Shown here one piece after another: positions 1-64,000 of a stretch of 64,000 nt of DNA; position 1 is the first letter of the stretch, and each line of letters starts with the position of its first letter. The stretch spans positions 10,771 through 74,770 of IMG/VR virus record IMGVR_UViG_3300049060_000085; one strand, given 5' to 3'. The notes under the pieces were generated by a model that saw only the letters and a program-made list of their open reading frames with translations, had not been told where the DNA came from and did no database searches. A program made the translations under genes and the position numbers. This stretch comes from a virus.

Positions 1-57
1 CACGCGCTTGACGCCAAGATGCAGCGGTGGATACGTGCCTTCTTTCGCGTGCATCAT
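1..57 (-). CDS. hypothetical protein, 5' part (runs off window start)
   Basis: ATG overlaps the TGA of the 54-401 ORF (ATGA); 19 open codons MMHAKEGTYPPLHLGVKRV. Confidence 0.4.
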   Translation of the reverse strand, partial: MMHAKEGTYPPLHLGVKRV

Positions 58-401
58 TCACCTTCCTTGGGGCCCAACCACTTGCCGGTAGCGAGGTAAT
101 CGATCAACGGCTGCTGCAAATGCTTTGGCAACAGCGAGATGTGGAACGCCATGCCATCGGCCATATCCTTGATCTTGGTTTCCATCGCCTGAGCGTAAGC
201 ACCCTTGGCACTGTCTTCATTCAACAGCCGGCAGATGCGCGCGGCCATGTCCTTGTTGAACGCAATAGCGATGTAATGCGGCCTCGCCGTGGTCCTGTGA
301 CGTAGCATCGTAAGGCGGTCGGACTCGGAGATCACGCGCCATGGACCCGGAGCATGCGGATTCAGACCGTCGTCATTTTCGATGTAAAAACGTTCAATCA
401 T
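54..401 (-). CDS. hypothetical protein
   Basis: ATGA coupling to upstream gene; start trimmed to MIERFY. Confidence 0.7.
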   Translation of the reverse strand: MIERFYIENDDGLNPHAPGPWRVISESDRLTMLRHRTTARPHYIAIAFNKDMAARICRLLNEDSAKGAYAQAMETKIKDMADGMAFHISLLPKHLQQPLIDYLATGKWLGPKEGE

Positions 402-877
402 CGGCCGCTGCAGCAGACGTTTTGGATTGCGGCACCCGCGATGAACATCGTGATGCCCCAAAAGATCGGGCTCTTGTACCAGCGCGGGTAAGACGCGAGC
501 TCGGCGCGCGCTTCACGCGCATCCTTGTTCGCGAGCGTGAGCTGCGCCTGAAGGTTGTGCATGGCGTCGTCGCGCAGCGTGACCGCATTGCGAAGCTCTT
601 TGTTTTCTTTCTTCCACAGGGTGATCAGCCTCGAATACTCGTCGACCTGAAGTGTGAGCTGCTCGTTGAGCAGTTTTGCGCGGATGATGCGGTCCGAGTT
701 CTCCATGTCGAACCACGTACCGCGCTGACCGAGCACCATCACGTCGCGTACACAAGTTGCGTCTGTGACGCCGGACGCAGTCAACGATGTGATCGTTGGG
801 CACTCGGCCAGCGCGTAGCGCGGTGCCGCCAGCTCAACGGCGAGCAGCACGCAGAGCAAGCTCAGCATTCTCGTCAT
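398..877 (-). CDS. exported coiled-coil protein with C-terminal TM helix (spanin-like candidate)
   Basis: signal peptide MTRMLSLLCVLLAVELAAPRYALA, heptad region, C-terminal PIFWGITMFIAGAAI. Confidence 0.7.
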   Translation of the reverse strand: MTRMLSLLCVLLAVELAAPRYALAECPTITSLTASGVTDATCVRDVMVLGQRGTWFDMENSDRIIRAKLLNEQLTLQVDEYSRLITLWKKENKELRNAVTLRDDAMHNLQAQLTLANKDAREARAELASYPRWYKSPIFWGITMFIAGAAIQNVCCSGR

Positions 878-1055
878 CGTTGTCTTCTTGCTCTGCCAGT
901 TCCGCGTTGCCGAAGTACATGCAGGCCCAGAAGACGTCGCTTTCGCGTTGCCACAGCGGCCCGTGGTACTCTTGCATCCGGTGGTCCGGCCAAAATTCGT
1001 CGAGTTGGTCATCGGTCGTAAACTCCAGAAACGAGAAGTGAGCCTTATTGAACAC
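834..1055 (-). CDS. small acidic hypothetical protein
   Basis: fills gap between two membrane genes; 3' end overlaps the next gene by about 40 nt. Confidence 0.55.
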   Translation of the reverse strand: MFNKAHFSFLEFTTDDQLDEFWPDHRMQEYHGPLWQRESDVFWACMYFGNAELAEQEDNDDENAELALRAARR

Positions 1056-1058
1056 CGG

Positions 1059-1376
1059 TCAGAAGCCAGCATCACGAAAAGCAGCAACGGCTTCGCTCTC
1101 GGTCATCTCCGAAAGGGGTTTTCCGGCCAGGATGCCCGCGACGCGCGCTTTGGACTCGGTGATGATGGCTTCGAGCGGCTCGCGTTGATGCACCGCGATC
1201 TCAGCTTTCACGAGCATATCCGCGACGGTCGCCTCGTCTTTGGCGATTTGCTGCTTGAGGCGTTGCGCTTCGAGCGCGTCTTCGATCGACTCGACCTTGT
1301 TCTTCTTCGACCAGAGAATATAGAGCGCACCGACGAACGTGCCGATGCCGAGAAGCCAACCAAAGACCTTACTCAT
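1059..1376 (-). CDS. N-terminal TM + coiled-coil protein (i-spanin/Rz-like candidate)
   Basis: MSKVFGWLLGIGTFVGALYILWSKK followed by helical heptads. Confidence 0.7.
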   Translation of the reverse strand: MSKVFGWLLGIGTFVGALYILWSKKNKVESIEDALEAQRLKQQIAKDEATVADMLVKAEIAVHQREPLEAIITESKARVAGILAGKPLSEMTESEAVAAFRDAGF

Positions 1377-1614
1377 GACCGTCGCCTCCGCGACATGCCC
1401 AAGACCAAAGCCTTTGCTTTTCGAGCTCGGTAACGTCTTGGTGCGGATAGCGCGCGTGGTCGTAGCGATCGCTCGGGAAGCGGTTGCGCTTACTTTCCAT
1501 GAACTCGATCTTGGAGAGCTTGCTGGCGAGTGCAGCTCGTAGCTGCCGACCATGGCTCTCGGGGCTGAAGGGGTTGAGCTTGTTGGTGATGATCGCGTGG
1601 GCTGTCGTTTTCAT
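1369..1614 (-). CDS. hypothetical protein
   Basis: coupled ORF in - strand run. Confidence 0.6.
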   Translation of the reverse strand: MKTTAHAIITNKLNPFSPESHGRQLRAALASKLSKIEFMESKRNRFPSDRYDHARYPHQDVTELEKQRLWSWACRGGDGHE

Positions 1615-1799
1615 CTACACCTGCATAGGGCCTGGAGAACAACGCTGGCGCCGATGACCATCAGCACGAAGGCCAGCCCCGCGCCGAGCACGCCGAGCGT
1701 TTCGGCAAACGCTTTACTGAAGTCGGAAGGCTTCGCGTTCTTCTTGTCATCCGGTTTGGGCGCGTAGTGGATGTGCTGAACGTCATGCCGGTTGGCCAT
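1611..1799 (-). CDS. small membrane protein
   Basis: C-terminal TM LGVLGAGLAFVLMVIGASVVL. Confidence 0.6.
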   Translation of the reverse strand: MANRHDVQHIHYAPKPDDKKNAKPSDFSKAFAETLGVLGAGLAFVLMVIGASVVLQALCRCR

Positions 1800-1863
1800 C
1801 GTGGCTAATTTTGCCGGAGCCAGAGCTGGTCGTCTAGCTACACGCAGTCCCCTTCCCCATCTT

Positions 1864-2082
1864 TCAGGGGTCGCCGGTAGCGGCGTGTGATGAGCCGGCG
1901 GCAGGCGAGGCAAAACCACCAGTGGAGCCCGCATCGAACAATCTCTGGAGCTCCACAGGTTTTGCAGGTGATGTCGTCGGTCTTGGGGGAGGTAAGCAAA
2001 ACACTGCTCCGCAGATGGCAAACAGGAAAACCGTGAGCCAGAACGTTGTCCGGCCGTTAGAGCGTCTGACCCGTCTAGCCAC
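1864..2082 (-). CDS. small membrane protein
   Basis: basic N-terminus + TM FWLTVFLFAICGAVFCL. Confidence 0.55.
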   Translation of the reverse strand: MARRVRRSNGRTTFWLTVFLFAICGAVFCLPPPRPTTSPAKPVELQRLFDAGSTGGFASPAAGSSHAATGDP

Positions 2083-2452
2083 CGGACGGCTCGTTCTCTT
2101 CGAGCCACTGGGCGTACCCGGCTTCGGCGCTGAGCCGTTCGGGCAGTTTGATCTTAGGCGCTGCGTTCCACTCGTTGAACTCGCAGATTTGCGAGCTGCT
2201 GCCCTTGGACGGGCGTTTTGCGAACGCGCCGGGGTTCAGGCAGATGGCGCGGATGCGATCCATGTTCACTGCGAACGCGCCGAGCTCGCTCTTCGCGCTT
2301 ACGTACACCGCGAGTCGAATCGGGTCGACGTAGTCCCACTGGCGTATCTCAGCGATCTTCTCCTCATCGCTCAGGTGCGGCAGGTTTGCTTTTGCCTGAC
2401 ACTGCATTTCGATGAAGCGTTTACCCGCTTCGCGTAGCTCGTCGTCGGTCAT
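2075..2452 (-). CDS. hypothetical protein
   Basis: start trimmed to MTDDELREA; ATGA coupling. Confidence 0.7.
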   Translation of the reverse strand: MTDDELREAGKRFIEMQCQAKANLPHLSDEEKIAEIRQWDYVDPIRLAVYVSAKSELGAFAVNMDRIRAICLNPGAFAKRPSKGSSSQICEFNEWNAAPKIKLPERLSAEAGYAQWLEENEPSGG

Positions 2453-2640
2453 GGCGCTACGGCTTTCGGGACGCCCTGCTGGATGAAGTTGGTGAGCTGC
2501 GCGTGAAGCTCTCGCAGCTCCACGGATGACATGTCGATGTACTGACGCGTTTGCGGAAACAGCACAAGAGCTCGCGCGCCGCCCTCGAACCAACAGAATT
2601 GAGCAGTGAGGGTTACTGACTGTGGGGTTAGGCCAGCCAT
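2449..2640 (-). CDS. hypothetical protein
   Basis: MAGLTPQ..., first gene of - strand run. Confidence 0.6.
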   Translation of the reverse strand: MAGLTPQSVTLTAQFCWFEGGARALVLFPQTRQYIDMSSVELRELHAQLTNFIQQGVPKAVAP

Positions 2641-2683
2641 GCGCCCGGAATAGCACGTCAATTGTGGAAGTCCAGGAGAAGCG

Positions 2684-2692
2684 TGCTAATCT
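2684..2692 (+). promoter_or_regulatory. extended -10 promoter (TGC-TAATCT), predicted leaderless transcript
   Basis: TGnTAnnnT 6 nt before ATG 2699; AGCACG/CGTGCT inverted repeat at 2652-2687. Confidence 0.5.
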
Positions 2693-2698
2693 TGCTGC

Positions 2699-2929
2699 AT
2701 GCCCAGGCCCGACTTCCGAAAAGATCAGTACACGAGCACCGAGGTCGCCGCGTTTCTCCAGGTGGACCCGAAGTCGGTTCACAACTGGGTGGAAAAGGGT
2801 CATCTGGACGGTTTTCGCACGCCAGGAAACCACCTTCGCTTCAGACGCGATCAAATCGTCGCGTTCATGAGGCGAAACAAGTACCCGATTCCCAAAGAAC
2901 TGGAGCAGCCGTCAGCTGCGGTGCCGTGA
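2699..2929 (+). CDS. HTH_17 / excisionase-MerR-like DNA-binding protein
   Basis: YTSTEVAAFLQVDPKSVHNWVEKGHL..FRTPGNHLRFRRDQIVAFM. Confidence 0.85.
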   Translation: MPRPDFRKDQYTSTEVAAFLQVDPKSVHNWVEKGHLDGFRTPGNHLRFRRDQIVAFMRRNKYPIPKELEQPSAAVP

Positions 2930-3108
2930 GCCGGTCGAAGAATAGCCGCCGTGGGCGGCACTACTACCAGTGGACGCGAGCACTTACCGCGAGCGATCGG
3001 CGCATCGAGCACAAGAGGCGACGCGCGAAGCTCAAGCGTCAGGTTCTTGGGGAAGAGACGAAGACGGAGCGGGTTCACGAGCGCTGGGACAAGTGGAACT
3101 GGGACTAG
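2926..3108 (+). CDS. small basic hypothetical protein
   Basis: GTGA overlap with HTH_17 stop. Confidence 0.4.
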   Translation: MSRSKNSRRGRHYYQWTRALTASDRRIEHKRRRAKLKRQVLGEETKTERVHERWDKWNWD

Positions 3109-3422
3109 CCGCTATCGCGCATTCGTCGGGCCACTTAGAGCACGCATACACACGCGCGACCCATCGACCTCGACCGCTTTCGTTGATCACCTTCTTGGGC
3201 AAACCGCAGATTGGGCAGGTGGGCGATGTGGGCTGGCCGGGTTCGCTTGGTGTGCTTCTCATAAACCAAGGCCCCGAAGGGGTTTTGTCAGTTCCTCCGG
3301 GGCCGGGTGCGACGATTGGCAGCGTCGTATGCCGAGCGTAGCACGGTTGCGTGGAGCCTAGCAGCTGTGCACGGCTGCTAGGCTCGGACCGTCCAACGCA
3401 CGGCCCGGCATCCATAGCACAG

Positions 3423-3674
3423 TCACCCGGTGCCGCTGCCGTACTTCGGAGGCACGGTGGTCTGCCAGTCGGGGTGCACCTGCGCCGTTAGCTGCCCGAG
3501 CACGGCGCGGGCGTTGTCCTGCTTCCGTTCGAAGTCCTTGCGGTAGAGCTCGACCAGCGCGCGCAGCACGCGTCCGCGGTCTTCAGGCGGCAGAACCTCG
3601 AGCTCGACGGCGCAGCACGAGAACGCATCAACGATTGGATACTTCGGAGGTTGGGGAGCGGGGTTGTCTGACAT
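3423..3674 (-). CDS. hypothetical protein
   Basis: 83-aa ORF divergent from PadR-like gene. Confidence 0.6.
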   Translation of the reverse strand: MSDNPAPQPPKYPIVDAFSCCAVELEVLPPEDRGRVLRALVELYRKDFERKQDNARAVLGQLTAQVHPDWQTTVPPKYGSGTG

Positions 3675-3718
3675 ACACTGCTAGGTGTTAGGTACCACAA
3701 GTCGCAAAACCCCACGAC

Positions 3719-4021
3719 ATGTCCACCAAGAATCCACTGTCCATCAGCCCCATGGAGCACAGGATCCTCACCGAGCTTCAGCGTCTCGGCGAGGCCTACC
3801 CGATCGAGCTCCTCCGCAAGAGCAAGCAACCCCTCAACCGGCGCGGCCTCTACACGCAGCTCGAACGTCTGGAACGCAAAGGCTTCGTAACGCCTATCCG
3901 CAGGCGAAACGCCGATGCCGTCCACTACCCCTGGAGCCGAACCTTCTACCGCGTGTCCGAGCAAGGCAAGCGCATGCTCGAGGCCTGGAACACCGCGGCC
4001 GCGCTCGTCCAAAGCGCGTAG
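3719..4021 (+). CDS. PadR-like winged-helix regulator
   Basis: EHRILTELQ..GEAYPIEL..RGLYTQLERLERKGFV..SRTFYRVSEQGKRML. Confidence 0.8.
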   Translation: MSTKNPLSISPMEHRILTELQRLGEAYPIELLRKSKQPLNRRGLYTQLERLERKGFVTPIRRRNADAVHYPWSRTFYRVSEQGKRMLEAWNTAAALVQSA

Positions 4022-4037
4022 CGTGACAAAACTCCTC

Positions 4038-4259
4038 ATGCCCGAGCACATGCGCGAGAAGTTCCTGGAAGACTACGAGTTCGATCTGTGGGGAGAGCAA
4101 CACGGGCAGTGCCTGCCTCTGTGCACAGGATGCCTCCGCACAACCCCGTGGCGAATCGGATATCTACCGATGACCTGCCACGACCTGCGGCACTACGGGC
4201 GGCTGCGCCACGGATACAAACGCAACTGGGGCCTAGAAGAGGCGAATTGGGTGTGTTAA
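4038..4259 (+). CDS. hypothetical Cys-containing protein
   Basis: follows PadR-like gene; CLPLCTGC. Confidence 0.5.
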   Translation: MPEHMREKFLEDYEFDLWGEQHGQCLPLCTGCLRTTPWRIGYLPMTCHDLRHYGRLRHGYKRNWGLEEANWVC

Positions 4260-4759
4260 ATTCGGGGGGACACTGACCCCGTTATGCCGTCCCTCGCTTC
4301 GCTGTTTGCGAGCTCGACAGAGTGACAAGGCCGGCAAGCTCAGGTGGACCTACAGCGACCACCGCCGCGGATACCAACCTCCACGCGGCGTGATTACCCG
4401 GCGCAGATGGACGCCCCACAAAAGGGCCAGGGCTGCGACCTCAGGAAGGACCCACGGACGGTGACCCCTAGGCACCAACCACCGGGCTCCTGATACCGGC
4501 AGGCGTGAGCGAGACGGTGTACCCAACTGGGAACCTAAGCCCGAGAGGCGCTATAGGGTTAAGTCGTCGCGTCCTACGCTCCGCTGGGACGCTCCGCCTT
4601 TGCACCGAAGAGGCTTTGGAAGGAGAAGGCGCGTCAGCGCCTCTCTTCTCTCTCGCTCCGCAGCTCCGGGCTATCGCCGTCGCACCTCAGTGACTTGTTG
4701 CACGTGAAACATTGCTCACGTTTCAACCTGTGAGGTGAGTTGTAAGGTTTTTGGGGCCC

Positions 4760-4891
4760 CTACTCGCTGTCGATCCCGGCGTCTTCGTCCATGGGGTACA
4801 CCACCACCTGCCCCGCCCTCGGCAGGTAGCAGTACTCGGTGTACGGGTTGCAGCTGCCGATCAACAGCACGAGTAGGACTACGGCTCGCAT
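4760..4891 (-). CDS. 43-aa putative lipoprotein (below ORF-track cutoff)
   Basis: MRAVVLLVLLIGS-C lipobox-like, then NPYTEYCYLPRAGQVVVYPMDEDAGIDSE. Confidence 0.55.
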   Translation of the reverse strand: MRAVVLLVLLIGSCNPYTEYCYLPRAGQVVVYPMDEDAGIDSE

Positions 4892-5045
4892 GACGGGAGC
4901 CTAGCAGAGGCGGGGATACGGAGAGGTACAAACAACTAGTGTACCTTCATGGCCCCACGCCCTGCGCTGATGGGACCCGCGGGAAACCAAGGGGTGGCGT
5001 ACGGGTAGGCGGTAGTGCGTTCAGCCGCTGTTGGCTGCAGCGTCG

Positions 5046-5112
5046 CGACTCGCTTCACGCGTGCGCGCGAGTCGTCTCTATACTGTAAGCGTAGCGTAAG
5101 CGCAAGCAGTAT
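5046..5112. repeat. two adjacent inverted repeats with internal TAAGCG-type direct repeats
   Basis: CGACTCGC(5046-53)/GCGAGTCG(5067-74); ATACTG(5080-85)/CAGTAT(5107-12) enclosing taagcg-tagcg-taagcg-caag. Confidence 0.6.
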
Positions 5113-5115
5113 CGA

Positions 5116-5607
5116 CTACTCGTTACCGTCGCCATCAGCTGCATCGCTGTGCGTCGTGTCGTTCTGTGCGGGTATCGCCTGCTCTACGATGCGCGGCCTA
5201 CCCTGCTTCGCCGCGAGTCGCTGTGCGAGCGTGGCCCCTAAGCTCTGCGCTTGGATGCGTTGCACGATGTCGCGTGCTGCCTTGCCCTGCGCATTCGGCG
5301 CGATGCCCATTGCAGTCTCTATCACCCACTGCGCGAGCTGTGCCTGTGTCTTGGCGTGTGCCGCAGCCGCGTTCATCGCTCCTGCGGTCTCTCCGGCTAT
5401 CTCAGTCGTAAGTATCTGCTTGATACAAGCTGCCGCACTCTCCAGCGAATCAACCACAATCGCCTCCGCCTTGCCTTTGGGCGTGAGCAACTCTTCCTTT
5501 GTTTTCAGCAACTTGGCGCCATCCGCATGACGCTCCAAAGCTAACGCGAGCACACGCTCACTTGCATCCACCGCATCTTTTTTTTCACCGCTGTTCTCGC
5601 TTGACAT
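5116..5607 (-). CDS. helical hypothetical protein; weak terminase small subunit candidate
   Basis: 163 aa, all-helical, AQWVIETAMG resembles TerS helix motifs; the ORF is well supported, the function is weak. Confidence 0.6.
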   Translation of the reverse strand: MSSENSGEKKDAVDASERVLALALERHADGAKLLKTKEELLTPKGKAEAIVVDSLESAAACIKQILTTEIAGETAGAMNAAAAHAKTQAQLAQWVIETAMGIAPNAQGKAARDIVQRIQAQSLGATLAQRLAAKQGRPRIVEQAIPAQNDTTHSDAADGDGNE

Positions 5608-5613
5608 TTCGAT

Positions 5614-5642
5614 AACTTAGCACCGCTTTGCCACCGTGTGAA
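5614..5642 (-). promoter_or_regulatory. sigma70-type promoter TTCACA-N17-TAAGTT (with TG extension), leaderless
   Basis: -10 ends 6 nt before ATG 5607. Confidence 0.6.
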
Positions 5643-5648
5643 CACAAC

Positions 5649-5682
5649 AAACCAAACAATGACCCCTTGCGTTTGTTTGGTT
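5649..5682. promoter_or_regulatory. 10-bp perfect inverted repeat, putative operator
   Basis: AACCAAACAA-N14-TTGTTTGGTT between divergent promoters. Confidence 0.6.
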
Positions 5683-5695
5683 CTGCTTTCATAGT
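5667..5695 (+). promoter_or_regulatory. sigma70-type early promoter TTGCGT-N17-CATAGT
   Basis: consensus-like hexamers with 17-nt spacer at the head of the 10-kb + strand ORF train. Confidence 0.6.
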
Positions 5696-5793
5696 TCTCT
5701 CAGTGGTTGGGCAGCGCAGCGGGACAGAGCAGCGATAACCCCCTCGCTGCGCCGCTCAATCACTCACTCCCAACCTGCGACTTGGAGGCATAC

Positions 5794-6072
5794 ATGACCA
5801 TTCTCCTCACTGAGGGGCGCACGTTTCGCGGCGCCATCAAGCAACGTTTCCGGTTCTGCGACAACGGTCAACAGTACTACTTCACGCAGACCAAACGCGG
5901 CAAGACATCGGTCTATATCCGTATGCCGCCCAAGCTCAAGGCGGGCTACCAAGTCGAGCAGTGGCGCAAGCTCACAGACGCCACTGAGCAAGCGCAAGCC
6001 ATCTCCGACGTCGCGCGCATGTACAGCACGCAGCCGTGTTTTACGCAGTTCTTTCCCAAGCGGGAGGGTTGA
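5794..6072 (+). CDS. early hypothetical protein
   Basis: SD GGAGG before ATG 5794. Confidence 0.75.
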   Translation: MTILLTEGRTFRGAIKQRFRFCDNGQQYYFTQTKRGKTSVYIRMPPKLKAGYQVEQWRKLTDATEQAQAISDVARMYSTQPCFTQFFPKREG

Positions 6073-6075
6073 GCC

Positions 6076-6309
6076 ATGGCATCGATCATCGGGTACGAGT
6101 GGCCACAACCACATCAGTGTCTAGGTTCCGAATGCTTTTGCCAGCGCCAATGGCCAAACAACCCGAGACCTTTCTACGTCATGCGCTATGCGGACGACTT
6201 GCTGGAGTTTGACGCAACCACGCTCGCAAACGCGCGCTCATACATCGCGTCGTTCGGCTGCGAAAACCGCGTCTACATCTGGGACACGATTTCAGACAGA
6301 GTCATGTAG
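6076..6309 (+). CDS. early hypothetical protein
   Basis: GGAGG SD, 3-nt gap from upstream stop. Confidence 0.7.
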   Translation: MASIIGYEWPQPHQCLGSECFCQRQWPNNPRPFYVMRYADDLLEFDATTLANARSYIASFGCENRVYIWDTISDRVM

Positions 6310-6388
6310 CTGAGCTTTGGTGTGTGGCAGCTCTCGCGAGCTATCGCCACACACGAGCGCTCACGCTCGAAGCAAGGGGACTACCACT

Positions 6389-6637
6389 GTGCCGATCGTA
6401 ACGAACCCGAACACCGGGCTACCTGCGGATGCGCCCGAAGAGTCACGCGTCTATGTCTGCGTGCCAGCTCCTGGACACTACGGCGACAGAACGCGTGTTC
6501 TGGCCGTGTTCCAGCGACTGGAGCAAGCCCAAGCTTTTGCACGCCGCGGCGCAACCGCTGTCTACGAAGGCTTCGGCATTCGCAAGGGTGACGTGTTTTA
6601 CCGCGTCGACGCCCAGAGTAGGAAAAACCTCGCCTAA
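6389..6637 (+). CDS. early hypothetical protein
   Basis: GTG start after AAGGGG. Confidence 0.6.
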   Translation: MPIVTNPNTGLPADAPEESRVYVCVPAPGHYGDRTRVLAVFQRLEQAQAFARRGATAVYEGFGIRKGDVFYRVDAQSRKNLA

Positions 6638-6687
6638 CGAACCATTCAACGCTCTGCAGGGACGCAGAGCGGAAAGGACACTGCGAC

Positions 6688-7053
6688 ATGCCCATGGAAA
6701 AGCTACGCGTTACGTACGTGCATAAGGTCAGCAATCCGCGAGACCAAAACAACCGCATCCCACATGCTGTGATGCAGCTCGATCTCAAGGCGATTACAGA
6801 CGCCACGCGTTCGCAGGACCCGAAGCTGACAGCCAAGGTGTTACGCGACCTCGGTGTGCTTTGCAGCGGCGTACGCGTCCGAGAGCAACGCTACGATCGC
6901 GAGACGCACACGCTGCATGTGTTTCCGGTTTACCCCAAGCTCTCGACGTACTGGCACTGCGTCTCGATCGAACTGCGCCCTACGTGCGAACCGCTCACGG
7001 CTGACAAAGCCGCATCCATGGGTATCCGCCCATTCGCCAAGGAACAGGGCTGA
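6688..7053 (+). CDS. early hypothetical protein
   Basis: AAGGA SD; 121 aa. Confidence 0.7.
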   Translation: MPMEKLRVTYVHKVSNPRDQNNRIPHAVMQLDLKAITDATRSQDPKLTAKVLRDLGVLCSGVRVREQRYDRETHTLHVFPVYPKLSTYWHCVSIELRPTCEPLTADKAASMGIRPFAKEQG

Positions 7054-7056
7054 ACC

Positions 7057-7269
7057 ATGACCGAAACCGAACTGTGGAATCTGTGCCGCGCGAAGTGCCG
7101 CCAAGTGCGGCACATGTCCTCTAAACGCACAAGCGTAGTCGTGCTCTCGGATCGAGGCGTCGAGTACGCGAGCAAGACGACGCTCTACAAGCGAAACAAG
7201 ATCGAGGAAGAACTTTTTGTGTTCACCGAAGCGGGCGAAGCACTCGCAACGGACCGCTGCAATGGATGA
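7057..7269 (+). CDS. early hypothetical protein
   Basis: tight packing. Confidence 0.65.
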   Translation: MTETELWNLCRAKCRQVRHMSSKRTSVVVLSDRGVEYASKTTLYKRNKIEEELFVFTEAGEALATDRCNG

Positions 7270-7885
7270 CTGCACAACAAACCCGTGCAACCTGTGTAAG
7301 GAGCGGGCGAAGTACGCAAACATCTTTGTTGCCGTGGACAAGCGCGGTGGGTCGCGCGGTAAGAGCCGACCTAACTTCGTGTGCGGGCACTGCATCCCAA
7401 CACATCGCCCACGTATCGACGTGTCGCGCGACTGCGCCCAAGTCTGGGAAGCTGGCAGCACCGGCTGGACTGGACCAATCAGCTGCATGGATTGCGGCGA
7501 TGGAATCAGCGTAGAGATAATCAACCAACCGAAAGAACCTAGAGCCATGCCCAAAACCGCAATCGTTGACCAACACGCAGCAGACGAACTTGAGCTGTTC
7601 CTAGAGAACGATGAGCCCCTCTACAGGCAGACGCAGGAGTGTTACCGCAACCTGCTCCGCAAACAAAAGCGCGGCACCTACGATCGCGAGCGCGCTGTGA
7701 AGCTGTTTCAAACCGTAGCCGACGAGGCCGCTAGGAGGTACCAGCGCGAGTTTGGCTCCGGAGTTCGTGGCTATGGGCCGTTCGACAAGCCCACACGCAC
7801 CGCCGTAGCGGTCTCACTGCGCGACAGCTTCGAAGCGCAGGTAAAGAATGGCGAGCTGTCACACCTCACCGAGGCTAAGTCATGA
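7262..7885 (+). CDS. Cys-rich (three CxxC) N-terminal part in frame with a conserved phage helical domain (second start 7547)
   Basis: CNLC, CGHC, CMDC; then ADELELFLENDEPLY..YDRERAVKLF..AARRYQREFG. Confidence 0.7.
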   Translation: MDDCTTNPCNLCKERAKYANIFVAVDKRGGSRGKSRPNFVCGHCIPTHRPRIDVSRDCAQVWEAGSTGWTGPISCMDCGDGISVEIINQPKEPRAMPKTAIVDQHAADELELFLENDEPLYRQTQECYRNLLRKQKRGTYDRERAVKLFQTVADEAARRYQREFGSGVRGYGPFDKPTRTAVAVSLRDSFEAQVKNGELSHLTEAKS

Positions 7886-8070
7886 AACGACGAAGCGACG
7901 CGGATACCGCCGACATATTCCTCGCGTGGTTTACGAGTCCGATCGATGACAAGGGTACACCGTACCACCCCATACCAGAACGCTGTTGCTACCAAGGTTG
8001 CGCTGCGACGTGCGCCAAACCGCGGGACACCTACTGCACCAAACACGTTCCGACTAAAGGTCAGCCATGA
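7882..8070 (+). CDS. small Cys-rich hypothetical protein
   Basis: ATGA coupling; CCYQGCAATC..YCTKH. Confidence 0.6.
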   Translation: MKRRSDADTADIFLAWFTSPIDDKGTPYHPIPERCCYQGCAATCAKPRDTYCTKHVPTKGQP

Positions 8071-8276
8071 GCAAGCGTTACATCGAGTGCCGCGAGTCTG
8101 ACATTCCTGCAGGCGTTCGCTTCGACGTGCCCCGCAGACATCAGGGGCAGATCGTAGAGGTTGCCTTCGGTGGTTTCGATCGTGCCGAACACGACCACGG
8201 CGACCCCTACAAGCGCATAACCGACCGTTCCGACCGTTCCGTAAACTACTACAAGCTCACCGAGGCCAAGCCATGA
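8067..8276 (+). CDS. early hypothetical protein
   Basis: ATGA coupling at both ends. Confidence 0.7.
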   Translation: MSKRYIECRESDIPAGVRFDVPRRHQGQIVEVAFGGFDRAEHDHGDPYKRITDRSDRSVNYYKLTEAKP

Positions 8277-8470
8277 ACAGAGCACACAACGAGATGCATG
8301 GATCTCGCGTTATCATGATTCTGGTCAACGAAATCGGCGACGCCCTGAAGCGGAGCGCGGTCCGAGTCTCAGCTGACCCAGACATGTCTCGCGTTTCGAC
8401 GCCTACGCGCGTGCTGCTAGAAGCGGCATTCTCAATCATCCTGAAGAGGGAAGCGCGAGGCTACGTATGA
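8273..8470 (+). CDS. early hypothetical protein
   Basis: ATGA coupling. Confidence 0.6.
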   Translation: MNRAHNEMHGSRVIMILVNEIGDALKRSAVRVSADPDMSRVSTPTRVLLEAAFSIILKREARGYV

Positions 8471-8712
8471 CCGACAAGCTCCACACGTTTACGCTAAAGC
8501 TCGCGCCCGCTCGCGGCCTCGGGTTCACGGATGACGAACTTCTCGCAATCGCGGAAAGCATCGACGTCACCACGGGGGACGCTTGTTACACCCTGGTCGA
8601 GTGTCACCGCTTCGTGCGTGGAGTCTCCGACCTCTACGGCGATGCGCGCGCCCGGGAACTGTGCGAGCTACTCGACACCAACTTCCCCGATTACATTGCT
8701 TTCAGCGGGTGA
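8467..8712 (+). CDS. early hypothetical protein
   Basis: ATGA coupling. Confidence 0.65.
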   Translation: MTDKLHTFTLKLAPARGLGFTDDELLAIAESIDVTTGDACYTLVECHRFVRGVSDLYGDARARELCELLDTNFPDYIAFSG

Positions 8713-8715
8713 ATC

Positions 8716-9051
8716 GTGGGCTCCCAACGCTTGCAGATAGAAGTAGAGGAGACCCAGCCGCCGCACAACGGCCCGACCGTTCGCACGTTGTGGTTCCACA
8801 CATTCGTATCCGAGGCGCGGCGAGCCTCTCGCTTTGACTGCGACTCTTGCCCAAGCCAAGCGCAGATGTTCAAGGACTTCGAGCTTTTTGCCAAACGCAT
8901 CGGAATCGTCCGCATGTCAGACGAAGCCGTGCGACGTGAAGCGCAGCGACTCTACAGGGATCGCTCTATTCGCCTAACCTCGGACCAACGCGCTACATGC
9001 ATTCTGCTCTGCCTGTGCGCGACGATGTTCGCTGTCTTCTTTTTCCTCTAG
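8716..9051 (+). CDS. hypothetical protein with C-terminal TM segment
   Basis: ends CILLCLCATMFAVFFFL. Confidence 0.6.
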   Translation: MGSQRLQIEVEETQPPHNGPTVRTLWFHTFVSEARRASRFDCDSCPSQAQMFKDFELFAKRIGIVRMSDEAVRREAQRLYRDRSIRLTSDQRATCILLCLCATMFAVFFFL

Positions 9052-9064
9052 CCCAAGGATTGCC

Positions 9065-9394
9065 ATGAAAAACCGTATCAATCGACAAGCCGCCATCGCA
9101 CTCGGCACGCAAGATGGCATCGAAGCCGCAGCACTACAACGCAGCCGCGAACAACCGCGCGCGCGAGCTGCTCAAGGAGCACGGGTCGTGACCTACGTCG
9201 AACTGACTGACATCACACCAAACCGTGCCACGATATGCAAAGTCGTCGAGTCGGAAGAGTGGCCCACCCACCGCGACCGCTCCACACGCGTCGCACTGTG
9301 GACTGGCGACAAGCCGCCCACAAAGCGCGAACGGTGCTGGCATCGCGGCGCTGACTTTCGCACGGACACCTCACCTACCGCATGGAGCTTATGA
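9065..9394 (+). CDS. early hypothetical protein
   Basis: AAGGA SD. Confidence 0.65.
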   Translation: MKNRINRQAAIALGTQDGIEAAALQRSREQPRARAAQGARVVTYVELTDITPNRATICKVVESEEWPTHRDRSTRVALWTGDKPPTKRERCWHRGADFRTDTSPTAWSL

Positions 9395-9561
9395 CCCACG
9401 CATGCCAAACAGGCGCCTGCGACTGTGCCGAGACATGCCCAGATGTTGCTGAGCTTGGCAAGCCTCACACTGAGCAAACCGTGCTCCGCATCCTAGGCTT
9501 CACCGATTGCCTGAAGTGCGAAGCCTGCGACCACTGCGAACCCATGGAGTGCGACCCGTGA
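9391..9561 (+). CDS. 56-aa Cys-rich protein
   Basis: ATGA coupling; 9 Cys (CQTGACDCAETC..CLKCEACDHC..C). Confidence 0.5.
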   Translation: MTHACQTGACDCAETCPDVAELGKPHTEQTVLRILGFTDCLKCEACDHCEPMECDP

Positions 9562-9755
9562 CCGTAGCCAAAAAGCCTATCCCGCTTACCGAATGGTTTC
9601 TTTACGATGACGACTTCGGCGTCTACGTAGGAAACCGAGACGACACGCTCTCTGCGCACGTTGTTCGCGATTCGCTCGTTGTCGACTATGACGAGTCCCA
9701 CCCGCCCAACTGCATCCGCATCCCGCTGCAAGCGCTTCGCGCGCTCGGAATCTAA
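9558..9755 (+). CDS. early hypothetical protein
   Basis: GTGA coupling. Confidence 0.6.
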   Translation: MTVAKKPIPLTEWFLYDDDFGVYVGNRDDTLSAHVVRDSLVVDYDESHPPNCIRIPLQALRALGI

Positions 9756-9788
9756 CCACCCACCCATTACCCAAAGGCATCCTGCGAC

Positions 9789-10076
9789 ATGTCTAACCCC
9801 TTCTCTGAACTCCGAACCATCCTCATCAACCAAAACAAACCCGCTGCCATCGCAACACGCCTCGCGTATTGCGTGCTCGCTGCGAAGGACCACAGGCAAG
9901 CACAGAGCCTGCTCGAGGTGCTCGATTGGTCTGGCGGCTTCATGTGCACCGCCTACCAAGACGCATTCAAGAGTGGCCCGTTCCGGAGCAACAAAGCCTG
10001 GCACCACACCTACGATCGCCTGCGCGAGCATGCCATCAGTTATCTGGACACGCGCCATCACCGCGCCTACGCCTGA
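9789..10076 (+). CDS. early hypothetical protein
   Basis: 95-aa ORF after A/C-rich leader. Confidence 0.7.
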   Translation: MSNPFSELRTILINQNKPAAIATRLAYCVLAAKDHRQAQSLLEVLDWSGGFMCTAYQDAFKSGPFRSNKAWHHTYDRLREHAISYLDTRHHRAYA

Positions 10077-10094
10077 CACGAGAGGGCCAAAGCC

Positions 10095-10274
10095 ATGACC
10101 CAAGACGACGCCAAAAAGCTCCTGCGGCTGGCTCGCACCTACGCCGCAAACGAGGCGCAAGCTGCCGAGCACTACGCGGCCAACCAAGATAAACAAGCAG
10201 ACCGCTATGGCAAGAAAGCCGAAGCTTTGTGGAAAGAGCTGGAGGCCTTTGTTGCCACCCTCACAAAAAGTTGA
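10095..10274 (+). CDS. 59-aa helical protein
   Basis: MTQDDAKKLLRLART..; GAGGG SD. Confidence 0.6.
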   Translation: MTQDDAKKLLRLARTYAANEAQAAEHYAANQDKQADRYGKKAEALWKELEAFVATLTKS

Positions 10275-10313
10275 ACTACCCAACAACCGCTAGAGATTAG
10301 AGAACCGCACCGA

Positions 10314-10682
10314 ATGACCACCAAGACCGCAAACAAGAACCTCACCAGCTTTATCAAGTCGCTCGACCCCAAACTCACCGCGGCCCAGATGTGCGCCAGG
10401 GCCAAAGCCGCGGGCTACAAGCCCGAGCGCGGCAGCAAGAAGCCACTGGCCGAGTGGCTGAGTTCCCGCGTCAGCTCAATCCGCTACACGCTCGGCATCA
10501 AGAGCGGCCAGCCCGCTGCGCCAGCGCCCGCTAGCGCAGCGCTTACACCTGAGCGGGTGCGAGCGGTCAAGTCGTTCGCCTTGAGCCCGGCAGGCGGCGA
10601 GGAGGCGTTCAGGCAGACTGTCCGCCGCATCGGCACGGACCGGGCACGCGTGCTGCTCGACCAGATAGAAGGCGAGCCGTGA
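10314..10682 (+). CDS. basic, possibly DNA-binding protein
   Basis: Lys/Ala-rich N-domain, Pro/Ala linker, C-terminal EAFRQTVRRIGTDRARVLLDQIE. Confidence 0.7.
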   Translation: MTTKTANKNLTSFIKSLDPKLTAAQMCARAKAAGYKPERGSKKPLAEWLSSRVSSIRYTLGIKSGQPAAPAPASAALTPERVRAVKSFALSPAGGEEAFRQTVRRIGTDRARVLLDQIEGEP

Positions 10683-10840
10683 ACCCCGTAGACGCGGGCG
10701 CCGTGGTCCTGGCTGCCGTGGTCGTCTTCCTGGTCGGCCGTGACGGCATGCGCTACGGCTTCCGAAACCTCCCCATGGCGCAGCTTGTGTACTTTTGGTT
10801 CAGCGTGTTCCTGATCGCCCTGACCGCTGGAGGATTTTGA
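10679..10840 (+). CDS. 53-aa two-TM membrane protein
   Basis: GTGA coupling; two hydrophobic stretches. Confidence 0.5.
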   Translation: MNPVDAGAVVLAAVVVFLVGRDGMRYGFRNLPMAQLVYFWFSVFLIALTAGGF

Positions 10841-10841
10841 C

Positions 10842-11030
10842 ATGAGCTACGCCAAGGTGCTGCTGATCAACAAGCTCGAGGACTTCGCGCGCAACCACCG
10901 CTTCGAGACCAAAGCCGGTCTCGTGCTGATGAGCTTTCTCAACGGCGACTGCGAACACGAGAGCAACCCGTGCGAGCTGTGCGGTTACGACGAGGACGAC
11001 GAAGATTTCGACGAAAGCGAAGAGCCATGA
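10842..11030 (+). CDS. small protein with acidic tail
   Basis: GGAGG SD; CELC then DEDDEDFDESEEP. Confidence 0.6.
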   Translation: MSYAKVLLINKLEDFARNHRFETKAGLVLMSFLNGDCEHESNPCELCGYDEDDEDFDESEEP

Positions 11031-11212
11031 ACGAACACCCGTTCGGAGACTTCGAAGACGACGCGATAACCGAGGTGATCCCGTACGTCGACGACCTCAT
11101 GCGCGCGAAGCACGCGGCCCAAGTGGCTGGCCACTGGCCGCTTAGCCTGTGCCAACGCTGCGGCGGAACCGAAGCCGAACACAGCGTCAACCGTCACCAC
11201 TGTTTCGAATGA
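11027..11212 (+). CDS. small zinc-finger-like protein
   Basis: CQRCG..H..HHC; ATGA coupling. Confidence 0.6.
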   Translation: MNEHPFGDFEDDAITEVIPYVDDLMRAKHAAQVAGHWPLSLCQRCGGTEAEHSVNRHHCFE

Positions 11213-11643
11213 CACCCAACCAAGTCACCGAAAACCCTGGCAAGTCACGAGCCGCGTTCATTCGCGCGCTCGTGGCTGCTGGTGTCAGCAACAACAAGCT
11301 GATTCGTCAGTATTGCCTCGAAGCCAACTTCAAGGAACCTGGCTCGGAAGCCATCAAACGCGCGCGAGAGTACGTGCCCAAAGGGCAGTCTCCACGCCGA
11401 CCAACCTATCGCGGCTGCTGCGAGGAGATTCTCAGCGCTTACGAACGCGCGCTCGCCAAGGGTCAGCCGATCGTCATCACCGAAGGCATGAAGCAAGCGC
11501 TGGTCGTGATGCAGCACTGTCTTTCGATCGACACGCGGGTCGAAAAGCGCAAGGTCTACCGCCGAAAACAGAAGCGCAGGAAGCTGCGTGAACGCAAGCT
11601 GCTGAAGCAACAACCCAAACCCCAACCCACCGAGACCCCATGA
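11209..11643 (+). CDS. basic hypothetical protein
   Basis: ATGA coupling; Lys/Arg-rich C-terminus. Confidence 0.7.
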   Translation: MTPNQVTENPGKSRAAFIRALVAAGVSNNKLIRQYCLEANFKEPGSEAIKRAREYVPKGQSPRRPTYRGCCEEILSAYERALAKGQPIVITEGMKQALVVMQHCLSIDTRVEKRKVYRRKQKRRKLRERKLLKQQPKPQPTETP

Positions 11644-11816
11644 TCAAAGAACTGGTCGAACGCGTGCAGTCGGCCTTTGCCGCCGGCCAAGAAGACGAGC
11701 GCATGCACGTCGTGCAGCACCTCCGCCGCATGTCCGCCGAAACCAGCGTGCCGGCAGTAGCGCTCGAGTGGCGCATTGCAGCTGACACCATCGAGAAAGG
11801 TGAACACCGGAAATGA
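11640..11816 (+). CDS. 58-aa hypothetical protein
   Basis: ATGA coupling at both ends. Confidence 0.55.
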   Translation: MIKELVERVQSAFAAGQEDERMHVVQHLRRMSAETSVPAVALEWRIAADTIEKGEHRK

Positions 11817-12190
11817 ACATCCTAGCCATCGTATTCGCGCTCTTGTTCCTTCTTTGCTGTGGAGGCGGCTGCAGCACGGCGCACGCGCAAGCCTGCTACG
11901 ACAACGCGCCGAACATCCGCCAACATTACACCGAAGCCTACGGCTGCGAGTGGATCTCTGACTACTGGGCCGACTGCGGCTACATCACCGCGGGCACCAA
12001 CGAACCGTGGCGCACCTACCTCTATCTGCTGAACCCAACCACCAGCCCGGACGGGACAGTCAGCCGCTGGATCGTGCAATGGCAAAACTGCCTTGAACCC
12101 GAGCTGCAGAACTGCGGAGCGCGCATCCCGCGCGTGGTCGCATGCGCCTGTGACGAGTGCAACGTCTGCTACTACGAAGGCGAGCCGTGA
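11813..12190 (+). CDS. exported Cys-rich protein (signal peptide or lipoprotein)
   Basis: MNILAIVFALLFLLCCGGGC.., 8 further Cys. Confidence 0.7.
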   Translation: MNILAIVFALLFLLCCGGGCSTAHAQACYDNAPNIRQHYTEAYGCEWISDYWADCGYITAGTNEPWRTYLYLLNPTTSPDGTVSRWIVQWQNCLEPELQNCGARIPRVVACACDECNVCYYEGEP

Positions 12191-12441
12191 CCGACGATTG
12201 CAAGGCCTGCAACGCCATCTACGACGTGCGCGAAGGGGGCGAGCCCACCGGCTACTGCGACCCTTGCGCGCAAGATCGCGTCGACGAACTGGAATCGCGC
12301 GAGCCGCTCGTGCAGGAGGTCATCGCGGCCGTTCAGGCGATCACGGGCGATGAAGGCACCTGGAAGACGCAGGAAGCCTGGTATCAGCAACTACTGAAAC
12401 TCAAAGACGCGGCCCGCAAGCTCGCGGAGTGGAAACCGTGA
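12187..12441 (+). CDS. Zn-finger + REPL..W(E)..KP module protein (paralog family)
   Basis: CKAC..CDPC; ESREPLVQ..KLAEWKP. Confidence 0.75.
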   Translation: MTDDCKACNAIYDVREGGEPTGYCDPCAQDRVDELESREPLVQEVIAAVQAITGDEGTWKTQEAWYQQLLKLKDAARKLAEWKP

Positions 12442-12644
12442 ACAAAGGCTATCCATGGCGCGGCGTCGTCCTCATCAACCGATTTGACTACGTGGTCAAA
12501 CGGAAGATTCCCGCGCGAAGCAGTCGCATGGGCTACGAGTGCCAGTTCTGCGGAAGCGTCTTCACTCGAAAGCACGTGCGCTGGGTGGGCGACGGCTGGT
12601 CGTGCCGTGACAGCTGTGAACGCAAACGAAAGGGACTACCGTGA
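12438..12644 (+). CDS. small Cys-containing protein
   Basis: CQFC..CRDSC. Confidence 0.6.
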   Translation: MNKGYPWRGVVLINRFDYVVKRKIPARSSRMGYECQFCGSVFTRKHVRWVGDGWSCRDSCERKRKGLP

Positions 12645-12811
12645 ACCTAACGCTCTTTGTGATCGCAATAGGCCAAACACTGTTCTTTGCTTGGGCCGTC
12701 ATGGATCGACCCAATCACTGGTGGTTGATCATCGGCTTTGTGGTTCTGAACATCCTCCGCTCGACTCTGGAAGAGGAGAAGATCAAAGCGATAGTTCGGA
12801 GGGTCCGGTGA
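12641..12811 (+). CDS. 56-aa two-TM membrane protein
   Basis: GTGA coupling; hydrophobic. Confidence 0.5.
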   Translation: MNLTLFVIAIGQTLFFAWAVMDRPNHWWLIIGFVVLNILRSTLEEEKIKAIVRRVR

Positions 12812-12963
12812 CCAAGACCAAAAAACCACCTGTGATGGTGATTTGCTTCGACTGCAAGGCATCCATCACAAAGAAGGACGCGTGTCAGTGGACTGACCCG
12901 AGCGTAGGCCGCGTCCTTTTGTGCCAAGAGTGCAGCCGTAAGCTGCTGCGGTGGGCTCGGTGA
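12808..12963 (+). CDS. zinc-finger protein
   Basis: CFDC..CQEC. Confidence 0.55.
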   Translation: MTKTKKPPVMVICFDCKASITKKDACQWTDPSVGRVLLCQECSRKLLRWAR

Positions 12964-13160
12964 ACCGCCTTCAATCGATTGCGTTTTTCCACTGGAAGCA
13001 CAGCCGCGACCCAGAACAATGCCCAGACGCAGAATGCTCGCTCTGCTCGGTCATCCTCTGCCCAGTTGGTGAGCCGCTTCACCTTCACCACGACGGCTGC
13101 CCAGAACCAACGTGCAAAGGCTCCCTTGCCTGGAAGCAACTCGGAAAGATTGGCGACTGA
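12960..13160 (+). CDS. Cys/His-rich protein
   Basis: HWKH..C..C..C..LCP..HLHHDGCP. Confidence 0.6.
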   Translation: MNRLQSIAFFHWKHSRDPEQCPDAECSLCSVILCPVGEPLHLHHDGCPEPTCKGSLAWKQLGKIGD

Positions 13161-13162
13161 AT

Positions 13163-13516
13163 ATGGACACCAATGACATCACCGCATGCTGGCCCGCCAA
13201 GTGGCGTGACGACTTCGAATACGAGAACAGCCTACTCGCCGACGAGGGGGAAGAGCTGCTCACGCCCGACGAGTTTCTGCAGTGCCGCTACGACGATTGG
13301 CTCGAAGCAACCGACACGTTGCTCATCGCGCGAGCGCAGCGACACCACGAGGTCTTCGAGGACATGATGCGCCGTGCGTTCCAGCAAGGTCTGTGGACCA
13401 TGGAGAACGGCGACGAAGCAATCGGCACGGACCTCGAAGGCTGGCGAAAGCAATGTGTGGACGCAGCGCGCTCGATCGCCGACCTCGCCTACCCCAAACC
13501 GGACGTGAAGCCATGA
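13163..13516 (+). CDS. acidic hypothetical protein
   Basis: 117 aa. Confidence 0.7.
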   Translation: MDTNDITACWPAKWRDDFEYENSLLADEGEELLTPDEFLQCRYDDWLEATDTLLIARAQRHHEVFEDMMRRAFQQGLWTMENGDEAIGTDLEGWRKQCVDAARSIADLAYPKPDVKP

Positions 13517-13710
13517 CAACCCCGCACGAACGCAAGGAGTACCTCGGAGACGGCGCCTACGTGCGCTGGGACGCAGGCACCCAGCACATTGTGCTGACCG
13601 CTGAAAACGGCGTCGTCGCGACCGACATCATCTACCTCGAACCCGAGGTGATCGCCGCGCTCGTGCAATACCTCAAAGCGCAGTTTCCCGACGCCACCTT
13701 TTGGAGATGA
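13513..13710 (+). CDS. conserved phage hypothetical protein
   Basis: KEYLGDGAY..IVLTAENG..IYLEPEV pattern that I recall from many phage early genes. Confidence 0.75.
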   Translation: MTTPHERKEYLGDGAYVRWDAGTQHIVLTAENGVVATDIIYLEPEVIAALVQYLKAQFPDATFWR

Positions 13711-13747
13711 CCACCATGCATGACCTAACCAAGGCGAAAGAAACACC

Positions 13748-14155
13748 ATGAGCGATTCAGGGTTCATTGGAATCGTCAAGGTGTTCGAGCAGTACTGTGT
13801 GAACATCTCGCTGTGCGTGCAGCGCATCGAGAAAACCCTCACAGACGTCCTCGAAGCAGTGCGCGCGCTGAAGCCTGCGCCGAGCGGCTATGCGGAAGGC
13901 TACTGGGAAAAGGTGGCGACGCATCAGCAGGACGTGGCAAACGCTGCGACGGCCGATGTCGAGCGGCTGCTCGCTGAGTTGCGAGGTGCCGGCGACGAGA
14001 TCAAGCGCATGGGTGCCGAGAACGAGAGCCTGCGGGTGAAGGTCGTCGACGCGATGCAGCCGGAAGTGTTCGAGCGGGGATGCGCCGCGTGTGGCAAAAC
14101 CTGGCTCATGGGAGGCACGGCGCACTTCTGCCCGCTGTGTGGAGCCAAGCGATGA
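13748..14155 (+). CDS. coiled-coil + C-terminal zinc ribbon protein (Ead/Ea22-like architecture)
   Basis: VERLLAELR heptads; CAAC..CPLCGAK. Confidence 0.7.
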   Translation: MSDSGFIGIVKVFEQYCVNISLCVQRIEKTLTDVLEAVRALKPAPSGYAEGYWEKVATHQQDVANAATADVERLLAELRGAGDEIKRMGAENESLRVKVVDAMQPEVFERGCAACGKTWLMGGTAHFCPLCGAKR

Positions 14156-14418
14156 CGTTGAAAGCCTTTATGACCGTCGACGAGGCCATGGCCGGACGCT
14201 GGGCCGGCCTCGCAGCCGAGAAGGCAGCGCTCGCGCTACAGGGCGAGGTGAGACGCCTGCGCGCTGAGATCGAGTGGCGCAAGATGCGCGATGATCTCGT
14301 CGAAACGCTGCTCACCACCTACCGTTGCCTGTACGACCCCACCGAAGAAGACCAGAAGAAGATCGCCGAGGCCACGGCCGCCATCTTCGATTTCGAAGTC
14401 ACCCACCCCAAACCGTAG
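14152..14418 (+). CDS. coiled-coil + ..HPKP module protein (paralog family)
   Basis: EWRKMRDDLV..FDFEVTHPKP. Confidence 0.7.
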   Translation: MTLKAFMTVDEAMAGRWAGLAAEKAALALQGEVRRLRAEIEWRKMRDDLVETLLTTYRCLYDPTEEDQKKIAEATAAIFDFEVTHPKP

Positions 14419-14427
14419 CCGGGACCC

Positions 14428-14694
14428 ATGACAACCAAACTTCAAAAACTTTGGAAGACGTATTCTTCGCAAGAACTGTTCGGCGAATCTCTGCGCGAAG
14501 AAGACCCCGAACTGTTCGATGAGCTCGACGCGGCAATCACCGAGGCCGCCGAGCGCGAGCCGCTTGTGCAGGGTCTCATCGACTTCCATAGAGAGATCAT
14601 GCGTTCCGCGCGCTCGTGGACCACCGAAGAGAAAGCGCAAGGCGGACAGCGCATGGCAGAACTCGTAACCAAGCTCGCGGAGTGGAAGCCGTGA
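14428..14694 (+). CDS. REPL..KLAEWKP module protein (paralog family)
   Basis: AEREPLVQ..KLAEWKP. Confidence 0.75.
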   Translation: MTTKLQKLWKTYSSQELFGESLREEDPELFDELDAAITEAAEREPLVQGLIDFHREIMRSARSWTTEEKAQGGQRMAELVTKLAEWKP

Positions 14695-15197
14695 ACAGCC
14701 TCCGTGGCTTCTTCGGAGTTGGACTGTGCATGCCGCGCGACCCGGCCAATGTCGGGTGCGCGCTCAGGGCGTGCGGCTGCTTCGGCGCATCGTTCTGCGT
14801 CTACAGCGGCATGCGCTACAAGAAGCACGCGGCGGACACACAGCGCGCCGACCGGCACATGCCGCTGTTCCATGCGGGCGACGCGCCCGAGGACATCCTG
14901 CTGCATCTGCCGTACAACTGCGTGCCCGTCGCGGTCGAGCTGCTCGACGACGCAATCCCGCTGAGCGGCTACACGCACCCGGAGCGCGCGTTCTACGTCT
15001 TCGGCCCGGAGGATGGCGACATTCCGCCCGCGGTCGTCGCGAAGTGCGACCACAAGATCGTCATCCCTTCGATGTTCTGCTTGAACCTCGCTGCAGCCGT
15101 GAACATCGTGCTGTACGATCGCGCCGCGAAGCGAACGCCCAACCGCACGCTATTCCGAGGCGGACTCGAAGTCGTCAACAACAAGCAAACCGGATAA
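14691..15197 (+). CDS. SpoU/TrmH-family (SPOUT) RNA 2'-O-methyltransferase
   Basis: motif1 PRDPANVGCALRACGCFG, motif2 YVFGPEDGDI, motif3 IPSMFCLNLAAAVNIVLYDR. Confidence 0.9.
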   Translation: MNSLRGFFGVGLCMPRDPANVGCALRACGCFGASFCVYSGMRYKKHAADTQRADRHMPLFHAGDAPEDILLHLPYNCVPVAVELLDDAIPLSGYTHPERAFYVFGPEDGDIPPAVVAKCDHKIVIPSMFCLNLAAAVNIVLYDRAAKRTPNRTLFRGGLEVVNNKQTG

Positions 15198-15202
15198 ACC
15201 CC

Positions 15203-15415
15203 ATGACCGAACTAACCAATGTGAATTCACCATTCAACGTTGCCCTGCGTATACAGATGGAAGCCGAGGCGGAGGCGCTCCGCGTGCAGCGCTGGTGGGA
15301 CACCTTCAACGCGGCGTTGCCTCGCGCGCATAGTGGATACCCTCCGCACGAGGCTTGCAACTATGCCGCGCAGCATGCGGACATCATGCACGGCGAGATC
15401 GAGAAAGGAGCGTAG
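15203..15415 (+). CDS. hypothetical protein
   Basis: RWWDTFNAAL..AAQHAD. Confidence 0.6.
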   Translation: MTELTNVNSPFNVALRIQMEAEAEALRVQRWWDTFNAALPRAHSGYPPHEACNYAAQHADIMHGEIEKGA

Positions 15416-15417
15416 CC

Positions 15418-15819
15418 ATGGACGAAGATATGCAACGCAGGTTGAGCTCGTTCACGCGCTGGTGGAAGCTCACGCGCCATCGCATCGGCGTAGCGCTCGA
15501 AGACACGTGCACCGAGCTGAAGACGACACCGCGCACAACAGCATCAACGCGCAGCCGCAAGGCGTTCGACGAGGCGGACGTCATTCGCAAGGGTGTCGAG
15601 TCGCCAGCCTACGAAGGCGTCAGCGCGGAAGCGCTTTGGAAAGCGTGGGCGAGCGGCGAAAAGAACGTGTCGATCTACTCGGGCAAAGGCAGTAAGCCCA
15701 CGGCCAAGGAGCTCGTGGCCCACCTACGCGACCCGAACGTGGTGCCTGGGCCGCACTCCGCCGAGGACATCGCTGGCATGGCCGTGGTCATCCACGAGAA
15801 CGATGTGTACAAGCCATGA
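15418..15819 (+). CDS. hypothetical protein
   Basis: AAGGAG SD. Confidence 0.7.
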   Translation: MDEDMQRRLSSFTRWWKLTRHRIGVALEDTCTELKTTPRTTASTRSRKAFDEADVIRKGVESPAYEGVSAEALWKAWASGEKNVSIYSGKGSKPTAKELVAHLRDPNVVPGPHSAEDIAGMAVVIHENDVYKP

Positions 15820-16022
15820 TCGACGACTCAGACGCAGACTTCTTCGGAATCGCCGGCATCGCTACTTCGGGCTGGGTCAGCGTAGTCCTGTGCCTCATCG
15901 CGCTCGGGCTCTACTTCGTCGCCTGTCAGAACAAGGACGAATGCGCCCAAGCGCACTGCGACGTCGGCAAGCCCGTGCTTGCCCATCACCAATGCATCTG
16001 CGAAACGCCAGCGAGGAAATGA
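15816..16022 (+). CDS. small membrane-anchored Cys-rich protein
   Basis: TM then C..ECAQAHC..CIC. Confidence 0.65.
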   Translation: MIDDSDADFFGIAGIATSGWVSVVLCLIALGLYFVACQNKDECAQAHCDVGKPVLAHHQCICETPARK

Positions 16023-16023
16023 C

Positions 16024-16260
16024 ATGGACAAACCAAAGGTAACGATCGTCGTGGAGACAGACCCGGACGACGAATCGGGATTCGCCTGCGTGACCGTTTT
16101 GGTAAACGGAAAGAGAATCGCCTCGGGCCGCGCTGGTGGCGGCGAGCCCGAGGACAACACCTACCACCGAGACTATTCGTGGATCGACGACGGCTTCGCC
16201 TCGCTCGCGCGAGCTCTAGGTGCCGAGGTCAGCATCGAGCACAGCAAGGAAGAGCGTTAG
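16024..16260 (+). CDS. conserved phage hypothetical protein
   Basis: GGEPEDN..RDYSWI motif. Confidence 0.7.
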   Translation: MDKPKVTIVVETDPDDESGFACVTVLVNGKRIASGRAGGGEPEDNTYHRDYSWIDDGFASLARALGAEVSIEHSKEER

Positions 16261-17594
16261 GAATGCAGTGCGATAAGCCGATCGGCTTCGCGTTTGCCAG
16301 ACTCGTACGCTCCGGGAACCTGCGCGAAGCCTGTATCCAGGGTGGCCTCTCCCGCGAATAGCACCTTGTTATTTGCGACAGGCTCGCGCAACAGCGCGCG
16401 GTCCCCGAGCTGCGTGGTCGTGGTGAATGTGGAGTACGAGCCGCGCGCATACGGGTCCTGACCCCAGCGCGTGACCTTCACGCTCACCGGGTCGGGCGCG
16501 GTCGCGCACACGGTCGCGCGCAGCCGCGTCATCGCTTCGGCCTGTAGCTGCGCGTCGGTCCAGCCCTCGCGCTCGAGCGCCGCATCGCCGCTCAACCAGC
16601 CCATCAGCATCGGCTTGCCGGTGATGTGCTGCATGTTGATGAACACGCTGAACGCGCCGCGCGTGGTCGAGCTTGTGAGCAACACCGCGCGGTCCGCCGG
16701 CCAAAACTGCGTGCCCGTGGGGAACTCGAGGAAGACCTTGTTCAGCAAACCGCTGCCCAAGCGCGCGATCGCGCCCGTCTTCGCCGTGGGCAGCGCAGGC
16801 GTGAACGCGATGGCGTTCGCCTTGAGCACGCCAATCGGCACTGTGACGATCACGTGGTCAGCCTGGTGTGTGCCCGTGTGCTCGCCGAAGTCCGTAGTCA
16901 CGCTGACCATGCTGCCCGAGTAGTTGATCTCAAAGACCGGCTCACCGAACCGGATGTCGAGCCCGACTGCGAGTTGCTGAGCTACCTGATCGAAGCCGCC
17001 GGGGAAGGCGCTGTTGTCGCCCTCGCTTGAGCTAAAGAACACGTCCCATGCGGTCTTGTCGGACAGGTTGGGCACCAGCTCGAGTGCGGACTCGGCGGGG
17101 ATCTTCGACGCGCTGTTTGCGTATTCCGTGTCGATCGCGGCGGTTGTGAACGTCTCCACAAACCCCCTCGAATAAGGCCCAAATCCACCCGTGTAGTAAT
17201 GCACGTCGACCACGGTTTGCATCGACCAGCGAGGATGTAGCCACGCGTTCCAGCCCACACAGTCGACGATCCGCGCTCTCATGTCGCTAAAGATCGCCGG
17301 CGTAACCGTGGTAGGCGCCATCGGCAGCACGCGGTGGTACTTCATCGTGGTGAAGTCGGTGTTCACAATGTCGAGCTCCATGGCCGCAACCATCGACTCG
17401 AACTCGGCCCAATTGCCGTGAATCCACGCCGCGCCGAGATCGACAGTCGTGCCGCTCGGGTTGGTCCCCGAGCTCACGCGCCCGCCCACCCGATCGCGCG
17501 CTTCGAGCACGACGACCTCAAAACCGGCAGTCTTCAACCGCTGCGCAGCCGCAAGGCCCGCGAACCCTGCGCCCACCACAATGACTTTTGGCAT
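16257..17594 (-). CDS. flavin-containing amine oxidase (MAO/polyamine oxidase/LSD1 family)
   Basis: GAGFAGLAAA..VVLEARDRVGGR, DLGAAWIHG, VIVTVPIGVLK, LGSGLLNKVFLEF, TRWGQDPYARGSYS, LFAGEAT, VPGAYESGKREA. Confidence 0.95.
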   Translation of the reverse strand: MPKVIVVGAGFAGLAAAQRLKTAGFEVVVLEARDRVGGRVSSGTNPSGTTVDLGAAWIHGNWAEFESMVAAMELDIVNTDFTTMKYHRVLPMAPTTVTPAIFSDMRARIVDCVGWNAWLHPRWSMQTVVDVHYYTGGFGPYSRGFVETFTTAAIDTEYANSASKIPAESALELVPNLSDKTAWDVFFSSSEGDNSAFPGGFDQVAQQLAVGLDIRFGEPVFEINYSGSMVSVTTDFGEHTGTHQADHVIVTVPIGVLKANAIAFTPALPTAKTGAIARLGSGLLNKVFLEFPTGTQFWPADRAVLLTSSTTRGAFSVFINMQHITGKPMLMGWLSGDAALEREGWTDAQLQAEAMTRLRATVCATAPDPVSVKVTRWGQDPYARGSYSTFTTTTQLGDRALLREPVANNKVLFAGEATLDTGFAQVPGAYESGKREADRLIALHS

Positions 17595-17597
17595 AAG

Positions 17598-18179
17598 CTA
17601 TCTCCACTCCCCGATTTCAAAATGCATGGCGTCGATCAGCTCGCCGCCGAAGTCGATCCCGCACACGATTCCAGCCATCCATCTTCGCCCGCTCGGGTCG
17701 GTCACGAGCACGCGCACGCCGCGCGCCTTGTCGATGATCGGCCACAGGCTACCAGGTTTGCCGCGCGCCACACCCGGCTGACCCTGCTTGTTGAGCGCGG
17801 CGGAGTGGTTGAAGTCGAGCGCGATGCCGCGGCTGTGGCGGCTCAGGTAGGGTGCCCAGTCGCGCGTGGGGCTGTCGGTCTTGGCCAGGTTCTTCGCCCC
17901 TCTCATGAGCCGCGGGACGAAGCTGCCGCCGAACTCCTTGAGCGCTTCGCACGCCTCTTTGTCCCAGCTGCGAAACCAAGCCTCGAACACCGGCGCCGCG
18001 CGCTCATGCACGCGGATCGCCGTGGTGATGCCGGTCGGAACCGGCAGCTTGAGCCGCACAAGGTTTTCGGCCTCCCACTTGATCGGCACCGTGACCTTGC
18101 CCTCTTGCGAGATGACAAAGTCCAGGTCGAAGTTTTGGAGCATCCGCCCGCGCGTCAGTTGCCTGCAAACCAAGGGCAT
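17598..18179 (-). CDS. M15-family peptidoglycan peptidase (endolysin)
   Basis: FGGSFVPRLMRG..LSRHSRGIALD..DAMHFE Zn-peptidase motifs. Confidence 0.85.
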   Translation of the reverse strand: MPLVCRQLTRGRMLQNFDLDFVISQEGKVTVPIKWEAENLVRLKLPVPTGITTAIRVHERAAPVFEAWFRSWDKEACEALKEFGGSFVPRLMRGAKNLAKTDSPTRDWAPYLSRHSRGIALDFNHSAALNKQGQPGVARGKPGSLWPIIDKARGVRVLVTDPSGRRWMAGIVCGIDFGGELIDAMHFEIGEWR

Positions 18180-18430
18180 GCCGCCTCCGCATTGCGATCG
18201 TTGAGCTCGGCCAAACAGAGCGCGCACACGGGAACCGCGAGCTTGCGCCTCACCTGCTCACCTGGACGCCACTGTGCGTAGAAGTTCCACGCGTGGCGTA
18301 TGTTGCGTGGGCATGTAGGCGTTTTTCTGGCCGCGCTGTCCCGGTCACGCAGGTGTTGGAATACCGCAACCAACACCTTACACGCGACCGGGACTACTGC
18401 TCGCAGCGCTCGGACCAACTGCTTCCTCAC
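18155..18430 (-). CDS. hypothetical protein
   Basis: fills gap; CALC; start uncertain. Confidence 0.4.
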   Translation of the reverse strand: MRKQLVRALRAVVPVACKVLVAVFQHLRDRDSAARKTPTCPRNIRHAWNFYAQWRPGEQVRRKLAVPVCALCLAELNDRNAEAACPWFAGN

Positions 18431-18455
18431 GCTTCAAATGTAACACAGGACACAA

Positions 18456-18875
18456 CTAAACCGCGAGCTTGTACGCCATTCGCTTGCGTCTCTCGCCGCA
18501 CGGAAGCTGGCATGTCACCGTACGACCTACAGCGACCACCAGTTTTAGGTGCATCAGCCTACGTACTGCGCACCCCTGTTCCGACGAATGTGGAACAAAC
18601 CCCGGCCAACCTTCGGTGGCCGAGCCTTTGCGAATCTCCTCGAGCACGAGCTTTTGCGACTCGGTGAGTGTGCTGAGCGGGTCGAGTGTGGGCTCTGAAA
18701 TGTCCACCACGCGCAGCGCGGCGACGACCGCCGCGCACTTCTGACACGTGGCGCCTGTGACAGGGTCGGTTTCATCCTGAAGCTTTACCCCGCTCGCGGC
18801 CTTGCCGCAGAACGTCTTATGCCCGCGCGCGATATGCAGCACGAGCTCGGTACTCTTTCGGCGTGGGGTTTTCAT
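18456..18875 (-). CDS. Zn-finger + winged-helix-like protein
   Basis: H..H.TFCG..TCQKC; LTESQKLVLEEIR..VRRLMHLKLV. Confidence 0.65.
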   Translation of the reverse strand: MKTPRRKSTELVLHIARGHKTFCGKAASGVKLQDETDPVTGATCQKCAAVVAALRVVDISEPTLDPLSTLTESQKLVLEEIRKGSATEGWPGFVPHSSEQGCAVRRLMHLKLVVAVGRTVTCQLPCGERRKRMAYKLAV

Positions 18876-19087
18876 GATGGTCGCAGCGCCTTTCGAACAT
18901 CTTCGAGACGGGCGCCGATGTCGGAAAGATCGACCGTCTGATCGTCGGCACAGTAGCGGTCATACACCGCGACGGCTTCGCGCGCGGTGCGTTTCAGCGG
19001 CAACAGCTCTGCGAGTAGACTGTCCGCGAAGGTTCGGTCTTTACAGTGAGCGGGCGATCCGCACTTGGGCACGTGTGAACATTCCAT
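18872..19087 (-). CDS. hypothetical protein
   Basis: start trimmed to MECSHV. Confidence 0.6.
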   Translation of the reverse strand: MECSHVPKCGSPAHCKDRTFADSLLAELLPLKRTAREAVAVYDRYCADDQTVDLSDIGARLEDVRKALRPS

Positions 19088-19089
19088 GG

Positions 19090-19812
19090 TCACCCCGCTA
19101 GCAATCTGGTTTCGACGAACTCTTTTTTGAAGCGGAACACGAAGGCGACGCCGTGCCCGTCTGCATGGATTTGGTTGTACTGGAAGGGCACAAACCCTTG
19201 CCGGTTGTTGTCGTCCGCGTCTTGCCCGAGCCAGATAGGCTGGTTTCTCTTGTTGCGCTTCATGCCCGCGAAGACGTCGTACTGCCCGTCGCGCATGTGG
19301 TGACCCCAGTGAATCATGGAGTCCTCTTCGAAGAATTTCCCGCTCTTGGGAACGATGCGCACGATCGCGAGGCTCTCCAGCCGCGGCTTCAGCTCTGGAA
19401 GCCACGGCGTCGTCTGGCGGTCGAACCCGAAGTCTTCGCCGGGCGAGATGCTACGAAGGGCAAGCGTCGAAAGCGCGCGCGCGCCCTGCCGCATGTCTCG
19501 AACCCACATGTCCATATGCCGCGCGTTGGCCGGCCAGTCGCGCCACCCTTGAATGTACCAAGGCACGGTGACTACGAAGTCCTGGCCTATCCACTGCGTC
19601 GCGATGAACGGCGCGGCGAGCTGGCCCTGGAAGTACGGTGTGCCGAGCACCGCTCCGTGGTTGGACGGGTCAAGCAGCCGTGACTTCGCCTTGCGCTTCG
19701 CGATGGTCCGACGCGACACTGCATGACTCGCAGCCGCTTTGCGCTTGTCCGCTGGCGTCATCGTGATCGTGCTGAGCAGTTGCTTGAGATTCATACGCTG
19801 ATAGTTCGGCAT
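19090..19812 (-). CDS. diverged RusA-like Holliday-junction resolvase candidate
   Basis: position after DnaB; IVRIVPK..FEEDSM..MRDG..DADD echoes the RusA R..DxDN..K..DG..DD pattern. Confidence 0.5.
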   Translation of the reverse strand: MPNYQRMNLKQLLSTITMTPADKRKAAASHAVSRRTIAKRKAKSRLLDPSNHGAVLGTPYFQGQLAAPFIATQWIGQDFVVTVPWYIQGWRDWPANARHMDMWVRDMRQGARALSTLALRSISPGEDFGFDRQTTPWLPELKPRLESLAIVRIVPKSGKFFEEDSMIHWGHHMRDGQYDVFAGMKRNKRNQPIWLGQDADDNNRQGFVPFQYNQIHADGHGVAFVFRFKKEFVETRLLAG

Positions 19813-20062
19813 GCCGCTGTTCCTCGTTGAACCGCTGAATAGCGTGGTCGATCGTGAGCTGCACCCACTTCGTTTTCTTCGGACGTTTGGCGCGCGCGGT
19901 GTGCGGCAGCGTGGCTTGCACGGCGCGTTTGCCCTTGCGCTTTTCTTCGCGCGCTTTCTTATCTTCGCTCTTCTGGTAATCGAGCGCAGCTTTGATATGC
20001 GTCTTCGGTTTGCGTGGCATCGGTTGGCTCCTGGGGTTCGGAGGCTTCGTGTCTTTCGACAA
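19670..20062 (-). CDS. basic hypothetical protein
   Basis: directly after DnaB; 3' end overlaps the next ORF by 143 nt. Confidence 0.5.
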   Translation of the reverse strand: MSKDTKPPNPRSQPMPRKPKTHIKAALDYQKSEDKKAREEKRKGKRAVQATLPHTARAKRPKKTKWVQLTIDHAIQRFNEEQRHAELSAYESQATAQHDHDDASGQAQSGCESCSVASDHREAQGEVTAA

Positions 20063-20106
20063 TGTCTGTGAGAACTCTTCTGATTACGTCGAACAGGGGG
20101 ACGGGA

Positions 20107-21468
20107 TCACCACCGCGGGTTGGTTGCATGTGAATCCTCTTGTTCGTGCCGGGCCCTGTCGCTGAACCTGGCGTACTTGCCGTCGAAGCGGCAGGCGAAC
20201 TCACCGAGCTCACCGCCGCGCTGTTTCCGCAGATGTATTTTCGCTGCCGTCCGGTCGTTCTGGTCAACGGTTACGAACAACACGACATCCGCATCTTGTT
20301 CTATGGAACCACTCTCGCGCAAGTCGCTAAGTTGCGGAGGTCGATTGTCCCTCTTCTCTACCTCGCGATTCATCTGCGCCAGCAGAACTACGGGTACGTT
20401 CAGTTCTTTCGCGAGTAGCTTGCACTCACGACTTATCTCCGACACCTCTTGTTCGCGGGAATACCCTGACGACTTCCCGCGGTGTTGTTCGCTTTTGATG
20501 AGTTGCAAGTAGTCGATGACGATGATCCCCAACGGGTCGCGCATGTGCTCTCTGCGCGCGTGTCTTGATACTTGCTCGATGGTCCAGCGCGCGGCGTCCA
20601 CGACGGTCATCTTCTTTCCAATGAGACCGTTCATGGCTGCGATCATCGGCCTGAACTGCTGCATGCCAAACGCCCGGCGGTTGATGGTCTTGCTGTCGAC
20701 TTGAGCGCGGCCAGCGAGAAGCCGTTCTGCGAGCTCCTCTTTCGACATCTCGAAGCTGTAGATCATCGCGCGCGCGCCAAAGTCCATGGCGGACTCAGCG
20801 CACTGCACGCCCAGGCATGTTTTCCCTGAGCCTGGGCGTCCTGCGATGACGATGCTCTGCCCTGGCTTGAGCCCATCAAGCATACCTTCTAGCGTTTTCA
20901 ACGGGGCCGGGATGAATTGCCGAGGCGGCAGCGTCATCCCATCGCGCATGCTCATGGCAGCCTGCACGATAGGCTCCATCAGCTTGTCGATGTTCTCGGC
21001 GCGAACGCCGTGCTCGCGCTCGGCCAGCGCAGCCGAGAACTCTGTGCCGGCCCGATCAAGAACGCGCTCGGGGTCTGCCGTTGACTCGGGGTCGTTGCAC
21101 ATCCCGAGCACTGTGAGACACGCGCGCGAGACCCTGCGCAACACGGCCAGGTTCTTCAGCAACGCAACGGCCGAATCGAGAGATTGGCCCACCAGGTGCG
21201 AGTAGCCACGCAGCATCATCTCGTCGAGAAACCGAACAACGCCCGGCTTGCCCGCGCACGCAGCGCGCAGGCTGACCATGTCGAGCACCTGTGCGTTTTT
21301 GTTGAGCACGTCGAGCGCTCGCTCGAACGTTTCGGCATGCTCGGGAATGTGAAAGTCGTCAGGCGTGAGCGCGGCCGCAACGATCGGCGCGTTCGTCTCG
21401 AGCAAAAGCATCGAGGAGATTACAGCTTCTTCGAGACGAGGATTGTGCGGAAGGCTAGGTGCAAGCAT
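20107..21468 (-). CDS. dnaB: replicative DNA helicase
   Basis: N-domain LPHNPRLEEAVI; GRPGSGKT, SFEMSKEEL, VIDYLQLI, SDLRESGSIEQDADVVLF. Confidence 0.97.
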   Translation of the reverse strand: MLAPSLPHNPRLEEAVISSMLLLETNAPIVAAALTPDDFHIPEHAETFERALDVLNKNAQVLDMVSLRAACAGKPGVVRFLDEMMLRGYSHLVGQSLDSAVALLKNLAVLRRVSRACLTVLGMCNDPESTADPERVLDRAGTEFSAALAEREHGVRAENIDKLMEPIVQAAMSMRDGMTLPPRQFIPAPLKTLEGMLDGLKPGQSIVIAGRPGSGKTCLGVQCAESAMDFGARAMIYSFEMSKEELAERLLAGRAQVDSKTINRRAFGMQQFRPMIAAMNGLIGKKMTVVDAARWTIEQVSRHARREHMRDPLGIIVIDYLQLIKSEQHRGKSSGYSREQEVSEISRECKLLAKELNVPVVLLAQMNREVEKRDNRPPQLSDLRESGSIEQDADVVLFVTVDQNDRTAAKIHLRKQRGGELGEFACRFDGKYARFSDRARHEQEDSHATNPRW

Positions 21469-22462
21469 TGGCCTCCCTGAGACGCGCGGCGATGCTCTCC
21501 AGCAGCTTGCCCGCCTCTTCTACTTCGGCGCGGCACTCGGGCGTCTTGCTGTACTCGTGACCGATCCGATACTCCTCCAGGTCACGGCGACGACATATGC
21601 CGCCGAGGTACGGGTTTTTCACCAAGTCGTCGGGGCTCTCGGGCTTCGAGGTTTCCTCCTGTTCCCGTGGCACAGGTCGGATGGCCGCGAGGTAGGGGAT
21701 CGGGTTCGCCGCGGCAAAGGCGAACGAATAGCCCTCTCTGCGGCCACGTTCCCCGCCGAGCACCCCGTTGGCCACCGCCTTGAGCAGCTCAAACGGCTCT
21801 CGACCCCACTCGGCTCGGGAGGTGGGCAGAAGCGCCCAGCGCGCCAGTTCGAGCGTGTGCCGACGCAGGTACTTTGGTGTCACCCCCGCCTGTTTGGGAC
21901 CCTGCTCACGGATGTACTGCTCGAGCGCTTCGGCCAGCCGGTAGCGCTCTGCGAACTCTCCCGGAGCTTCGACCTGAGGAAGCGCGCTCGCGCGCGTATT
22001 CTCCTCTTTAATCTCTTCTATCTTATCTATCTGTGATTTTGGTGTTGAATGATTTTCAACACTTAGGTCTTTTTGGACTACACGAGCGACGTCAGTGCGA
22101 TGTTCATGCGACGTCAATGCGACGTCAGTGGACCGTCGATCGAGCGTCAGAGCCACGTCGAAGTCAGGTGTGAACCCGACCGTCACCGTCGACGTTTCAA
22201 CGCGAATGAGCCCCAGCTCGTAGTAGCGCTGGAGCGCTGCTCTGACGTTGCGGCGCTCGGGGCCGTGGATCGACATCTGCCGGCACATCCACCCCATCCA
22301 GTCCTTGCCGTGGACCGCATACGCCAACCCCTTCGTGAGCAAGAACAAGCGCAGACACAGACCCATGTCATGGGTGCTAACTCCGACCCACAAGGGGTGA
22401 AGTTCGACGGGGAACGGGACGAATGGGTAGCCGACCTTGCCGCTCATGAAGCACCCCCGCAA
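21455..22462 (-). CDS. phage replication initiator (lambda O/replisome-organizer-like)
   Basis: N-terminal winged-helix-like region, repeat-encoded linker, upstream of dnaB. Confidence 0.75.
   Translation of the reverse strand: MRGCFMSGKVGYPFVPFPVELHPLWVGVSTHDMGLCLRLFLLTKGLAYAVHGKDWMGWMCRQMSIHGPERRNVRAALQRYYELGLIRVETSTVTVGFTPDFDVALTLDRRSTDVALTSHEHRTDVARVVQKDLSVENHSTPKSQIDKIEEIKEENTRASALPQVEAPGEFAERYRLAEALEQYIREQGPKQAGVTPKYLRRHTLELARWALLPTSRAEWGREPFELLKAVANGVLGGERGRREGYSFAFAAANPIPYLAAIRPVPREQEETSKPESPDDLVKNPYLGGICRRRDLEEYRIGHEYSKTPECRAEVEEAGKLLESIAARLREANACT
22007..22130. repeat. putative replication origin: three GCGACGTCA iterons + AT-rich tract + palindrome
   Basis: iterons 22086-94, 22108-16, 22119-27; GTGTTGAA-N5-TTCAACAC 22042-62; AT-rich 22007-22080. 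Confidence 0.7.
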
Positions 22463-22674
22463 AAGGTGCTTGCGTCCAACACGGCCAAGTGCGATGGTCG
22501 GGTGTAGGACACGAAATCACGTTTGGTTTCATCCGTGTGACGGCTTGGGCTAGGCTCGTCGGCGGGGGTGGCCAAAGCTATCGCCCGATGCGATAGTGCA
22601 CCTTGTTCGGTGGTGGTTACGGTGGTGAGCCCGCTGGGGTCGTGTCCAGCGGGCTCTTGTTCTTTAAAGCGCAT
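22444..22674 (-). CDS. hypothetical protein
   Basis: GGAGG SD before ATG. Confidence 0.4.
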   Translation of the reverse strand: MRFKEQEPAGHDPSGLTTVTTTEQGALSHRAIALATPADEPSPSRHTDETKRDFVSYTRPSHLAVLDASTFCGGAS

Positions 22675-22906
22675 GTGATCCTCCTACTGGTAATGGGTGG
22701 GGTCTCGTTGCACCGCAAAAAAGACACCGCCGCCGTCAGCTGCGGAAAGCAGTAAGGGGTTACTGCGCAGCAGACGGCGGCGTTGTCACCGCGGGCATAC
22801 AGCGCGCTCTGGACTGGAGCGCGGGGCTGTGACGCTCACCGGTGCGCGAAGCTGGGGTGATTCCCGCACCGTTCAACGTCATAGCGTAGTCCAACATCCT
22901 CAGGCC

Positions 22907-23203
22907 TCATCCGTGGTCCCAACGTGCCGGGGGGATCCAGCATACGGTCTCGAACGCGCGCCGTAACCTGGAATCTGGCAGAACTTCCCCATTCAGCACG
23001 AGTGACACAGTCTTCTGCGTTGTTCCCAGCTGCTTGGCCAGCTCGACCTGTGTCAGTCCATAGATGCGCATGTAGGCCAGCGCCGTGATCACCGGGTGAG
23101 CGCGGGGCGCTGCGACCTTGACCGCATCCCTTCCGCCCATTGCCACCCGGGCAACCTCGTTCGCCCACCGGTCCTTCGCCCGCTCTTTCTGAACAGCTCC
23201 CAT
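22907..23203 (-). CDS. Cro-like XRE HTH protein
   Basis: YMRIYGLTQVELAKQLGTTQKTVSLVLNGEVLP. Confidence 0.85.
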   Translation of the reverse strand: MGAVQKERAKDRWANEVARVAMGGRDAVKVAAPRAHPVITALAYMRIYGLTQVELAKQLGTTQKTVSLVLNGEVLPDSRLRRAFETVCWIPPARWDHG

Positions 23204-23318
23204 AAGCCCTACTGGTATAGGCTCATTCGCCGGGACGCAAGGGGTTTTCCAGGAATTCGTCATATGGCCAGTTTTGGTCATCCGATGAAGAGGCTCATCG
23301 CGCGCGTCTGTGTCTGCG

Positions 23319-23411
23319 ACGTGTTTATCTTCGGTCCGAGAAACACGTGCGATGTTTATTTTCAAAAAACAAACAAGATGACTTGACGGATCGATCGCGC
23401 GGATACATATA
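23319..23411. promoter_or_regulatory. divergent control region: ACGTGTTT-N14-AAACACGT inverted repeat and TTGACG-N17-CATATA
   Basis: AT-rich gap between divergent blocks. Confidence 0.45.
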
Positions 23412-23418
23412 GACGTGC

Positions 23419-23871
23419 ATGAGCGTCATCGATATCGACCTGATGCGCCGATGGTTGGCGACAAGAAACGCGGTCAATGCTTTGGTTATCGACCAAAGCA
23501 CGTGCGTGACATTTTTTCTTCGCGCCACCGATGGTGTGCGAAGCATCATCGCCAAAAGCCGAGGCGTCCCGCTTCAGTTTCCTACTGAGCTGGACAAGCT
23601 GCGGTGCGAGCTCGCGCTGAAGGTCGGCGACCTGAGCGATTGCCTCGACATACTGCACTCGCTGGCCGAGTCCATCTCTACCGATCTTGCGTTGATCAAC
23701 GAACAGGAGAAAGCGCTTGCTCAAGCACAGTCTGACCAGCATCGACCCGCAGTCGGACCTGGACGCAGATCCCCGCGCTCTCAACGCACCGGACCTCGAA
23801 AGTCCGGAGGTCGAAGAGGCGGAGCGGGAGGCGGAGGAGTACCAGAGCCAGAGCCTCCAAAATCTGCTTGA
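23419..23871 (+). CDS. hypothetical protein
   Basis: first ORF of + strand middle block; helical N-part, low-complexity tail. Confidence 0.55.
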   Translation: MSVIDIDLMRRWLATRNAVNALVIDQSTCVTFFLRATDGVRSIIAKSRGVPLQFPTELDKLRCELALKVGDLSDCLDILHSLAESISTDLALINEQEKALAQAQSDQHRPAVGPGRRSPRSQRTGPRKSGGRRGGAGGGGVPEPEPPKSA

Positions 23872-23890
23872 AAGTGAACCAGAGGAGCTT

Positions 23891-24124
23891 ATGAACGACG
23901 ACACCTTCGAGCGCGAGCTCCAGGCGTGGCTCGATCGCACGATGGATCCGGAAGAGCTTGCCGAGGTCCGCAAAGTGATTGACGAGGCCATCATTCGGCG
24001 CACCCGAGAGGCAGCGGGCGCATATCACGCGGGCGTCAAGCTACAAAGAGAGCTTCGTATCGTGCCACGACAGAAGCGCAGCGACGCAGGCAAACCGAAC
24101 CCGAAGCGAGGAAGAAAGTCATGA
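23891..24124 (+). CDS. hypothetical protein with basic C-terminal tail
   Basis: start moved to ATG 23891 after GAGGAG; ends KRSDAGKPNPKRGRKS. Confidence 0.6.
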   Translation: MNDDTFERELQAWLDRTMDPEELAEVRKVIDEAIIRRTREAAGAYHAGVKLQRELRIVPRQKRSDAGKPNPKRGRKS

Positions 24125-25488
24125 CCGCAGGGACAGCGTTCACTTTCAAGAAAGCCACGAAGACGACAGCCAAGGCACGCATAGTCCTGATGGGCCCGAG
24201 CGGCGGCGGAAAAACAAAGACCGCGCTGCTGATTGCGGCCGGCCTCGTGGGACCGAACGGCAAGATCGCCGTGATCGACACGGAGAACGCAAGCGCCTCG
24301 AAGTACGCGGGGGATGACGGTGTCGAATTCGACGTGCTTGTTCTGGAAAGCTTTGCGCCGACCGCGTACGTGCAAGCTATCAAAGCAGCCGAGGAGGCTG
24401 GGTACGATGCTGTGATCGTCGATTCGCTGACGCATGCGTGGGCCGGCAAAGGCGGCGCGCTCGAGCAGGTTGACAACGCCGCCAAACGCTCGCAGAGCGG
24501 CAACGCATACATGGCGTGGCGAGACGTTACGCCGCAGCACAACGCGCTCGTGGATGCGCTCGTGCGCTGCAAGTGCCACCTGATCGCAACACTGCGCACT
24601 AAGACTGATTACGTACTCGAAGAGGTTACGAAAAACGGCAAGACCACCAAACAGCCGAGGCGCATCGGCCTTGCGCCGGTGCAGCGCGAAGGTATGGAAT
24701 ACGAGTTTGACGTCGCTGCGGACATCACGCTCGACCATGACCTGATCGTCACAAAGTCACGTTGCAGCGCGCTCGACGAAGCCGTCATCCGGAAGGCTGG
24801 CAAGGAGCTTGGGCGAACGCTCGCCGCATGGCTGAGCGACGGCGCCCCGGCGCCTGAGCCAGCGCCCGAGCCGGAACAGAAGACGCCTACGCTCGTGGAT
24901 GCGCTCAAAGAGCGCAAATCAGCTGTTGACGCGCGGGCCGCTGCCGCTGACCGTCCAGACACGCGCCCCGCGCGCAGGATCGGTGTGGACGTGCCGGCCA
25001 AGCCGGAGCCCGGGGTGCCGGTAATCGGCGGCAAAAAGCACCCGAAAGCTGGGCAGCCCATCAGCGCGCTCAGCGACGACGAGGTCATTGCGTACATCCG
25101 GCAGATGATGCACGTGGCCGAGTCTCCGAGGTGGAGCGCGGAAATGGCTCCCAAGATCGCCGAAGCCAAGGCGTGGGCCACGGCTGCGCGCGGCATCAAC
25201 GACTTCTCCAAGCGCCAACAAGACCGCTCAGAGCAGCTGAAGGCTGCGGTCACGGGCGAGGAGTACAATCCCGAGCTCTACCTGTGCGTGCACCCGAAGT
25301 GGGAAGGTGAAAACATTCTCAGTTGGAACAGCGTGGAACAGTGCGCTGACTACTCGGCATGGCTGAGCGCTTGGGTGAATCCCACGCAGACCGCGCGCAA
25401 GCTGCTCGTGGAAAAACGCATTGCGTGGCTCGCGGAACAAGAGGCTGCGCGCGTCGAAGCGGCGATGGCGGCGACGGCGGCACCGTAA
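24121..25488 (+). CDS. AAA_24-family ATPase (Sak4-like recombinase) with long C-terminal extension
   Basis: GPSGGGKT, IAVIDTEN, VIVDSLTHAW, IGLAPVQREGMEYEFD. Confidence 0.9.
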   Translation: MTAGTAFTFKKATKTTAKARIVLMGPSGGGKTKTALLIAAGLVGPNGKIAVIDTENASASKYAGDDGVEFDVLVLESFAPTAYVQAIKAAEEAGYDAVIVDSLTHAWAGKGGALEQVDNAAKRSQSGNAYMAWRDVTPQHNALVDALVRCKCHLIATLRTKTDYVLEEVTKNGKTTKQPRRIGLAPVQREGMEYEFDVAADITLDHDLIVTKSRCSALDEAVIRKAGKELGRTLAAWLSDGAPAPEPAPEPEQKTPTLVDALKERKSAVDARAAAADRPDTRPARRIGVDVPAKPEPGVPVIGGKKHPKAGQPISALSDDEVIAYIRQMMHVAESPRWSAEMAPKIAEAKAWATAARGINDFSKRQQDRSEQLKAAVTGEEYNPELYLCVHPKWEGENILSWNSVEQCADYSAWLSAWVNPTQTARKLLVEKRIAWLAEQEAARVEAAMAATAAP

Positions 25489-25526
25489 CGCTCAGACGTC
25501 TAACGTAACCCCTAGACAAAAGGCTT

Positions 25527-26150
25527 GTGAACATGGACTCGCAACAGCAGTGGGAACCCGGCATAACCATCGGCGAAGACCTACCCGTCAAGCCGCCTAC
25601 CCTCGCCGAGCTCGTGGCGAAGTACGTGGAGCAGGAGGAGGTAGACTGTGGGGAAATCACAGCGGAGCTCGACGCGCTCTCGGAGGCGATCGACGAGAAG
25701 GCGCTCAACTACAAGCGCTTTGATGAAGCGCAGGGCAGCAAAGAAGCTGCCGCGCTCGCACAGTACGACTACTACATGAAGCTGGCATCACCGTTCAAGC
25801 AGCGCGCGGAGTCCATTGCCAAGCGCCGCAAGTCACTGCGCGAGCATCTTTTGTCCGGCATGAAGATGACCGGCAAGACGACGATCGAGACCGTGGCCGG
25901 CAAGATCTACGTGAAGTACTCCGAGGGCGTAAAGGTCGGCGAGATCTGGGTCGAGACGGCGGACGAGAAGTACGTGCAGGTGACCAAGTCGCCGAAGCTC
26001 GCTGTGCTCTTGGCGATGTACCGCGACGAAGTGCGGAAGCTGACGCCGAAGAAGGCCACTGAGGCGCAGAAGCAAGCCGCGAAGCAGGAGGCGCGCAAGG
26101 TGCTGCCCGAGGGCGTGTCCATCGAAGTCAGCGAGAACCTGCAGCTGTGA
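25527..26150 (+). CDS. Siphovirus Gp157-like protein
   Basis: ELDAL..IDEKALNY..RAESIAKRRKSLREHLLSGMKMTGK..IET..GKI. Confidence 0.75.
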   Translation: MNMDSQQQWEPGITIGEDLPVKPPTLAELVAKYVEQEEVDCGEITAELDALSEAIDEKALNYKRFDEAQGSKEAAALAQYDYYMKLASPFKQRAESIAKRRKSLREHLLSGMKMTGKTTIETVAGKIYVKYSEGVKVGEIWVETADEKYVQVTKSPKLAVLLAMYRDEVRKLTPKKATEAQKQAAKQEARKVLPEGVSIEVSENLQL

Positions 26151-26347
26151 TCTGCGCGAGTTGCCCAGGCGTGGCCCACCCGGCAACGGGCTGCGCCTGG
26201 TCGGCCCGCACACTCATCTGCCACGCATGCGCCGAGCGCTACTGGCGCTGGCAAATCCAGCACACGGCGACGCGCAAACGCAAAAAGAAAACCGGCAAAC
26301 CGATACCGGACTTCTACGAAGCGGCGTTGAAGAAAGAAGGCGACTGA
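26147..26347 (+). CDS. small zinc-finger protein
   Basis: CASC..CHAC. Confidence 0.65.
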   Translation: MICASCPGVAHPATGCAWSARTLICHACAERYWRWQIQHTATRKRKKKTGKPIPDFYEAALKKEGD

Positions 26348-26532
26348 TGCTCGTGCGGATCGAGGCGCCGCACTTCGTATGCGGAATCGTGCTCGAGAAC
26401 GAGGTTGTTGTAGAAGCCGCGCCCATCGTCAACTACATGCTGGAACAGAAGTGGAGCGCAGATAAAGTGCGCAGATACATCAAGGTGAAACGTTGGCGCG
26501 CTCGCGTCATCAAGGAACGAAAACATGGCTGA
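26347..26532 (+). CDS. conserved phage hypothetical protein
   Basis: LVRIEAPHFVCG..AAPIVNYM. Confidence 0.7.
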   Translation: MLVRIEAPHFVCGIVLENEVVVEAAPIVNYMLEQKWSADKVRRYIKVKRWRARVIKERKHG

Positions 26533-26977
26533 AGGACTCAATCGTGTCATTTTGATCGGCAACCTCGGACAAGACCCAGAGCTTCGGTTCACCCAAAGCA
26601 ACCAGGGCGTGCTCAGTTTGCGTATGGCGACGACCGAGAGCTACTTCGATAAAGAGAAGAACGAGCGCAAAGAGCTCACGGAATGGCACTCCGTGATCGT
26701 TTGGGGCAAGCGCGGTGAAGCCCTCAACAAGATCTTGTCCAAGGGCGCACGCATCGCGGTCGAGGGCAAGCTCAAGACGCGCAGTTGGGATGACAAGAAC
26801 GGGGGCGGCAAGCGCTACGCCACCGAGATTGTGGCGAACAATATCATTCTGCTCGGGAGCAAAGGCGAGCACCAGGGAGCGGCCGCTGGCGGCGGCGAGC
26901 ATCGCGACGACTTCGTAGCAGCCGGCGGATTCTCCGGCGGCACGTCAGCACCAGACGATGATGACATTCCGTTCTGA
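26525..26977 (+). CDS. ssb: single-stranded DNA-binding protein
   Basis: NRVILIGNLGQDPELR..EWHSVIVWGK..VEGKLKTRSW; C-terminal DDDIPF. Confidence 0.97.
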   Translation: MAEGLNRVILIGNLGQDPELRFTQSNQGVLSLRMATTESYFDKEKNERKELTEWHSVIVWGKRGEALNKILSKGARIAVEGKLKTRSWDDKNGGGKRYATEIVANNIILLGSKGEHQGAAAGGGEHRDDFVAAGGFSGGTSAPDDDDIPF

Positions 26978-27014
26978 CCTGACGCAGGAAACACTACAAA
27001 ACAAGTGGTTTTCT

Positions 27015-27087
27015 TCCGGTGTAGCTCAGCGGCTAGAGCGTCTGGCTTTGGACCAGAATGTCGCACGTTCGAATCGTGCCACCGGGA
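27015..27087 (+). tRNA. tRNA-Gln(UUG), no encoded CCA
   Basis: acceptor TCCGGTG/CACCGGG, anticodon arm TCTGG-CT-TTG-GA-CCAGA, T-arm GCACG-TTCGAAT-CGTGC. Confidence 0.9.
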
Positions 27088-27177
27088 CTGCTCAACCAAA
27101 CAGCTTCTCGCTAATACAACCGAGTAATGAAATCGGAGCGGCGTATGTCGCACAGGCGTTTTGCTGGTTGGTTGGGT

Positions 27178-27205
27178 TTGACAATGCTGTTTCGACTCCT
27201 ACAGT
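27178..27205 (+). promoter_or_regulatory. sigma70 promoter TTGACA-N16-TACAGT
   Basis: perfect -35, 44 nt upstream of the vWA gene. Confidence 0.7.
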
Positions 27206-27249
27206 AGCCACGCTTTACAACGCAACCATTCACCGGGATAGACACTCAC

Positions 27250-27864
27250 ATGGGAAGCAACTACGAACTCAATCAGGGCGATCAGTTCATTTTTGGCGTC
27301 GACGTTTCGCTGTCGATGAAGACCAAAGACGTGAAGGGGATGAGCCGTATCGACGCGCTCAAAGAGCAGGTCATCACGTTCATCGGCGAAGCCAGCAAGT
27401 ACGATCCAGACGGCGTGGACGTCATCACGTTCGGCCAAAACGTGACTCACCTCGGTGCGCTGACAGCATCGCAAGCCAAGGATGCCATTGCGCCGCTTCA
27501 GGCGAGCGAGCCCGGGACCGACACCGCAGGCCTCATCCGCAAGGCGTGGGAGCTGCACACGGCCAAGGCCAGCGACGACCAGACCGTGCTCTTCGTTGCG
27601 ACGGACGGCGAGCCGAACGATCGCGCTGCGGTCAAGAGCGAGATTCGTAAGATCGCGGCGCAGCAAGAGGCCGACAACGAGACCTTCTCGATCAGCTTCT
27701 TGACGGTGGGCACCATCGACTCCGGTCTGCAGTCATTTCTGACCGAGCTCGACGACACGCTCAACGCCAAGGACAAGAACGGCGCGGACATCGACATTGT
27801 CGATGTGAAGGCGCTCAACGACATCGACTTCATGACGGCGTTCGTCGGCGCTGTCCACGACTGA
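27250..27864 (+). CDS. stand-alone vWA-domain protein (TerY/Ter-cluster type)
   Basis: MIDAS DVSLS, PGTDT, VATDGEPND. Confidence 0.9.
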   Translation: MGSNYELNQGDQFIFGVDVSLSMKTKDVKGMSRIDALKEQVITFIGEASKYDPDGVDVITFGQNVTHLGALTASQAKDAIAPLQASEPGTDTAGLIRKAWELHTAKASDDQTVLFVATDGEPNDRAAVKSEIRKIAAQQEADNETFSISFLTVGTIDSGLQSFLTELDDTLNAKDKNGADIDIVDVKALNDIDFMTAFVGAVHD

Positions 27865-27925
27865 CTCACCAGCCGCCCCTCAACTGAGAACCCATACCTC
27901 ATTCACCTCGTTTAGCGGCGGCGTG

Positions 27926-27959
27926 GCCCCGGCGTAATGGTACGCCGGGGCTTTTGTTT
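27926..27959 (+). terminator. intrinsic terminator
   Basis: GCCCCGGCGTA-ATGG-TACGCCGGGGC + TTTTGTTT. Confidence 0.85.
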
Positions 27960-27990
27960 ATGGCCTGTCCCCTAACCCCAGGACAAACCC

Positions 27991-28593
27991 ATGTTCGAAC
28001 TGTTTCAGCTTCTATGGATCGTGCTCGTGGATGCGGCTCTGAGTTTCGACAACGCTATCTTGATCTCTGCCCGCGCGAACGCGCTGCCCGAAGCAGAGCG
28101 CGAGAGGGCCAAGGTGTTCGGTATCTTGGGCGCCGTCGTGGCGCGCGTCGTGTTCGCCTTCTTTGGCACCTGGCTGCTTCGCTACGCTGCGTTTACGGTG
28201 GTCGGCGGCCTCTACTTGCTCTGGGTCTCGTGGGACATGTTGCGCAAGCATGGCGAGCCCAAAGCGGAAGCGCCGAAGTGGTGGGAGAAGATGTTTGGCC
28301 CAGTTCCGCAAATCATCCTCGCCGACGTGATGATGAGCGGCGACAACGTGCTTGCGATCGCGCACACCGCGCGCGGCAACCTCTGGCTCATGGTATTCGG
28401 CATCGCCCTGTCGATCGGTTTGATGTTCTACGCGGTGCGCTGGGTAAGCCGCATCATCGCGTGGGAGCCGGTCGTGCTCGGTTGGAAGCCCGAGCTCTTC
28501 GGCTGGCGCCCGCAGATGTTCCATGTCGCCGTGCTGGTCGTCGCGCTCACCGGCGCGAACATGACGTGGATCGGCTTCTGGACGAAGGTCTAG
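27991..28593 (+). CDS. TerC-family (YjbE-like) membrane protein
   Basis: IVLVDAALSFDNAILI..GILGAVVARVVF; IILADVMMSGDNVLAIA. Confidence 0.9.
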   Translation: MFELFQLLWIVLVDAALSFDNAILISARANALPEAERERAKVFGILGAVVARVVFAFFGTWLLRYAAFTVVGGLYLLWVSWDMLRKHGEPKAEAPKWWEKMFGPVPQIILADVMMSGDNVLAIAHTARGNLWLMVFGIALSIGLMFYAVRWVSRIIAWEPVVLGWKPELFGWRPQMFHVAVLVVALTGANMTWIGFWTKV

Positions 28594-28594
28594 C

Positions 28595-28858
28595 TCAGCG
28601 CAGAAGCTCGTCGATCGAGATGCCGGACGCGCGAATCGCACCGCACAACGCGCGTCCGCTTATCTCCTGGTCGCCGGTAAGCGTTGGCCACAGCGCCTTG
28701 AGCTCAGGGGTCCAGGGGTGCCCGCTGCCAAGCAGGAGCAGCGCCGCGCGCAGCAAATTCCTGTGCTTGATCGCGCGCGGCCCATACTCGTCGATCTGCG
28801 TGACCGCATCGTCCCCAAGCCAGCCTACCTCTTCTGCATGTCCCACAATTACTGACAT
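28595..28858 (-). CDS. hypothetical protein
   Basis: 87 aa, convergent with TerC. Confidence 0.6.
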   Translation of the reverse strand: MSVIVGHAEEVGWLGDDAVTQIDEYGPRAIKHRNLLRAALLLLGSGHPWTPELKALWPTLTGDQEISGRALCGAIRASGISIDELLR

Positions 28859-28879
28859 GCACGTGGTCTAGCATACAAT

Positions 28880-29293
28880 CTATATGCCGTCAGGCAGCTT
28901 TGGGATGCGGTCGATGCCTCTGTTATGCGTCGTAATGGCCGTCATCCGCCTCAGGGTTGGCGGTCCCTTGGGCACGGGCAACAGCTCTGCGTAGGTCTTG
29001 GTGGCGGAGCGTGCGCCCTCGAGCGCGGCGCCGCGCACCGCCTTTTCTGCGATGAGTCGGAGCTCGTCCATCAGCAGCGGTGTCAGCCGCTCGCGCGTGT
29101 AGTGCGTGAGCAGCTGGGCCGCGCGCGTGGTCAGCGCGTCTGCGATCCCCTGCAGTCGCTCCGAGAGGGGGGCAACCGGCTGCAGCCGGTTGGGTATGGG
29201 AGCCCGCCCAGCTCCGGGGGACTCTGGTGAGTTTCCCCCGGAGCTTGACTGGTCGGTCACACGCTCGGGCCAAGGCTTGTCGCTACTACTCAT
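28880..29293 (-). CDS. hypothetical protein
   Basis: start trimmed to MSSSDKP. Confidence 0.55.
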   Translation of the reverse strand: MSSSDKPWPERVTDQSSSGGNSPESPGAGRAPIPNRLQPVAPLSERLQGIADALTTRAAQLLTHYTRERLTPLLMDELRLIAEKAVRGAALEGARSATKTYAELLPVPKGPPTLRRMTAITTHNRGIDRIPKLPDGI

Positions 29294-29321
29294 TTGCAAC
29301 TCCCAACTCCACGGCCATACT
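29294..29321 (+). promoter_or_regulatory. sigma70-type promoter TTGCAA-N16-CATACT
   Basis: 10 nt before HNH ATG 29332. Confidence 0.55.
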
Positions 29322-29331
29322 TCTTGTTGCC

Positions 29332-30033
29332 ATGGACGAAAACCGAATCTGCGCGCTATGCCTGGCAAGCCTCCCCATTGAATCGTTTGCTCGAAACGGG
29401 CCCAGTCTCGGCGGCCGACTTCGCGCGTGTAAACCTTGCGTAAACGCCAAGCGAAGAGCTTGGGCCGCAGCAAACGGGAAGCCGCGGAAACCAAGGACGC
29501 TGGAGATACTGGCTAGAAGACTCGCGTGGTCAGCCAGTAACAACACTCTGGAGTGCCGGACGTGCCGGGTCGTGAAGCCTCTTTCTGACTTCAAGAAAAA
29601 CCCAACCTATTTCACGGGCCGCGACAGTCGTTGCAAACCGTGCGGCAACGTCGCTCGACAAGAGTATCGATCGGCCAATCGTGCAAAGTGCAGAGCGGCC
29701 AACAGGCGATACGAGGAGTCTCTCGGCGAGGAGAGGAAGGCGCTCCGTGCCGCTCGGAAGAACGAGATGCGAAGAGCGTCAGAGTTGTCTAGGGAACGGG
29801 AGAAGCGGCGTCGGTCGCTGGAGGCGAATCGCTTGAAGGTGGCCGCTAGAAACGCCGTCAACAACGCCGTGAACAGAGGTCTAATAGCCAAAGGCCCGTG
29901 CGAGGTTTGCGGAAGCAAACGCACGCACGGTCACCACGACGACTACACCAAGCCGCTGGCGGTCCGCTGGCTATGCCAGACGCATCACCGCGCCTGGCAC
30001 GCCAATCATCAACCGCTTCCAGCGCAGCTCTAA
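29332..30033 (+). CDS. HNH endonuclease with two N-terminal Cys4 zinc fingers
   Basis: CALC..CKPC, CRTC..CKPC; CEVCG..HGHHDDYTKPLAVRWLCQTHH. Confidence 0.85.
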   Translation: MDENRICALCLASLPIESFARNGPSLGGRLRACKPCVNAKRRAWAAANGKPRKPRTLEILARRLAWSASNNTLECRTCRVVKPLSDFKKNPTYFTGRDSRCKPCGNVARQEYRSANRAKCRAANRRYEESLGEERKALRAARKNEMRRASELSREREKRRRSLEANRLKVAARNAVNNAVNRGLIAKGPCEVCGSKRTHGHHDDYTKPLAVRWLCQTHHRAWHANHQPLPAQL

Positions 30034-30040
30034 ACCGGGC

Positions 30041-30310
30041 TCAGGTCTTCGGCTCAGCGGGTTTTGCGGGCGCGACTGTATCGCGCAGCGCGGCGCTCAC
30101 GTCCTTGAGCGCAAAGTCGCCTACCAGGCGACCGGTCTTGGCGTAACCGATGGCCAGCATACCGAGCCCCAAAATGGCCTTGGAGATCGCTGGACTCAGT
30201 AGACCAAGCGCGGGGATGCCCGCAGCCACAAGCGTGTCATCGAACCCGCCTACGAGCACCATGGTCGAGCCGATCGCGTAAAACATCGCACGCAACGCCT
30301 CGGGAGACAT
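30041..30310 (-). CDS. putative holin
   Basis: 89 aa, two TM segments, charged C-terminus, last gene of the late block. Confidence 0.55.
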   Translation of the reverse strand: MSPEALRAMFYAIGSTMVLVGGFDDTLVAAGIPALGLLSPAISKAILGLGMLAIGYAKTGRLVGDFALKDVSAALRDTVAPAKPAEPKT

Positions 30311-30320
30311 ATGAACTACC

Positions 30321-30361
30321 TACTTCTTGAAGAGTGAAGAACTTCCACCCTTCAAGAAGTA
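30321..30361. repeat. 12-bp perfect hairpin upstream of the holin candidate
   Basis: TACTTCTTGAAG-N17-CTTCAAGAAGTA. Confidence 0.75.
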
Positions 30362-30416
30362 TGCAGCTAACGGCTGCAGAATGCTAGAGTGACGCGTTTG
30401 TCGCTGTGGTGCTGTA

Positions 30417-30767
30417 CTACAAGAGCGTAATCGTGAGCTCGCCCGGCGGAAATACCACCGCGTCTCCAACGACAAGTGTGGAAAGTCCGAGCAAAGGGCT
30501 CGAGCCGTAGTGAACCTTTGGCTCTCCGATCCCTATGTAGAGTCGGACGTGGTTCACCACGCTGAGCAGATCGAGCAACCCCGGCTTGGGAAAGACCACG
30601 TTGCCGTCGTTCACAAAGCCGGAAGCCAGGGGCTCGCCGTTTTCGTCGAGCTCCCCGGATGGCACGATCGTCCAGCTGATCGACGTGAAGTCAAATCGCG
30701 TGGCAGAGGTTGTGATCTCCGTGTTCACCAGCGACCGGTACAACCGCAGGTCTGCATATAGGTGCAT
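30417..30767 (-). CDS. small virion protein, paralog-like to 33715-34146
   Basis: GNVVFP..YIG..YGS..VVGDAVVFPPGELTITL. Confidence 0.7.
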   Translation of the reverse strand: MHLYADLRLYRSLVNTEITTSATRFDFTSISWTIVPSGELDENGEPLASGFVNDGNVVFPKPGLLDLLSVVNHVRLYIGIGEPKVHYGSSPLLGLSTLVVGDAVVFPPGELTITLL

Positions 30768-30861
30768 GTGAGGTGGTCTCCTTACCCCGAGTGGAGTTGC
30801 CACCCTGCCACGCTGTGGCGCGAGCGATGCGTCGCCATGCGGCGAATTTGTGTTCGTTGGG

Positions 30862-33351
30862 TTACCGGATGTGGCGACGCATGCCGAGTGCGGCGAGCAT
30901 GCGGCGGCTGCCGGTGTTGTTGCCGCCACCGCCGCCGGCCACGGGTGTGCCGCCGGAGAGCGTGCCGGTGAAGTAGCTCGCGCTGTCGGCGGTCGCAGCG
31001 AGCGCCTGCGTTTGCACCATGGCGCCTGACAGCGTGCTGGCGCTGGTCGCCGCGCCGTCGATCAGCTTGGTGGTGTTCAGCGCTGCGGTCAGCGAGCTCG
31101 AGCTTGTTGCTGTGCCTGCTACGACCACGGCGACTAAGAGGTCGCCGTTGAGCGTGCTCGCGCTGGTGGCGGTGGCCGTGAGTCCACTGAAGTCGCCGGC
31201 CAGCGAGCTGGCGCTTGTGGCTGTGCCCACGAGCTCTGCGGTGAGCGCGCCTGACAGCGTGCTGGCGCTGGTCGCCGCGGCGGCGAGGCCCACCGACTGG
31301 GTCAGATCACCGGTCAGCGTAGAAGCGCTCGTGGAGACGCCTACGAAGGCGCCGGGGACAGTCAGCAGGCCCGACAGTGTGCTCGCGCTGTCGGCGGTCG
31401 CGACAAGCGCCTGCGTTTGCACCATGGCGCCTGTGAGCGTGCTGGCGCTGTCAGCCTGAGCGGCCAGGGGTTTGCCAGCGTTGAGCGCGCCTGACAGCGT
31501 GCTCGCGCTGGTCGCGGTGCTGGCGATGGCGAAGGTTTGGACGAGGTCCGCGGTCAGCGTGCTGGCGCTGGTTGTGGTGCCCGCGAGCGCTTGTTGTTGC
31601 GTCAGGTCTGCGCTCAGCGTGCTCGCGCTGGTCGCGGTGCTGGCGATGGGTTTGACCGTGTTGAGCGCGCCGGCGAGTGTGCTCGCGCTGGTGGCTGTAG
31701 CGGCAAGCGCTTGCGACTGAATGGCTGCGCCGGTGAGCGTGGAAGCGCTGGTGGCTGTAGCGGCAAGCGCTTGCTGCTGAACCAGCGCGCCCGTGAGCGT
31801 GCTGGCGCTTGTGGCGGTGCTGGCGAGGTTTGTGAGCTCGGCGCCTGGGGATTCGCTCTGCGCTTCGTCGTCGCCCGTGCCTACCGTGAGCGGCCCGGTG
31901 ACGCCTGACGCGTCTGCACCGGGGCTTTGCCATGCGAGAGGCCACCACGCGAACAGTTGCGAAGTGGCGGAGTGCGGCGTGTAGAAGTTGGCTTCGGACA
32001 AGACCTCGGCCGCCGGGAGCGCTGTCGTCCAAATTTTGACGTGGGCGAACTCGCCGATGCCCGAACCCGCAGAGTTGTCGATCTGGATGTTGTTGAACAC
32101 CGAACCGGCAAGCGTGCACGCGGCCGAGGCGACCTGCGAGCCATCAAGGTACGCGCGCGCGGTGACGCCGTCGTACGTAACCGCAAGGTGATGCCATGTG
32201 CCGCCGCTGGCTGAAGAGTTGTTGATGACGTTGCTTGCGCCATCGTTCACGCGCAGCACGATGTTCGTACCGCTTACGAGCAGTTCGACGGTGCTGGCGT
32301 TGGTGATGTAGGCGCGCGCGAGTCCCGTTCCGACGTTGACGTGTTTGATCCACGTCATGAAGGTGAACGCGCTCGTGGACAGGTTCAGGCTGGCTCGCGT
32401 AAGACCGGGGCTGCTGTTGATCCGCCGACCCCAGCGCGGACGGATCCAGGCCGCCAGCGAGCTCGCGCTGGTCGCGCTCCCCACCATCGCGTGGGTTTGG
32501 CGCAGCGCGCCGGTCAGCGTGTCTGCGGACGTGGCCGTTGCCGCGATTGGCTTGGTGGTGTTCAACGCGCCGGTCAGGGTGGACGCGCTGGTCGCGGTGC
32601 TGGCCACCGGCTTGGTGGTGTTCAGCGCAGCCGACAGCGTGCTCGCGCTGGTGGCGGTGCCCACAACGTCGACGACGGGGCTCTCCGGCTGCGGCGGGTT
32701 GTCCGCGGTCGAGTAGGAGACCGCGGTGCCACTGCCCTGTGCCGTGAAATTCTGCCCGTTGCCCGAGCTGTCATTGCCGTTGCTGTCGAGTCGCCAAAAA
32801 CCGAGCAGGCCGCTGGTGACCTGGCATTCGCGGTAGGCCGCTTGGTCGGCGACTTCGGAATCGCTCAGCGCGCGATCCCAGATCCCGGCGTCAGCATATT
32901 TGCCTGGCGACCAACCGATATAAAACAGGTTCGTCGTACTGCTCGACGGTCGCGTCGTGACCGAGCTGTGTTGCCCGATAAACACGCCGTCGTAGTAGAC
33001 GCGGATAAACTGCGTGGTCGCGTTGTAGACAAACGTGACGTGGTACCACGTTGTCGTGTTGCCGTACGCCGTGCTGTAGTTCGCCGCATCGGCTGTGCCG
33101 ATCGTGCTGATTCGATACGCGCGCAGCCCTGTGGACGTGACGCCGCTGTTGCGACCAATGCCGCTGCCGGTCGTGCCTGCGTTGTTGACGTACGCGGCGC
33201 AGAGCGAGTCGATTGTTGTCGACGTGGTGGTGTGTTTGACGCGAACGCAAAACGTGTGCGACGCGCGGAGGTTAGGCCCGCCAGTCAGCGACGACTTGCC
33301 GAGATACTGTCCGTTGCCGCCTGTAAAATCACCAGTGCAAATCGCCGCCAT
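30862..33351 (-). CDS. tail fibre/adhesin with two LamG (ConA-like) domains and 20-aa TATSASTL repeats
   Basis: HTFCVRVK..WYHVTFVYN..YYDG..GIWDRALSDSEV; TFMTWIK..WHHLAVTYDG..AYLDG..KIWTTAL. Confidence 0.85.
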   Translation of the reverse strand: MAAICTGDFTGGNGQYLGKSSLTGGPNLRASHTFCVRVKHTTTSTTIDSLCAAYVNNAGTTGSGIGRNSGVTSTGLRAYRISTIGTADAANYSTAYGNTTTWYHVTFVYNATTQFIRVYYDGVFIGQHSSVTTRPSSSTTNLFYIGWSPGKYADAGIWDRALSDSEVADQAAYRECQVTSGLLGFWRLDSNGNDSSGNGQNFTAQGSGTAVSYSTADNPPQPESPVVDVVGTATSASTLSAALNTTKPVASTATSASTLTGALNTTKPIAATATSADTLTGALRQTHAMVGSATSASSLAAWIRPRWGRRINSSPGLTRASLNLSTSAFTFMTWIKHVNVGTGLARAYITNASTVELLVSGTNIVLRVNDGASNVINNSSASGGTWHHLAVTYDGVTARAYLDGSQVASAACTLAGSVFNNIQIDNSAGSGIGEFAHVKIWTTALPAAEVLSEANFYTPHSATSQLFAWWPLAWQSPGADASGVTGPLTVGTGDDEAQSESPGAELTNLASTATSASTLTGALVQQQALAATATSASTLTGAAIQSQALAATATSASTLAGALNTVKPIASTATSASTLSADLTQQQALAGTTTSASTLTADLVQTFAIASTATSASTLSGALNAGKPLAAQADSASTLTGAMVQTQALVATADSASTLSGLLTVPGAFVGVSTSASTLTGDLTQSVGLAAAATSASTLSGALTAELVGTATSASSLAGDFSGLTATATSASTLNGDLLVAVVVAGTATSSSSLTAALNTTKLIDGAATSASTLSGAMVQTQALAATADSASYFTGTLSGGTPVAGGGGGNNTGSRRMLAALGMRRHIR
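30975..31830 (-). repeat. about 15 copies of a mostly 60-nt coding repeat (four more at about 32450-32665)
   Basis: 60-nt periodicity visible at 31501, 31561, 31621, 31681, 31741, 31801. Confidence 0.9.
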
Positions 33352-33379
33352 GGGTCACCCGTTCTCCAGGCACCTCAGG

Positions 33380-33640
33380 CTATGCAGGTTCCCCGGCAGC
33401 GTCGGCCAGGGCGTTGTTGTCGGCCTGTTGTGTCGTATGACTCTCGCCCATCTGACAGTAGTGCAGAGCCTTATCGTAGAGCGCGATCGCAGCCAGCCGC
33501 TGCGGCTCGGTGGAGTTGGAGTCAAGCGTTTGCTTGGCCGCGTTTCCCTCCTGGCGCTTGAGCTTCGCGAGCCCGTCAAAGATGCTCGACTGGTCCTCGT
33601 GGATCTTGGCTTTTTGTCGATACGTAAGCGGATTGGCCAT
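33380..33640 (-). CDS. hypothetical protein (tail region)
   Basis: GAGGT SD; 86 aa. Confidence 0.65.
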   Translation of the reverse strand: MANPLTYRQKAKIHEDQSSIFDGLAKLKRQEGNAAKQTLDSNSTEPQRLAAIALYDKALHYCQMGESHTTQQADNNALADAAGEPA

Positions 33641-33670
33641 CGCGTCACCTCAGAGATGTGTGAGACGAAA

Positions 33671-33701
33671 CGTGGAAAGCGCGCGCACCGCGCTTTCCAC
33701 G
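33671..33701 (-). terminator. intrinsic terminator after 33715-34146
   Basis: CGTGGAAAGCGC/GCGCTTTCCACG 12-bp stem followed by TTTCGT on - strand. Confidence 0.7.
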
Positions 33702-33714
33702 CGCGTTGTTGACG

Positions 33715-34146
33715 TCACACGCTGTCGAACGAGTGCACGAGCGCGCCGGTCGCGAAGCTCGCGGTGTTGCCGTTGTTCACGACCTGCGAAGCGGTCAGCG
33801 CGGCCGAACCGATGAAGTCCGCAGCCGTTGTTCCGGAAATCGTCTTCCAGAGCCCAAAGTGCGTGATCGTGCCCCAGTTGGCGCTCGCCGTGGTGAACGT
33901 GAACGCCTGGTTGTTCGCGATCGTCGACGGGTCAGCCGTGGTGGCCGCTGCCCAAAACGTCGTGTTGCACGTCGCGGTGTAGCGGGCGTACGAGCCGCCG
34001 CTGACTTCGTTTGCCGTTTGACCGTCGGCACCGGGGTCGCCGGTGTGAAGCGACACGAAGACAGCCGTCGCCGGCGCCGGCGCTGTGCCGCCTCGAAAAA
34101 TGTACTCGTTGATTGCTTTTCTGTAGGTGTTGCCGAAACCAGACAT
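33715..34146 (-). CDS. small virion/tail protein (Gp80-like family)
   Basis: VFVSLHTGDPG..NEVSGGSYAR..FTTASANWGTITHFGLW..GNTASFATGAL. Confidence 0.8.
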   Translation of the reverse strand: MSGFGNTYRKAINEYIFRGGTAPAPATAVFVSLHTGDPGADGQTANEVSGGSYARYTATCNTTFWAAATTADPSTIANNQAFTFTTASANWGTITHFGLWKTISGTTAADFIGSAALTASQVVNNGNTASFATGALVHSFDSV

Positions 34147-34160
34147 CTCCTCGAACCGTT

Positions 34161-34172
34161 CTCATCCCGGAG
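34161..34172 (-). promoter_or_regulatory. late motif CTCCGGGATGAG, copy 1
   Basis: 14 nt upstream of ATG 34146. Confidence 0.7.
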
Positions 34173-34191
34173 AAAGGTTGCTCACAATCGA

Positions 34192-34572
34192 TCACAGGTT
34201 GCTGCGGTAGCGCTTGAGCACGCCATCAGCGCTTTTTCGGATGACGCGGAACGTCGCCTCTTTGTCGGTGATCCAAAAATGCTCGGCCACGCCCGCGAAC
34301 AGAGGCCAGCTGACGCTGGCGGATGCCGAGGGGTTGCCGCCCGTGCTTGGCAGTCCCGAGGCGAAATGGATGTAGCAATCCACATCGCAAACGAACGTCA
34401 CCCAGCACCCGCCGATAGGAATGCCGCTGGGGAGCGTGGTTGTCGCTCCCGTGGAGACCGATGTGACGCTGGTTGCATCGACTACCGCGAGAGGATCCGT
34501 CGCCCCGTCTTCGTACGTGGCAGTGGACGCATGCGGCGCCCTGCGCGCGATGGCTCCTGATTGTCCAAGCAT
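34192..34572 (-). CDS. putative virion protein
   Basis: GGAGGT SD; beta-rich. Confidence 0.7.
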   Translation of the reverse strand: MLGQSGAIARRAPHASTATYEDGATDPLAVVDATSVTSVSTGATTTLPSGIPIGGCWVTFVCDVDCYIHFASGLPSTGGNPSASASVSWPLFAGVAEHFWITDKEATFRVIRKSADGVLKRYRSNL

Positions 34573-34586
34573 AGCGCGACCTCCGT

Positions 34587-35009
34587 TCAGCTAGACCACG
34601 CGCAGATGGTTGCGGCCACTGACACGGTTCCGCCGCCGCTCGTGAACGTCCACAAGGGCCGCGCGTAGCGAGGGAAACTTGTGAAAGTCAGCACGGCCTC
34701 GGTTGTGCCGATGCCAAGGTTGTTGAATGTCAGCAGGCCTGTGGTGCTGCTGAATGTGATGCCGGATGCGAGCACGCTCGCGGTGCCGGAGTTCACGATG
34801 GGAAGCGCGATGGCTTGATCGGCCGCGCGGTTCTCGTCGTTGGTTCCACCCATTCCGAACGTGGCTTGCAGCGTCGCCGCGGTCACGGTGACGACCAGGC
34901 CCACCGACACGTGGCTGCAGTTGGCGATCTTGATCGTGCGGCCGATCTGCGTCCCGCTCGAACCGAGCAGCGCCACCTCTTGTACTAGGAAGTCTTTTCT
35001 GTCTGCCAT
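34587..35009 (-). CDS. beta-sandwich virion protein, tandem paralog 3
   Basis: shares NC..V, SGITF, F..F.R...FTSGGGT, W with 35023-35856. Confidence 0.8.
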   Translation of the reverse strand: MADRKDFLVQEVALLGSSGTQIGRTIKIANCSHVSVGLVVTVTAATLQATFGMGGTNDENRAADQAIALPIVNSGTASVLASGITFSSTTGLLTFNNLGIGTTEAVLTFTSFPRYARPLWTFTSGGGTVSVAATICAWSS

Positions 35010-35022
35010 GACACAACCTCTT

Positions 35023-35433
35023 TCAGGTGGACCAGCCAGAGATCGTGACCTTGTTGGAGATCGTGCCGCCGCCGCTTGTGAAGGTGAACACGGGGCGCAC
35101 GAAGCGCGTGAACGCGCTGTAGGCGACGGTGATTTCCGCGGTGGCCGCGGCGCCCGTCGCGAACGTCACAGCGTTCGAAGCGAACGTGATGCCCGAAGGC
35201 AACGCGGTGATCGCCGTGCCGCCGGTGAGCACGGGGAGCGCCACGGAAGTGTCGAGCGCGCGGTCGGCGTCGTTGGTGCCGGTGAGCGTGAGCGTTCCGA
35301 CCAAGTTGATCGCGGACGTGGTGATGACGATGGTCATCAACACCTTGTCGCAGTTGGTCACCTTGACCGCGCGACCGGTCTGCGTTGCGCCGACGCCCTC
35401 GAGGGCCACTTCAGATACCGAAAAATCAGCCAT
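35023..35433 (-). CDS. beta-sandwich virion protein, tandem paralog 2
   Basis: NCDK..LPVLTGG..PSGITFASNA..FTSGGGT..GWST. Confidence 0.8.
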   Translation of the reverse strand: MADFSVSEVALEGVGATQTGRAVKVTNCDKVLMTIVITTSAINLVGTLTLTGTNDADRALDTSVALPVLTGGTAITALPSGITFASNAVTFATGAAATAEITVAYSAFTRFVRPVFTFTSGGGTISNKVTISGWST

Positions 35434-35445
35434 AAATCCTCACTT

Positions 35446-35856
35446 TCAAACGGACCAAGCGCCGAGCGTGGCGCGAACATCGACAGTGCCACCGCCGCTC
35501 GTGTAGTCGTACACAGCGCGGACCCATGCGGGAAAACTCGAATAGGCGATCGTGACTTCGTACGTACCGATCGCCGGGTTGTTCAGCGTGATCGCGTTGC
35601 TTGCGAAGGTGATGCCGCTCGGGGCGGCGGTGATAAGCGCGCCGGTTGTGAGTACGGGCAGCGTGCTGGTCGGCTCGAGCGCTGTAACTGGGTCGCTCGT
35701 GCCGGTGAGCGCGATCGTAGCCTGAAGCGTGGCCGCTGTCACCGACAGCGTGATGGTCAGCGTGAGCTTGTCGCAGTTGCTGACCTGCACGGTGAGTCCG
35801 GACACGTCGGCGTCGGAGCCGGCGAGCACGGGTTGGCTCTTGAAAATGTCGGTCAT
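35446..35856 (-). CDS. beta-sandwich virion protein, tandem paralog 1
   Basis: NCDK..LPVLTTG..PSGITFASNA..YTSGGGT..GAWSV. Confidence 0.8.
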   Translation of the reverse strand: MTDIFKSQPVLAGSDADVSGLTVQVSNCDKLTLTITLSVTAATLQATIALTGTSDPVTALEPTSTLPVLTTGALITAAPSGITFASNAITLNNPAIGTYEVTIAYSSFPAWVRAVYDYTSGGGTVDVRATLGAWSV

Positions 35857-38279
35857 GCGTTACTCCGCTGAATCTGAGGTGCGTAGATCTGCTCTACGAA
35901 GATGGGATCTGTGCGCACGAGCCGCTCTGTCACAGCCGCGCGCGCGTCGTCGGTCCGAGCCTTGTTGTAGTCGTCCGCCCAAGGCATGAACGCGCTCGGG
36001 TTGGCCTTCATGGAAGCGGTCGTGTCGCGACCAAGTGTCATGCCGGCGGGCATGCCTTGCAGCGAAGACGTGGGCCCGTTCGGGTCTTTTTCGTCTGCAG
36101 CCGCTGGCGGCGGCGACGGCGGGCGGAACCCATCCCGGATGGCAGCGGCTTCGGCGCCGACGGGCATCCGCGCCTTTTCGCTGACGCGCTCCATCATGTC
36201 TGCGGTGTCGCCGCTCAGCCACTGAGCGTGGATGGAGTGCTTGCGCGGCTGGTACCAATGGTTGACCGCCATGCCGGCGCCCGCGCCCAGCGCGCCCAAC
36301 CCGCTTGCCCCAAGTGCGCCCGCGCCGAGGCTGTATGCGAGCCCGCCGCCGACGCTTCCGAGCGCAGAGCCCAGGGCACTGTTGCGCACGTCGAAGAATG
36401 GAGGGGCGTCGTGACGCGCGGAGCTCGCTTGGTCGCGCAGGAGGTTGAGCGTGCCCAAGTGCGCTTTCGAGTCCGCCCACTGCGTGGCCAGCTCCGGATC
36501 GGCGCGCTCCGCGCCAAGGTCCATCGCGTGATCGATGGCCGCGTAGCGCTCGCGCGCAAACGCGTCTTCAGGCTTCGCGAGCTCAGGCCTGATCGGCTGA
36601 CCTGCCTTGTTGAGCTCGTCGAGGTACGCGTTGAACGGCACGGGCGCAGGCCCGAGGTCTGCCATGGGCGCAGGCGCAGGCGCTTGGGCGCCGAGTCCGC
36701 GCATCCACGCGTCGGGATCGACAGGCGTTGCCGGTGACTGATTCGCAACCGGCAACGGCGGAGGCGGCAGAGCTTGTGCAGCCATTGGCGGTGGCGAAGC
36801 CTGTGCGGCGAGCGCGCCGATGGGATCGCCCACCACGGGCGCAGGAGATGCGCCCAGTGCTCCGAACGCGCTGGACTCGGGCGAAGCGCCAAGCAGCGAT
36901 CCAAACGCCGATGCCGGCGCCGGGGTGGGCGGCAGATTGGGTGCTGGGGCAGCGCTGGGCGGCGGCGTCATCGTTGGCAACGGAGGAGGCGCTGGCGGCA
37001 CCTGCTGCGGGCCGCCGGCGGCCGCCAGGGCCCCAACGGGATCGGGAGCCGGGGGTGCGGCTTGCACCGGTGACACGCGCTCGACTGGCTCCATGATGCG
37101 ACCGCCTGGGATGCCCATGCCGGAGTCCGCGTAGCGCTGCGCGATCGCGTCTGCGCCCGCCACATAGTCGGACGACAGTGGAGCGCCGTAAGCGGCCGCG
37201 GGGCTGCGCTCGCGAACATCCGCGCGAAACTTGTCGTGGATGTCCATCGGGTCGACGGTGGCGCCGCCCTGCGTCAGCGCTTCGACGGCCGCGTCCTTCG
37301 CGAGTCGCGCCTCGTCTCGAGCGCCTTGCACCGACGACGCCATTTCCGGCACCGTGTACGAGCCGCCGCGCTCGCCAGCGATGCGTCTGATTTCACTAAG
37401 GACGTTGCCGTATTTTTCCGGCTGCGCCGCGAGCTCGTCGATCGCCTTGTCGTCGTAGCCCGCGCTGCGCAAGAATTCATGATCGGCGTCTTGCGCGCGC
37501 AGCGCTCGGGCTTCAGGCGTGGCCTGACGCGCGGCGCTTCTTGCCGCCGCATTGCTTACCAGCGCGCCCGGCAACGCAAACGCGGCCGTGGCAGCAGCTC
37601 CGAGTTTGCCCGGCGCTTCTACCTGTCCTGTGTCGCCGTACTGACGCACAGCGTCCTCGCCGGCGCCGATCGCCATCTGTTCGCCGACTTCACCCAACAC
37701 GCGCCCCACCCCGGGCTTGATGAAGCGCGCAGCTGCAGCGATCTTGTTGACGGGACTCGCAAATGAGCCCACGAAATCGCCTGCGGCAAAGAGCGCCGGA
37801 TTGTCGCGCTCAGCGTCCATGCTCCACTGACGCACGGGTGCCGCGGCGTCGATCATCTGTCCAGCCGCGCGGTCGAGCCCAGCCGTGTACCCATGCACAC
37901 CGCCCGCGACCATGCTGCCGAGCGCGCGCGGTGCGCCGCCGTAGTCCGTGGGCTGCATGGTGGAGGCTTGCGCCGAAAACCCTGTGGGGTCCTCGCTGCC
38001 GCCGAGTAGACCGCGCAACCAGTCGCCGCCGCTCGGAGCTTCGGGCGTGGCTTCGCGCACCTCAGTCATGTTGAGCGAGCGACCAAGCGGCTTTTCGCTG
38101 CGAATCACCTCGGGCGTGCCCACGGTCATCTCAGCTTGCGGAGCTTCGCCCGCGTCGACCTCTTCGTCGTCGACACTCGTCGGAGACAAACCCTTCTTGT
38201 CCATGTCGTCCATGAACGCATCGAGCTTGTCTTCGGGGATGTTGAAGGTGCGCCCTTGTACTTTCCAGCGGGTACCCAT
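35853..38279 (-). CDS. internal virion/ejection protein (Pro-rich centre)
   Basis: 808 aa, Ala/Gly-rich helical, third large gene after nozzle. Confidence 0.7.
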   Translation of the reverse strand: MGTRWKVQGRTFNIPEDKLDAFMDDMDKKGLSPTSVDDEEVDAGEAPQAEMTVGTPEVIRSEKPLGRSLNMTEVREATPEAPSGGDWLRGLLGGSEDPTGFSAQASTMQPTDYGGAPRALGSMVAGGVHGYTAGLDRAAGQMIDAAAPVRQWSMDAERDNPALFAAGDFVGSFASPVNKIAAAARFIKPGVGRVLGEVGEQMAIGAGEDAVRQYGDTGQVEAPGKLGAAATAAFALPGALVSNAAARSAARQATPEARALRAQDADHEFLRSAGYDDKAIDELAAQPEKYGNVLSEIRRIAGERGGSYTVPEMASSVQGARDEARLAKDAAVEALTQGGATVDPMDIHDKFRADVRERSPAAAYGAPLSSDYVAGADAIAQRYADSGMGIPGGRIMEPVERVSPVQAAPPAPDPVGALAAAGGPQQVPPAPPPLPTMTPPPSAAPAPNLPPTPAPASAFGSLLGASPESSAFGALGASPAPVVGDPIGALAAQASPPPMAAQALPPPPLPVANQSPATPVDPDAWMRGLGAQAPAPAPMADLGPAPVPFNAYLDELNKAGQPIRPELAKPEDAFARERYAAIDHAMDLGAERADPELATQWADSKAHLGTLNLLRDQASSARHDAPPFFDVRNSALGSALGSVGGGLAYSLGAGALGASGLGALGAGAGMAVNHWYQPRKHSIHAQWLSGDTADMMERVSEKARMPVGAEAAAIRDGFRPPSPPPAAADEKDPNGPTSSLQGMPAGMTLGRDTTASMKANPSAFMPWADDYNKARTDDARAAVTERLVRTDPIFVEQIYAPQIQRSNA

Positions 38280-40178
38280 TCAGCGCTCCTCGTAGTCTTC
38301 CCAGTCGGTGAGGTCGACGGCTTCGATCGGCACGCTCGGCACCGGCTGAACACCGAGATTGTCGCCAGCGTCACCGCCCGAGCTCGTGCTGGGCGGTCTA
38401 TTGGACTGCTTCTTTGCGGCCTGCGGGTGAACATCGTCTAGGCTGCCCTCGGCTCCAACCGCTGCGGGCGCAGCGCTCGGCTGCAGATGTCCGAGCCAAC
38501 GTTTGGGATCTCGAATGTTGCCACCGGCCAACGACTGCGCGGCCAAGTCTGGCGCTGCCGCAGCGGCGTTGCCGAGCTGTGAAGTCAGCCGCGAACGAAG
38601 GATCTTCACCGAGTCTTTGATGTCTTGGAGCGTGGCCATCGGGCTCTGGGCGCTGGCGATGGCGGCGCGCATCTCTTCGCGCTCGTTGCCGCTCGCGCCC
38701 GTGTCGATGCGGTACACGCTTTCGGCAAGTCGGTTCAGGAGCTTGCGGTTGTAGTCGGCTTCGGCTTGGAACTTGTTGTACTCGTCATCACCGACGAGTC
38801 CCGCGATGCCGCGCAGCGCCTGCCCCAACGGGTACTTGTCTGCACCTTCTTTGAGCTGCTCGATACCGAGCCCCGGAGGCAGTTTTTTGGCTCGCTCCGC
38901 AGCCGCGATCACATCGTCGAGCTCGTCTACGAGCGACGCTGTGTCGATCTGCTTGGTGTGCTTGTTCCCGTACTCGGTGATCCAAGCTCGGTTTTTGTCT
39001 TCTTTGCGCGCTGTAGCAGCATCTGTACGGGCGCCTTCAGCGGCGGCGGTGCGACGCCTGGCCTCTTCCAAAGCCTCTCGCTGCAGCTTGTCGGCTGCGA
39101 TTTGATCGGGCGTCTGCGGCTTCGTTCCAAGCTGCTCGGCCTCGGCTTTGCGCCGCGCCGTTTCCGTGGTGTAGACGGTGTCGGCCTTGGTGTCTTTGGC
39201 CGCGTTTTCGGCTTCGATCGTGCCCGTCGCGCGACCCGCGGCCTTGACCTCTTCGGCGTGCCCGGCCTTTTGGACCATCGGCTCCGAGAGGTTGTAGTCG
39301 CGTCGGAACGACGGCATGGCTTGCGCCCAACCCTTGTCGTCGAGTCCCGCCGCGGCTTCGATCTTGGCGGGGTCCGCGCCGTTGAGCTTCATGAGCTCGA
39401 GCATCGCCGCGCGACTGCCTTTGCTGGCCTCCGCCGCAAGCGCATCCTTGGTGGCCTTGCTCGCAGCGGTTTGAGTCAGTCGCCCTTCACGGCCCTGCGC
39501 GGTCTGAATGCGCTGCATCGCCAGCATCTGGTTGACCGGATCGCTGTGCGCGCCGCCGGTCATCAGCTTGCGCCGGCCCTCCTCGAAACTGCGCTTGTCC
39601 GAATCGGCCTGTTGCAGGATGCCAGGGATCGAGCGGCCTTTGTTGAGGGCCACATCCACGAGGATCGCCCAGCCGTTGACGCCCGGAGCGCCGCGCTTGT
39701 CGTACTCTTCGAGCTGCCTGCGCTGCATCTCCTGGCCGCGCAGCATGAGCGCCTCGAACGGATCTTGTGCAGGCGGCGGTTCGGTCTTCGCCGTGCCCTG
39801 CCCAGGGTTTGTGAGCTCTTTCATCTCAGGGCTCGCACCTGCGCTGTCCACGCCCTTGGTGGGTGCCGCTCCGAGCGGCGGAGTCTCGGGCGCCGCGGGT
39901 GCCTCAGGCGACTCGGGCGCGAGCTCCATGGGCTCAGGCTCGGGCATCGGCTCGGGCAGGCTCATCGAAGCAAGCGCGGAGACGGCGCGATCGGCCGGCG
40001 GCTCGGGAACGGGCTCCATCTGGAACTCGGGATCGAGCGCGAGCCCGCCGGGCGACATGGCAGAGTCTTCGGGCGTGCTTTGCGCCGCGAGCGCCGCGAG
40101 CGCGGCGGTGCGCCGGCGCTCCTCTTCGTCGGGGTCGTAGCCGAGCAGATTGCTTTGAAGCTGGAAGTCCATGATCAC
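38280..40178 (-). CDS. internal virion/ejection protein
   Basis: 632 aa, charged coiled-coil. Confidence 0.7.
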   Translation of the reverse strand: MIMDFQLQSNLLGYDPDEEERRRTAALAALAAQSTPEDSAMSPGGLALDPEFQMEPVPEPPADRAVSALASMSLPEPMPEPEPMELAPESPEAPAAPETPPLGAAPTKGVDSAGASPEMKELTNPGQGTAKTEPPPAQDPFEALMLRGQEMQRRQLEEYDKRGAPGVNGWAILVDVALNKGRSIPGILQQADSDKRSFEEGRRKLMTGGAHSDPVNQMLAMQRIQTAQGREGRLTQTAASKATKDALAAEASKGSRAAMLELMKLNGADPAKIEAAAGLDDKGWAQAMPSFRRDYNLSEPMVQKAGHAEEVKAAGRATGTIEAENAAKDTKADTVYTTETARRKAEAEQLGTKPQTPDQIAADKLQREALEEARRRTAAAEGARTDAATARKEDKNRAWITEYGNKHTKQIDTASLVDELDDVIAAAERAKKLPPGLGIEQLKEGADKYPLGQALRGIAGLVGDDEYNKFQAEADYNRKLLNRLAESVYRIDTGASGNEREEMRAAIASAQSPMATLQDIKDSVKILRSRLTSQLGNAAAAAPDLAAQSLAGGNIRDPKRWLGHLQPSAAPAAVGAEGSLDDVHPQAAKKQSNRPPSTSSGGDAGDNLGVQPVPSVPIEAVDLTDWEDYEER

Positions 40179-42208
40179 CCGCCGTAACGCTTGCGAATGG
40201 CCGCCGCGTCTTCTTCTTCGCTGTTTTGGCCGATGCCGAATCCACCCAGCAGGCCGTTGCGCGAGCCGATGATCGGCAGACCGAAGATGCCCGTGCTATC
40301 GGCACGGTGTTGCGCGCTGTTGGCTGCGAGCGCTGAATCAAGCGCCGCTTTCTGTGCCGCGACACCAGCGATTTCGACTTGGTTATTCCCAAGCAGCTGG
40401 TTGGTGGTCCAGCGCGAGTTGTCTGTGCCCATGCCCGCCAGTAGGTTCTGCTGCGCTTGGTTCGTGTTGTTCGTGTTGATTTGCGCGCCCTGCACACCGA
40501 GTCGTCGGTTGAGCTGATCGTTCTCCAAACCGTTGCCCACGCCGCCAACAGCCATGTTCGTGCGCACGCCTTCCGCGTCGCGCAGGTAGTTCTGGTTCAG
40601 CACGCTGGTGGTGCCGTTGAAGATGTTGCTGGCGTTGTTGCTGTTTTGCGCGCTGGCATTGAGCTCGAGGCCAGACAGGTCCGTGGTGCGTCCCCACAGC
40701 GCATCGCGCTCGCGCTGTCTGAAGAGCTCGTTGAAGCTGTCCACGTTGTAAGCGTCGTCCTGCATCGCATTGGCCTGGTTGCCAGACGCGATCTGACCGC
40801 TGAGCCGTGTTTGCTGGTTGTTCGCGCTGGCCGTGTCGGCCGCAACGCCGCGCTTGTAGGCCTGGTCGAAGCTCGACTGCTGTGCGGTCTCAGCACCTTG
40901 CTCGTACATGCCAAGCGCTTGCAGCTGACGATTCGCGTTGCCCGTGGCAAGCGCGTTCGCTTCGCTGTTCAGTTGCGTCCCGAGCTGACCTTGCAGGCGC
41001 AACATGTCTTGCGATCGCGCCACGGCTTGTGCGCTCGCGGCGAGGTCCGAAAGTACGCGCTGCTGTGCGATCTGCTGGCTGCCCAGCGCGCCGAGTGTGA
41101 GCTCTGCGCCGCCGCCCGCCATACCGCGACGACGAAGGTTGCTCATCTTGGCGCCGTCGAGCGCGCGCTGGTCCATCTCCCAGCCCTGGCGAGCCTTCTC
41201 GTAGAGGAAGTTCTCCGCGTCCGTGACCGCGGGGTTGGTCAGCGCAGAAGCCTTGTCCAAGGCCTCCATCGCCGCCGCGTAGGCCTTGGGGTCCTCCTGG
41301 CCTACGTGGACATCCTTCGAGCCCTTGCTGACGTCGTAGAGGTCGGCAAGGCCTTGGTCGCGCATGGCGACGTAGCGCGGGTCCGCGTAGGCGCCAGCGG
41401 CCTGGGATTGGTAGTCGAGCGCGCCGTTGGCGGTGCCTTGGAGCTGGCTGAGCGCTTGCTGTTGCGCTGCCCAGGCCTCGGGGTTGAGGGCGAGCTGGCT
41501 CTCCAGCGGCGTGGCCAGCTGATCGTACATACCTTGCGCGCGACCGATGGTGGCGTCGTTGCGCGCGCTTAGGTCGTTGAGCGTGTTGGTGTAGCTGCCA
41601 AGCGCGTCGAGCGAGCCTTGGTTGGCCGTGCCGCGCGCGGCGTCCAGCTTGCCGGCTTCGCCGCGCAGCATGTCGATGTAGGCTGCGTTTCGCGGATCCT
41701 GCGCGTTGATCAGATTGTTCATCTGGTCGAGCGCGGCCTGGTTGTTCTGGTTCGTTCCCTTTGAAAGCTCTTCGAGGCGCTGAAGCGCCTCGTCGTTTTG
41801 CTGCGAGGTGTTGTTGATGAGGTCGCGGTTTTGTTTGAGTATCCGCTGCTCGGGCGTGAGGTACGCGGTGTCGCCGCCGCTCTGCTCGTACGCGCGTTGC
41901 GGCGCTTGTTGCGCGATGGGATTCGCTTTTTGTTCAGCAAGGCCCTTCGCGATGTACGCCTGCTGCTGCTCGGGCGTCATCGAGTTGAAGAGGTAGGTGC
42001 CGAAGTCCGACGCCATCAAATCGCCGGTGTAGCCAGCGGCTTGATCCGAGGGGCCTTGTGCAAAAGTCTCGGTGGTTGCCGAACGCGGCGGCGGCAGCAC
42101 CGCGCGCGACTGCGCGCCGGCATTGGTCGGCGGAGGCGCGCTCGACCTAACAGCAGCCGCGGGGACCCACCGCTGGGAAGCTTGATCCCATACAAGATTT
42201 TCAGGCAT
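40175..42208 (-). CDS. internal virion/ejection protein (Q/N/A/G-rich)
   Basis: 677 aa, composition typical of podovirus pilot proteins. Confidence 0.7.
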   Translation of the reverse strand: MPENLVWDQASQRWVPAAAVRSSAPPPTNAGAQSRAVLPPPRSATTETFAQGPSDQAAGYTGDLMASDFGTYLFNSMTPEQQQAYIAKGLAEQKANPIAQQAPQRAYEQSGGDTAYLTPEQRILKQNRDLINNTSQQNDEALQRLEELSKGTNQNNQAALDQMNNLINAQDPRNAAYIDMLRGEAGKLDAARGTANQGSLDALGSYTNTLNDLSARNDATIGRAQGMYDQLATPLESQLALNPEAWAAQQQALSQLQGTANGALDYQSQAAGAYADPRYVAMRDQGLADLYDVSKGSKDVHVGQEDPKAYAAAMEALDKASALTNPAVTDAENFLYEKARQGWEMDQRALDGAKMSNLRRRGMAGGGAELTLGALGSQQIAQQRVLSDLAASAQAVARSQDMLRLQGQLGTQLNSEANALATGNANRQLQALGMYEQGAETAQQSSFDQAYKRGVAADTASANNQQTRLSGQIASGNQANAMQDDAYNVDSFNELFRQRERDALWGRTTDLSGLELNASAQNSNNASNIFNGTTSVLNQNYLRDAEGVRTNMAVGGVGNGLENDQLNRRLGVQGAQINTNNTNQAQQNLLAGMGTDNSRWTTNQLLGNNQVEIAGVAAQKAALDSALAANSAQHRADSTGIFGLPIIGSRNGLLGGFGIGQNSEEEDAAAIRKRYGG

Positions 42209-42559
42209 TTATCCCACCACCAAAAGCCGGATGGTTGCGTAGCGCTCGCCCGCGGTGAGCCCGCCGATCTTCACGTTCACGGAGGCGCCGTCGAAGCCGA
42301 GTTGCGGAACCGCGTCCACCGACTGCCAGGAGCCGTCCGCTTTTTCGACGTAGGTCACCACGGCGCCGTGCGGTCTGCGCGACGACGCAAACACGAAGCC
42401 TTCGGTCTGATAGACCTGATCGGAAAACTCCACTTCGCGCAGCGCCGGCGCGGTTGAAATCACAGAGTCGAGGTTGCGGAGATTTTCGCCGACCTCACGC
42501 CCGTGGACTTCGTCCTCGGACCAAACGCGCTTGCGAATAGGCCGTTTGATGCTGCTCAT
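42209..42559 (-). CDS. small virion protein
   Basis: coupled to nozzle gene. Confidence 0.7.
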   Translation of the reverse strand: MSSIKRPIRKRVWSEDEVHGREVGENLRNLDSVISTAPALREVEFSDQVYQTEGFVFASSRRPHGAVVTYVEKADGSWQSVDAVPQLGFDGASVNVKIGGLTAGERYATIRLLVVG

Positions 42560-45219
42560 CGCCGGGCCCTGTCCGTGGTGAAGTTGATGTAGTTGACGCT
42601 GAAGGCTTCGAGCGTCACGGGCGAGTCAGAGCTGTGCGCGCCAATGAACAGCGAGAACGCGAACACGTTGCTCATCGCGGGGAAGTTGCGGCTGACCACA
42701 AACGAGAGCCGCGCGCTCTCCCCGTTGGGGCTGCCTGTCACCTGCGGAAGAACGCGTGCCGTCTGCACGCCCGAAGCGCCCGTGCCGCGCAGCGTGATGG
42801 TGCACGTGCTCGAAGGTTGCGGCGTCTTGAACGAGAACTGGATATCTTGCCAGTGCTTGACCGTGTGCGGCGCCGTCGCGCCGCTGCCGAAGATCGGCTG
42901 AAATACGATGGCCGCCTCTTCGAGCTCGTTACTGACGTTGCTCGGGACGTGGATGTTCTGGCGCCCCGAAAACACCGTCCACATCTCTTGAAGCTTTGGG
43001 TGATAGACGCCCGCCGTGGGGATTTCGCGCGGGCTGTAGAGCGTGGGAATGCGTATGCAAAACGTGTCGGTCTTCGTGTTGTAGACCCAGATTTGCTTGG
43101 CGTTGGTCTCCCACGCGCCCGTGCGGATCCAAACGTCGTCGTTGGATTGATCCGCTTCGAGCCACACGGTGGCATCGTTGGTGCCGTTGCTCGCGATCTG
43201 CGTCCACGTGCGGTTGGGCAGTTTTCCGGTGGTGCTCGCCGAAGAAGGGTTGATGCGGCCGTCCGAAAGCTCGCGCACCTGACCTTCGCTGCTGATCGAT
43301 ACGAACCCGCGGTTGGTGTACGCGTAGACGTATTCTCGATGCACGCACGCGGCTTGCGGATTCATGATCACAAGCGTCGGGTCCACCGGATCGAGCACCC
43401 AGTCGTAACCCTCGCCCACGGAGCCGCCCGCGCCGCTCAAGCGAAAGAGCCCGTCGCTGCAGAAAAACCAGAGACAATCGCGCGTGGCGATGACGCGGTG
43501 AATGTCGCCCTGTCCCGCGAACTCGTAGTTGGACGGTGGACAGTTTTCGGGCTCGTTGTTCTCGCTCCACGCATAGCCATTCGGCTGTGGCGTGGGCTTG
43601 ATCGTGAGCACTGTGCTCGCGATGTCCGGCAGGATGGGCGAGAAGTTCCCGCCGTTGGTCGCGCGCAGCGTGATGTTCGCGTTCGTGCGCATGCGAATGC
43701 GAAGCCCGCCCGTGGGCGTGAACGAGGGATAGGCGCTCGTCACCGCGATGGAAGCTTGCGGCTCCAGCGCGATGGTCGTGATGTCGCCGTCCGTGTTGAA
43801 GCCGGCGGTGATAACGTTGTCCGCAAACTCTTGCGCGGACGTGCCGACGCCATAACGCACGCCATTGAGCTCGATCACGTCTTCGGCGACCACCGTCACT
43901 GAGCCGGTGTAAGTGCTCTGCACTGTGGAAGTGACCGTGCTGGCGGTCTTGGAGACCACCTGACCAGCCATCACCTGCGCGCCGGTGTCGGTGCGGAAAA
44001 AATAGAGGTTTTGACCGACCGAGATGCCGTCTGTGGAGGGAAACGGAGCGCCGCCCGTGAGCCCCGAAGCCGTGACGCTTCCGTTGCTGGCAGACGCGCC
44101 CGTCCACGTGCGGTACCCGATGCCGTAGGCTTTGATCGACTGCTGCGCGGTGGAGGGAATCGGGCCCCAGAAATACGGGTTGAGCAGCGTCACGGTCGCG
44201 GGGTCTAAGCGGTTGGCGTAAAACGCGTGCCCGCGAAACACCGCACATGTCTTCGAGGGAACAGGCGGAAGCGGCAGCGCCGTCGCGCCGTCCTTGGCCA
44301 CGTTCGTCAAGAGCGCTTCACCAAGCGCTTTGCCCATCACCGCATCGCTGATGGTGGTGGTGGCGCTGTTGACGTCTCCGGTTTGGCTTCGGTAGAAACT
44401 CGAACCGCAAGCGATGGGCAGATACTTGTTGTTGATCGAGTCGTAGCCCACGCTCTGCGAGCGCGTGTGGTAGATGTCGACCTTGTACTCGTGCTCGGAC
44501 GATAGGATCGGCCGCGTTGTGCGCACGCTCCATGAGTTAGAGCTGATCGCTTGCGTTGTGCTGAGGTTGGCGAAGTCGCCCAGCATGGCGGGCGGAGAGA
44601 GCAACTCGTACCCATCCGTGTGGATCTGACGCAAGACGGCGGTCGCTGTCATGTGCGTGTTCGCGGGCAGCGGACCGCTGACGTCGTCGTCGGCCAGCGA
44701 GAAATTGCGGTCTGTGATGACCGGTTGGTACACGCCGCAGTTGCGCGGCCCGCGCACCGCGGAGAGCGCGCCCGAGCTGTCTTCGATGAAGTCGATGGCG
44801 AACGATCGAACCGAGCCCGCGATGATCAACCGGTTGCGCATGAGCAACACGGCCGTGCGCATGTCGTTGGTGACATACGAAGTCCACGGCGAGCCCAGTG
44901 CGATTTCACTCGCGGTGATCGTGCCGGTTGATTCGTTGTACCAGTAGTAGCAAACCCGCCAGGCTCCTGCGGAGTTGAACTCCCCGAGCACCACAGTCAG
45001 GTTGCCTTCAGACAGCATGTACACGCCGCCGGCGACGGTGACGCCGACGCCCAATCCGTTGAGCGTGTAGCTCGTGGACCACTTTGGAAGCTGCTCGACC
45101 GCGCCGAACGAACGGATGGCGCAGTTGCTCGCGAACGCGAACGCGCCCGGCGGATACTGCCCGACCTTATTAGGTTCGCTGATGATGCCTTGGGGCTTGG
45201 CTACGAGCTGTTGGCTCAT
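42556..45219 (-). CDS. tail nozzle / tail tubular protein B (P22 gp10, T7 gp12 analog)
   Basis: 887 aa, beta-rich, N-terminal GIISEPN..PPGAFAFASN; position after adaptor. Confidence 0.7.
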   Translation of the reverse strand: MSQQLVAKPQGIISEPNKVGQYPPGAFAFASNCAIRSFGAVEQLPKWSTSYTLNGLGVGVTVAGGVYMLSEGNLTVVLGEFNSAGAWRVCYYWYNESTGTITASEIALGSPWTSYVTNDMRTAVLLMRNRLIIAGSVRSFAIDFIEDSSGALSAVRGPRNCGVYQPVITDRNFSLADDDVSGPLPANTHMTATAVLRQIHTDGYELLSPPAMLGDFANLSTTQAISSNSWSVRTTRPILSSEHEYKVDIYHTRSQSVGYDSINNKYLPIACGSSFYRSQTGDVNSATTTISDAVMGKALGEALLTNVAKDGATALPLPPVPSKTCAVFRGHAFYANRLDPATVTLLNPYFWGPIPSTAQQSIKAYGIGYRTWTGASASNGSVTASGLTGGAPFPSTDGISVGQNLYFFRTDTGAQVMAGQVVSKTASTVTSTVQSTYTGSVTVVAEDVIELNGVRYGVGTSAQEFADNVITAGFNTDGDITTIALEPQASIAVTSAYPSFTPTGGLRIRMRTNANITLRATNGGNFSPILPDIASTVLTIKPTPQPNGYAWSENNEPENCPPSNYEFAGQGDIHRVIATRDCLWFFCSDGLFRLSGAGGSVGEGYDWVLDPVDPTLVIMNPQAACVHREYVYAYTNRGFVSISSEGQVRELSDGRINPSSASTTGKLPNRTWTQIASNGTNDATVWLEADQSNDDVWIRTGAWETNAKQIWVYNTKTDTFCIRIPTLYSPREIPTAGVYHPKLQEMWTVFSGRQNIHVPSNVSNELEEAAIVFQPIFGSGATAPHTVKHWQDIQFSFKTPQPSSTCTITLRGTGASGVQTARVLPQVTGSPNGESARLSFVVSRNFPAMSNVFAFSLFIGAHSSDSPVTLEAFSVNYINFTTDRARR

Positions 45220-46181
45220 CGCAGCCTCCAGCGGCGGAGCTGCGTCAGCTGTGCACGCACCACGCGCGGCTCTTCGCGCGTGCGATTGCTGTAGAGCGTG
45301 TCGAAGCGCTGCATGTCAGCAGACACATCGCCCGCGAAGTTCGACGCCTTCTGCTGGTAGCCGCGCTGCACGAGGATTTTGGTGCTCGCGACATCCACCA
45401 CGCAGCGATGGAAGTCTTCAGGCAACATCGGCCAGTCCGTTTGACCGTAGACCCGCACGTAGTCTCCGACCTGCACGTCGCGCACGGGGCTCGTGGCCGC
45501 GACGGTGAGGTTGTTCACAGACACGGTCGCAGACACGTTGCTCAACACCTGGTCAAACCAACCGTTGGGCTTGACGACGTCGATCATCAGCGTGCCGCTG
45601 ATGGCGGCAGGGACTGCCAGTGATTGATCGAACGGCTGGGTGTTGACCGTGATCGTGTTGGTTGACGTGTTGATCGCGGTGACGCGGCCGCGGTCGGTAC
45701 CCGACACGCTGTTTTGGCTCGCGTAGAACCTCGCGGGCCGGCGATAGTAGGTGATGCGCAGCACGTAGCCGCTGTTGTCGGGCGTCGGAAGGATCGTCAG
45801 ATCGTTGCCGCGCAGCACGTAGGCGCGCGGTTGACCGAGGCCGGAGTACGAGGTCTCAAAAAGGTCGGAGTGGCCCTCGTCGACCTTGGGCAAGCGAACA
45901 AACGTGATGATGTCGTAGTTGGCAGAGCTGCCCATACCGACTTCGACTTTGCCAAGCACGGTGACCTGGTTGCCGAGTCGATAGGTGGGCACGCCCGAGG
46001 TGACGGGCTGGAAGTAGCGCTGCTGCCACGTGCCGTTGCGAAAGCCGATGATCGTGTCTTCAAACTTGGTGGTCAAAGCATCGGAGAGCTCGCGCAAGAG
46101 CACCGCGTCGGTGTAATCCGGCGCGCCGTCTTCGATGAGGCAGTTGAGCCTCAGCTGCGCAAGCATTTCCGTGGTGTTCAT
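45216..46181 (-). CDS. head-tail adaptor / tail tubular protein A
   Basis: helical N-terminus, QPRAYVLRGNDLTILPTPD..LRITYYRRP, LPEDFHRCVV. Confidence 0.75.
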   Translation of the reverse strand: MNTTEMLAQLRLNCLIEDGAPDYTDAVLLRELSDALTTKFEDTIIGFRNGTWQQRYFQPVTSGVPTYRLGNQVTVLGKVEVGMGSSANYDIITFVRLPKVDEGHSDLFETSYSGLGQPRAYVLRGNDLTILPTPDNSGYVLRITYYRRPARFYASQNSVSGTDRGRVTAINTSTNTITVNTQPFDQSLAVPAAISGTLMIDVVKPNGWFDQVLSNVSATVSVNNLTVAATSPVRDVQVGDYVRVYGQTDWPMLPEDFHRCVVDVASTKILVQRGYQQKASNFAGDVSADMQRFDTLYSNRTREEPRVVRAQLTQLRRWRLR

Positions 46182-46594
46182 TAGAACCCCGCGTCTCCCC
46201 ACGGGTCTCGATCCCAAGGGTCCAACTGGGCTTTGCCCATCACGTTGCCCGCGCCGAATCCACCTTCACCGGGGTTTTGCCCGAGTTGTTTGGCGTAGTC
46301 GCCGCCGTACTTCTCGTTGCCGCTGTTGCCGATGCTGCTTGTTAGGTACGCCTGCAGGAGCGCGCCGATGTTGTTGTTGCGCGACTGATCAGCTTGGCGG
46401 TCCATCATGCCGAGCTGATTTTGGAAGTCCTGCGCCATCATGCCGTAGGGCTGACCACCGAGCTGTTGCACGCGGGTTCGGTTGATGCGGTCTTGCTGCG
46501 CGCGCGCGGCTTCCGCGATGTTGTCGCCGTGTTGCGCCCGCTGTTGCATGTCGCTCGCAGCGGCAGCGATGAGAGCGACGATGGGAAAAGCCAT
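46181..46594 (-). CDS. small internal virion protein candidate
   Basis: TAATG coupling at both ends; hydrophobic N-terminus, Q/G-rich. Confidence 0.65.
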   Translation of the reverse strand: MAFPIVALIAAAASDMQQRAQHGDNIAEAARAQQDRINRTRVQQLGGQPYGMMAQDFQNQLGMMDRQADQSRNNNIGALLQAYLTSSIGNSGNEKYGGDYAKQLGQNPGEGGFGAGNVMGKAQLDPWDRDPWGDAGF

Positions 46595-48012
46595 TAGTAG
46601 CCCCGTGCTTTCTTGCCGATCTCAGCGGCCTTGCGTTTGACTTCTGCGGCTGCCGCGGCGTCCTTGGGCACATAAACTCCGCTCGATTGAGAAGAGCTGC
46701 CGCTGGAGCTCATCGGCTTCGCGTTCTGCATTTGCCATTGCGGCGAACCGCGCGGCGCGGAGCTCGCGCTTGTGCTGGTCTTGGGTGCGGAGGCTGTGGT
46801 CGTCTTGGGCGCGGCTATCTTGGGCGCGGTGATCGTGCTCGTTTTGGGCGTATTGCCGCTGCCGGACGAGGGAACGCTCCAGCTGCCGAGTGCGCCCGAG
46901 CTGAAGCCTTTCGGCATGGAGAAGCCACCACCGCTCGACCCGCCGCCGAGCATGCTGCTTAGACCACCGAAAGAGCCGAGACCGCTGCTGCCGCCTCCGC
47001 CCATGCCGCTGAACAAGCTTCCGAGCGAGCCGAGGCCACCGAGCATTGAGCCCAGGTCGAAGCCTCCGAATCCGCCGCCGCTTGAGCCACCGCCGCTTCC
47101 CGAGCTCGCGCTGGGTTTGCCTTTGCCAGCGGCCTCCTTGGCCTTTTTGTCGGACTCTTCCTTGGCAATTTTCTCGATGTCGGCGAGCGAGTAGATGTTG
47201 CCATCCGTGTCGTACTGACCGCCGACCTCTTGTGCGCCGCGCGCGGCGGACTGCGTCACCCTCTTCTTGGAGTCCTCTTCGGAGGGATGCGCTTGCGCGT
47301 ACGCGAGTTTCTTGGCGTCTTGGAGCGCCTTCACGTGTTCGCCGGCCGAGGTGTCGCCGGCGTTCATTTGGTCTTCGAGTTCTTGGGTCGTGTAGCCGCC
47401 GGCCCAGTGGCGCTGCGGCTTGGGCTTTTCAGGCTCTGGAGGAGGAGGCGTCGAACCCTGCGATCCGCCGCCTCCCATCGAACCCATTCCGCCGCCGCCG
47501 AGCATGCTGCCAAGCATCGAACCGATGCCCGACATGCCACCCATGCCGCCGAGCCCGCCGCCCATCGACCCCATGCCGCCGCCGAGCATGCTGCCCATGC
47601 TGCTGCCGCCGCTGGCGGCTGCGCGCGGTGTGTTTTGGCTGACGTACGAGCCTCCGCCCCAGAGCGGGATGGAGGAGGTGTCGACGCCCATGTTTTCGTA
47701 GTTGGAGCGGACCCAGTCCGGCATGCCCGAGGCCCACGGCGTGCCGAGGCCGGCGCCGGTGGTCTGCGCGGTCGAGTTGACCGAGGGCATGTAGCTGGCC
47801 CCGAACTGCAGCATGTTGGCTTTGGCTTTATCGCCAGCGCCGATCAGCGAGCTTCCGGGGAAGATGGCTTGGTAGTTGCCGCTGCGGAGGTCTTGGAGCT
47901 CGGAGGGTGTGTAGGTGGTTTGGGCAACAGGCTTCGTCGCGGCGACGTTTTTCTTCGCCATCGCGTTGATCGCCGCCACCGCGGCTGGATCCGTCATCCC
48001 GTAGCCAGCCAC
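46594..48012 (-). CDS. Gly/Ser/Met low-complexity protein B with shared C-terminal tag
   Basis: GGMGSM repeats; ends PRGSPQWQMQNAKPM..YVPKDAAAAAEVKRKAAEIGKKARGY. Confidence 0.8.
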   Translation of the reverse strand: MAGYGMTDPAAVAAINAMAKKNVAATKPVAQTTYTPSELQDLRSGNYQAIFPGSSLIGAGDKAKANMLQFGASYMPSVNSTAQTTGAGLGTPWASGMPDWVRSNYENMGVDTSSIPLWGGGSYVSQNTPRAAASGGSSMGSMLGGGMGSMGGGLGGMGGMSGIGSMLGSMLGGGGMGSMGGGGSQGSTPPPPEPEKPKPQRHWAGGYTTQELEDQMNAGDTSAGEHVKALQDAKKLAYAQAHPSEEDSKKRVTQSAARGAQEVGGQYDTDGNIYSLADIEKIAKEESDKKAKEAAGKGKPSASSGSGGGSSGGGFGGFDLGSMLGGLGSLGSLFSGMGGGGSSGLGSFGGLSSMLGGGSSGGGFSMPKGFSSGALGSWSVPSSGSGNTPKTSTITAPKIAAPKTTTASAPKTSTSASSAPRGSPQWQMQNAKPMSSSGSSSQSSGVYVPKDAAAAAEVKRKAAEIGKKARGY

Positions 48013-48014
48013 CT

Positions 48015-48620
48015 CTAGTAGCCCTTCGCCTTCTTGCCGATCTCTTCAGCCTTGCGCTTGGTCTCCGCCGCTGCCGCGGGGTCTTTGGGCACGTAGTTGC
48101 CGCGCGACTGAGACGAGCCCTGTGAAGCGTCTCCGCCGCCACCGCTCATCGGACGCGCGTTGTGCATTTGCCACATCGGCGAGCCGCGCGGCGCCGCGCC
48201 TTGGCCGTTCGGTTCGCCCTCGGCGATGCCGTTCGGCGCGCCTGCACCCATGGCACCAGGGCCGCCGCCAGCGGCTGCACCTTGGCCCCAAGGCATGCGC
48301 GACGCGAATCCAGGAGGCATCTGGAAGTGCCCTTGAGGGAACTGCCAACCACCACCCGCGGTGCCGCCCGGACGCGGCTGCATGCCCATCATGCTGGGCA
48401 TCTGACCGAGGCGGCTTACGAGGTTGTCTCGAAAGTCCATGCGCGCGTTGCGCATGCCGTCACGGACCTGGCCACCTGCGCCTTGGACGCGTGACCAGAA
48501 GTCTTGCAAGCTCGGCATGCCGCCGCCAGCTGCAGGGCCGCCTTGGCCGGGCCCACCCATGATGCCGCCGGGCTGAAACCCGCCGCCACCATTCAGAAAC
48601 GCTCTCGGATCCCACGTCAT
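48015..48620 (-). CDS. Gly/Met/Gln low-complexity protein A with shared C-terminal tag
   Basis: GGAGGT SD; ends PRGSPMWQMHNARPM..YVPKDPAAAAETKRKAEEIGKKAKGY. Confidence 0.8.
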   Translation of the reverse strand: MTWDPRAFLNGGGGFQPGGIMGGPGQGGPAAGGGMPSLQDFWSRVQGAGGQVRDGMRNARMDFRDNLVSRLGQMPSMMGMQPRPGGTAGGGWQFPQGHFQMPPGFASRMPWGQGAAAGGGPGAMGAGAPNGIAEGEPNGQGAAPRGSPMWQMHNARPMSGGGGDASQGSSQSRGNYVPKDPAAAAETKRKAEEIGKKAKGY

Positions 48621-48692
48621 AAAGACCTCCGAAAATCCACTGGGGCCGCGCGAACGGAGCAGTCGTTCGCGCAACCCCAGAAGAGCGTTTGA

Positions 48693-50003
48693 TTAGCTCG
48701 CGAGTGCCACGCCGCCGTTGGCGGTGTTGTTCGCGATGCCGGTGATCAAGAAGTTCCGGTACGGCATCTCGAACACAGGCGCTTGATTGCTGAAGATCTT
48801 CATCTGCGCACCCGCGTTGCCGGTGAGGTGCGTGAAGAAGGCCTCGGCGCCTCCGCCGATCGGACGCATGGTCAAGTCGGTGCTACCCACACGACGGAAG
48901 TTGTCGTTCGAGATGAAAAACGCTTGGCCTTGCTTCGCGTACTGATACACGACGACTTCGACCTGACCGGCCGCCGTCTCGTAGATCAGCTGCGATGCAC
49001 CTTGGCGCTTCACCTTGTCGGTGTTCGCCGTGTAGCGCTGCAGCGCGTTCGCCTCTTCGGCGAGGTCTGCGAAGGTCGGCGCGCAAACGAAAAGCTTGCC
49101 TCCGTTCTTCACGCCGTTGATGGAGACGGCCGCGGCCATCGCCATGATCTTCGCGCGGGACATGGCGCCACCGGCACCGAACGTCATGCAGCGCCACGGA
49201 GCCACGTTGGCGGCATTGATGCCGAAGATCGAGCCCGTGTTGTTGTAGATGGCTTCGAGCCCGAAGCACGACTTGGTGCGCCAGCCGAGCGGCACGATCT
49301 TGTCGTTGGCGGCGACGGTCGCAGCCGAAGCCGCCTTCGTCAGCTGCAAACGCGTTTGCGTGGTGCTCGGACGCGCGTCCACGTTGACGTTGGTCTCGCG
49401 CAGCGTGGTGCCATCGGTCTGGTAGATGTCTACCTTCATGCCGTTGGTGCCAGTCGCGATGATCCACAAGCCGGGGATCCAGCTCGCTTCGGTGAGGTAC
49501 ACGACCTGGGTCGCGCCCAAGTTCGCGCCGCTCACGCTTCCGCCGACCACACCGATGTTCGATGCGACCGCGGTCGAGGTGCCCGGACCGTAGGCCAGTG
49601 CGAGCTCGCGGTAGAGCGCCGCACCTTGCAGCATCGCTTGCACCGTCTGGTCGAGCGCGGTCTTGTAGGCAGGCCCCTGATTGCCATTGCCCGTGCCGTT
49701 GAGCGACTTGTAGATGGTGTCGTAGCTGACGACCGACTGCAGCAAGATCGTTGCGCCGTCGAGGTTTGCGTTCAGCACCGTCGAGTCCACCGCAGGGTTC
49801 AGTGCGAACGCGGAGCCGTCGACGTTGGCTGTTTGACCAAGCTCCAAGCCGGTCAAGACGGGGAAGTTGTAGCCGAGACCAGGACGGTTCTCGGAAGGGA
49901 TGAAATCGCCGAAATCTGCGAGGGTGTGCTCATCCGGCAGCGGGTCGATCCATCGACCGTAGCGCTGCTTAAACATGCCGTTGACTGAAGGCACAGATGC
50001 CAT
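48693..50003 (-). CDS. major capsid protein (HK97 fold, podovirus type)
   Basis: 436 aa, after scaffold, long leader and GGAG SD; GLGYNFPVLTG, FGLEAIYN. Confidence 0.8.
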   Translation of the reverse strand: MASVPSVNGMFKQRYGRWIDPLPDEHTLADFGDFIPSENRPGLGYNFPVLTGLELGQTANVDGSAFALNPAVDSTVLNANLDGATILLQSVVSYDTIYKSLNGTGNGNQGPAYKTALDQTVQAMLQGAALYRELALAYGPGTSTAVASNIGVVGGSVSGANLGATQVVYLTEASWIPGLWIIATGTNGMKVDIYQTDGTTLRETNVNVDARPSTTQTRLQLTKAASAATVAANDKIVPLGWRTKSCFGLEAIYNNTGSIFGINAANVAPWRCMTFGAGGAMSRAKIMAMAAAVSINGVKNGGKLFVCAPTFADLAEEANALQRYTANTDKVKRQGASQLIYETAAGQVEVVVYQYAKQGQAFFISNDNFRRVGSTDLTMRPIGGGAEAFFTHLTGNAGAQMKIFSNQAPVFEMPYRNFLITGIANNTANGGVALAS

Positions 50004-50446
50004 AACACGAACTCCAAAACGTTAGGGTTGAGAGCCCTTTCGTTCGGGGTGCCGTGCGTCGTGCGTCTTGCCTGCGTGCCGCTTATGGCTGCGAGGTCCT
50101 ACTGGGGTTCGGCCGGTGGTTTTCCGTAGCCGAAGCACTTCGGTTGCCGCGCTGATATGTCCACAGAGGTGCAGTGACTACAGAGCAGGGTTCCTACACG
50201 AAGGTTGATTGTCAGGTCCGGATGATTGGCCGAGCGGCGTGCCTTGGGCGAGTTGAATAACCCTAAGGCACGACCGCTGGACGCCTACGCTCCGGGATGT
50301 GTTCGTAGGCCGCGCGCGGGTCCGGGGAAGTTGCTAGGTCCGAACTCAGGCGCACGTACGATATTCTCTGCGTGAGGAATTTGTCGCCGTCAAGCAAAAG
50401 TGACGCGACTTACCAACTCGCTTCAGAATAGCTGAAAGAGCTGGAT
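50004..50446 (-). ncRNA. 443-nt structured leader or ncRNA upstream of the capsid gene
   Basis: stems at 50283-50310, 50233-50278 (about 16 bp), 50108-50143 (alternative pairings), 50024-50038. Confidence 0.55.
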
Positions 50447-51802
50447 TTATAGTCTTCCGCGCACGCCGCGATCGAATTCTCCGATGCGTGCGCGTTGGGG
50501 TCGGTTGGCGTTGGTGATGGGTTGTGTGGGGCCCGTGCCAGTGGACACGGGTGGCAGCTCTTGGCGGCGCTGCGCGGCGAGTTGACGTTGCTGCGCGGCC
50601 CACTGTCCACCTTGAGGGACACCGGCGGGAACGCGCGGTTGGGTTGCCGCTGCGGGCGGCTGGACGTCTTGTGAGCGCACGTAGCCGGACTGCTGCAGGA
50701 CAGCTTCGACCGATTCCATGGCGGCGACCATGCAGTCTTCAACGAACTCGCTTGTGAGGTCACGGCCCGCGATCGTGGGCAAGCGGGCGTTGAAGTGCAG
50801 CTCGAACTCACGCTGCGTGGCAGGCGTGTTGACGAAGCCGACTTTGGCTGCGGCCTTTGGGCCGATGTACTTGAGCTGCTGGAGGTAGATCTCCTGCACC
50901 TGTTCGTGCGAGGGACCTTGCTGCTGGTTTTGTTGCGGCTGCTGTTGCTGCATCTGCTGCGCGCGCAGGGCGCGCAGCTCCAGCTCGAGCTGCTGGTTGC
51001 GGGCGCGCTCGGCGCGCATCTGCTGGTGGACCGCGCGCTGCTCGGGCGTCATGCGGCGCTCGGCGTCGAGCTGGGTCCCCCAGATGATCGCGGCCTTGGA
51101 AAAGCCGTCGAACTTCTTCAGGAACACCATCGCGTCCAGAAACTTCTGGCCGTCGTCCATGTCCGTGAGCAGCTTCTGCAGGCCCGCCTCGCGCTGCATC
51201 AGCTGCTGCTCGTAGGCGTACATCTCGCGCAGCTTGTTGCTGTAATCCTCGTTGCGCTGGTAGCCCTTGATCGCTTCGGCGACGGGGATGCGCCGGCGCT
51301 GACCGTTGATGACCGGCGCCACGAACTTGCCCATGAAGTCGTCGGGCAAGTCGTCGCTCTCGATCCACTGTTGGCGCTGGTTTAGCCACGCGCGGATTTC
51401 CTCCGCGTTGATGGTCTGTGCTTGCAGCGGCTGCTCTTCCTCGGGCGCGATCGGCGCGAGCGGGTCAGGCCCATCGCTTAGAGCGAGCGCTTGGGATTGC
51501 GCGTCTAGGCCGTTGTCGAGCGGCGAAAACGGGTCGTTCGGGTCTTGCGGCCGATCGATCACCTGCGCGTTTTGCAGCGAAATCGACTGCCCGGGCAGAC
51601 CGTCAGCGCCCGGTGTTTGGGAGAGCTGCGGCGCGGACTGCGGCATGCCCTGCGCGGAAAACGCGCTGAACTCGCCGACCCGTGCGCGCTGTGAAGCGGG
51701 CGCGGGCTGCGCGTAGCCTTGATTACTCTGGCCAGAGAACCCGCCTTGACCGGTTCCTCCGCCGCCTTGATTGAGCGCAACTGCGCCCCCTTGGTCACTC
51801 AT
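50447..51802 (-). CDS. capsid scaffolding protein
   Basis: disordered Q/P-rich ends; VINGQRRRIPVAEAIKGYQRNEDYSNK pattern typical of podovirus scaffolds. Confidence 0.75.
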   Translation of the reverse strand: MSDQGGAVALNQGGGGTGQGGFSGQSNQGYAQPAPASQRARVGEFSAFSAQGMPQSAPQLSQTPGADGLPGQSISLQNAQVIDRPQDPNDPFSPLDNGLDAQSQALALSDGPDPLAPIAPEEEQPLQAQTINAEEIRAWLNQRQQWIESDDLPDDFMGKFVAPVINGQRRRIPVAEAIKGYQRNEDYSNKLREMYAYEQQLMQREAGLQKLLTDMDDGQKFLDAMVFLKKFDGFSKAAIIWGTQLDAERRMTPEQRAVHQQMRAERARNQQLELELRALRAQQMQQQQPQQNQQQGPSHEQVQEIYLQQLKYIGPKAAAKVGFVNTPATQREFELHFNARLPTIAGRDLTSEFVEDCMVAAMESVEAVLQQSGYVRSQDVQPPAAATQPRVPAGVPQGGQWAAQQRQLAAQRRQELPPVSTGTGPTQPITNANRPQRARIGEFDRGVRGRL

Positions 51803-51916
51803 ACGATCCTGCTCTAGACTTTCAGCCCCCCGCTCCAGGGAGCGGTTGTGCTAAAAACTAAGACCTCGCGACGCTTGCAGGCGTCCGAGGTCACGACCCA
51901 CAGGAGAGCTATTCCC

Positions 51917-52441
51917 ATGGATGAACGTGTTATCGCCCGCTTTTGGGCGAAGGTCGACATCAGAGGACCCAACGAATGCTGGCCCTGGACAGGCAGCAAA
52001 GATCGCTACGGCTACGGTCAGTACGGTTCGAAGAAGTGCAAGTCTGGGCGATGGATTGCGAGTCGCTTCGCCTGGACGGTCACCAACGGTCCGATCCCAG
52101 ACGGAGTCGAAGTCCTGCATTCGTGCGACGATCCGCCGTGCTGCAACCCCGCGTGTCTGTTCCTCGGCACTCAGGCGGACAACATGCTCGACATGCATGC
52201 CAAGAGGCGCCATCGAGCAGGCCCCAGAAAACCGTACAAGCCACGCCGGGCCGCGGCGAGCCACGGATATCGTCGGGGCACCCAGCAGCCCTCCGCAAAA
52301 CTCGACGAGCGAGGCGTTGTCGAACTGAGACGCCTCCGAGCGGAAGGCTGGACCTGGAAGGCGCTTTCCGAGCGATTTGGAATCGCGCCGCGCACCGCTG
52401 AGATGGTTGGCAAAAGACTTCGTTGGAAGCATGTCGATTAA
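51917..52441 (+). CDS. HNH (HNH_3-type) homing endonuclease with C-terminal HTH
   Basis: RFWAKVD..CWPWTG..GYG..VLHSCDDPPCCNP..GTQADNMLD; opposite strand between portal and scaffold. Confidence 0.9.
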   Translation: MDERVIARFWAKVDIRGPNECWPWTGSKDRYGYGQYGSKKCKSGRWIASRFAWTVTNGPIPDGVEVLHSCDDPPCCNPACLFLGTQADNMLDMHAKRRHRAGPRKPYKPRRAAASHGYRRGTQQPSAKLDERGVVELRRLRAEGWTWKALSERFGIAPRTAEMVGKRLRWKHVD

Positions 52442-52448
52442 ATCAAAC

Positions 52449-54734
52449 TCACTGCATGGCGCCCGCCGGTGGCGAGCTTGGCTGAGGAAGCGGTGTGCCG
52501 TTGCCAGACGCGCCGGTAGGGCCTGCCACTTGCCCCGAGACGTCTCCGCTGTTCTGCATGGTGGCCTGGTCGCTCGGCGCCGCCTGCGCGCTTAGACCGC
52601 CGTCTGGCGGCTGCGCGCCGGGCATGCCGCCACCGCCCTGCGCTGGGTTGGCAGCGCCTGAGTTGGCGCCCTGCTGCTGCGGCTGCCCGAGACCTTGCAG
52701 CTGGCCCGTGGCCAGCATGAACTCGAAGGTCATGTTGCCGCGCGGCGCCATCGGATTCGGCACGATCGGCGGAGGCGGGGGGATTTGCTGGAACTGCGCG
52801 ACCAGCGGGTTGAGCTGCAAATACGCTTCCGTGTGCGCCTGCAGGTGCAACCGCACGCGCATGATCGCCTCCAGGTCGGGGACGTCCGCCGCCATCAACT
52901 GCTCCAGCATGGCGTTGTGGAGCGGCCAGTGCTTGAAGGGGTTGTCGCCGGGCATGACGGGCACGAGGCCTTCGCCGGTGACCAGGCGCTCGTTTTCCTT
53001 GCGGATGAGCATCTCGGCGCTGTTTTCGGTCTTGAGCCAGCGCGTGGTGTTGCCGGTGGTGACCATCTCGTAGGTCGCCGCGCGATCTTCATCGGGCATG
53101 TTGCGCAGCGCGGTGGCGATTTGCAGACGGCCTGCGGTCGACTGCATGAGCGGGCTGATTTGCTCGATGTCGACGCGCTGCACGCCGGACAAGTCTTCCT
53201 TGGTGAACTCGGCGACGTACGAGCGCTGCTCGATGCCGGCGATGTCCACCAAGAACGGCGTTTCGCCGTAGCGCGTGATGAGGTCTAGGATGATTTGCGC
53301 GCCGTCGATGCGGAACTTGCGCGCGGCGTCTTGGCGGAACGATTGGTAGCGAATCGCGATGCTGTCGAGCAGCGCGTTCATTTCTCCAGAGCGGACGTTG
53401 GGGTCCGGGTCGCCGCGGCTGGCCGCGTTCTGACCGGAAACCGTGTCCAGCATCTTGTGCAAATAGCTTTTGAGATCCGGAAGCGTCGCCGGTACAGCAG
53501 CAAGCTGCACTGCTTTCGGCATCTGGGCGTTGGGAGGGACGTAAAACGCAGTACCTTGAGCGAGCGCATCGAGGGTGACCTCAGTGCCCTTCTCTATCGC
53601 GATGCTTTGACGACCAAAGGTCGCGTAGTTTTGCATTTCATCGCTGTTGACCTGGTTCAACGCTTGCTGAATCGCGATGAGGTCCCACGCATCCGCATAC
53701 CCAAACGTCGACTCGATGAAGCGTCCCGACTGCATCACCGCGATGGGCAAGCCACGTTTGCGCGGACACGGGCCGTCCCAGAGAATCACGTCACCCGCCA
53801 TCATCACGTAGCGGCCCTCGGGCACCGCGGCGCAGCGACGGTGATAGAAGTGCTTGACGGTGAGCTGGTCCTTCGAGCTGTAGTAGAGCTCCTCGAGGCG
53901 AAAGAGCGTGCCGAAGTCGTACCGGTCGTAGTCGGTTTTGACCGCCAAAAGCTCGTCACGCTTCGCCGGGAAGTTGGCGATCAAGTTCCAGCGGTTATCC
54001 AGCTCGCGGACCATGCGCCACTGGTGCTCGCCGGCGACCCGCGGCTCTTGAACAAGCGCCCACGGGTACACCACGGTGACGATGGGCTCGCCCGACTTCT
54101 CGATCGAGAAATGCTGCGCCGTGGTGCCGTCCTCCAGCTGGATGTCACGCGGCACCTTCATGTCGTCGCCGCCGAGGAAGTCCCAGCGGTAGTGCGTTGC
54201 GCCGAGGCCAAAGACGCCGTCGCCCTCCGCGGCGTCCATGTCGAGCGGCGCGCTGTAGCGCTTGTATAGCGAGTTGATGATCTTGTCGGTGAGCACGCTC
54301 TTCGCAAACGAGCGGTGGTCGCTGTTGCTCACAAGCGCCTTGAACGCTGCAGGCTCACCCAGCGCCAAAGACGTCTGATGTCGGATGTACGGGCGAATCA
54401 GGTTCAGGTGAAAGCGCAGAAGCTCCAGCTCGTTGCCACTGAATCCGATCGTCTGCGTCGCGAAGTCGCGCAGGTCGTCCGGCGTCAGGCCGTGGTGGGC
54501 GGCGTAGGCCACGACCCACATCGCAAGCAGGCCGCGGTTACGCGCGCTCTCGAAGAAGGCCTCTTCTTTGGCTTTGATCTCCGAGATGAAGTCCGGTCCC
54601 GACTTGCGCGCCCAGTAAATCTGGGACGGGTCGATGACCGGCTCTTCTTCCGGGTCGATAGGCCGAAGCGGGTCGCTGAGATCGGAGGCAGCGCCGAGCT
54701 GATCGAATGGAACTACGTTTTCTTGACCCAACAC
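52449..54734 (-). CDS. portal protein
   Basis: 761 aa between TerL and scaffold; LNLIRPYIRHQ..GEPAAFK, QQALNQVNSDEM, Q/P/G-rich C-terminal barrel. Confidence 0.85.
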   Translation of the reverse strand: MLGQENVVPFDQLGAASDLSDPLRPIDPEEEPVIDPSQIYWARKSGPDFISEIKAKEEAFFESARNRGLLAMWVVAYAAHHGLTPDDLRDFATQTIGFSGNELELLRFHLNLIRPYIRHQTSLALGEPAAFKALVSNSDHRSFAKSVLTDKIINSLYKRYSAPLDMDAAEGDGVFGLGATHYRWDFLGGDDMKVPRDIQLEDGTTAQHFSIEKSGEPIVTVVYPWALVQEPRVAGEHQWRMVRELDNRWNLIANFPAKRDELLAVKTDYDRYDFGTLFRLEELYYSSKDQLTVKHFYHRRCAAVPEGRYVMMAGDVILWDGPCPRKRGLPIAVMQSGRFIESTFGYADAWDLIAIQQALNQVNSDEMQNYATFGRQSIAIEKGTEVTLDALAQGTAFYVPPNAQMPKAVQLAAVPATLPDLKSYLHKMLDTVSGQNAASRGDPDPNVRSGEMNALLDSIAIRYQSFRQDAARKFRIDGAQIILDLITRYGETPFLVDIAGIEQRSYVAEFTKEDLSGVQRVDIEQISPLMQSTAGRLQIATALRNMPDEDRAATYEMVTTGNTTRWLKTENSAEMLIRKENERLVTGEGLVPVMPGDNPFKHWPLHNAMLEQLMAADVPDLEAIMRVRLHLQAHTEAYLQLNPLVAQFQQIPPPPPIVPNPMAPRGNMTFEFMLATGQLQGLGQPQQQGANSGAANPAQGGGGMPGAQPPDGGLSAQAAPSDQATMQNSGDVSGQVAGPTGASGNGTPLPQPSSPPAGAMQ

Positions 54735-54745
54735 ACGAAACTGCC

Positions 54746-54757
54746 CTCATCCCGGAG
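54746..54757 (-). promoter_or_regulatory. late motif CTCCGGGATGAG, copy 2
   Basis: 11 nt upstream of portal GTG. Confidence 0.7.
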
Positions 54758-54767
54758 CGCAGTGACT

Positions 54768-55079
54768 TCAAACAAATGCTTCGAGCTCGTCCAAACACCA
54801 GACCGAGTCTTTGGTCTTCATGTGCGCGAGCACGCGTTCCGCGTCGAGCTTCGCGGCCCACGGGTACTTGACGGTGTCGCGGCACGGATAGCAACGCAGG
54901 ACGTACGAAGCCTGGTGAGGTTCCTGCTCCCAGCCGACCGCGAGCATTCTCTGCTGACTTTCGGCAGTTCGCAGTTTGTGCCAGTCGTAGCTTTCCTGCG
55001 CGCAAAACGCGCAAGTCGGCCGGATGGTCTTCATGCGCTCGATCAGCGCCGCGGCGTCTTTGAGCGTGGGCTCTTCCAT
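54768..55079 (-). CDS. zinc-ribbon protein
   Basis: CAFC..CYPC; TGATG coupling. Confidence 0.65.
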   Translation of the reverse strand: MEEPTLKDAAALIERMKTIRPTCAFCAQESYDWHKLRTAESQQRMLAVGWEQEPHQASYVLRCYPCRDTVKYPWAAKLDAERVLAHMKTKDSVWCLDELEAFV

Positions 55080-55678
55080 CAGCAGCTCTGCAGCATGATG
55101 TACTTGGGGAGCTCGCCCTGCTTCTTGCTCGGCGCATCCGGTTGGATGACGGCCCAAGGCGTCGCGAGCGCGCCGATGGCGTTCAGAAAGCTCGAGCGGT
55201 TGATCTCACTGGACCAGCCGTTTTGGCCTTCGTTCCAGTGGTCACGCGCGCGCACGGGGCCGAGGATGTGTACGTCTTGGGCGAGCTCTTCGACCGGCGT
55301 GTGCACGGTGATGCGGGCGCCGTCGCGGTCCTCGCGGAAGGTTTGCGCTTCCTTTAGGCGTTTGCGGCCGTAGCTCTTGCGCACGGCGACGTAGACCACG
55401 GTGCTCTTGTTGAGCGCGTCCACGTTGAGCCGATCGCACAGGCAGTCGGTGAGGATCTCTTCGGAGAGCTCGGGATAGAGCTTGCGAAGCAAGACCGCTG
55501 CGGCCTCGATCTCTTCATGCGCGGGCGCGAGAAACCGCGTCAAATACGGCGATTCCATGTGCGGCACGCGATGCGTGACGAAGCCGGCGTCCTTGAGGTC
55601 TTGCCGGAGCGCGGGGTCTGCGGGCGGTTGTTGGGTGGCTTGGTGTTTGTCTTTGGGGTTTGTCTGAACTTCGGGCAC
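55079..55678 (-). CDS. hypothetical protein
   Basis: 199 aa. Confidence 0.75.
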   Translation of the reverse strand: MPEVQTNPKDKHQATQQPPADPALRQDLKDAGFVTHRVPHMESPYLTRFLAPAHEEIEAAAVLLRKLYPELSEEILTDCLCDRLNVDALNKSTVVYVAVRKSYGRKRLKEAQTFREDRDGARITVHTPVEELAQDVHILGPVRARDHWNEGQNGWSSEINRSSFLNAIGALATPWAVIQPDAPSKKQGELPKYIMLQSC

Positions 55679-55689
55679 GGACTCGTCTG

Positions 55690-55702
55690 CTCTATCCCGG
55701 AG
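55690..55702 (-). promoter_or_regulatory. late motif variant CTCCGGGATAGAG, copy 3
   Basis: 11 nt upstream of GTG 55678, 10 nt after the tRNA-Asn CCA. Confidence 0.6.
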
Positions 55703-55712
55703 AAGACGTTTT

Positions 55713-55788
55713 TGGCTCCAAGGGCAGGGTTCGAACCTGCATAGTCCCGGTTAACAGCCGGGCGCACGACCATTTGTACTACCTTGGA
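55713..55788 (-). tRNA. tRNA-Asn(GUU) with encoded CCA
   Basis: acceptor TCCAAGG/CCTTGGA-G-CCA; anticodon arm CCCGG-CT-GTT-AA-CCGGG; T-arm GCAGG-TTCGAAC-CCTGC. Confidence 0.93.
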
Positions 55789-55797
55789 ACATGGCGC

Positions 55798-56049
55798 TCA
55801 GTCGCCGATCTCGGCCGCGATTTGCGCTGAGGTCAGCTCATCCTCGCAAGCGATGCCCTGATTCGCCGTCATGACCGCTTGGCGCACCAAGCGGATCGCG
55901 TACGTCTGATCAGCGCTCGCGGTGGTATTGCTCACGATGGTTTCGGCAAGCTTTTTGGCCGCCTCCCGGATGGCCACATAGCGCTTTTGCTGACCGGGGC
56001 GCGGCGAGTGATAGACGAACCAGTTGTCGAGGTCTGCTTGGGTGATCAT
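55798..56049 (-). CDS. Acb2/Tad1-like helical-hairpin nucleotide-sponge candidate
   Basis: DLDNWFVYHSP..QQKRYVAIREAAKKLAETI..SADQTYAIRLVRQAVMTANQGIA. Confidence 0.65.
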   Translation of the reverse strand: MITQADLDNWFVYHSPRPGQQKRYVAIREAAKKLAETIVSNTTASADQTYAIRLVRQAVMTANQGIACEDELTSAQIAAEIGD

Positions 56050-56402
56050 GTCTGCTCTTTCAAAATGTCGTCGATGTTCGGCTCGGCGAAACGTTCGGCG
56101 AGCGCGGGGGGTTTGGCTTTGGACTTGGCCTTCGCTTCGGGCACGACGCGCACGAAGTACGTGCCGAGCTCCTCGGGAGGCATAGCGTCGTAGACGGCCG
56201 GAGTGCCCGGGTAAGTGATGACGGCGTCGCCGTAGCGCACGTACTTGTGCTGCTTGTTCGTGCCAGCGAGGATGGAGCCCACAACCGTTTCGTCTTCGTA
56301 GAAGCTGTCCGGAGCCACCGCGACATGCCCGTGCGCGGGGTCGTAGAAGTCGACCAGCACGTGCAGCGGCGGCGCTTGTTTTTCTTCGTACACAAACGGC
56401 AT
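56046..56402 (-). CDS. hypothetical protein
   Basis: coupled on both sides. Confidence 0.7.
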   Translation of the reverse strand: MPFVYEEKQAPPLHVLVDFYDPAHGHVAVAPDSFYEDETVVGSILAGTNKQHKYVRYGDAVITYPGTPAVYDAMPPEELGTYFVRVVPEAKAKSKAKPPALAERFAEPNIDDILKEQT

Positions 56403-56755
56403 CAGAATTTCTTCTGGGACATGTTGCCCATGTGCATGGTGATCTTGGTGGCTTCGCTCATGCAGCGTTCCACCGCGTCTTTGACGTCGGTGCCCATGCG
56501 CTGAAGGATGCGGCCTTGCTTGGTGAGCTCGTCGCGAATCTCGTCGCGGTCGCGCAGCGTTTCACCGCGCAGCACCGATAGCTCCTCCCGTAAGCGCGCG
56601 ATCGCCGCGAGTGCGGTCTCCGCGGTCTCGCGCGCGTCGTGGTCGGCTGCGCGCTCGGCGCTGGGCTTGTCCCGGAAGAGGTTGAGCACGAGAGCGATAA
56701 CGAAGCCGCTCACGGCGGCCTTCCAAAGATGGATGAACAGGTCGACAATCGTCAT
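56402..56755 (-). CDS. N-terminal TM + coiled-coil protein
   Basis: LFIHLWKAAVSGFVIALVLNLF then heptads. Confidence 0.7.
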   Translation of the reverse strand: MTIVDLFIHLWKAAVSGFVIALVLNLFRDKPSAERAADHDARETAETALAAIARLREELSVLRGETLRDRDEIRDELTKQGRILQRMGTDVKDAVERCMSEATKITMHMGNMSQKKF

Positions 56756-56758
56756 GGG

Positions 56759-58597
56759 CTATCTGCGTCCTCGGCCACCGTCGTAGAGCTTGAGTCGGCC
56801 GCGCTGGTGGATGCCGTGCGCCGCGTTCTGGGCGTGCTCGAGGGCGAGCTCGTGCGGAGCCTTGGGCATCCAAGGCAGGCGTTCGATCACGGTGACACCG
56901 GCGGGGAACTCACGGAGAATGTGCTCGGGGGGGTGGGGCCGAGAATTCGTATACTGCTCGACCTTACGCACCATGTAAACGAGCGCCGAGGCCAAGTCGA
57001 AGTGTCCGTAGACCTCGTGTTCAGCTAGTTTTCCGCGTTTGTCGCGCTTTGCCGAATGCACGTGGTCGATGACCGCACCCGCGTGGGGGGAGAACCACAT
57101 CCGGCCCTCGCCGAGCCAGTTACGGACGTTGCGAATCATGGTGGTGAGCTCTTCCTTGGTGGTCGCCAAGAACTCGAGCCCGTAGTGCTCGTCGATGTCG
57201 CGGATGAGCTGCTTGTCGACGTCGCTCACGCGCGCGGCGGGGTTCAGGTGAAAGCCTTGTCGGTCGTAGTACGGGGTGATCGCACCGGGGATGGGTTTGA
57301 TGATCCAATCGCCTGGGCGTCGCTCGCTTGTGGGGCGATCGACGAGCGGGGTCGTCGCCATGCGATGGAGCTCGGGTGCTAGCTTTTCGTACTTGTCGCC
57401 GTGAAGAAGGTCGCGCCATCCAGCGTGGACGCCGTCGTGCTGCGCAGGGATTCGGCGCATACGAACGTCCGGCCACCGACCCCAAAGCACGAACTCGCGT
57501 GCTGCGCAGACAGCGCTGACTTCCATGGACCCTGCATTCGATTTGGCCCATGAATCCAGGATAAGTAGTCGGTCAGCGTCAAAGTCATACTCGCCCCAGA
57601 TAAGCCCGAATAAGTGCACTTGGCCAGGGTCTGCGGCGACAAACCCATACGCGTGCTTCGGCCTTTCGAAGTGGCGTACGTGGAGCTCGCGGGTGAACTC
57701 GGGGAAGGCTTTGAGGGCTGGGTCGCCGGCAATGATATTGAAGTATTCGCGCTCGCAGTTCGGGTTGCCGCGCCCGCCTGCCATGCCGATCCAGTAGTCT
57801 TTTTCGCGCCGGGTGAGCTTCGAGTTGTCCTCGATCGTCACCTCTGCGAATGCGCCGCGCCGTTTGGCGTCGGGCATCACGATGCGCTCCCAGTCCGTGT
57901 CTTGGTCCTCGGGCGCCGAGCTCTCCACCATCATGCGCGCCCAGGGGCGCTGCTGGTATTGGTGGATGAGGACGTTTCGGACCGCGTAGTCCAGATTGCT
58001 GATGAACGCTGCTTCGGAGACGAAGTCGAAGTCGTTCTCCTGGCCGCGCAGGGCGTCTTTGTTGACGTCGATGCCCGCGAGCGCGAGCCGTGCGCCGCCG
58101 GTCGGACCATCTTCGGGCCAGTACAAGCCGGCGGGGAGGATACCGCGCTTGCCGTGGTAGGTCGGCACCGCGTAGTCGGGCGCGGTGCTAAAGGCCTGCG
58201 TGACGACCGAGCCTGCGATCTCGTCGATGTTGCGCTGGAAGGCGCTCGTGAGGCGCATCTTGGCGGGTCGGCCGTATTTGCGGAAATACCAGACCGCAAT
58301 CTCGTACGCGACCCACAGGTACAGCGTGGTTTTGCCGAAGCGCTTGCCGCCCGCGATGACGAAAATCAGCGGGATGGAGCCGGTCTCGTGGACCTCCTCG
58401 AGCTGGTCGATCTCACGCCAGGCGTGGATCTGATTTCTCAGCGCGAGCTGCCCCGAATGCATGAGGCCGGAGAGGTCTCCGGTCTCCCATGAGAGGGCGA
58501 TGAGCTCCTCGTCTGTAAGCGCGTCGAGGTCAGCCTCGGTGAGCTGCTTTTCGAAGACGAGGGCGTCGGGGTCGTTTTCTAGGTCGTCAGGGTACAA
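56759..58597 (-). CDS. terL: terminase large subunit
   Basis: AGGKRFGKT Walker A, LRGQEND.DFVSEAAF Walker B region, ESSAP coupling motif, VAADPG nuclease Asp, GHFDLASALVY. Confidence 0.9.
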   Translation of the reverse strand: MYPDDLENDPDALVFEKQLTEADLDALTDEELIALSWETGDLSGLMHSGQLALRNQIHAWREIDQLEEVHETGSIPLIFVIAGGKRFGKTTLYLWVAYEIAVWYFRKYGRPAKMRLTSAFQRNIDEIAGSVVTQAFSTAPDYAVPTYHGKRGILPAGLYWPEDGPTGGARLALAGIDVNKDALRGQENDFDFVSEAAFISNLDYAVRNVLIHQYQQRPWARMMVESSAPEDQDTDWERIVMPDAKRRGAFAEVTIEDNSKLTRREKDYWIGMAGGRGNPNCEREYFNIIAGDPALKAFPEFTRELHVRHFERPKHAYGFVAADPGQVHLFGLIWGEYDFDADRLLILDSWAKSNAGSMEVSAVCAAREFVLWGRWPDVRMRRIPAQHDGVHAGWRDLLHGDKYEKLAPELHRMATTPLVDRPTSERRPGDWIIKPIPGAITPYYDRQGFHLNPAARVSDVDKQLIRDIDEHYGLEFLATTKEELTTMIRNVRNWLGEGRMWFSPHAGAVIDHVHSAKRDKRGKLAEHEVYGHFDLASALVYMVRKVEQYTNSRPHPPEHILREFPAGVTVIERLPWMPKAPHELALEHAQNAAHGIHQRGRLKLYDGGRGRR

Positions 58598-58609
58598 CGC
58601 ATGGCTTGA

Positions 58610-58621
58610 CTCATCCCGGAG
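58610..58621 (-). promoter_or_regulatory. late motif CTCCGGGATGAG, copy 4
   Basis: 12 nt upstream of TerL TTG. Confidence 0.7.
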
Positions 58622-58631
58622 CTAGCCACGT

Positions 58632-58817
58632 TCACAAACTTACCACAGTCCTACACCGCCCGCTGCGTATGCACCACGCAGTGAACCCAGCCAGTTCGTT
58701 ATCGGGGTGAAAGAAGCCGCTCAGCTCCAGCGAGTCTTCGAACAGGTAAAACACCAGCCAGTCCACCCAGTGGAGCGGCAGCATGTTCGATGTGTATGGC
58801 TCGATGTAGCCGCTCAT
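58632..58817 (-). CDS. hypothetical protein
   Basis: ATGA coupling. Confidence 0.55.
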   Translation of the reverse strand: MSGYIEPYTSNMLPLHWVDWLVFYLFEDSLELSGFFHPDNELAGFTAWCIRSGRCRTVVSL

Positions 58818-59110
58818 AACGTGTTGCCGGGCCCATCATCGGACATCGGTGGACGCGAATCCGACCCCGGGCGTGGGTGCTCGCGCTCCCAGTCGTACAA
58901 CTCTTGGTAGGCGCGCACGAGGTCCAAAGAGAAGGTTGAGCGTGGTGCGTAGATATCCGCGGCGATGTTTCGCAACGCCGCCATCAACGGCTCCCGCTCC
59001 GCCCACCACAGCGCGATGCTAAGCGCCTCGTTGGTTGGCGCCGCATCGCGCGGGTTGAGGTAGTCATCTCGGACGATCTCAAGCCACTGCTTCGCCTCGT
59101 CGTTGGTCAC
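58814..59110 (-). CDS. REPL..WEREHP module protein (paralog family)
   Basis: WWAEREPLM..YDWEREHPRP. Confidence 0.75.
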   Translation of the reverse strand: MTNDEAKQWLEIVRDDYLNPRDAAPTNEALSIALWWAEREPLMAALRNIAADIYAPRSTFSLDLVRAYQELYDWEREHPRPGSDSRPPMSDDGPGNTL

Positions 59111-59217
59111 GTTCCCTCCTTGTCATCCGGCTCGGACAGGCTGGATAGCTCGTGCTTCTCTATCCACACATCGAGCCAGCGCCGGCACCACGCGCGCAGC
59201 GCGCTGCAAAGCGTCAC
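59107..59217 (-). CDS. 36-aa hypothetical protein
   Basis: GGAGG SD, GTGA coupling at both ends. Confidence 0.45.
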   Translation of the reverse strand: MTLCSALRAWCRRWLDVWIEKHELSSLSEPDDKEGT

Positions 59218-59708
59218 GTTCCCTCCGGGGGCTTGGGGTGCTCGCGCTCCCATGTGATGAGCTGGTCGATCGCTTCGAGCACGTCGGTCTCGTCGATGTT
59301 CGCGCCGTAGTATGCCTTGACCTGATCGAGACGTAGAAGGTCCCGCTCCTCGAACCACGCCAGCCTGGCCTTGAGCGCTGCGTTCTTGTTCCGCAGCACA
59401 TCCAAGCGCGTATCGGTTTCTTGCGCGTGCGCGGACCTGCTCAACCACTCATTGCGCGCGCGCAGCTCCGCGTTCTCCGCTTCGACCCTGCCGATCTTCG
59501 CGCATAGGTATCTGTCGCGAGCGCTGCCGTCGCCACGAGTAAGTAGGGCCACGTTCTCCGCTTCGAGCTCGGCCACCTTGTCTTTGAGTGCTGCGTTCTC
59601 GTCGATCAACGCGTGGTTCACCGCACGAAAACGTTCGAGCTCCGCGCGCAGGCGCTCCACCTCGGCATTGAGGTTCGCGATGCGGTCTTCCATGAACTCG
59701 TCCCCCAT
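59214..59708 (-). CDS. coiled-coil + WEREHPKP module protein (paralog family)
   Basis: repeated EAEN(A/V)(A/E)L heptads; WFEERDLL..ITWEREHPKP. Confidence 0.8.
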   Translation of the reverse strand: MGDEFMEDRIANLNAEVERLRAELERFRAVNHALIDENAALKDKVAELEAENVALLTRGDGSARDRYLCAKIGRVEAENAELRARNEWLSRSAHAQETDTRLDVLRNKNAALKARLAWFEERDLLRLDQVKAYYGANIDETDVLEAIDQLITWEREHPKPPEGT

Positions 59709-59992
59709 CAGCTTGCCAGCTTTTCGATTTGGCGCTTGAGCAGCGCTTTGGTCTTCAGGTCTTTGACGAGCTCGGCAAACTTCTCCGAACAGCGCTTGCG
59801 AAACTCCATCACAGCGCAGTCGTGATCGATGTAATCCGAGATGTCGAGGTCGCTCTCCGGATCGATCACGCGAAGCTTGAGCTTGTCGACAACATGGCTC
59901 GGAACAGCCGTGAAGCTGAGCGGAGAACGAACGATGACATCACCTACGTTGACGGCGAGGGCAACAGCAGACTTCTGGGTCAGAACGGACAT
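59708..59992 (-). CDS. hypothetical protein
   Basis: AAGGA SD. Confidence 0.7.
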   Translation of the reverse strand: MSVLTQKSAVALAVNVGDVIVRSPLSFTAVPSHVVDKLKLRVIDPESDLDISDYIDHDCAVMEFRKRCSEKFAELVKDLKTKALLKRQIEKLAS

Positions 59993-60037
59993 GGGGTTTG
60001 TGTCCTTTCGTAGCGGGTAATGGGTTTGGGGATTTCA

Positions 60038-60439
60038 CTAGCGTCGCATGAGCCCGATGCGGGGGTCCATCATGGGCGGGCGACGAACATCGATAAACGT
60101 TTCGGTTTCTGGATCCAAACGCATCGCCGTGACCGGCATGGCGCGCTCGGCGCGCGCGAGTGCGCGCAGGTAGTCCTCTTCGCGCGCTTCGTTGACCATC
60201 CCGCAAATCTCGCGGTTGGTTTGCGTCGCGATGACGGCCGCGCAGACAGCCCACATCCCGTGCATCAAGAACAGCTCGCCAATGCTGGGTTCAGGCATGC
60301 CGACAAAACCTTTCACGGTCACGGCCACGAGCGTGAAGTACACGATCAGGAACGTGAAACGCCAAAGCCCGTTAGACACGCCCATCAGCGTGATCCTTTC
60401 GGCGGGCTCGGGCGGGAACGGTGCGTACGGACGGGACAT
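60038..60439 (-). CDS. two-TM membrane protein
   Basis: LWRFTFLIVYFTLVAVTV; LFLMHGMWAVCAAVIA. Confidence 0.7.
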   Translation of the reverse strand: MSRPYAPFPPEPAERITLMGVSNGLWRFTFLIVYFTLVAVTVKGFVGMPEPSIGELFLMHGMWAVCAAVIATQTNREICGMVNEAREEDYLRALARAERAMPVTAMRLDPETETFIDVRRPPMMDPRIGLMRR

Positions 60440-60620
60440 CGGAGCGGCTCTGGGTCGGCTGTGAGCACATGCAGTGGGGTGCCCGACATTCCCCCGACTG
60501 GTCATGCATAGCACAGAAGTGACCGCAGCCCGAGCAGCGCTCGGTGAGCCGGTTCTTCGACCAGCGTTCAACCCGCTGGCGATCGCCCAGGTTGTTGCGG
60601 CGGGTGTAGCGCTTGGTCAT
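60372..60620 (-). CDS. small Cys/His zinc-finger protein
   Basis: CSGCGHFCAMH..C..C.C; AAGG SD. Confidence 0.55.
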   Translation of the reverse strand: MTKRYTRRNNLGDRQRVERWSKNRLTERCSGCGHFCAMHDQSGECRAPHCMCSQPTQSRSDVPSVRTVPARARRKDHADGRV

Positions 60621-60638
60621 GCAGATGGCTCCGTTGCC

Positions 60639-61571
60639 TTATTCGCGCGGCGTGTGGACAATCGGAAGTCCGCGACCCACGCTCGGCCGTGCGAGATGCG
60701 GATTGCGGCTCATCCAATCCTGGACGAACCACAGCTGTCCGCATCCACCCCCGATGTCGTCTTGGCCTGCGGGGTCGAAGCAGCGGGTGCTGTAGCCGCG
60801 CGCGGTGAGTTTGGCCATGAAGCTTTGCGCGAGCTCACGCTGACGCGCGTTCGCCGCCGCGACATGCTCATCGCGCTCGCACACCACGCTGATGGTGGCC
60901 TGCCAGACCTCTGGGCTGAAGTACGTCTCCAGCATGTCCGCGTCGCCATCGGCGCTGTTTTTGTCGTGCGCGCAGTAGTTGAAGAACGGTTGCCGGCCCG
61001 TGGCTTCAGCCCAGCGCTCGCCCTCGTCTGCGATCTGACGAAGCGTCATCTTGTTCTTGAACGGGATGAGCACGTCGCGCTTGTCGTTGGTGGTTTCGTG
61101 CACCGAAAACTGCAGCCCGATCGTCGGGATGTCTTGTGACAAACCACGCAACTCTTCGAACGCTTTGGGTACGAGTGGTCCGGTCGTGCTGATGAGCAAC
61201 GCCGCGCGCGGGAAGATGTCGCCAAGGCGCAACAACGTTTCCTTGAGTGAGGCCCAGTTCAACATCGGCTCGCCCATCGACATGAACATGATTTGCCAGC
61301 GCTTGATGGTCTCAGGGTCGATGAATCGATCGGCGAGCATGTACACGACCTGCTCACAGATTTCGTCGGCGCCGAGGCTGCGCACGAAGTTGTCGCCCGC
61401 GCCGCAGAACCGACAGCCCACCGGGCAGCCGCTTTGCGTGCTCACGCACATCACCGTGCGCTCTTCGTAGGTGGGGTATTTGTAGAGCACGCTCTCCGCT
61501 ACGGCGTTGCCGAAGTCGTAGACGTACTTGCTCACGTTGGTGTCTGAAGAATCAATACGCTGCACATGCAT
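60639..61571 (-). CDS. RlmN/Cfr-family radical SAM methyltransferase (N-terminally short form)
   Basis: MCVSTQSGCPVGCRFC (CxxxCxxC plus C118 equivalent), FMSMGEP, QFSVH, DIGGGCGQL (C355 equivalent). Confidence 0.92.
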   Translation of the reverse strand: MHVQRIDSSDTNVSKYVYDFGNAVAESVLYKYPTYEERTVMCVSTQSGCPVGCRFCGAGDNFVRSLGADEICEQVVYMLADRFIDPETIKRWQIMFMSMGEPMLNWASLKETLLRLGDIFPRAALLISTTGPLVPKAFEELRGLSQDIPTIGLQFSVHETTNDKRDVLIPFKNKMTLRQIADEGERWAEATGRQPFFNYCAHDKNSADGDADMLETYFSPEVWQATISVVCERDEHVAAANARQRELAQSFMAKLTARGYSTRCFDPAGQDDIGGGCGQLWFVQDWMSRNPHLARPSVGRGLPIVHTPRE

Positions 61572-61607
61572 GAAGTCGGTTCTTTCGTTGGTTTGGGCGT
61601 GACGGTC

Positions 61608-62228
61608 TCAGTCCATCGAATCGGTGACACCCATCGTCTGGATGCACTGCAAAGCCGTTTGGCGCACGTTGTTCCAGTCGAGCTTGCCCATGAGCCCGTG
61701 GTGGATAAACACGGGGTCGGTCGCGAGCTTGCAGATGTCGTTGAAGTCGAACTCGTCGCGCTGCATGCTCGTCAACATCGAGCCCAAACACATGCCGACC
61801 GCGCACGCGACCGCCGGCGAATCCCACGCCTTCATCACCACGTAGGCGCGAAACTCTTCGTCGGTCAGCGGTTCAACAGCCGCCCTGCTCTCTTCGTCGG
61901 GTTGCGCACTGCGCACGATGTTCCGCGCTGTGGCGATATCGTCCTGGAACAACGCTGCCAGAACAACTTTGGCAGCGGAGCTGCCACGTAATCTCACGCG
62001 GTCTTCCACACAAACGCGCAGGTTGGTATGCCAGCTTGCTTTCCACGCCTCCAATTGAGTGCGTATGCTTTCCAGGGTGGGGTGCGGGCTTGCTCGTTTC
62101 TTGGCCTCTTCGATCATCGCATCGACATCGAGCTCGCCTGCTAGCGCACGTACAAGCTCATCCTGTGTGAGTTCGAACTGCTCGACTTGAGTGGAGGCTG
62201 CCGCTTCTTGTTCTTTGGGGTTTGTCAT
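61608..62228 (-). CDS. hypothetical protein
   Basis: 206 aa, ATGA coupling. Confidence 0.75.
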   Translation of the reverse strand: MTNPKEQEAAASTQVEQFELTQDELVRALAGELDVDAMIEEAKKRASPHPTLESIRTQLEAWKASWHTNLRVCVEDRVRLRGSSAAKVVLAALFQDDIATARNIVRSAQPDEESRAAVEPLTDEEFRAYVVMKAWDSPAVACAVGMCLGSMLTSMQRDEFDFNDICKLATDPVFIHHGLMGKLDWNNVRQTALQCIQTMGVTDSMD

Positions 62229-62455
62229 ATCGAGAACACCAACTTTCCATCGACCTCGATGTCGTACCCGAGGTCCCAGTCGCGCACGAGCTCGTCGGCG
62301 CGGCGTGCGCACGACTTCATCACGGCGATCACGTCTTCAACGGTCGGATTTTCGGGCGCATCGCCATCCGGCCAGACTTCATCCACAGTCAAAACATGGT
62401 CACCGGTGACGGTAACGCATAAGGTCTTCGGCGGCTTGAGTTTGGGGTCGGTCAT
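62225..62455 (-). CDS. hypothetical protein
   Basis: ATGA coupling. Confidence 0.7.
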   Translation of the reverse strand: MTDPKLKPPKTLCVTVTGDHVLTVDEVWPDGDAPENPTVEDVIAVMKSCARRADELVRDWDLGYDIEVDGKLVFSI

Positions 62456-62595
62456 GGGGCTTTCTCGGAGCAGTGGCATTGACGGTCGCGGCTTGTGCCG
62501 AGCTTGTCGATCGCGCGCTCGGCAAGACCAAACACGCAGAGCACGAAGATGAAGACGATGAACGGATTCTCGTCGACGAATCGCCAGAAGTTCAC
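62452..62595 (-). CDS. 47-aa membrane protein
   Basis: GTGA coupling; FWRFVDENPFIVFIFVLCVFGL. Confidence 0.5.
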   Translation of the reverse strand: MNFWRFVDENPFIVFIFVLCVFGLAERAIDKLGTSRDRQCHCSEKAP

Positions 62596-62930
62596 AGATC
62601 TTTCCTCGGGGCGTCTGGGTCGATAAGGTGCTCACGGCACAGTCTTTTGACACGCTCGATTTCAGCGCGTGCGTCTTTGAGCTCCTGCTCTTTCTCGAAG
62701 TAACGGCGCAGCTCCATCAGCTCCTCGAACCACTTGGCTGTGAGCTTCGTGGTCTCTTCGGTGCCGTACACGGTGCCGAAGCTGGTCGCGAATCCGTACT
62801 TCAACCGTTCTCCGCCTTCGACGCTGGCGCGCGCGTAGCGCAACGCGGACAGCATTTGCGGTTCCACGCGGCTCAGGTCGCAGCTGATGATGAACGCGTC
62901 GAGGTGCTGCAGGATTTCTTCGTGGGTCAT
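62592..62930 (-). CDS. hypothetical protein
   Basis: ATGA coupling. Confidence 0.7.
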   Translation of the reverse strand: MTHEEILQHLDAFIISCDLSRVEPQMLSALRYARASVEGGERLKYGFATSFGTVYGTEETTKLTAKWFEELMELRRYFEKEQELKDARAEIERVKRLCREHLIDPDAPRKDL

Positions 62931-63151
62931 GGTGCCGGCTCCCAATCTTCGTCGCGTGCTTCACGTGCGCCAATGAGCAAGATTTTCTGCTCGCCGAGCT
63001 CAGGTGAAACGCGTGCGCCGATCTCCGATTTTAGCGTGGCCCAAGGCCCATAGCCGCCGTTCACGAGGTAGAGCTCGAGCACGTCGCCCGTAGCCCAATG
63101 CGGCTTGCGCAGTCGCGAGACGCCGGTCTTAGCTGCTTCCGAGATGTTCAT
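62927..63151 (-). CDS. hypothetical protein, weak Tad2/DUF2829-like outline
   Basis: MNISEAAK.G..RLRKPHW..LELYL..GPW..DEDWEP. Confidence 0.65.
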   Translation of the reverse strand: MNISEAAKTGVSRLRKPHWATGDVLELYLVNGGYGPWATLKSEIGARVSPELGEQKILLIGAREARDEDWEPAP

Positions 63152-63564
63152 TATATCTGTCCTTCGATACGGAAATCTGGGGTGGGATCGCCGTCGACGC
63201 AGTGCCACAGATGCAGGCAGTATTTGGCGATGTTGACGTGTTCGGACGCGCGCGGGAAGACCTGCACGGCCATGCGCTCGTCACCGATGAATGACCGCTT
63301 CACCCAGCACATGTCTTCGTAGCTGGGCACACGCGCAGGCCGCGAAAACGAGACGTGGACCCAGCGCTTGCCATCGGCATAAGCGCCGCCCGTGACGATG
63401 ACCATGAGCCGGTCGCTGATGTCGTGCGCGAGCTCCAGAAAGCGGTAGGGGACATACGGTTGCGCGCGTTTGATCCAGCCGATCGGCGTGACGTCCCAGC
63501 CGCCGAGCAGGAACCAGTCGGGCACTTCCGCGAGGTGGTCGCTCAGCTTCGCTTCTTGGGTCAT
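63151..63564 (-). CDS. conserved phage protein (WxHVS..PSY..YCLHLW family)
   Basis: RWVHVSFSR..RVPSYEDMCWVKRSFIGD..QVFP..HVNIAKYCLHLW. Confidence 0.8.
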   Translation of the reverse strand: MTQEAKLSDHLAEVPDWFLLGGWDVTPIGWIKRAQPYVPYRFLELAHDISDRLMVIVTGGAYADGKRWVHVSFSRPARVPSYEDMCWVKRSFIGDERMAVQVFPRASEHVNIAKYCLHLWHCVDGDPTPDFRIEGQI

Positions 63565-63827
63565 CGGCTCAACCCCAGCGCTTCAAGCTCTTCGTCGGTA
63601 AGCTTCGAAATGGCCTTTTTCTTGAGGCGTTCTTTGCGTTTGGCATCGGACTCTTTGTGCTGGTTCCACCACGCGTACAGCCCGGGAACGGTGCGCACTA
63701 CGCCCGATTTCATGTCGTCGCACAGTCCGCAAAGCTCGCAGAGCATGCGCGTCAGCTCGTTGCGCTCGGCGATGAGCTTCTTGAGCGTCCGCCGGTCTTC
63801 TTCGGTCGTATCTACGGTGCAGGGCAT
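63561..63827 (-). CDS. conserved phage hypothetical protein
   Basis: MPC..LCELC..AWWNQHKESD..ISKLTDEELEALGL. Confidence 0.8.
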   Translation of the reverse strand: MPCTVDTTEEDRRTLKKLIAERNELTRMLCELCGLCDDMKSGVVRTVPGLYAWWNQHKESDAKRKERLKKKAISKLTDEELEALGLSR

Positions 63828-64000
63828 TACCAAGTTCTCCTCTTTGATCGTCGACGTGCTCTAGCGGGAATTCTCTTCGGGCGTCTCGCCCACAGCGGAG
63901 GCAGCTCATCGTCATGAGGGACCGCCGGAAACACCGTGAGCACGTGCCCGAAAGGGCCGATCACCACGATAAACTCGCGCCCAAGCAGCTTCACGAGAAC
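63827..64000 (-). CDS. hypothetical protein, 3' part (enters from window end)
   Basis: open frame VLVKLLGREFIVVIG.. ending TAA overlapping the next ATG (TAATG). Confidence 0.55.
   Translation of the reverse strand, partial: VLVKLLGREFIVVIGPFGHVLTVFPAVPHDDELPPLWARRPKRIPARARRRSKRRTW

Follow-up and report, generated by a model that had tools for sequence, protein, structure and literature searches.

The gene described here was found in a virus whose record is complete at 75,003 bp. Unless otherwise indicated, coordinates refer to the window, meaning the whole 64,000-nucleotide stretch of this record that was analysed. At positions 60639-61571 on the minus strand the window contains a complete ORF with an ATG start and a stop codon at 60639-60641, encoding a 310-aa protein (P0001) of the RlmN/Cfr-like radical SAM (rSAM) type without the N-terminal domain of those enzymes. 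A compact gene of this kind had been proposed for the position in an earlier note on this DNA, and its existence is confirmed by the ORF itself and by thousands of homologs at ~70% identity. The gene lies amid small unannotated genes of the minus strand, upstream of those for the terminase (56759-58597, minus strand) and the portal protein (52449-54734, minus strand). Large ORFs occupy positions 30862-45219 (minus strand), and a DnaB-like helicase is encoded at 20107-21468. Among the large proteins of the phage, the portal protein and the DnaB-like helicase were the only recognisable ones, with six of the ten having no PHROG family. No tblastn match to the terminase was obtained at 1e-10 in 50,697 phage records, nor did a DNA-level search of the isolated-phage collection return a match to this phage, and its lineage is consequently considered to be undescribed among isolated phages. 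A DUF7694 protein of 137 aa is encoded at window positions 63151-63564 (minus strand), 1.6 kb upstream of the rSAM gene, while in a sister 75-kb contig (L005) a DUF7694 gene is located 0.7 kb downstream of it, indicating that the local gene order has been shuffled between close relatives.

Residue equivalences were read from alignments of P0001 with the solved RlmN and Cfr structures and with a set of seven true RlmN sequences, and the features on which the earlier identification had been based (the cluster Cys triad, both mechanistic Cys residues, MSMGEP and SVH) were all recovered. The [4Fe-4S]-binding CX3CX2C motif is represented by CPVGCRFC (61404-61427, minus strand, as are all positions in this paragraph), with C49, C53 and C56 in invariant columns. 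C42 (codon at 61446-61448), within the sequence MCVS, aligns with RlmN C118 and Cfr C105 and is the predicted resolving Cys; it is kept in 92% of the family rows of the alignment and is missing, according to the motif table, from a few divergent members. The predicted methyl-carrying Cys, C277, equivalent to RlmN C355 and Cfr C338, is found in GGGCGQL (residues 274-280; 60732-60752), again in conserved columns. Residues 97-102 (61266-61283) form the family signature MSMGEP in place of MGMGEP, S98 standing for a Gly that is invariant in RlmN, and residues 156-158 (61098-61106) read SVH for SLH and align with the SAM-binding S212 and H214 of Cfr. The Cfr residues E91, C105, S212, H214 and C338, which are essential by mutagenesis (PMC2836569), correspond in the alignment to E26, C42, S156, H158 and C277 of P0001. 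Both mechanistic Cys residues and the SAM-binding residues are kept in nearly all members of the family. The Pfam Radical_SAM model scored 33 bits for P0001.

The statement in the earlier note that the N-terminal RNA-binding region of RlmN is missing was also borne out. Sequence and fold alignments of P0001 begin at RlmN residue ~65-75, leaving the N-terminal HhH2 domain absent, the alignment to TIGR00048 opens at model position 74, and a profile search for RlmN_N (PF21016) gave no match in the whole 75,003-bp genome. The stop codon of the upstream ORF is separated from the ATG of P0001 by 36 nt. An AlphaFold (AF2) model of P0001 (pLDDT 94.2, pTM 0.91) was found to keep the barrel and the beta-sheet extension and to lack the HhH2 domain, the nearest solved structures being RlmN (TM 0.72-0.74 in the structure search and 0.72-0.77 over all fold alignments) and then Cfr (TM 0.62). 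P0001 thus combines a CX3CX2C motif and two mechanistic Cys residues with an RlmN-type fold, the features by which class A radical SAM methylases are recognised, and as far as can be judged from residues and fold it is an intact methyl synthase of this mechanistic class.

P0001 is nevertheless an orthologue of neither RlmN nor Cfr and belongs to a separate family. The RlmN equivalog model TIGR00048 gave it 85.5 bits against a cut-off of 290, whereas true RlmN representatives from the same search reached 300-399 bits. With the Cfr models, the score was 82 bits for NF000424 (cut-off 530) and 74.5 bits for TIGR04432 (cut-off 550). A phylogeny of the kind proposed in the earlier note was built from 54 core domains by maximum likelihood. 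True RlmN proteins formed one clade in it (100/100), and P0001 was placed apart in the core MSMGEP clade, separated from RlmN by branches with 94/95 and 100/99 support. Five residues which are invariant in RlmN are switched in P0001, namely the Gly of MGMGEP (S98), the Ala of LAxSLH (Q154), the Glu of FEY (N198), the Asn of HVN (S228) and the Arg situated 11 residues before the methyl-carrying Cys (F265, codon at 60777-60779, minus strand). Column comparison indicated that all five replacements are invariant or nearly so within the MSMGEP family. The last of these positions is occupied in Cfr by R327, a residue in contact with the A2503 ribose (PMC13001441), and the S228 position probably, if tentatively, corresponds to that of Cfr N288, which contacts a phosphate (PMC13001441). 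The Cfr RNA-contact residues W101, S187, N208, T210, K250 and R327 align, respectively, to E36, L126, G152, Q154, Q194 and F265. Cryo-EM work has described a positive patch on the N-terminal domain as crucial for rRNA binding, and the HhH2 domain as crucial in both Cfr and RlmN (PMC13001441).

RlmN (TIGR00048; PDB 3RFA, 5HR7 and 6FZ6) is a dual-specificity methyl synthase forming m2A2503 in 23S rRNA and m2A37 in tRNA. P0001 shares with it the barrel with its beta-sheet extension, the CX3CX2C motif, the mechanistic Cys pair and the Glu, Ser/His and GEP motifs, and the chemistry is presumably alike. It differs from RlmN in the loss of HhH2, in its own clade with the five invariant switches, in the genomic setting of its family, which is that of NAD salvage and phages, and in being acidic (pI 5.3 and net charge -9, with a median pI of 5.5 across 119 close relatives). 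With Cfr (PDB 9P0P; cryo-EM complex, PMC13001441), the 23S rRNA m8A2503 methyltransferase of multidrug resistance, P0001 has in common the mechanistic class, the core fold and equivalents of E91, C105, C112/116/119, S212, H214 and C338. However, it lacks the N-terminal rRNA-binding domain, its fold is more distant, and the RNA-contact residues are mostly lost; nothing here suggests an antibiotic-resistance function for P0001. A small third subfamily with no assigned function is all that is noted by Kaminska et al. (2010), and a literature search found no description of the MSMGEP family.

A word-indexed search recovered 5486 homologs of P0001 at E <= 1e-10, the best 120 of which are all ~310 aa long and 67-74% identical and come from contigs of 1 to 360 kb. 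An exhaustive search gave 73 clusters (50% identity) at E <= 1e-30. The family is thus very large; it is spread by phages and keeps ~70% identity even between unrelated ones. P0001 is a typical member of it, with its core-clade placement, its MSMGEP signature, its length of ~300 aa without the N-domain and an identity of 62-74% to many other members. Carriers among isolated phages, at 62-66% identity, are Stenotrophomonas phages ANB28 and BUCTxx99 and Xanthomonas phage JGB6, and the gene is further carried by Salmonella phage Arash, seven Vibrio phages (~137 kb), Aeromonas phage Ahp1 and a 462-kb uncultured phage. Automatic annotation labels the family '23S rRNA (adenine2503-C2)-methyltransferase', probably a misnomer for thousands of proteins from phages and microbes. 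The rSAM gene was essentially the sole gene common to this phage and 18 cellular loci with close copies, and for this reason an inference of host or prophage from those loci was dropped; the family gene behaves as a single-gene cassette.

Variant forms were also encountered. Three metagenomic proteins of ~645 aa (P0274, P0276 and P0277) carry a LAGLIDADG-type intein inside the CX3CX2C motif, between the second and third cluster Cys; inteins typically occupy sites where functional constraint is strong. A recurrent fused form of 545 aa (P0272, P0273, P0275 and P0278) has an additional C-terminal domain of ~240 aa, which is weakly like class I SAM methyltransferases (Methyltransf_25, E 0.22). The N-terminal extensions of P0122, P0123 and P0125 had no Pfam match and are not RlmN_N. 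The genome of this phage holds one MSMGEP-family copy only. In one NAD-linked viral locus (L021), a divergent N-less RlmN-like paralog of 282 aa (L021:14686-15534, plus strand; CKMGCKFC; 111 bits with the RlmN model) is encoded downstream of the MSMGEP-family gene, at a distance of 3.8 kb.

The neighbourhood of the gene was surveyed in 77 IMG/VR loci with 10-kb flanks, in which 1982 neighbour ORFs were called and clustered. This clustering revealed no universal neighbour of the rSAM gene across the 77 loci, and the idea of a conserved partner gene was rejected, as the replication genes (primase-helicase, YqaJ) were confined to one related contig group. The sole neighbours recurring over diverse contigs were NAMPT (11 loci) and a NadM-type NMN adenylyltransferase/Nudix hydrolase (NadM-Nudix; 10-11 loci). 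In 12 of the 77 viral loci these genes adjoin the family gene in an operon-like manner, and in nine loci the rSAM gene shares its strand with NAMPT or NadM-Nudix and is separated from it by one small ORF at most. The gene orders observed were NadM-Nudix, NAMPT, (small ORF), rSAM; NadM-Nudix, rSAM, NAMPT; and rSAM, NAMPT. NAMPT overlaps the start of the rSAM gene by 4 bp in L021. A NAPRTase-family gene (NAMPT) was present in 16 of the 49 whole records carrying the rSAM gene; NARP2, the phage NAD+ reconstitution pathway, has been reported in ~1.1% of sequenced phages (Osterman et al., 2024, bioRxiv 10.1101/2024.02.11.579819). The two genes lie within 4 kb of each other (<=4 kb) in 9 of the 16 records with both, where 1.1 would be expected (Poisson-binomial P ~8e-8 with records treated as independent, although the loci are not phylogenetically independent). 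The complete genomes with both genes are all those of jumbo phages, which makes genome size a confounder, and around two thirds of the carrier records have no NAMPT. ARAGORN identified CUA-anticodon tRNAs (amber-suppressor type, labelled Pyl) at L010:14585-14658, L012:2824-2896 and L041:1984-2058, in three loci which carry the NAMPT/NadM-Nudix/rSAM block; these tRNAs may hint at TAG recoding in the phages concerned.

The same association was seen in protein fusions and in cellular genomes. Inside the core clade, P0132 is an rSAM-NUDIX fusion followed at once by NAMPT and NMNAT, and P0271, which is 62% identical to P0001, is a His_Phos_1-rSAM fusion. The phage 'phosphatases' of the aRES paper were considered as relatives of the His_Phos_1 partner and rejected, being Macro-domain enzymes. 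An HD/dGTPase fusion (P0201) was similarly rejected as evidence for a nucleotide substrate, because in the tree it groups with RlmN and not with the core family. Most telling is a Saccharibacteria copy, 63% identical to P0001, which stands in a clearly cellular setting (beside methionyl-tRNA synthetase and TatD) and in an island with the order NUDIX, PncB, PncA on one strand, His_Phos_1, rSAM on the other, then NrtR, NadE, and NMNAT. At a second Saccharibacteria locus, PncA and NMNAT are beside the rSAM gene. The His_Phos_1 partner is closest to the alpha-ribazole-phosphate phosphatase CobC, with a score under the cut-off; CobC is a phosphatase which acts on a small nucleotide. The Saccharibacteria NAD-salvage island is closed by an APH-family phosphotransferase of 308 aa with no NCBIfam name (L095:3269-4192, minus strand), which might be a candidate ribosylnicotinamide-type kinase.

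In the blocks of the 12 viral loci, the genes that the family gene accompanies, NadM-Nudix and NAMPT, are precisely those of NARP2 (Nampt plus Nmnat). The published pathway, however, has no radical SAM component (bioRxiv 10.1101/2024.02.11.579819), and the present phage has neither Nampt nor Nmnat. Indeed, no NAPRTase-family, NUDIX, NMNAT-type (CTP_transf_like), His_Phos_1 or flavodoxin gene was detected in its 75-kb genome. Same-genome linkage of the rSAM gene to NAD-salvage genes is a property of a minority of family members and is not seen in this phage, whose window holds an ordinary, solitary member of the family. A literature search found no radical SAM or RlmN-like enzyme tied to NARP, NrtR regulons or phage Nampt. 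The unidentified NrtR-regulated genes nrtX and nrtY (Rodionov et al., 2008) were considered as possible representatives of the family and could not be matched to it, as their identities are absent from the text.

The recurrent linkage to, and fusion with, NAD-salvage enzymes suggests that the target of the family is probably neither the ribosome nor tRNA. The reading that we favour, with a probability of about 0.45, is that P0001 is a methyl synthase acting on a small nucleotide of the NAD/ADP-ribose type, a substrate which we infer from context only. The new target suggested in the earlier note stands in so far as P0001 belongs to neither the RlmN nor the Cfr family and its target is probably new; the particular targets offered there, host tRNA or rRNA and adenine in phage DNA, are unsupported, the latter having no support at all, and the context is that of NAD instead. 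The course of the reaction can be proposed with high confidence from the conserved residues and the fold. C277 would take a methyl group from one SAM, and the [4Fe-4S] cluster on C49, C53 and C56 would generate a 5'-deoxyadenosyl radical by cleaving another SAM; this radical would activate the S-methyl group, the methyl would be added to an sp2 carbon of the substrate, and C42 would resolve the covalent intermediate. The MSMGEP family has lost the HhH2 RNA-docking domain and altered its RNA-backbone contacts, and its linkage and fusions suggest that it works in the NAD/ADP-ribose nucleotide pool. The substrate would most likely be a small nucleotide of NAD metabolism that contains adenine or pyridine, such as NAD, ADP-ribose or NMN/NaMN, and A2503 of 23S rRNA and A37 of tRNA would not be substrates. 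As the gene is a stand-alone cassette in this phage, its product would need host enzymes during infection. It is a more doubtful proposition that the whole family carries out a radical C-methylation, so far undescribed, on the adenine or pyridine ring of NAD, ADP-ribose, NMN or NaMN. This would be a hidden NAD-salvage step of Saccharibacteria and other reduced-genome microbes which phages have borrowed, possibly to maintain or remodel the NAD pool against its destruction by host immunity.

Several considerations count against an NAD-related substrate. NAD-salvage genes are absent here and in about two thirds of carriers, and genes that are linked have a context in common but need not have a substrate in common. 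The P0001 model keeps the beta-sheet extension, which in RlmN and Cfr forms a cradle for the target nucleotide. To our knowledge RlmN and Cfr, both of which act on RNA, are the sole characterised class A radical SAM methylases, and we know of none that acts on a small molecule. Class A methylases are also slow, and this suits RNA targets of limited number more than it does a pool of metabolites. A serious rival, although a somewhat less probable one, is an RNA adenine C2/C8 methylase that recognises its target without HhH2, the target being an RNA of the host or the phage such as 23S rRNA, the anticodon loop of a tRNA or some other hairpin. The proximity of NAD genes would then reflect no more than common membership of early or accessory gene islands, or the dependence of radical SAM enzymes on reducing power. 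The closest characterised relatives by sequence and fold are indeed all RNA methylases, with which P0001 shares its catalytic residues as well as the beta-sheet extension, and three copies of the gene only, those of Stenotrophomonas phage ANB28, L019 and L022, are embedded in tRNA arrays. A tRNA gene within 10 kb (<=10 kb), as seen in 16 of the 77 loci, was set aside as a clue to the target, since tRNA genes are common in large phages and their closeness to the rSAM gene is unspecific; the NAD genes, by contrast, are rare and yet tightly linked to it. An RNA target is also difficult to reconcile with the loss of the HhH2 domain from both protein and genome, with the acidic character of the family, and with the replacement of the conserved Arg and Asn that contact the ribose and phosphate of the target nucleotide; the placement of the gene in an NrtR-type island of a cellular genome would be hard to explain. 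The tRNAs of the phage itself do not provide such a target either. The tRNA-Gln(UUG) gene (27015-27088, plus strand) has G37 and the tRNA-Asn(GUU) gene (55713-55788, minus strand) has A37 after U36 (t6A class), neither being an RlmN-type substrate, while a third, tRNA-Phe(GAA), lies outside the window (genome C1:7519-7593, that is L105:7519-7593, plus strand) and has A37 after A36. In E. coli the m2A37 tRNAs are those for Arg, Asp, Gln, Glu and His with A37. The earlier remark that the phage tRNAs are not obvious substrates holds, because none of the three (0/3) is of the m2A37 type.

It is very improbable that the enzyme marks phage DNA against restriction by methylating a carbon of adenine, either in the DNA itself or in a deoxynucleotide precursor. 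There is general precedent for the modification of phage DNA, the RNA-docking domain is missing, and the phosphohydrolase-domain fusions could in principle fit a nucleotide-level pathway. However, no linkage to DNA polymerase, nucleotide kinase or dNTP-clearing genes was found in the 77 loci, the sole dGTPase-type fusion (P0201) lies outside the core clade, and a protein 63% identical to P0001 is present in a cellular NAD-salvage island. On grounds of established chemistry, a C2- or C8-methyl adenine would upset base pairing, and a slow enzyme consuming two SAM could not modify a whole genome. Somewhat less remote, but still unlikely, is a substrate connected with neither NAD nor nucleic acids, for instance a protein side chain or some other metabolite, or a chemistry other than methylation that employs the same two Cys residues. 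The extra C-terminal domain of the 545-aa form, with its weak likeness to class I methyltransferases, and the few divergent members without the resolving Cys would be compatible with this, as would the fact that the substrate has been assigned from context. The retention of the mechanistic Cys and SAM-binding residues in nearly all members argues against it, as does the fact that NAD salvage is the sole consistent genomic context.

The interest of the finding lies in the substrate of the whole family rather than in this one gene, and since mutation of the resolving Cys traps the covalent intermediate, the question of the substrate is directly testable. If the substrate is an NAD-related nucleotide, the family would represent a new cofactor chemistry and, in phages, would be a third component beside the NAD-reconstitution genes with which they counter NAD-depleting immunity. 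The Cfr-like fold in phages would in that case not be a reservoir of Cfr-type resistance.
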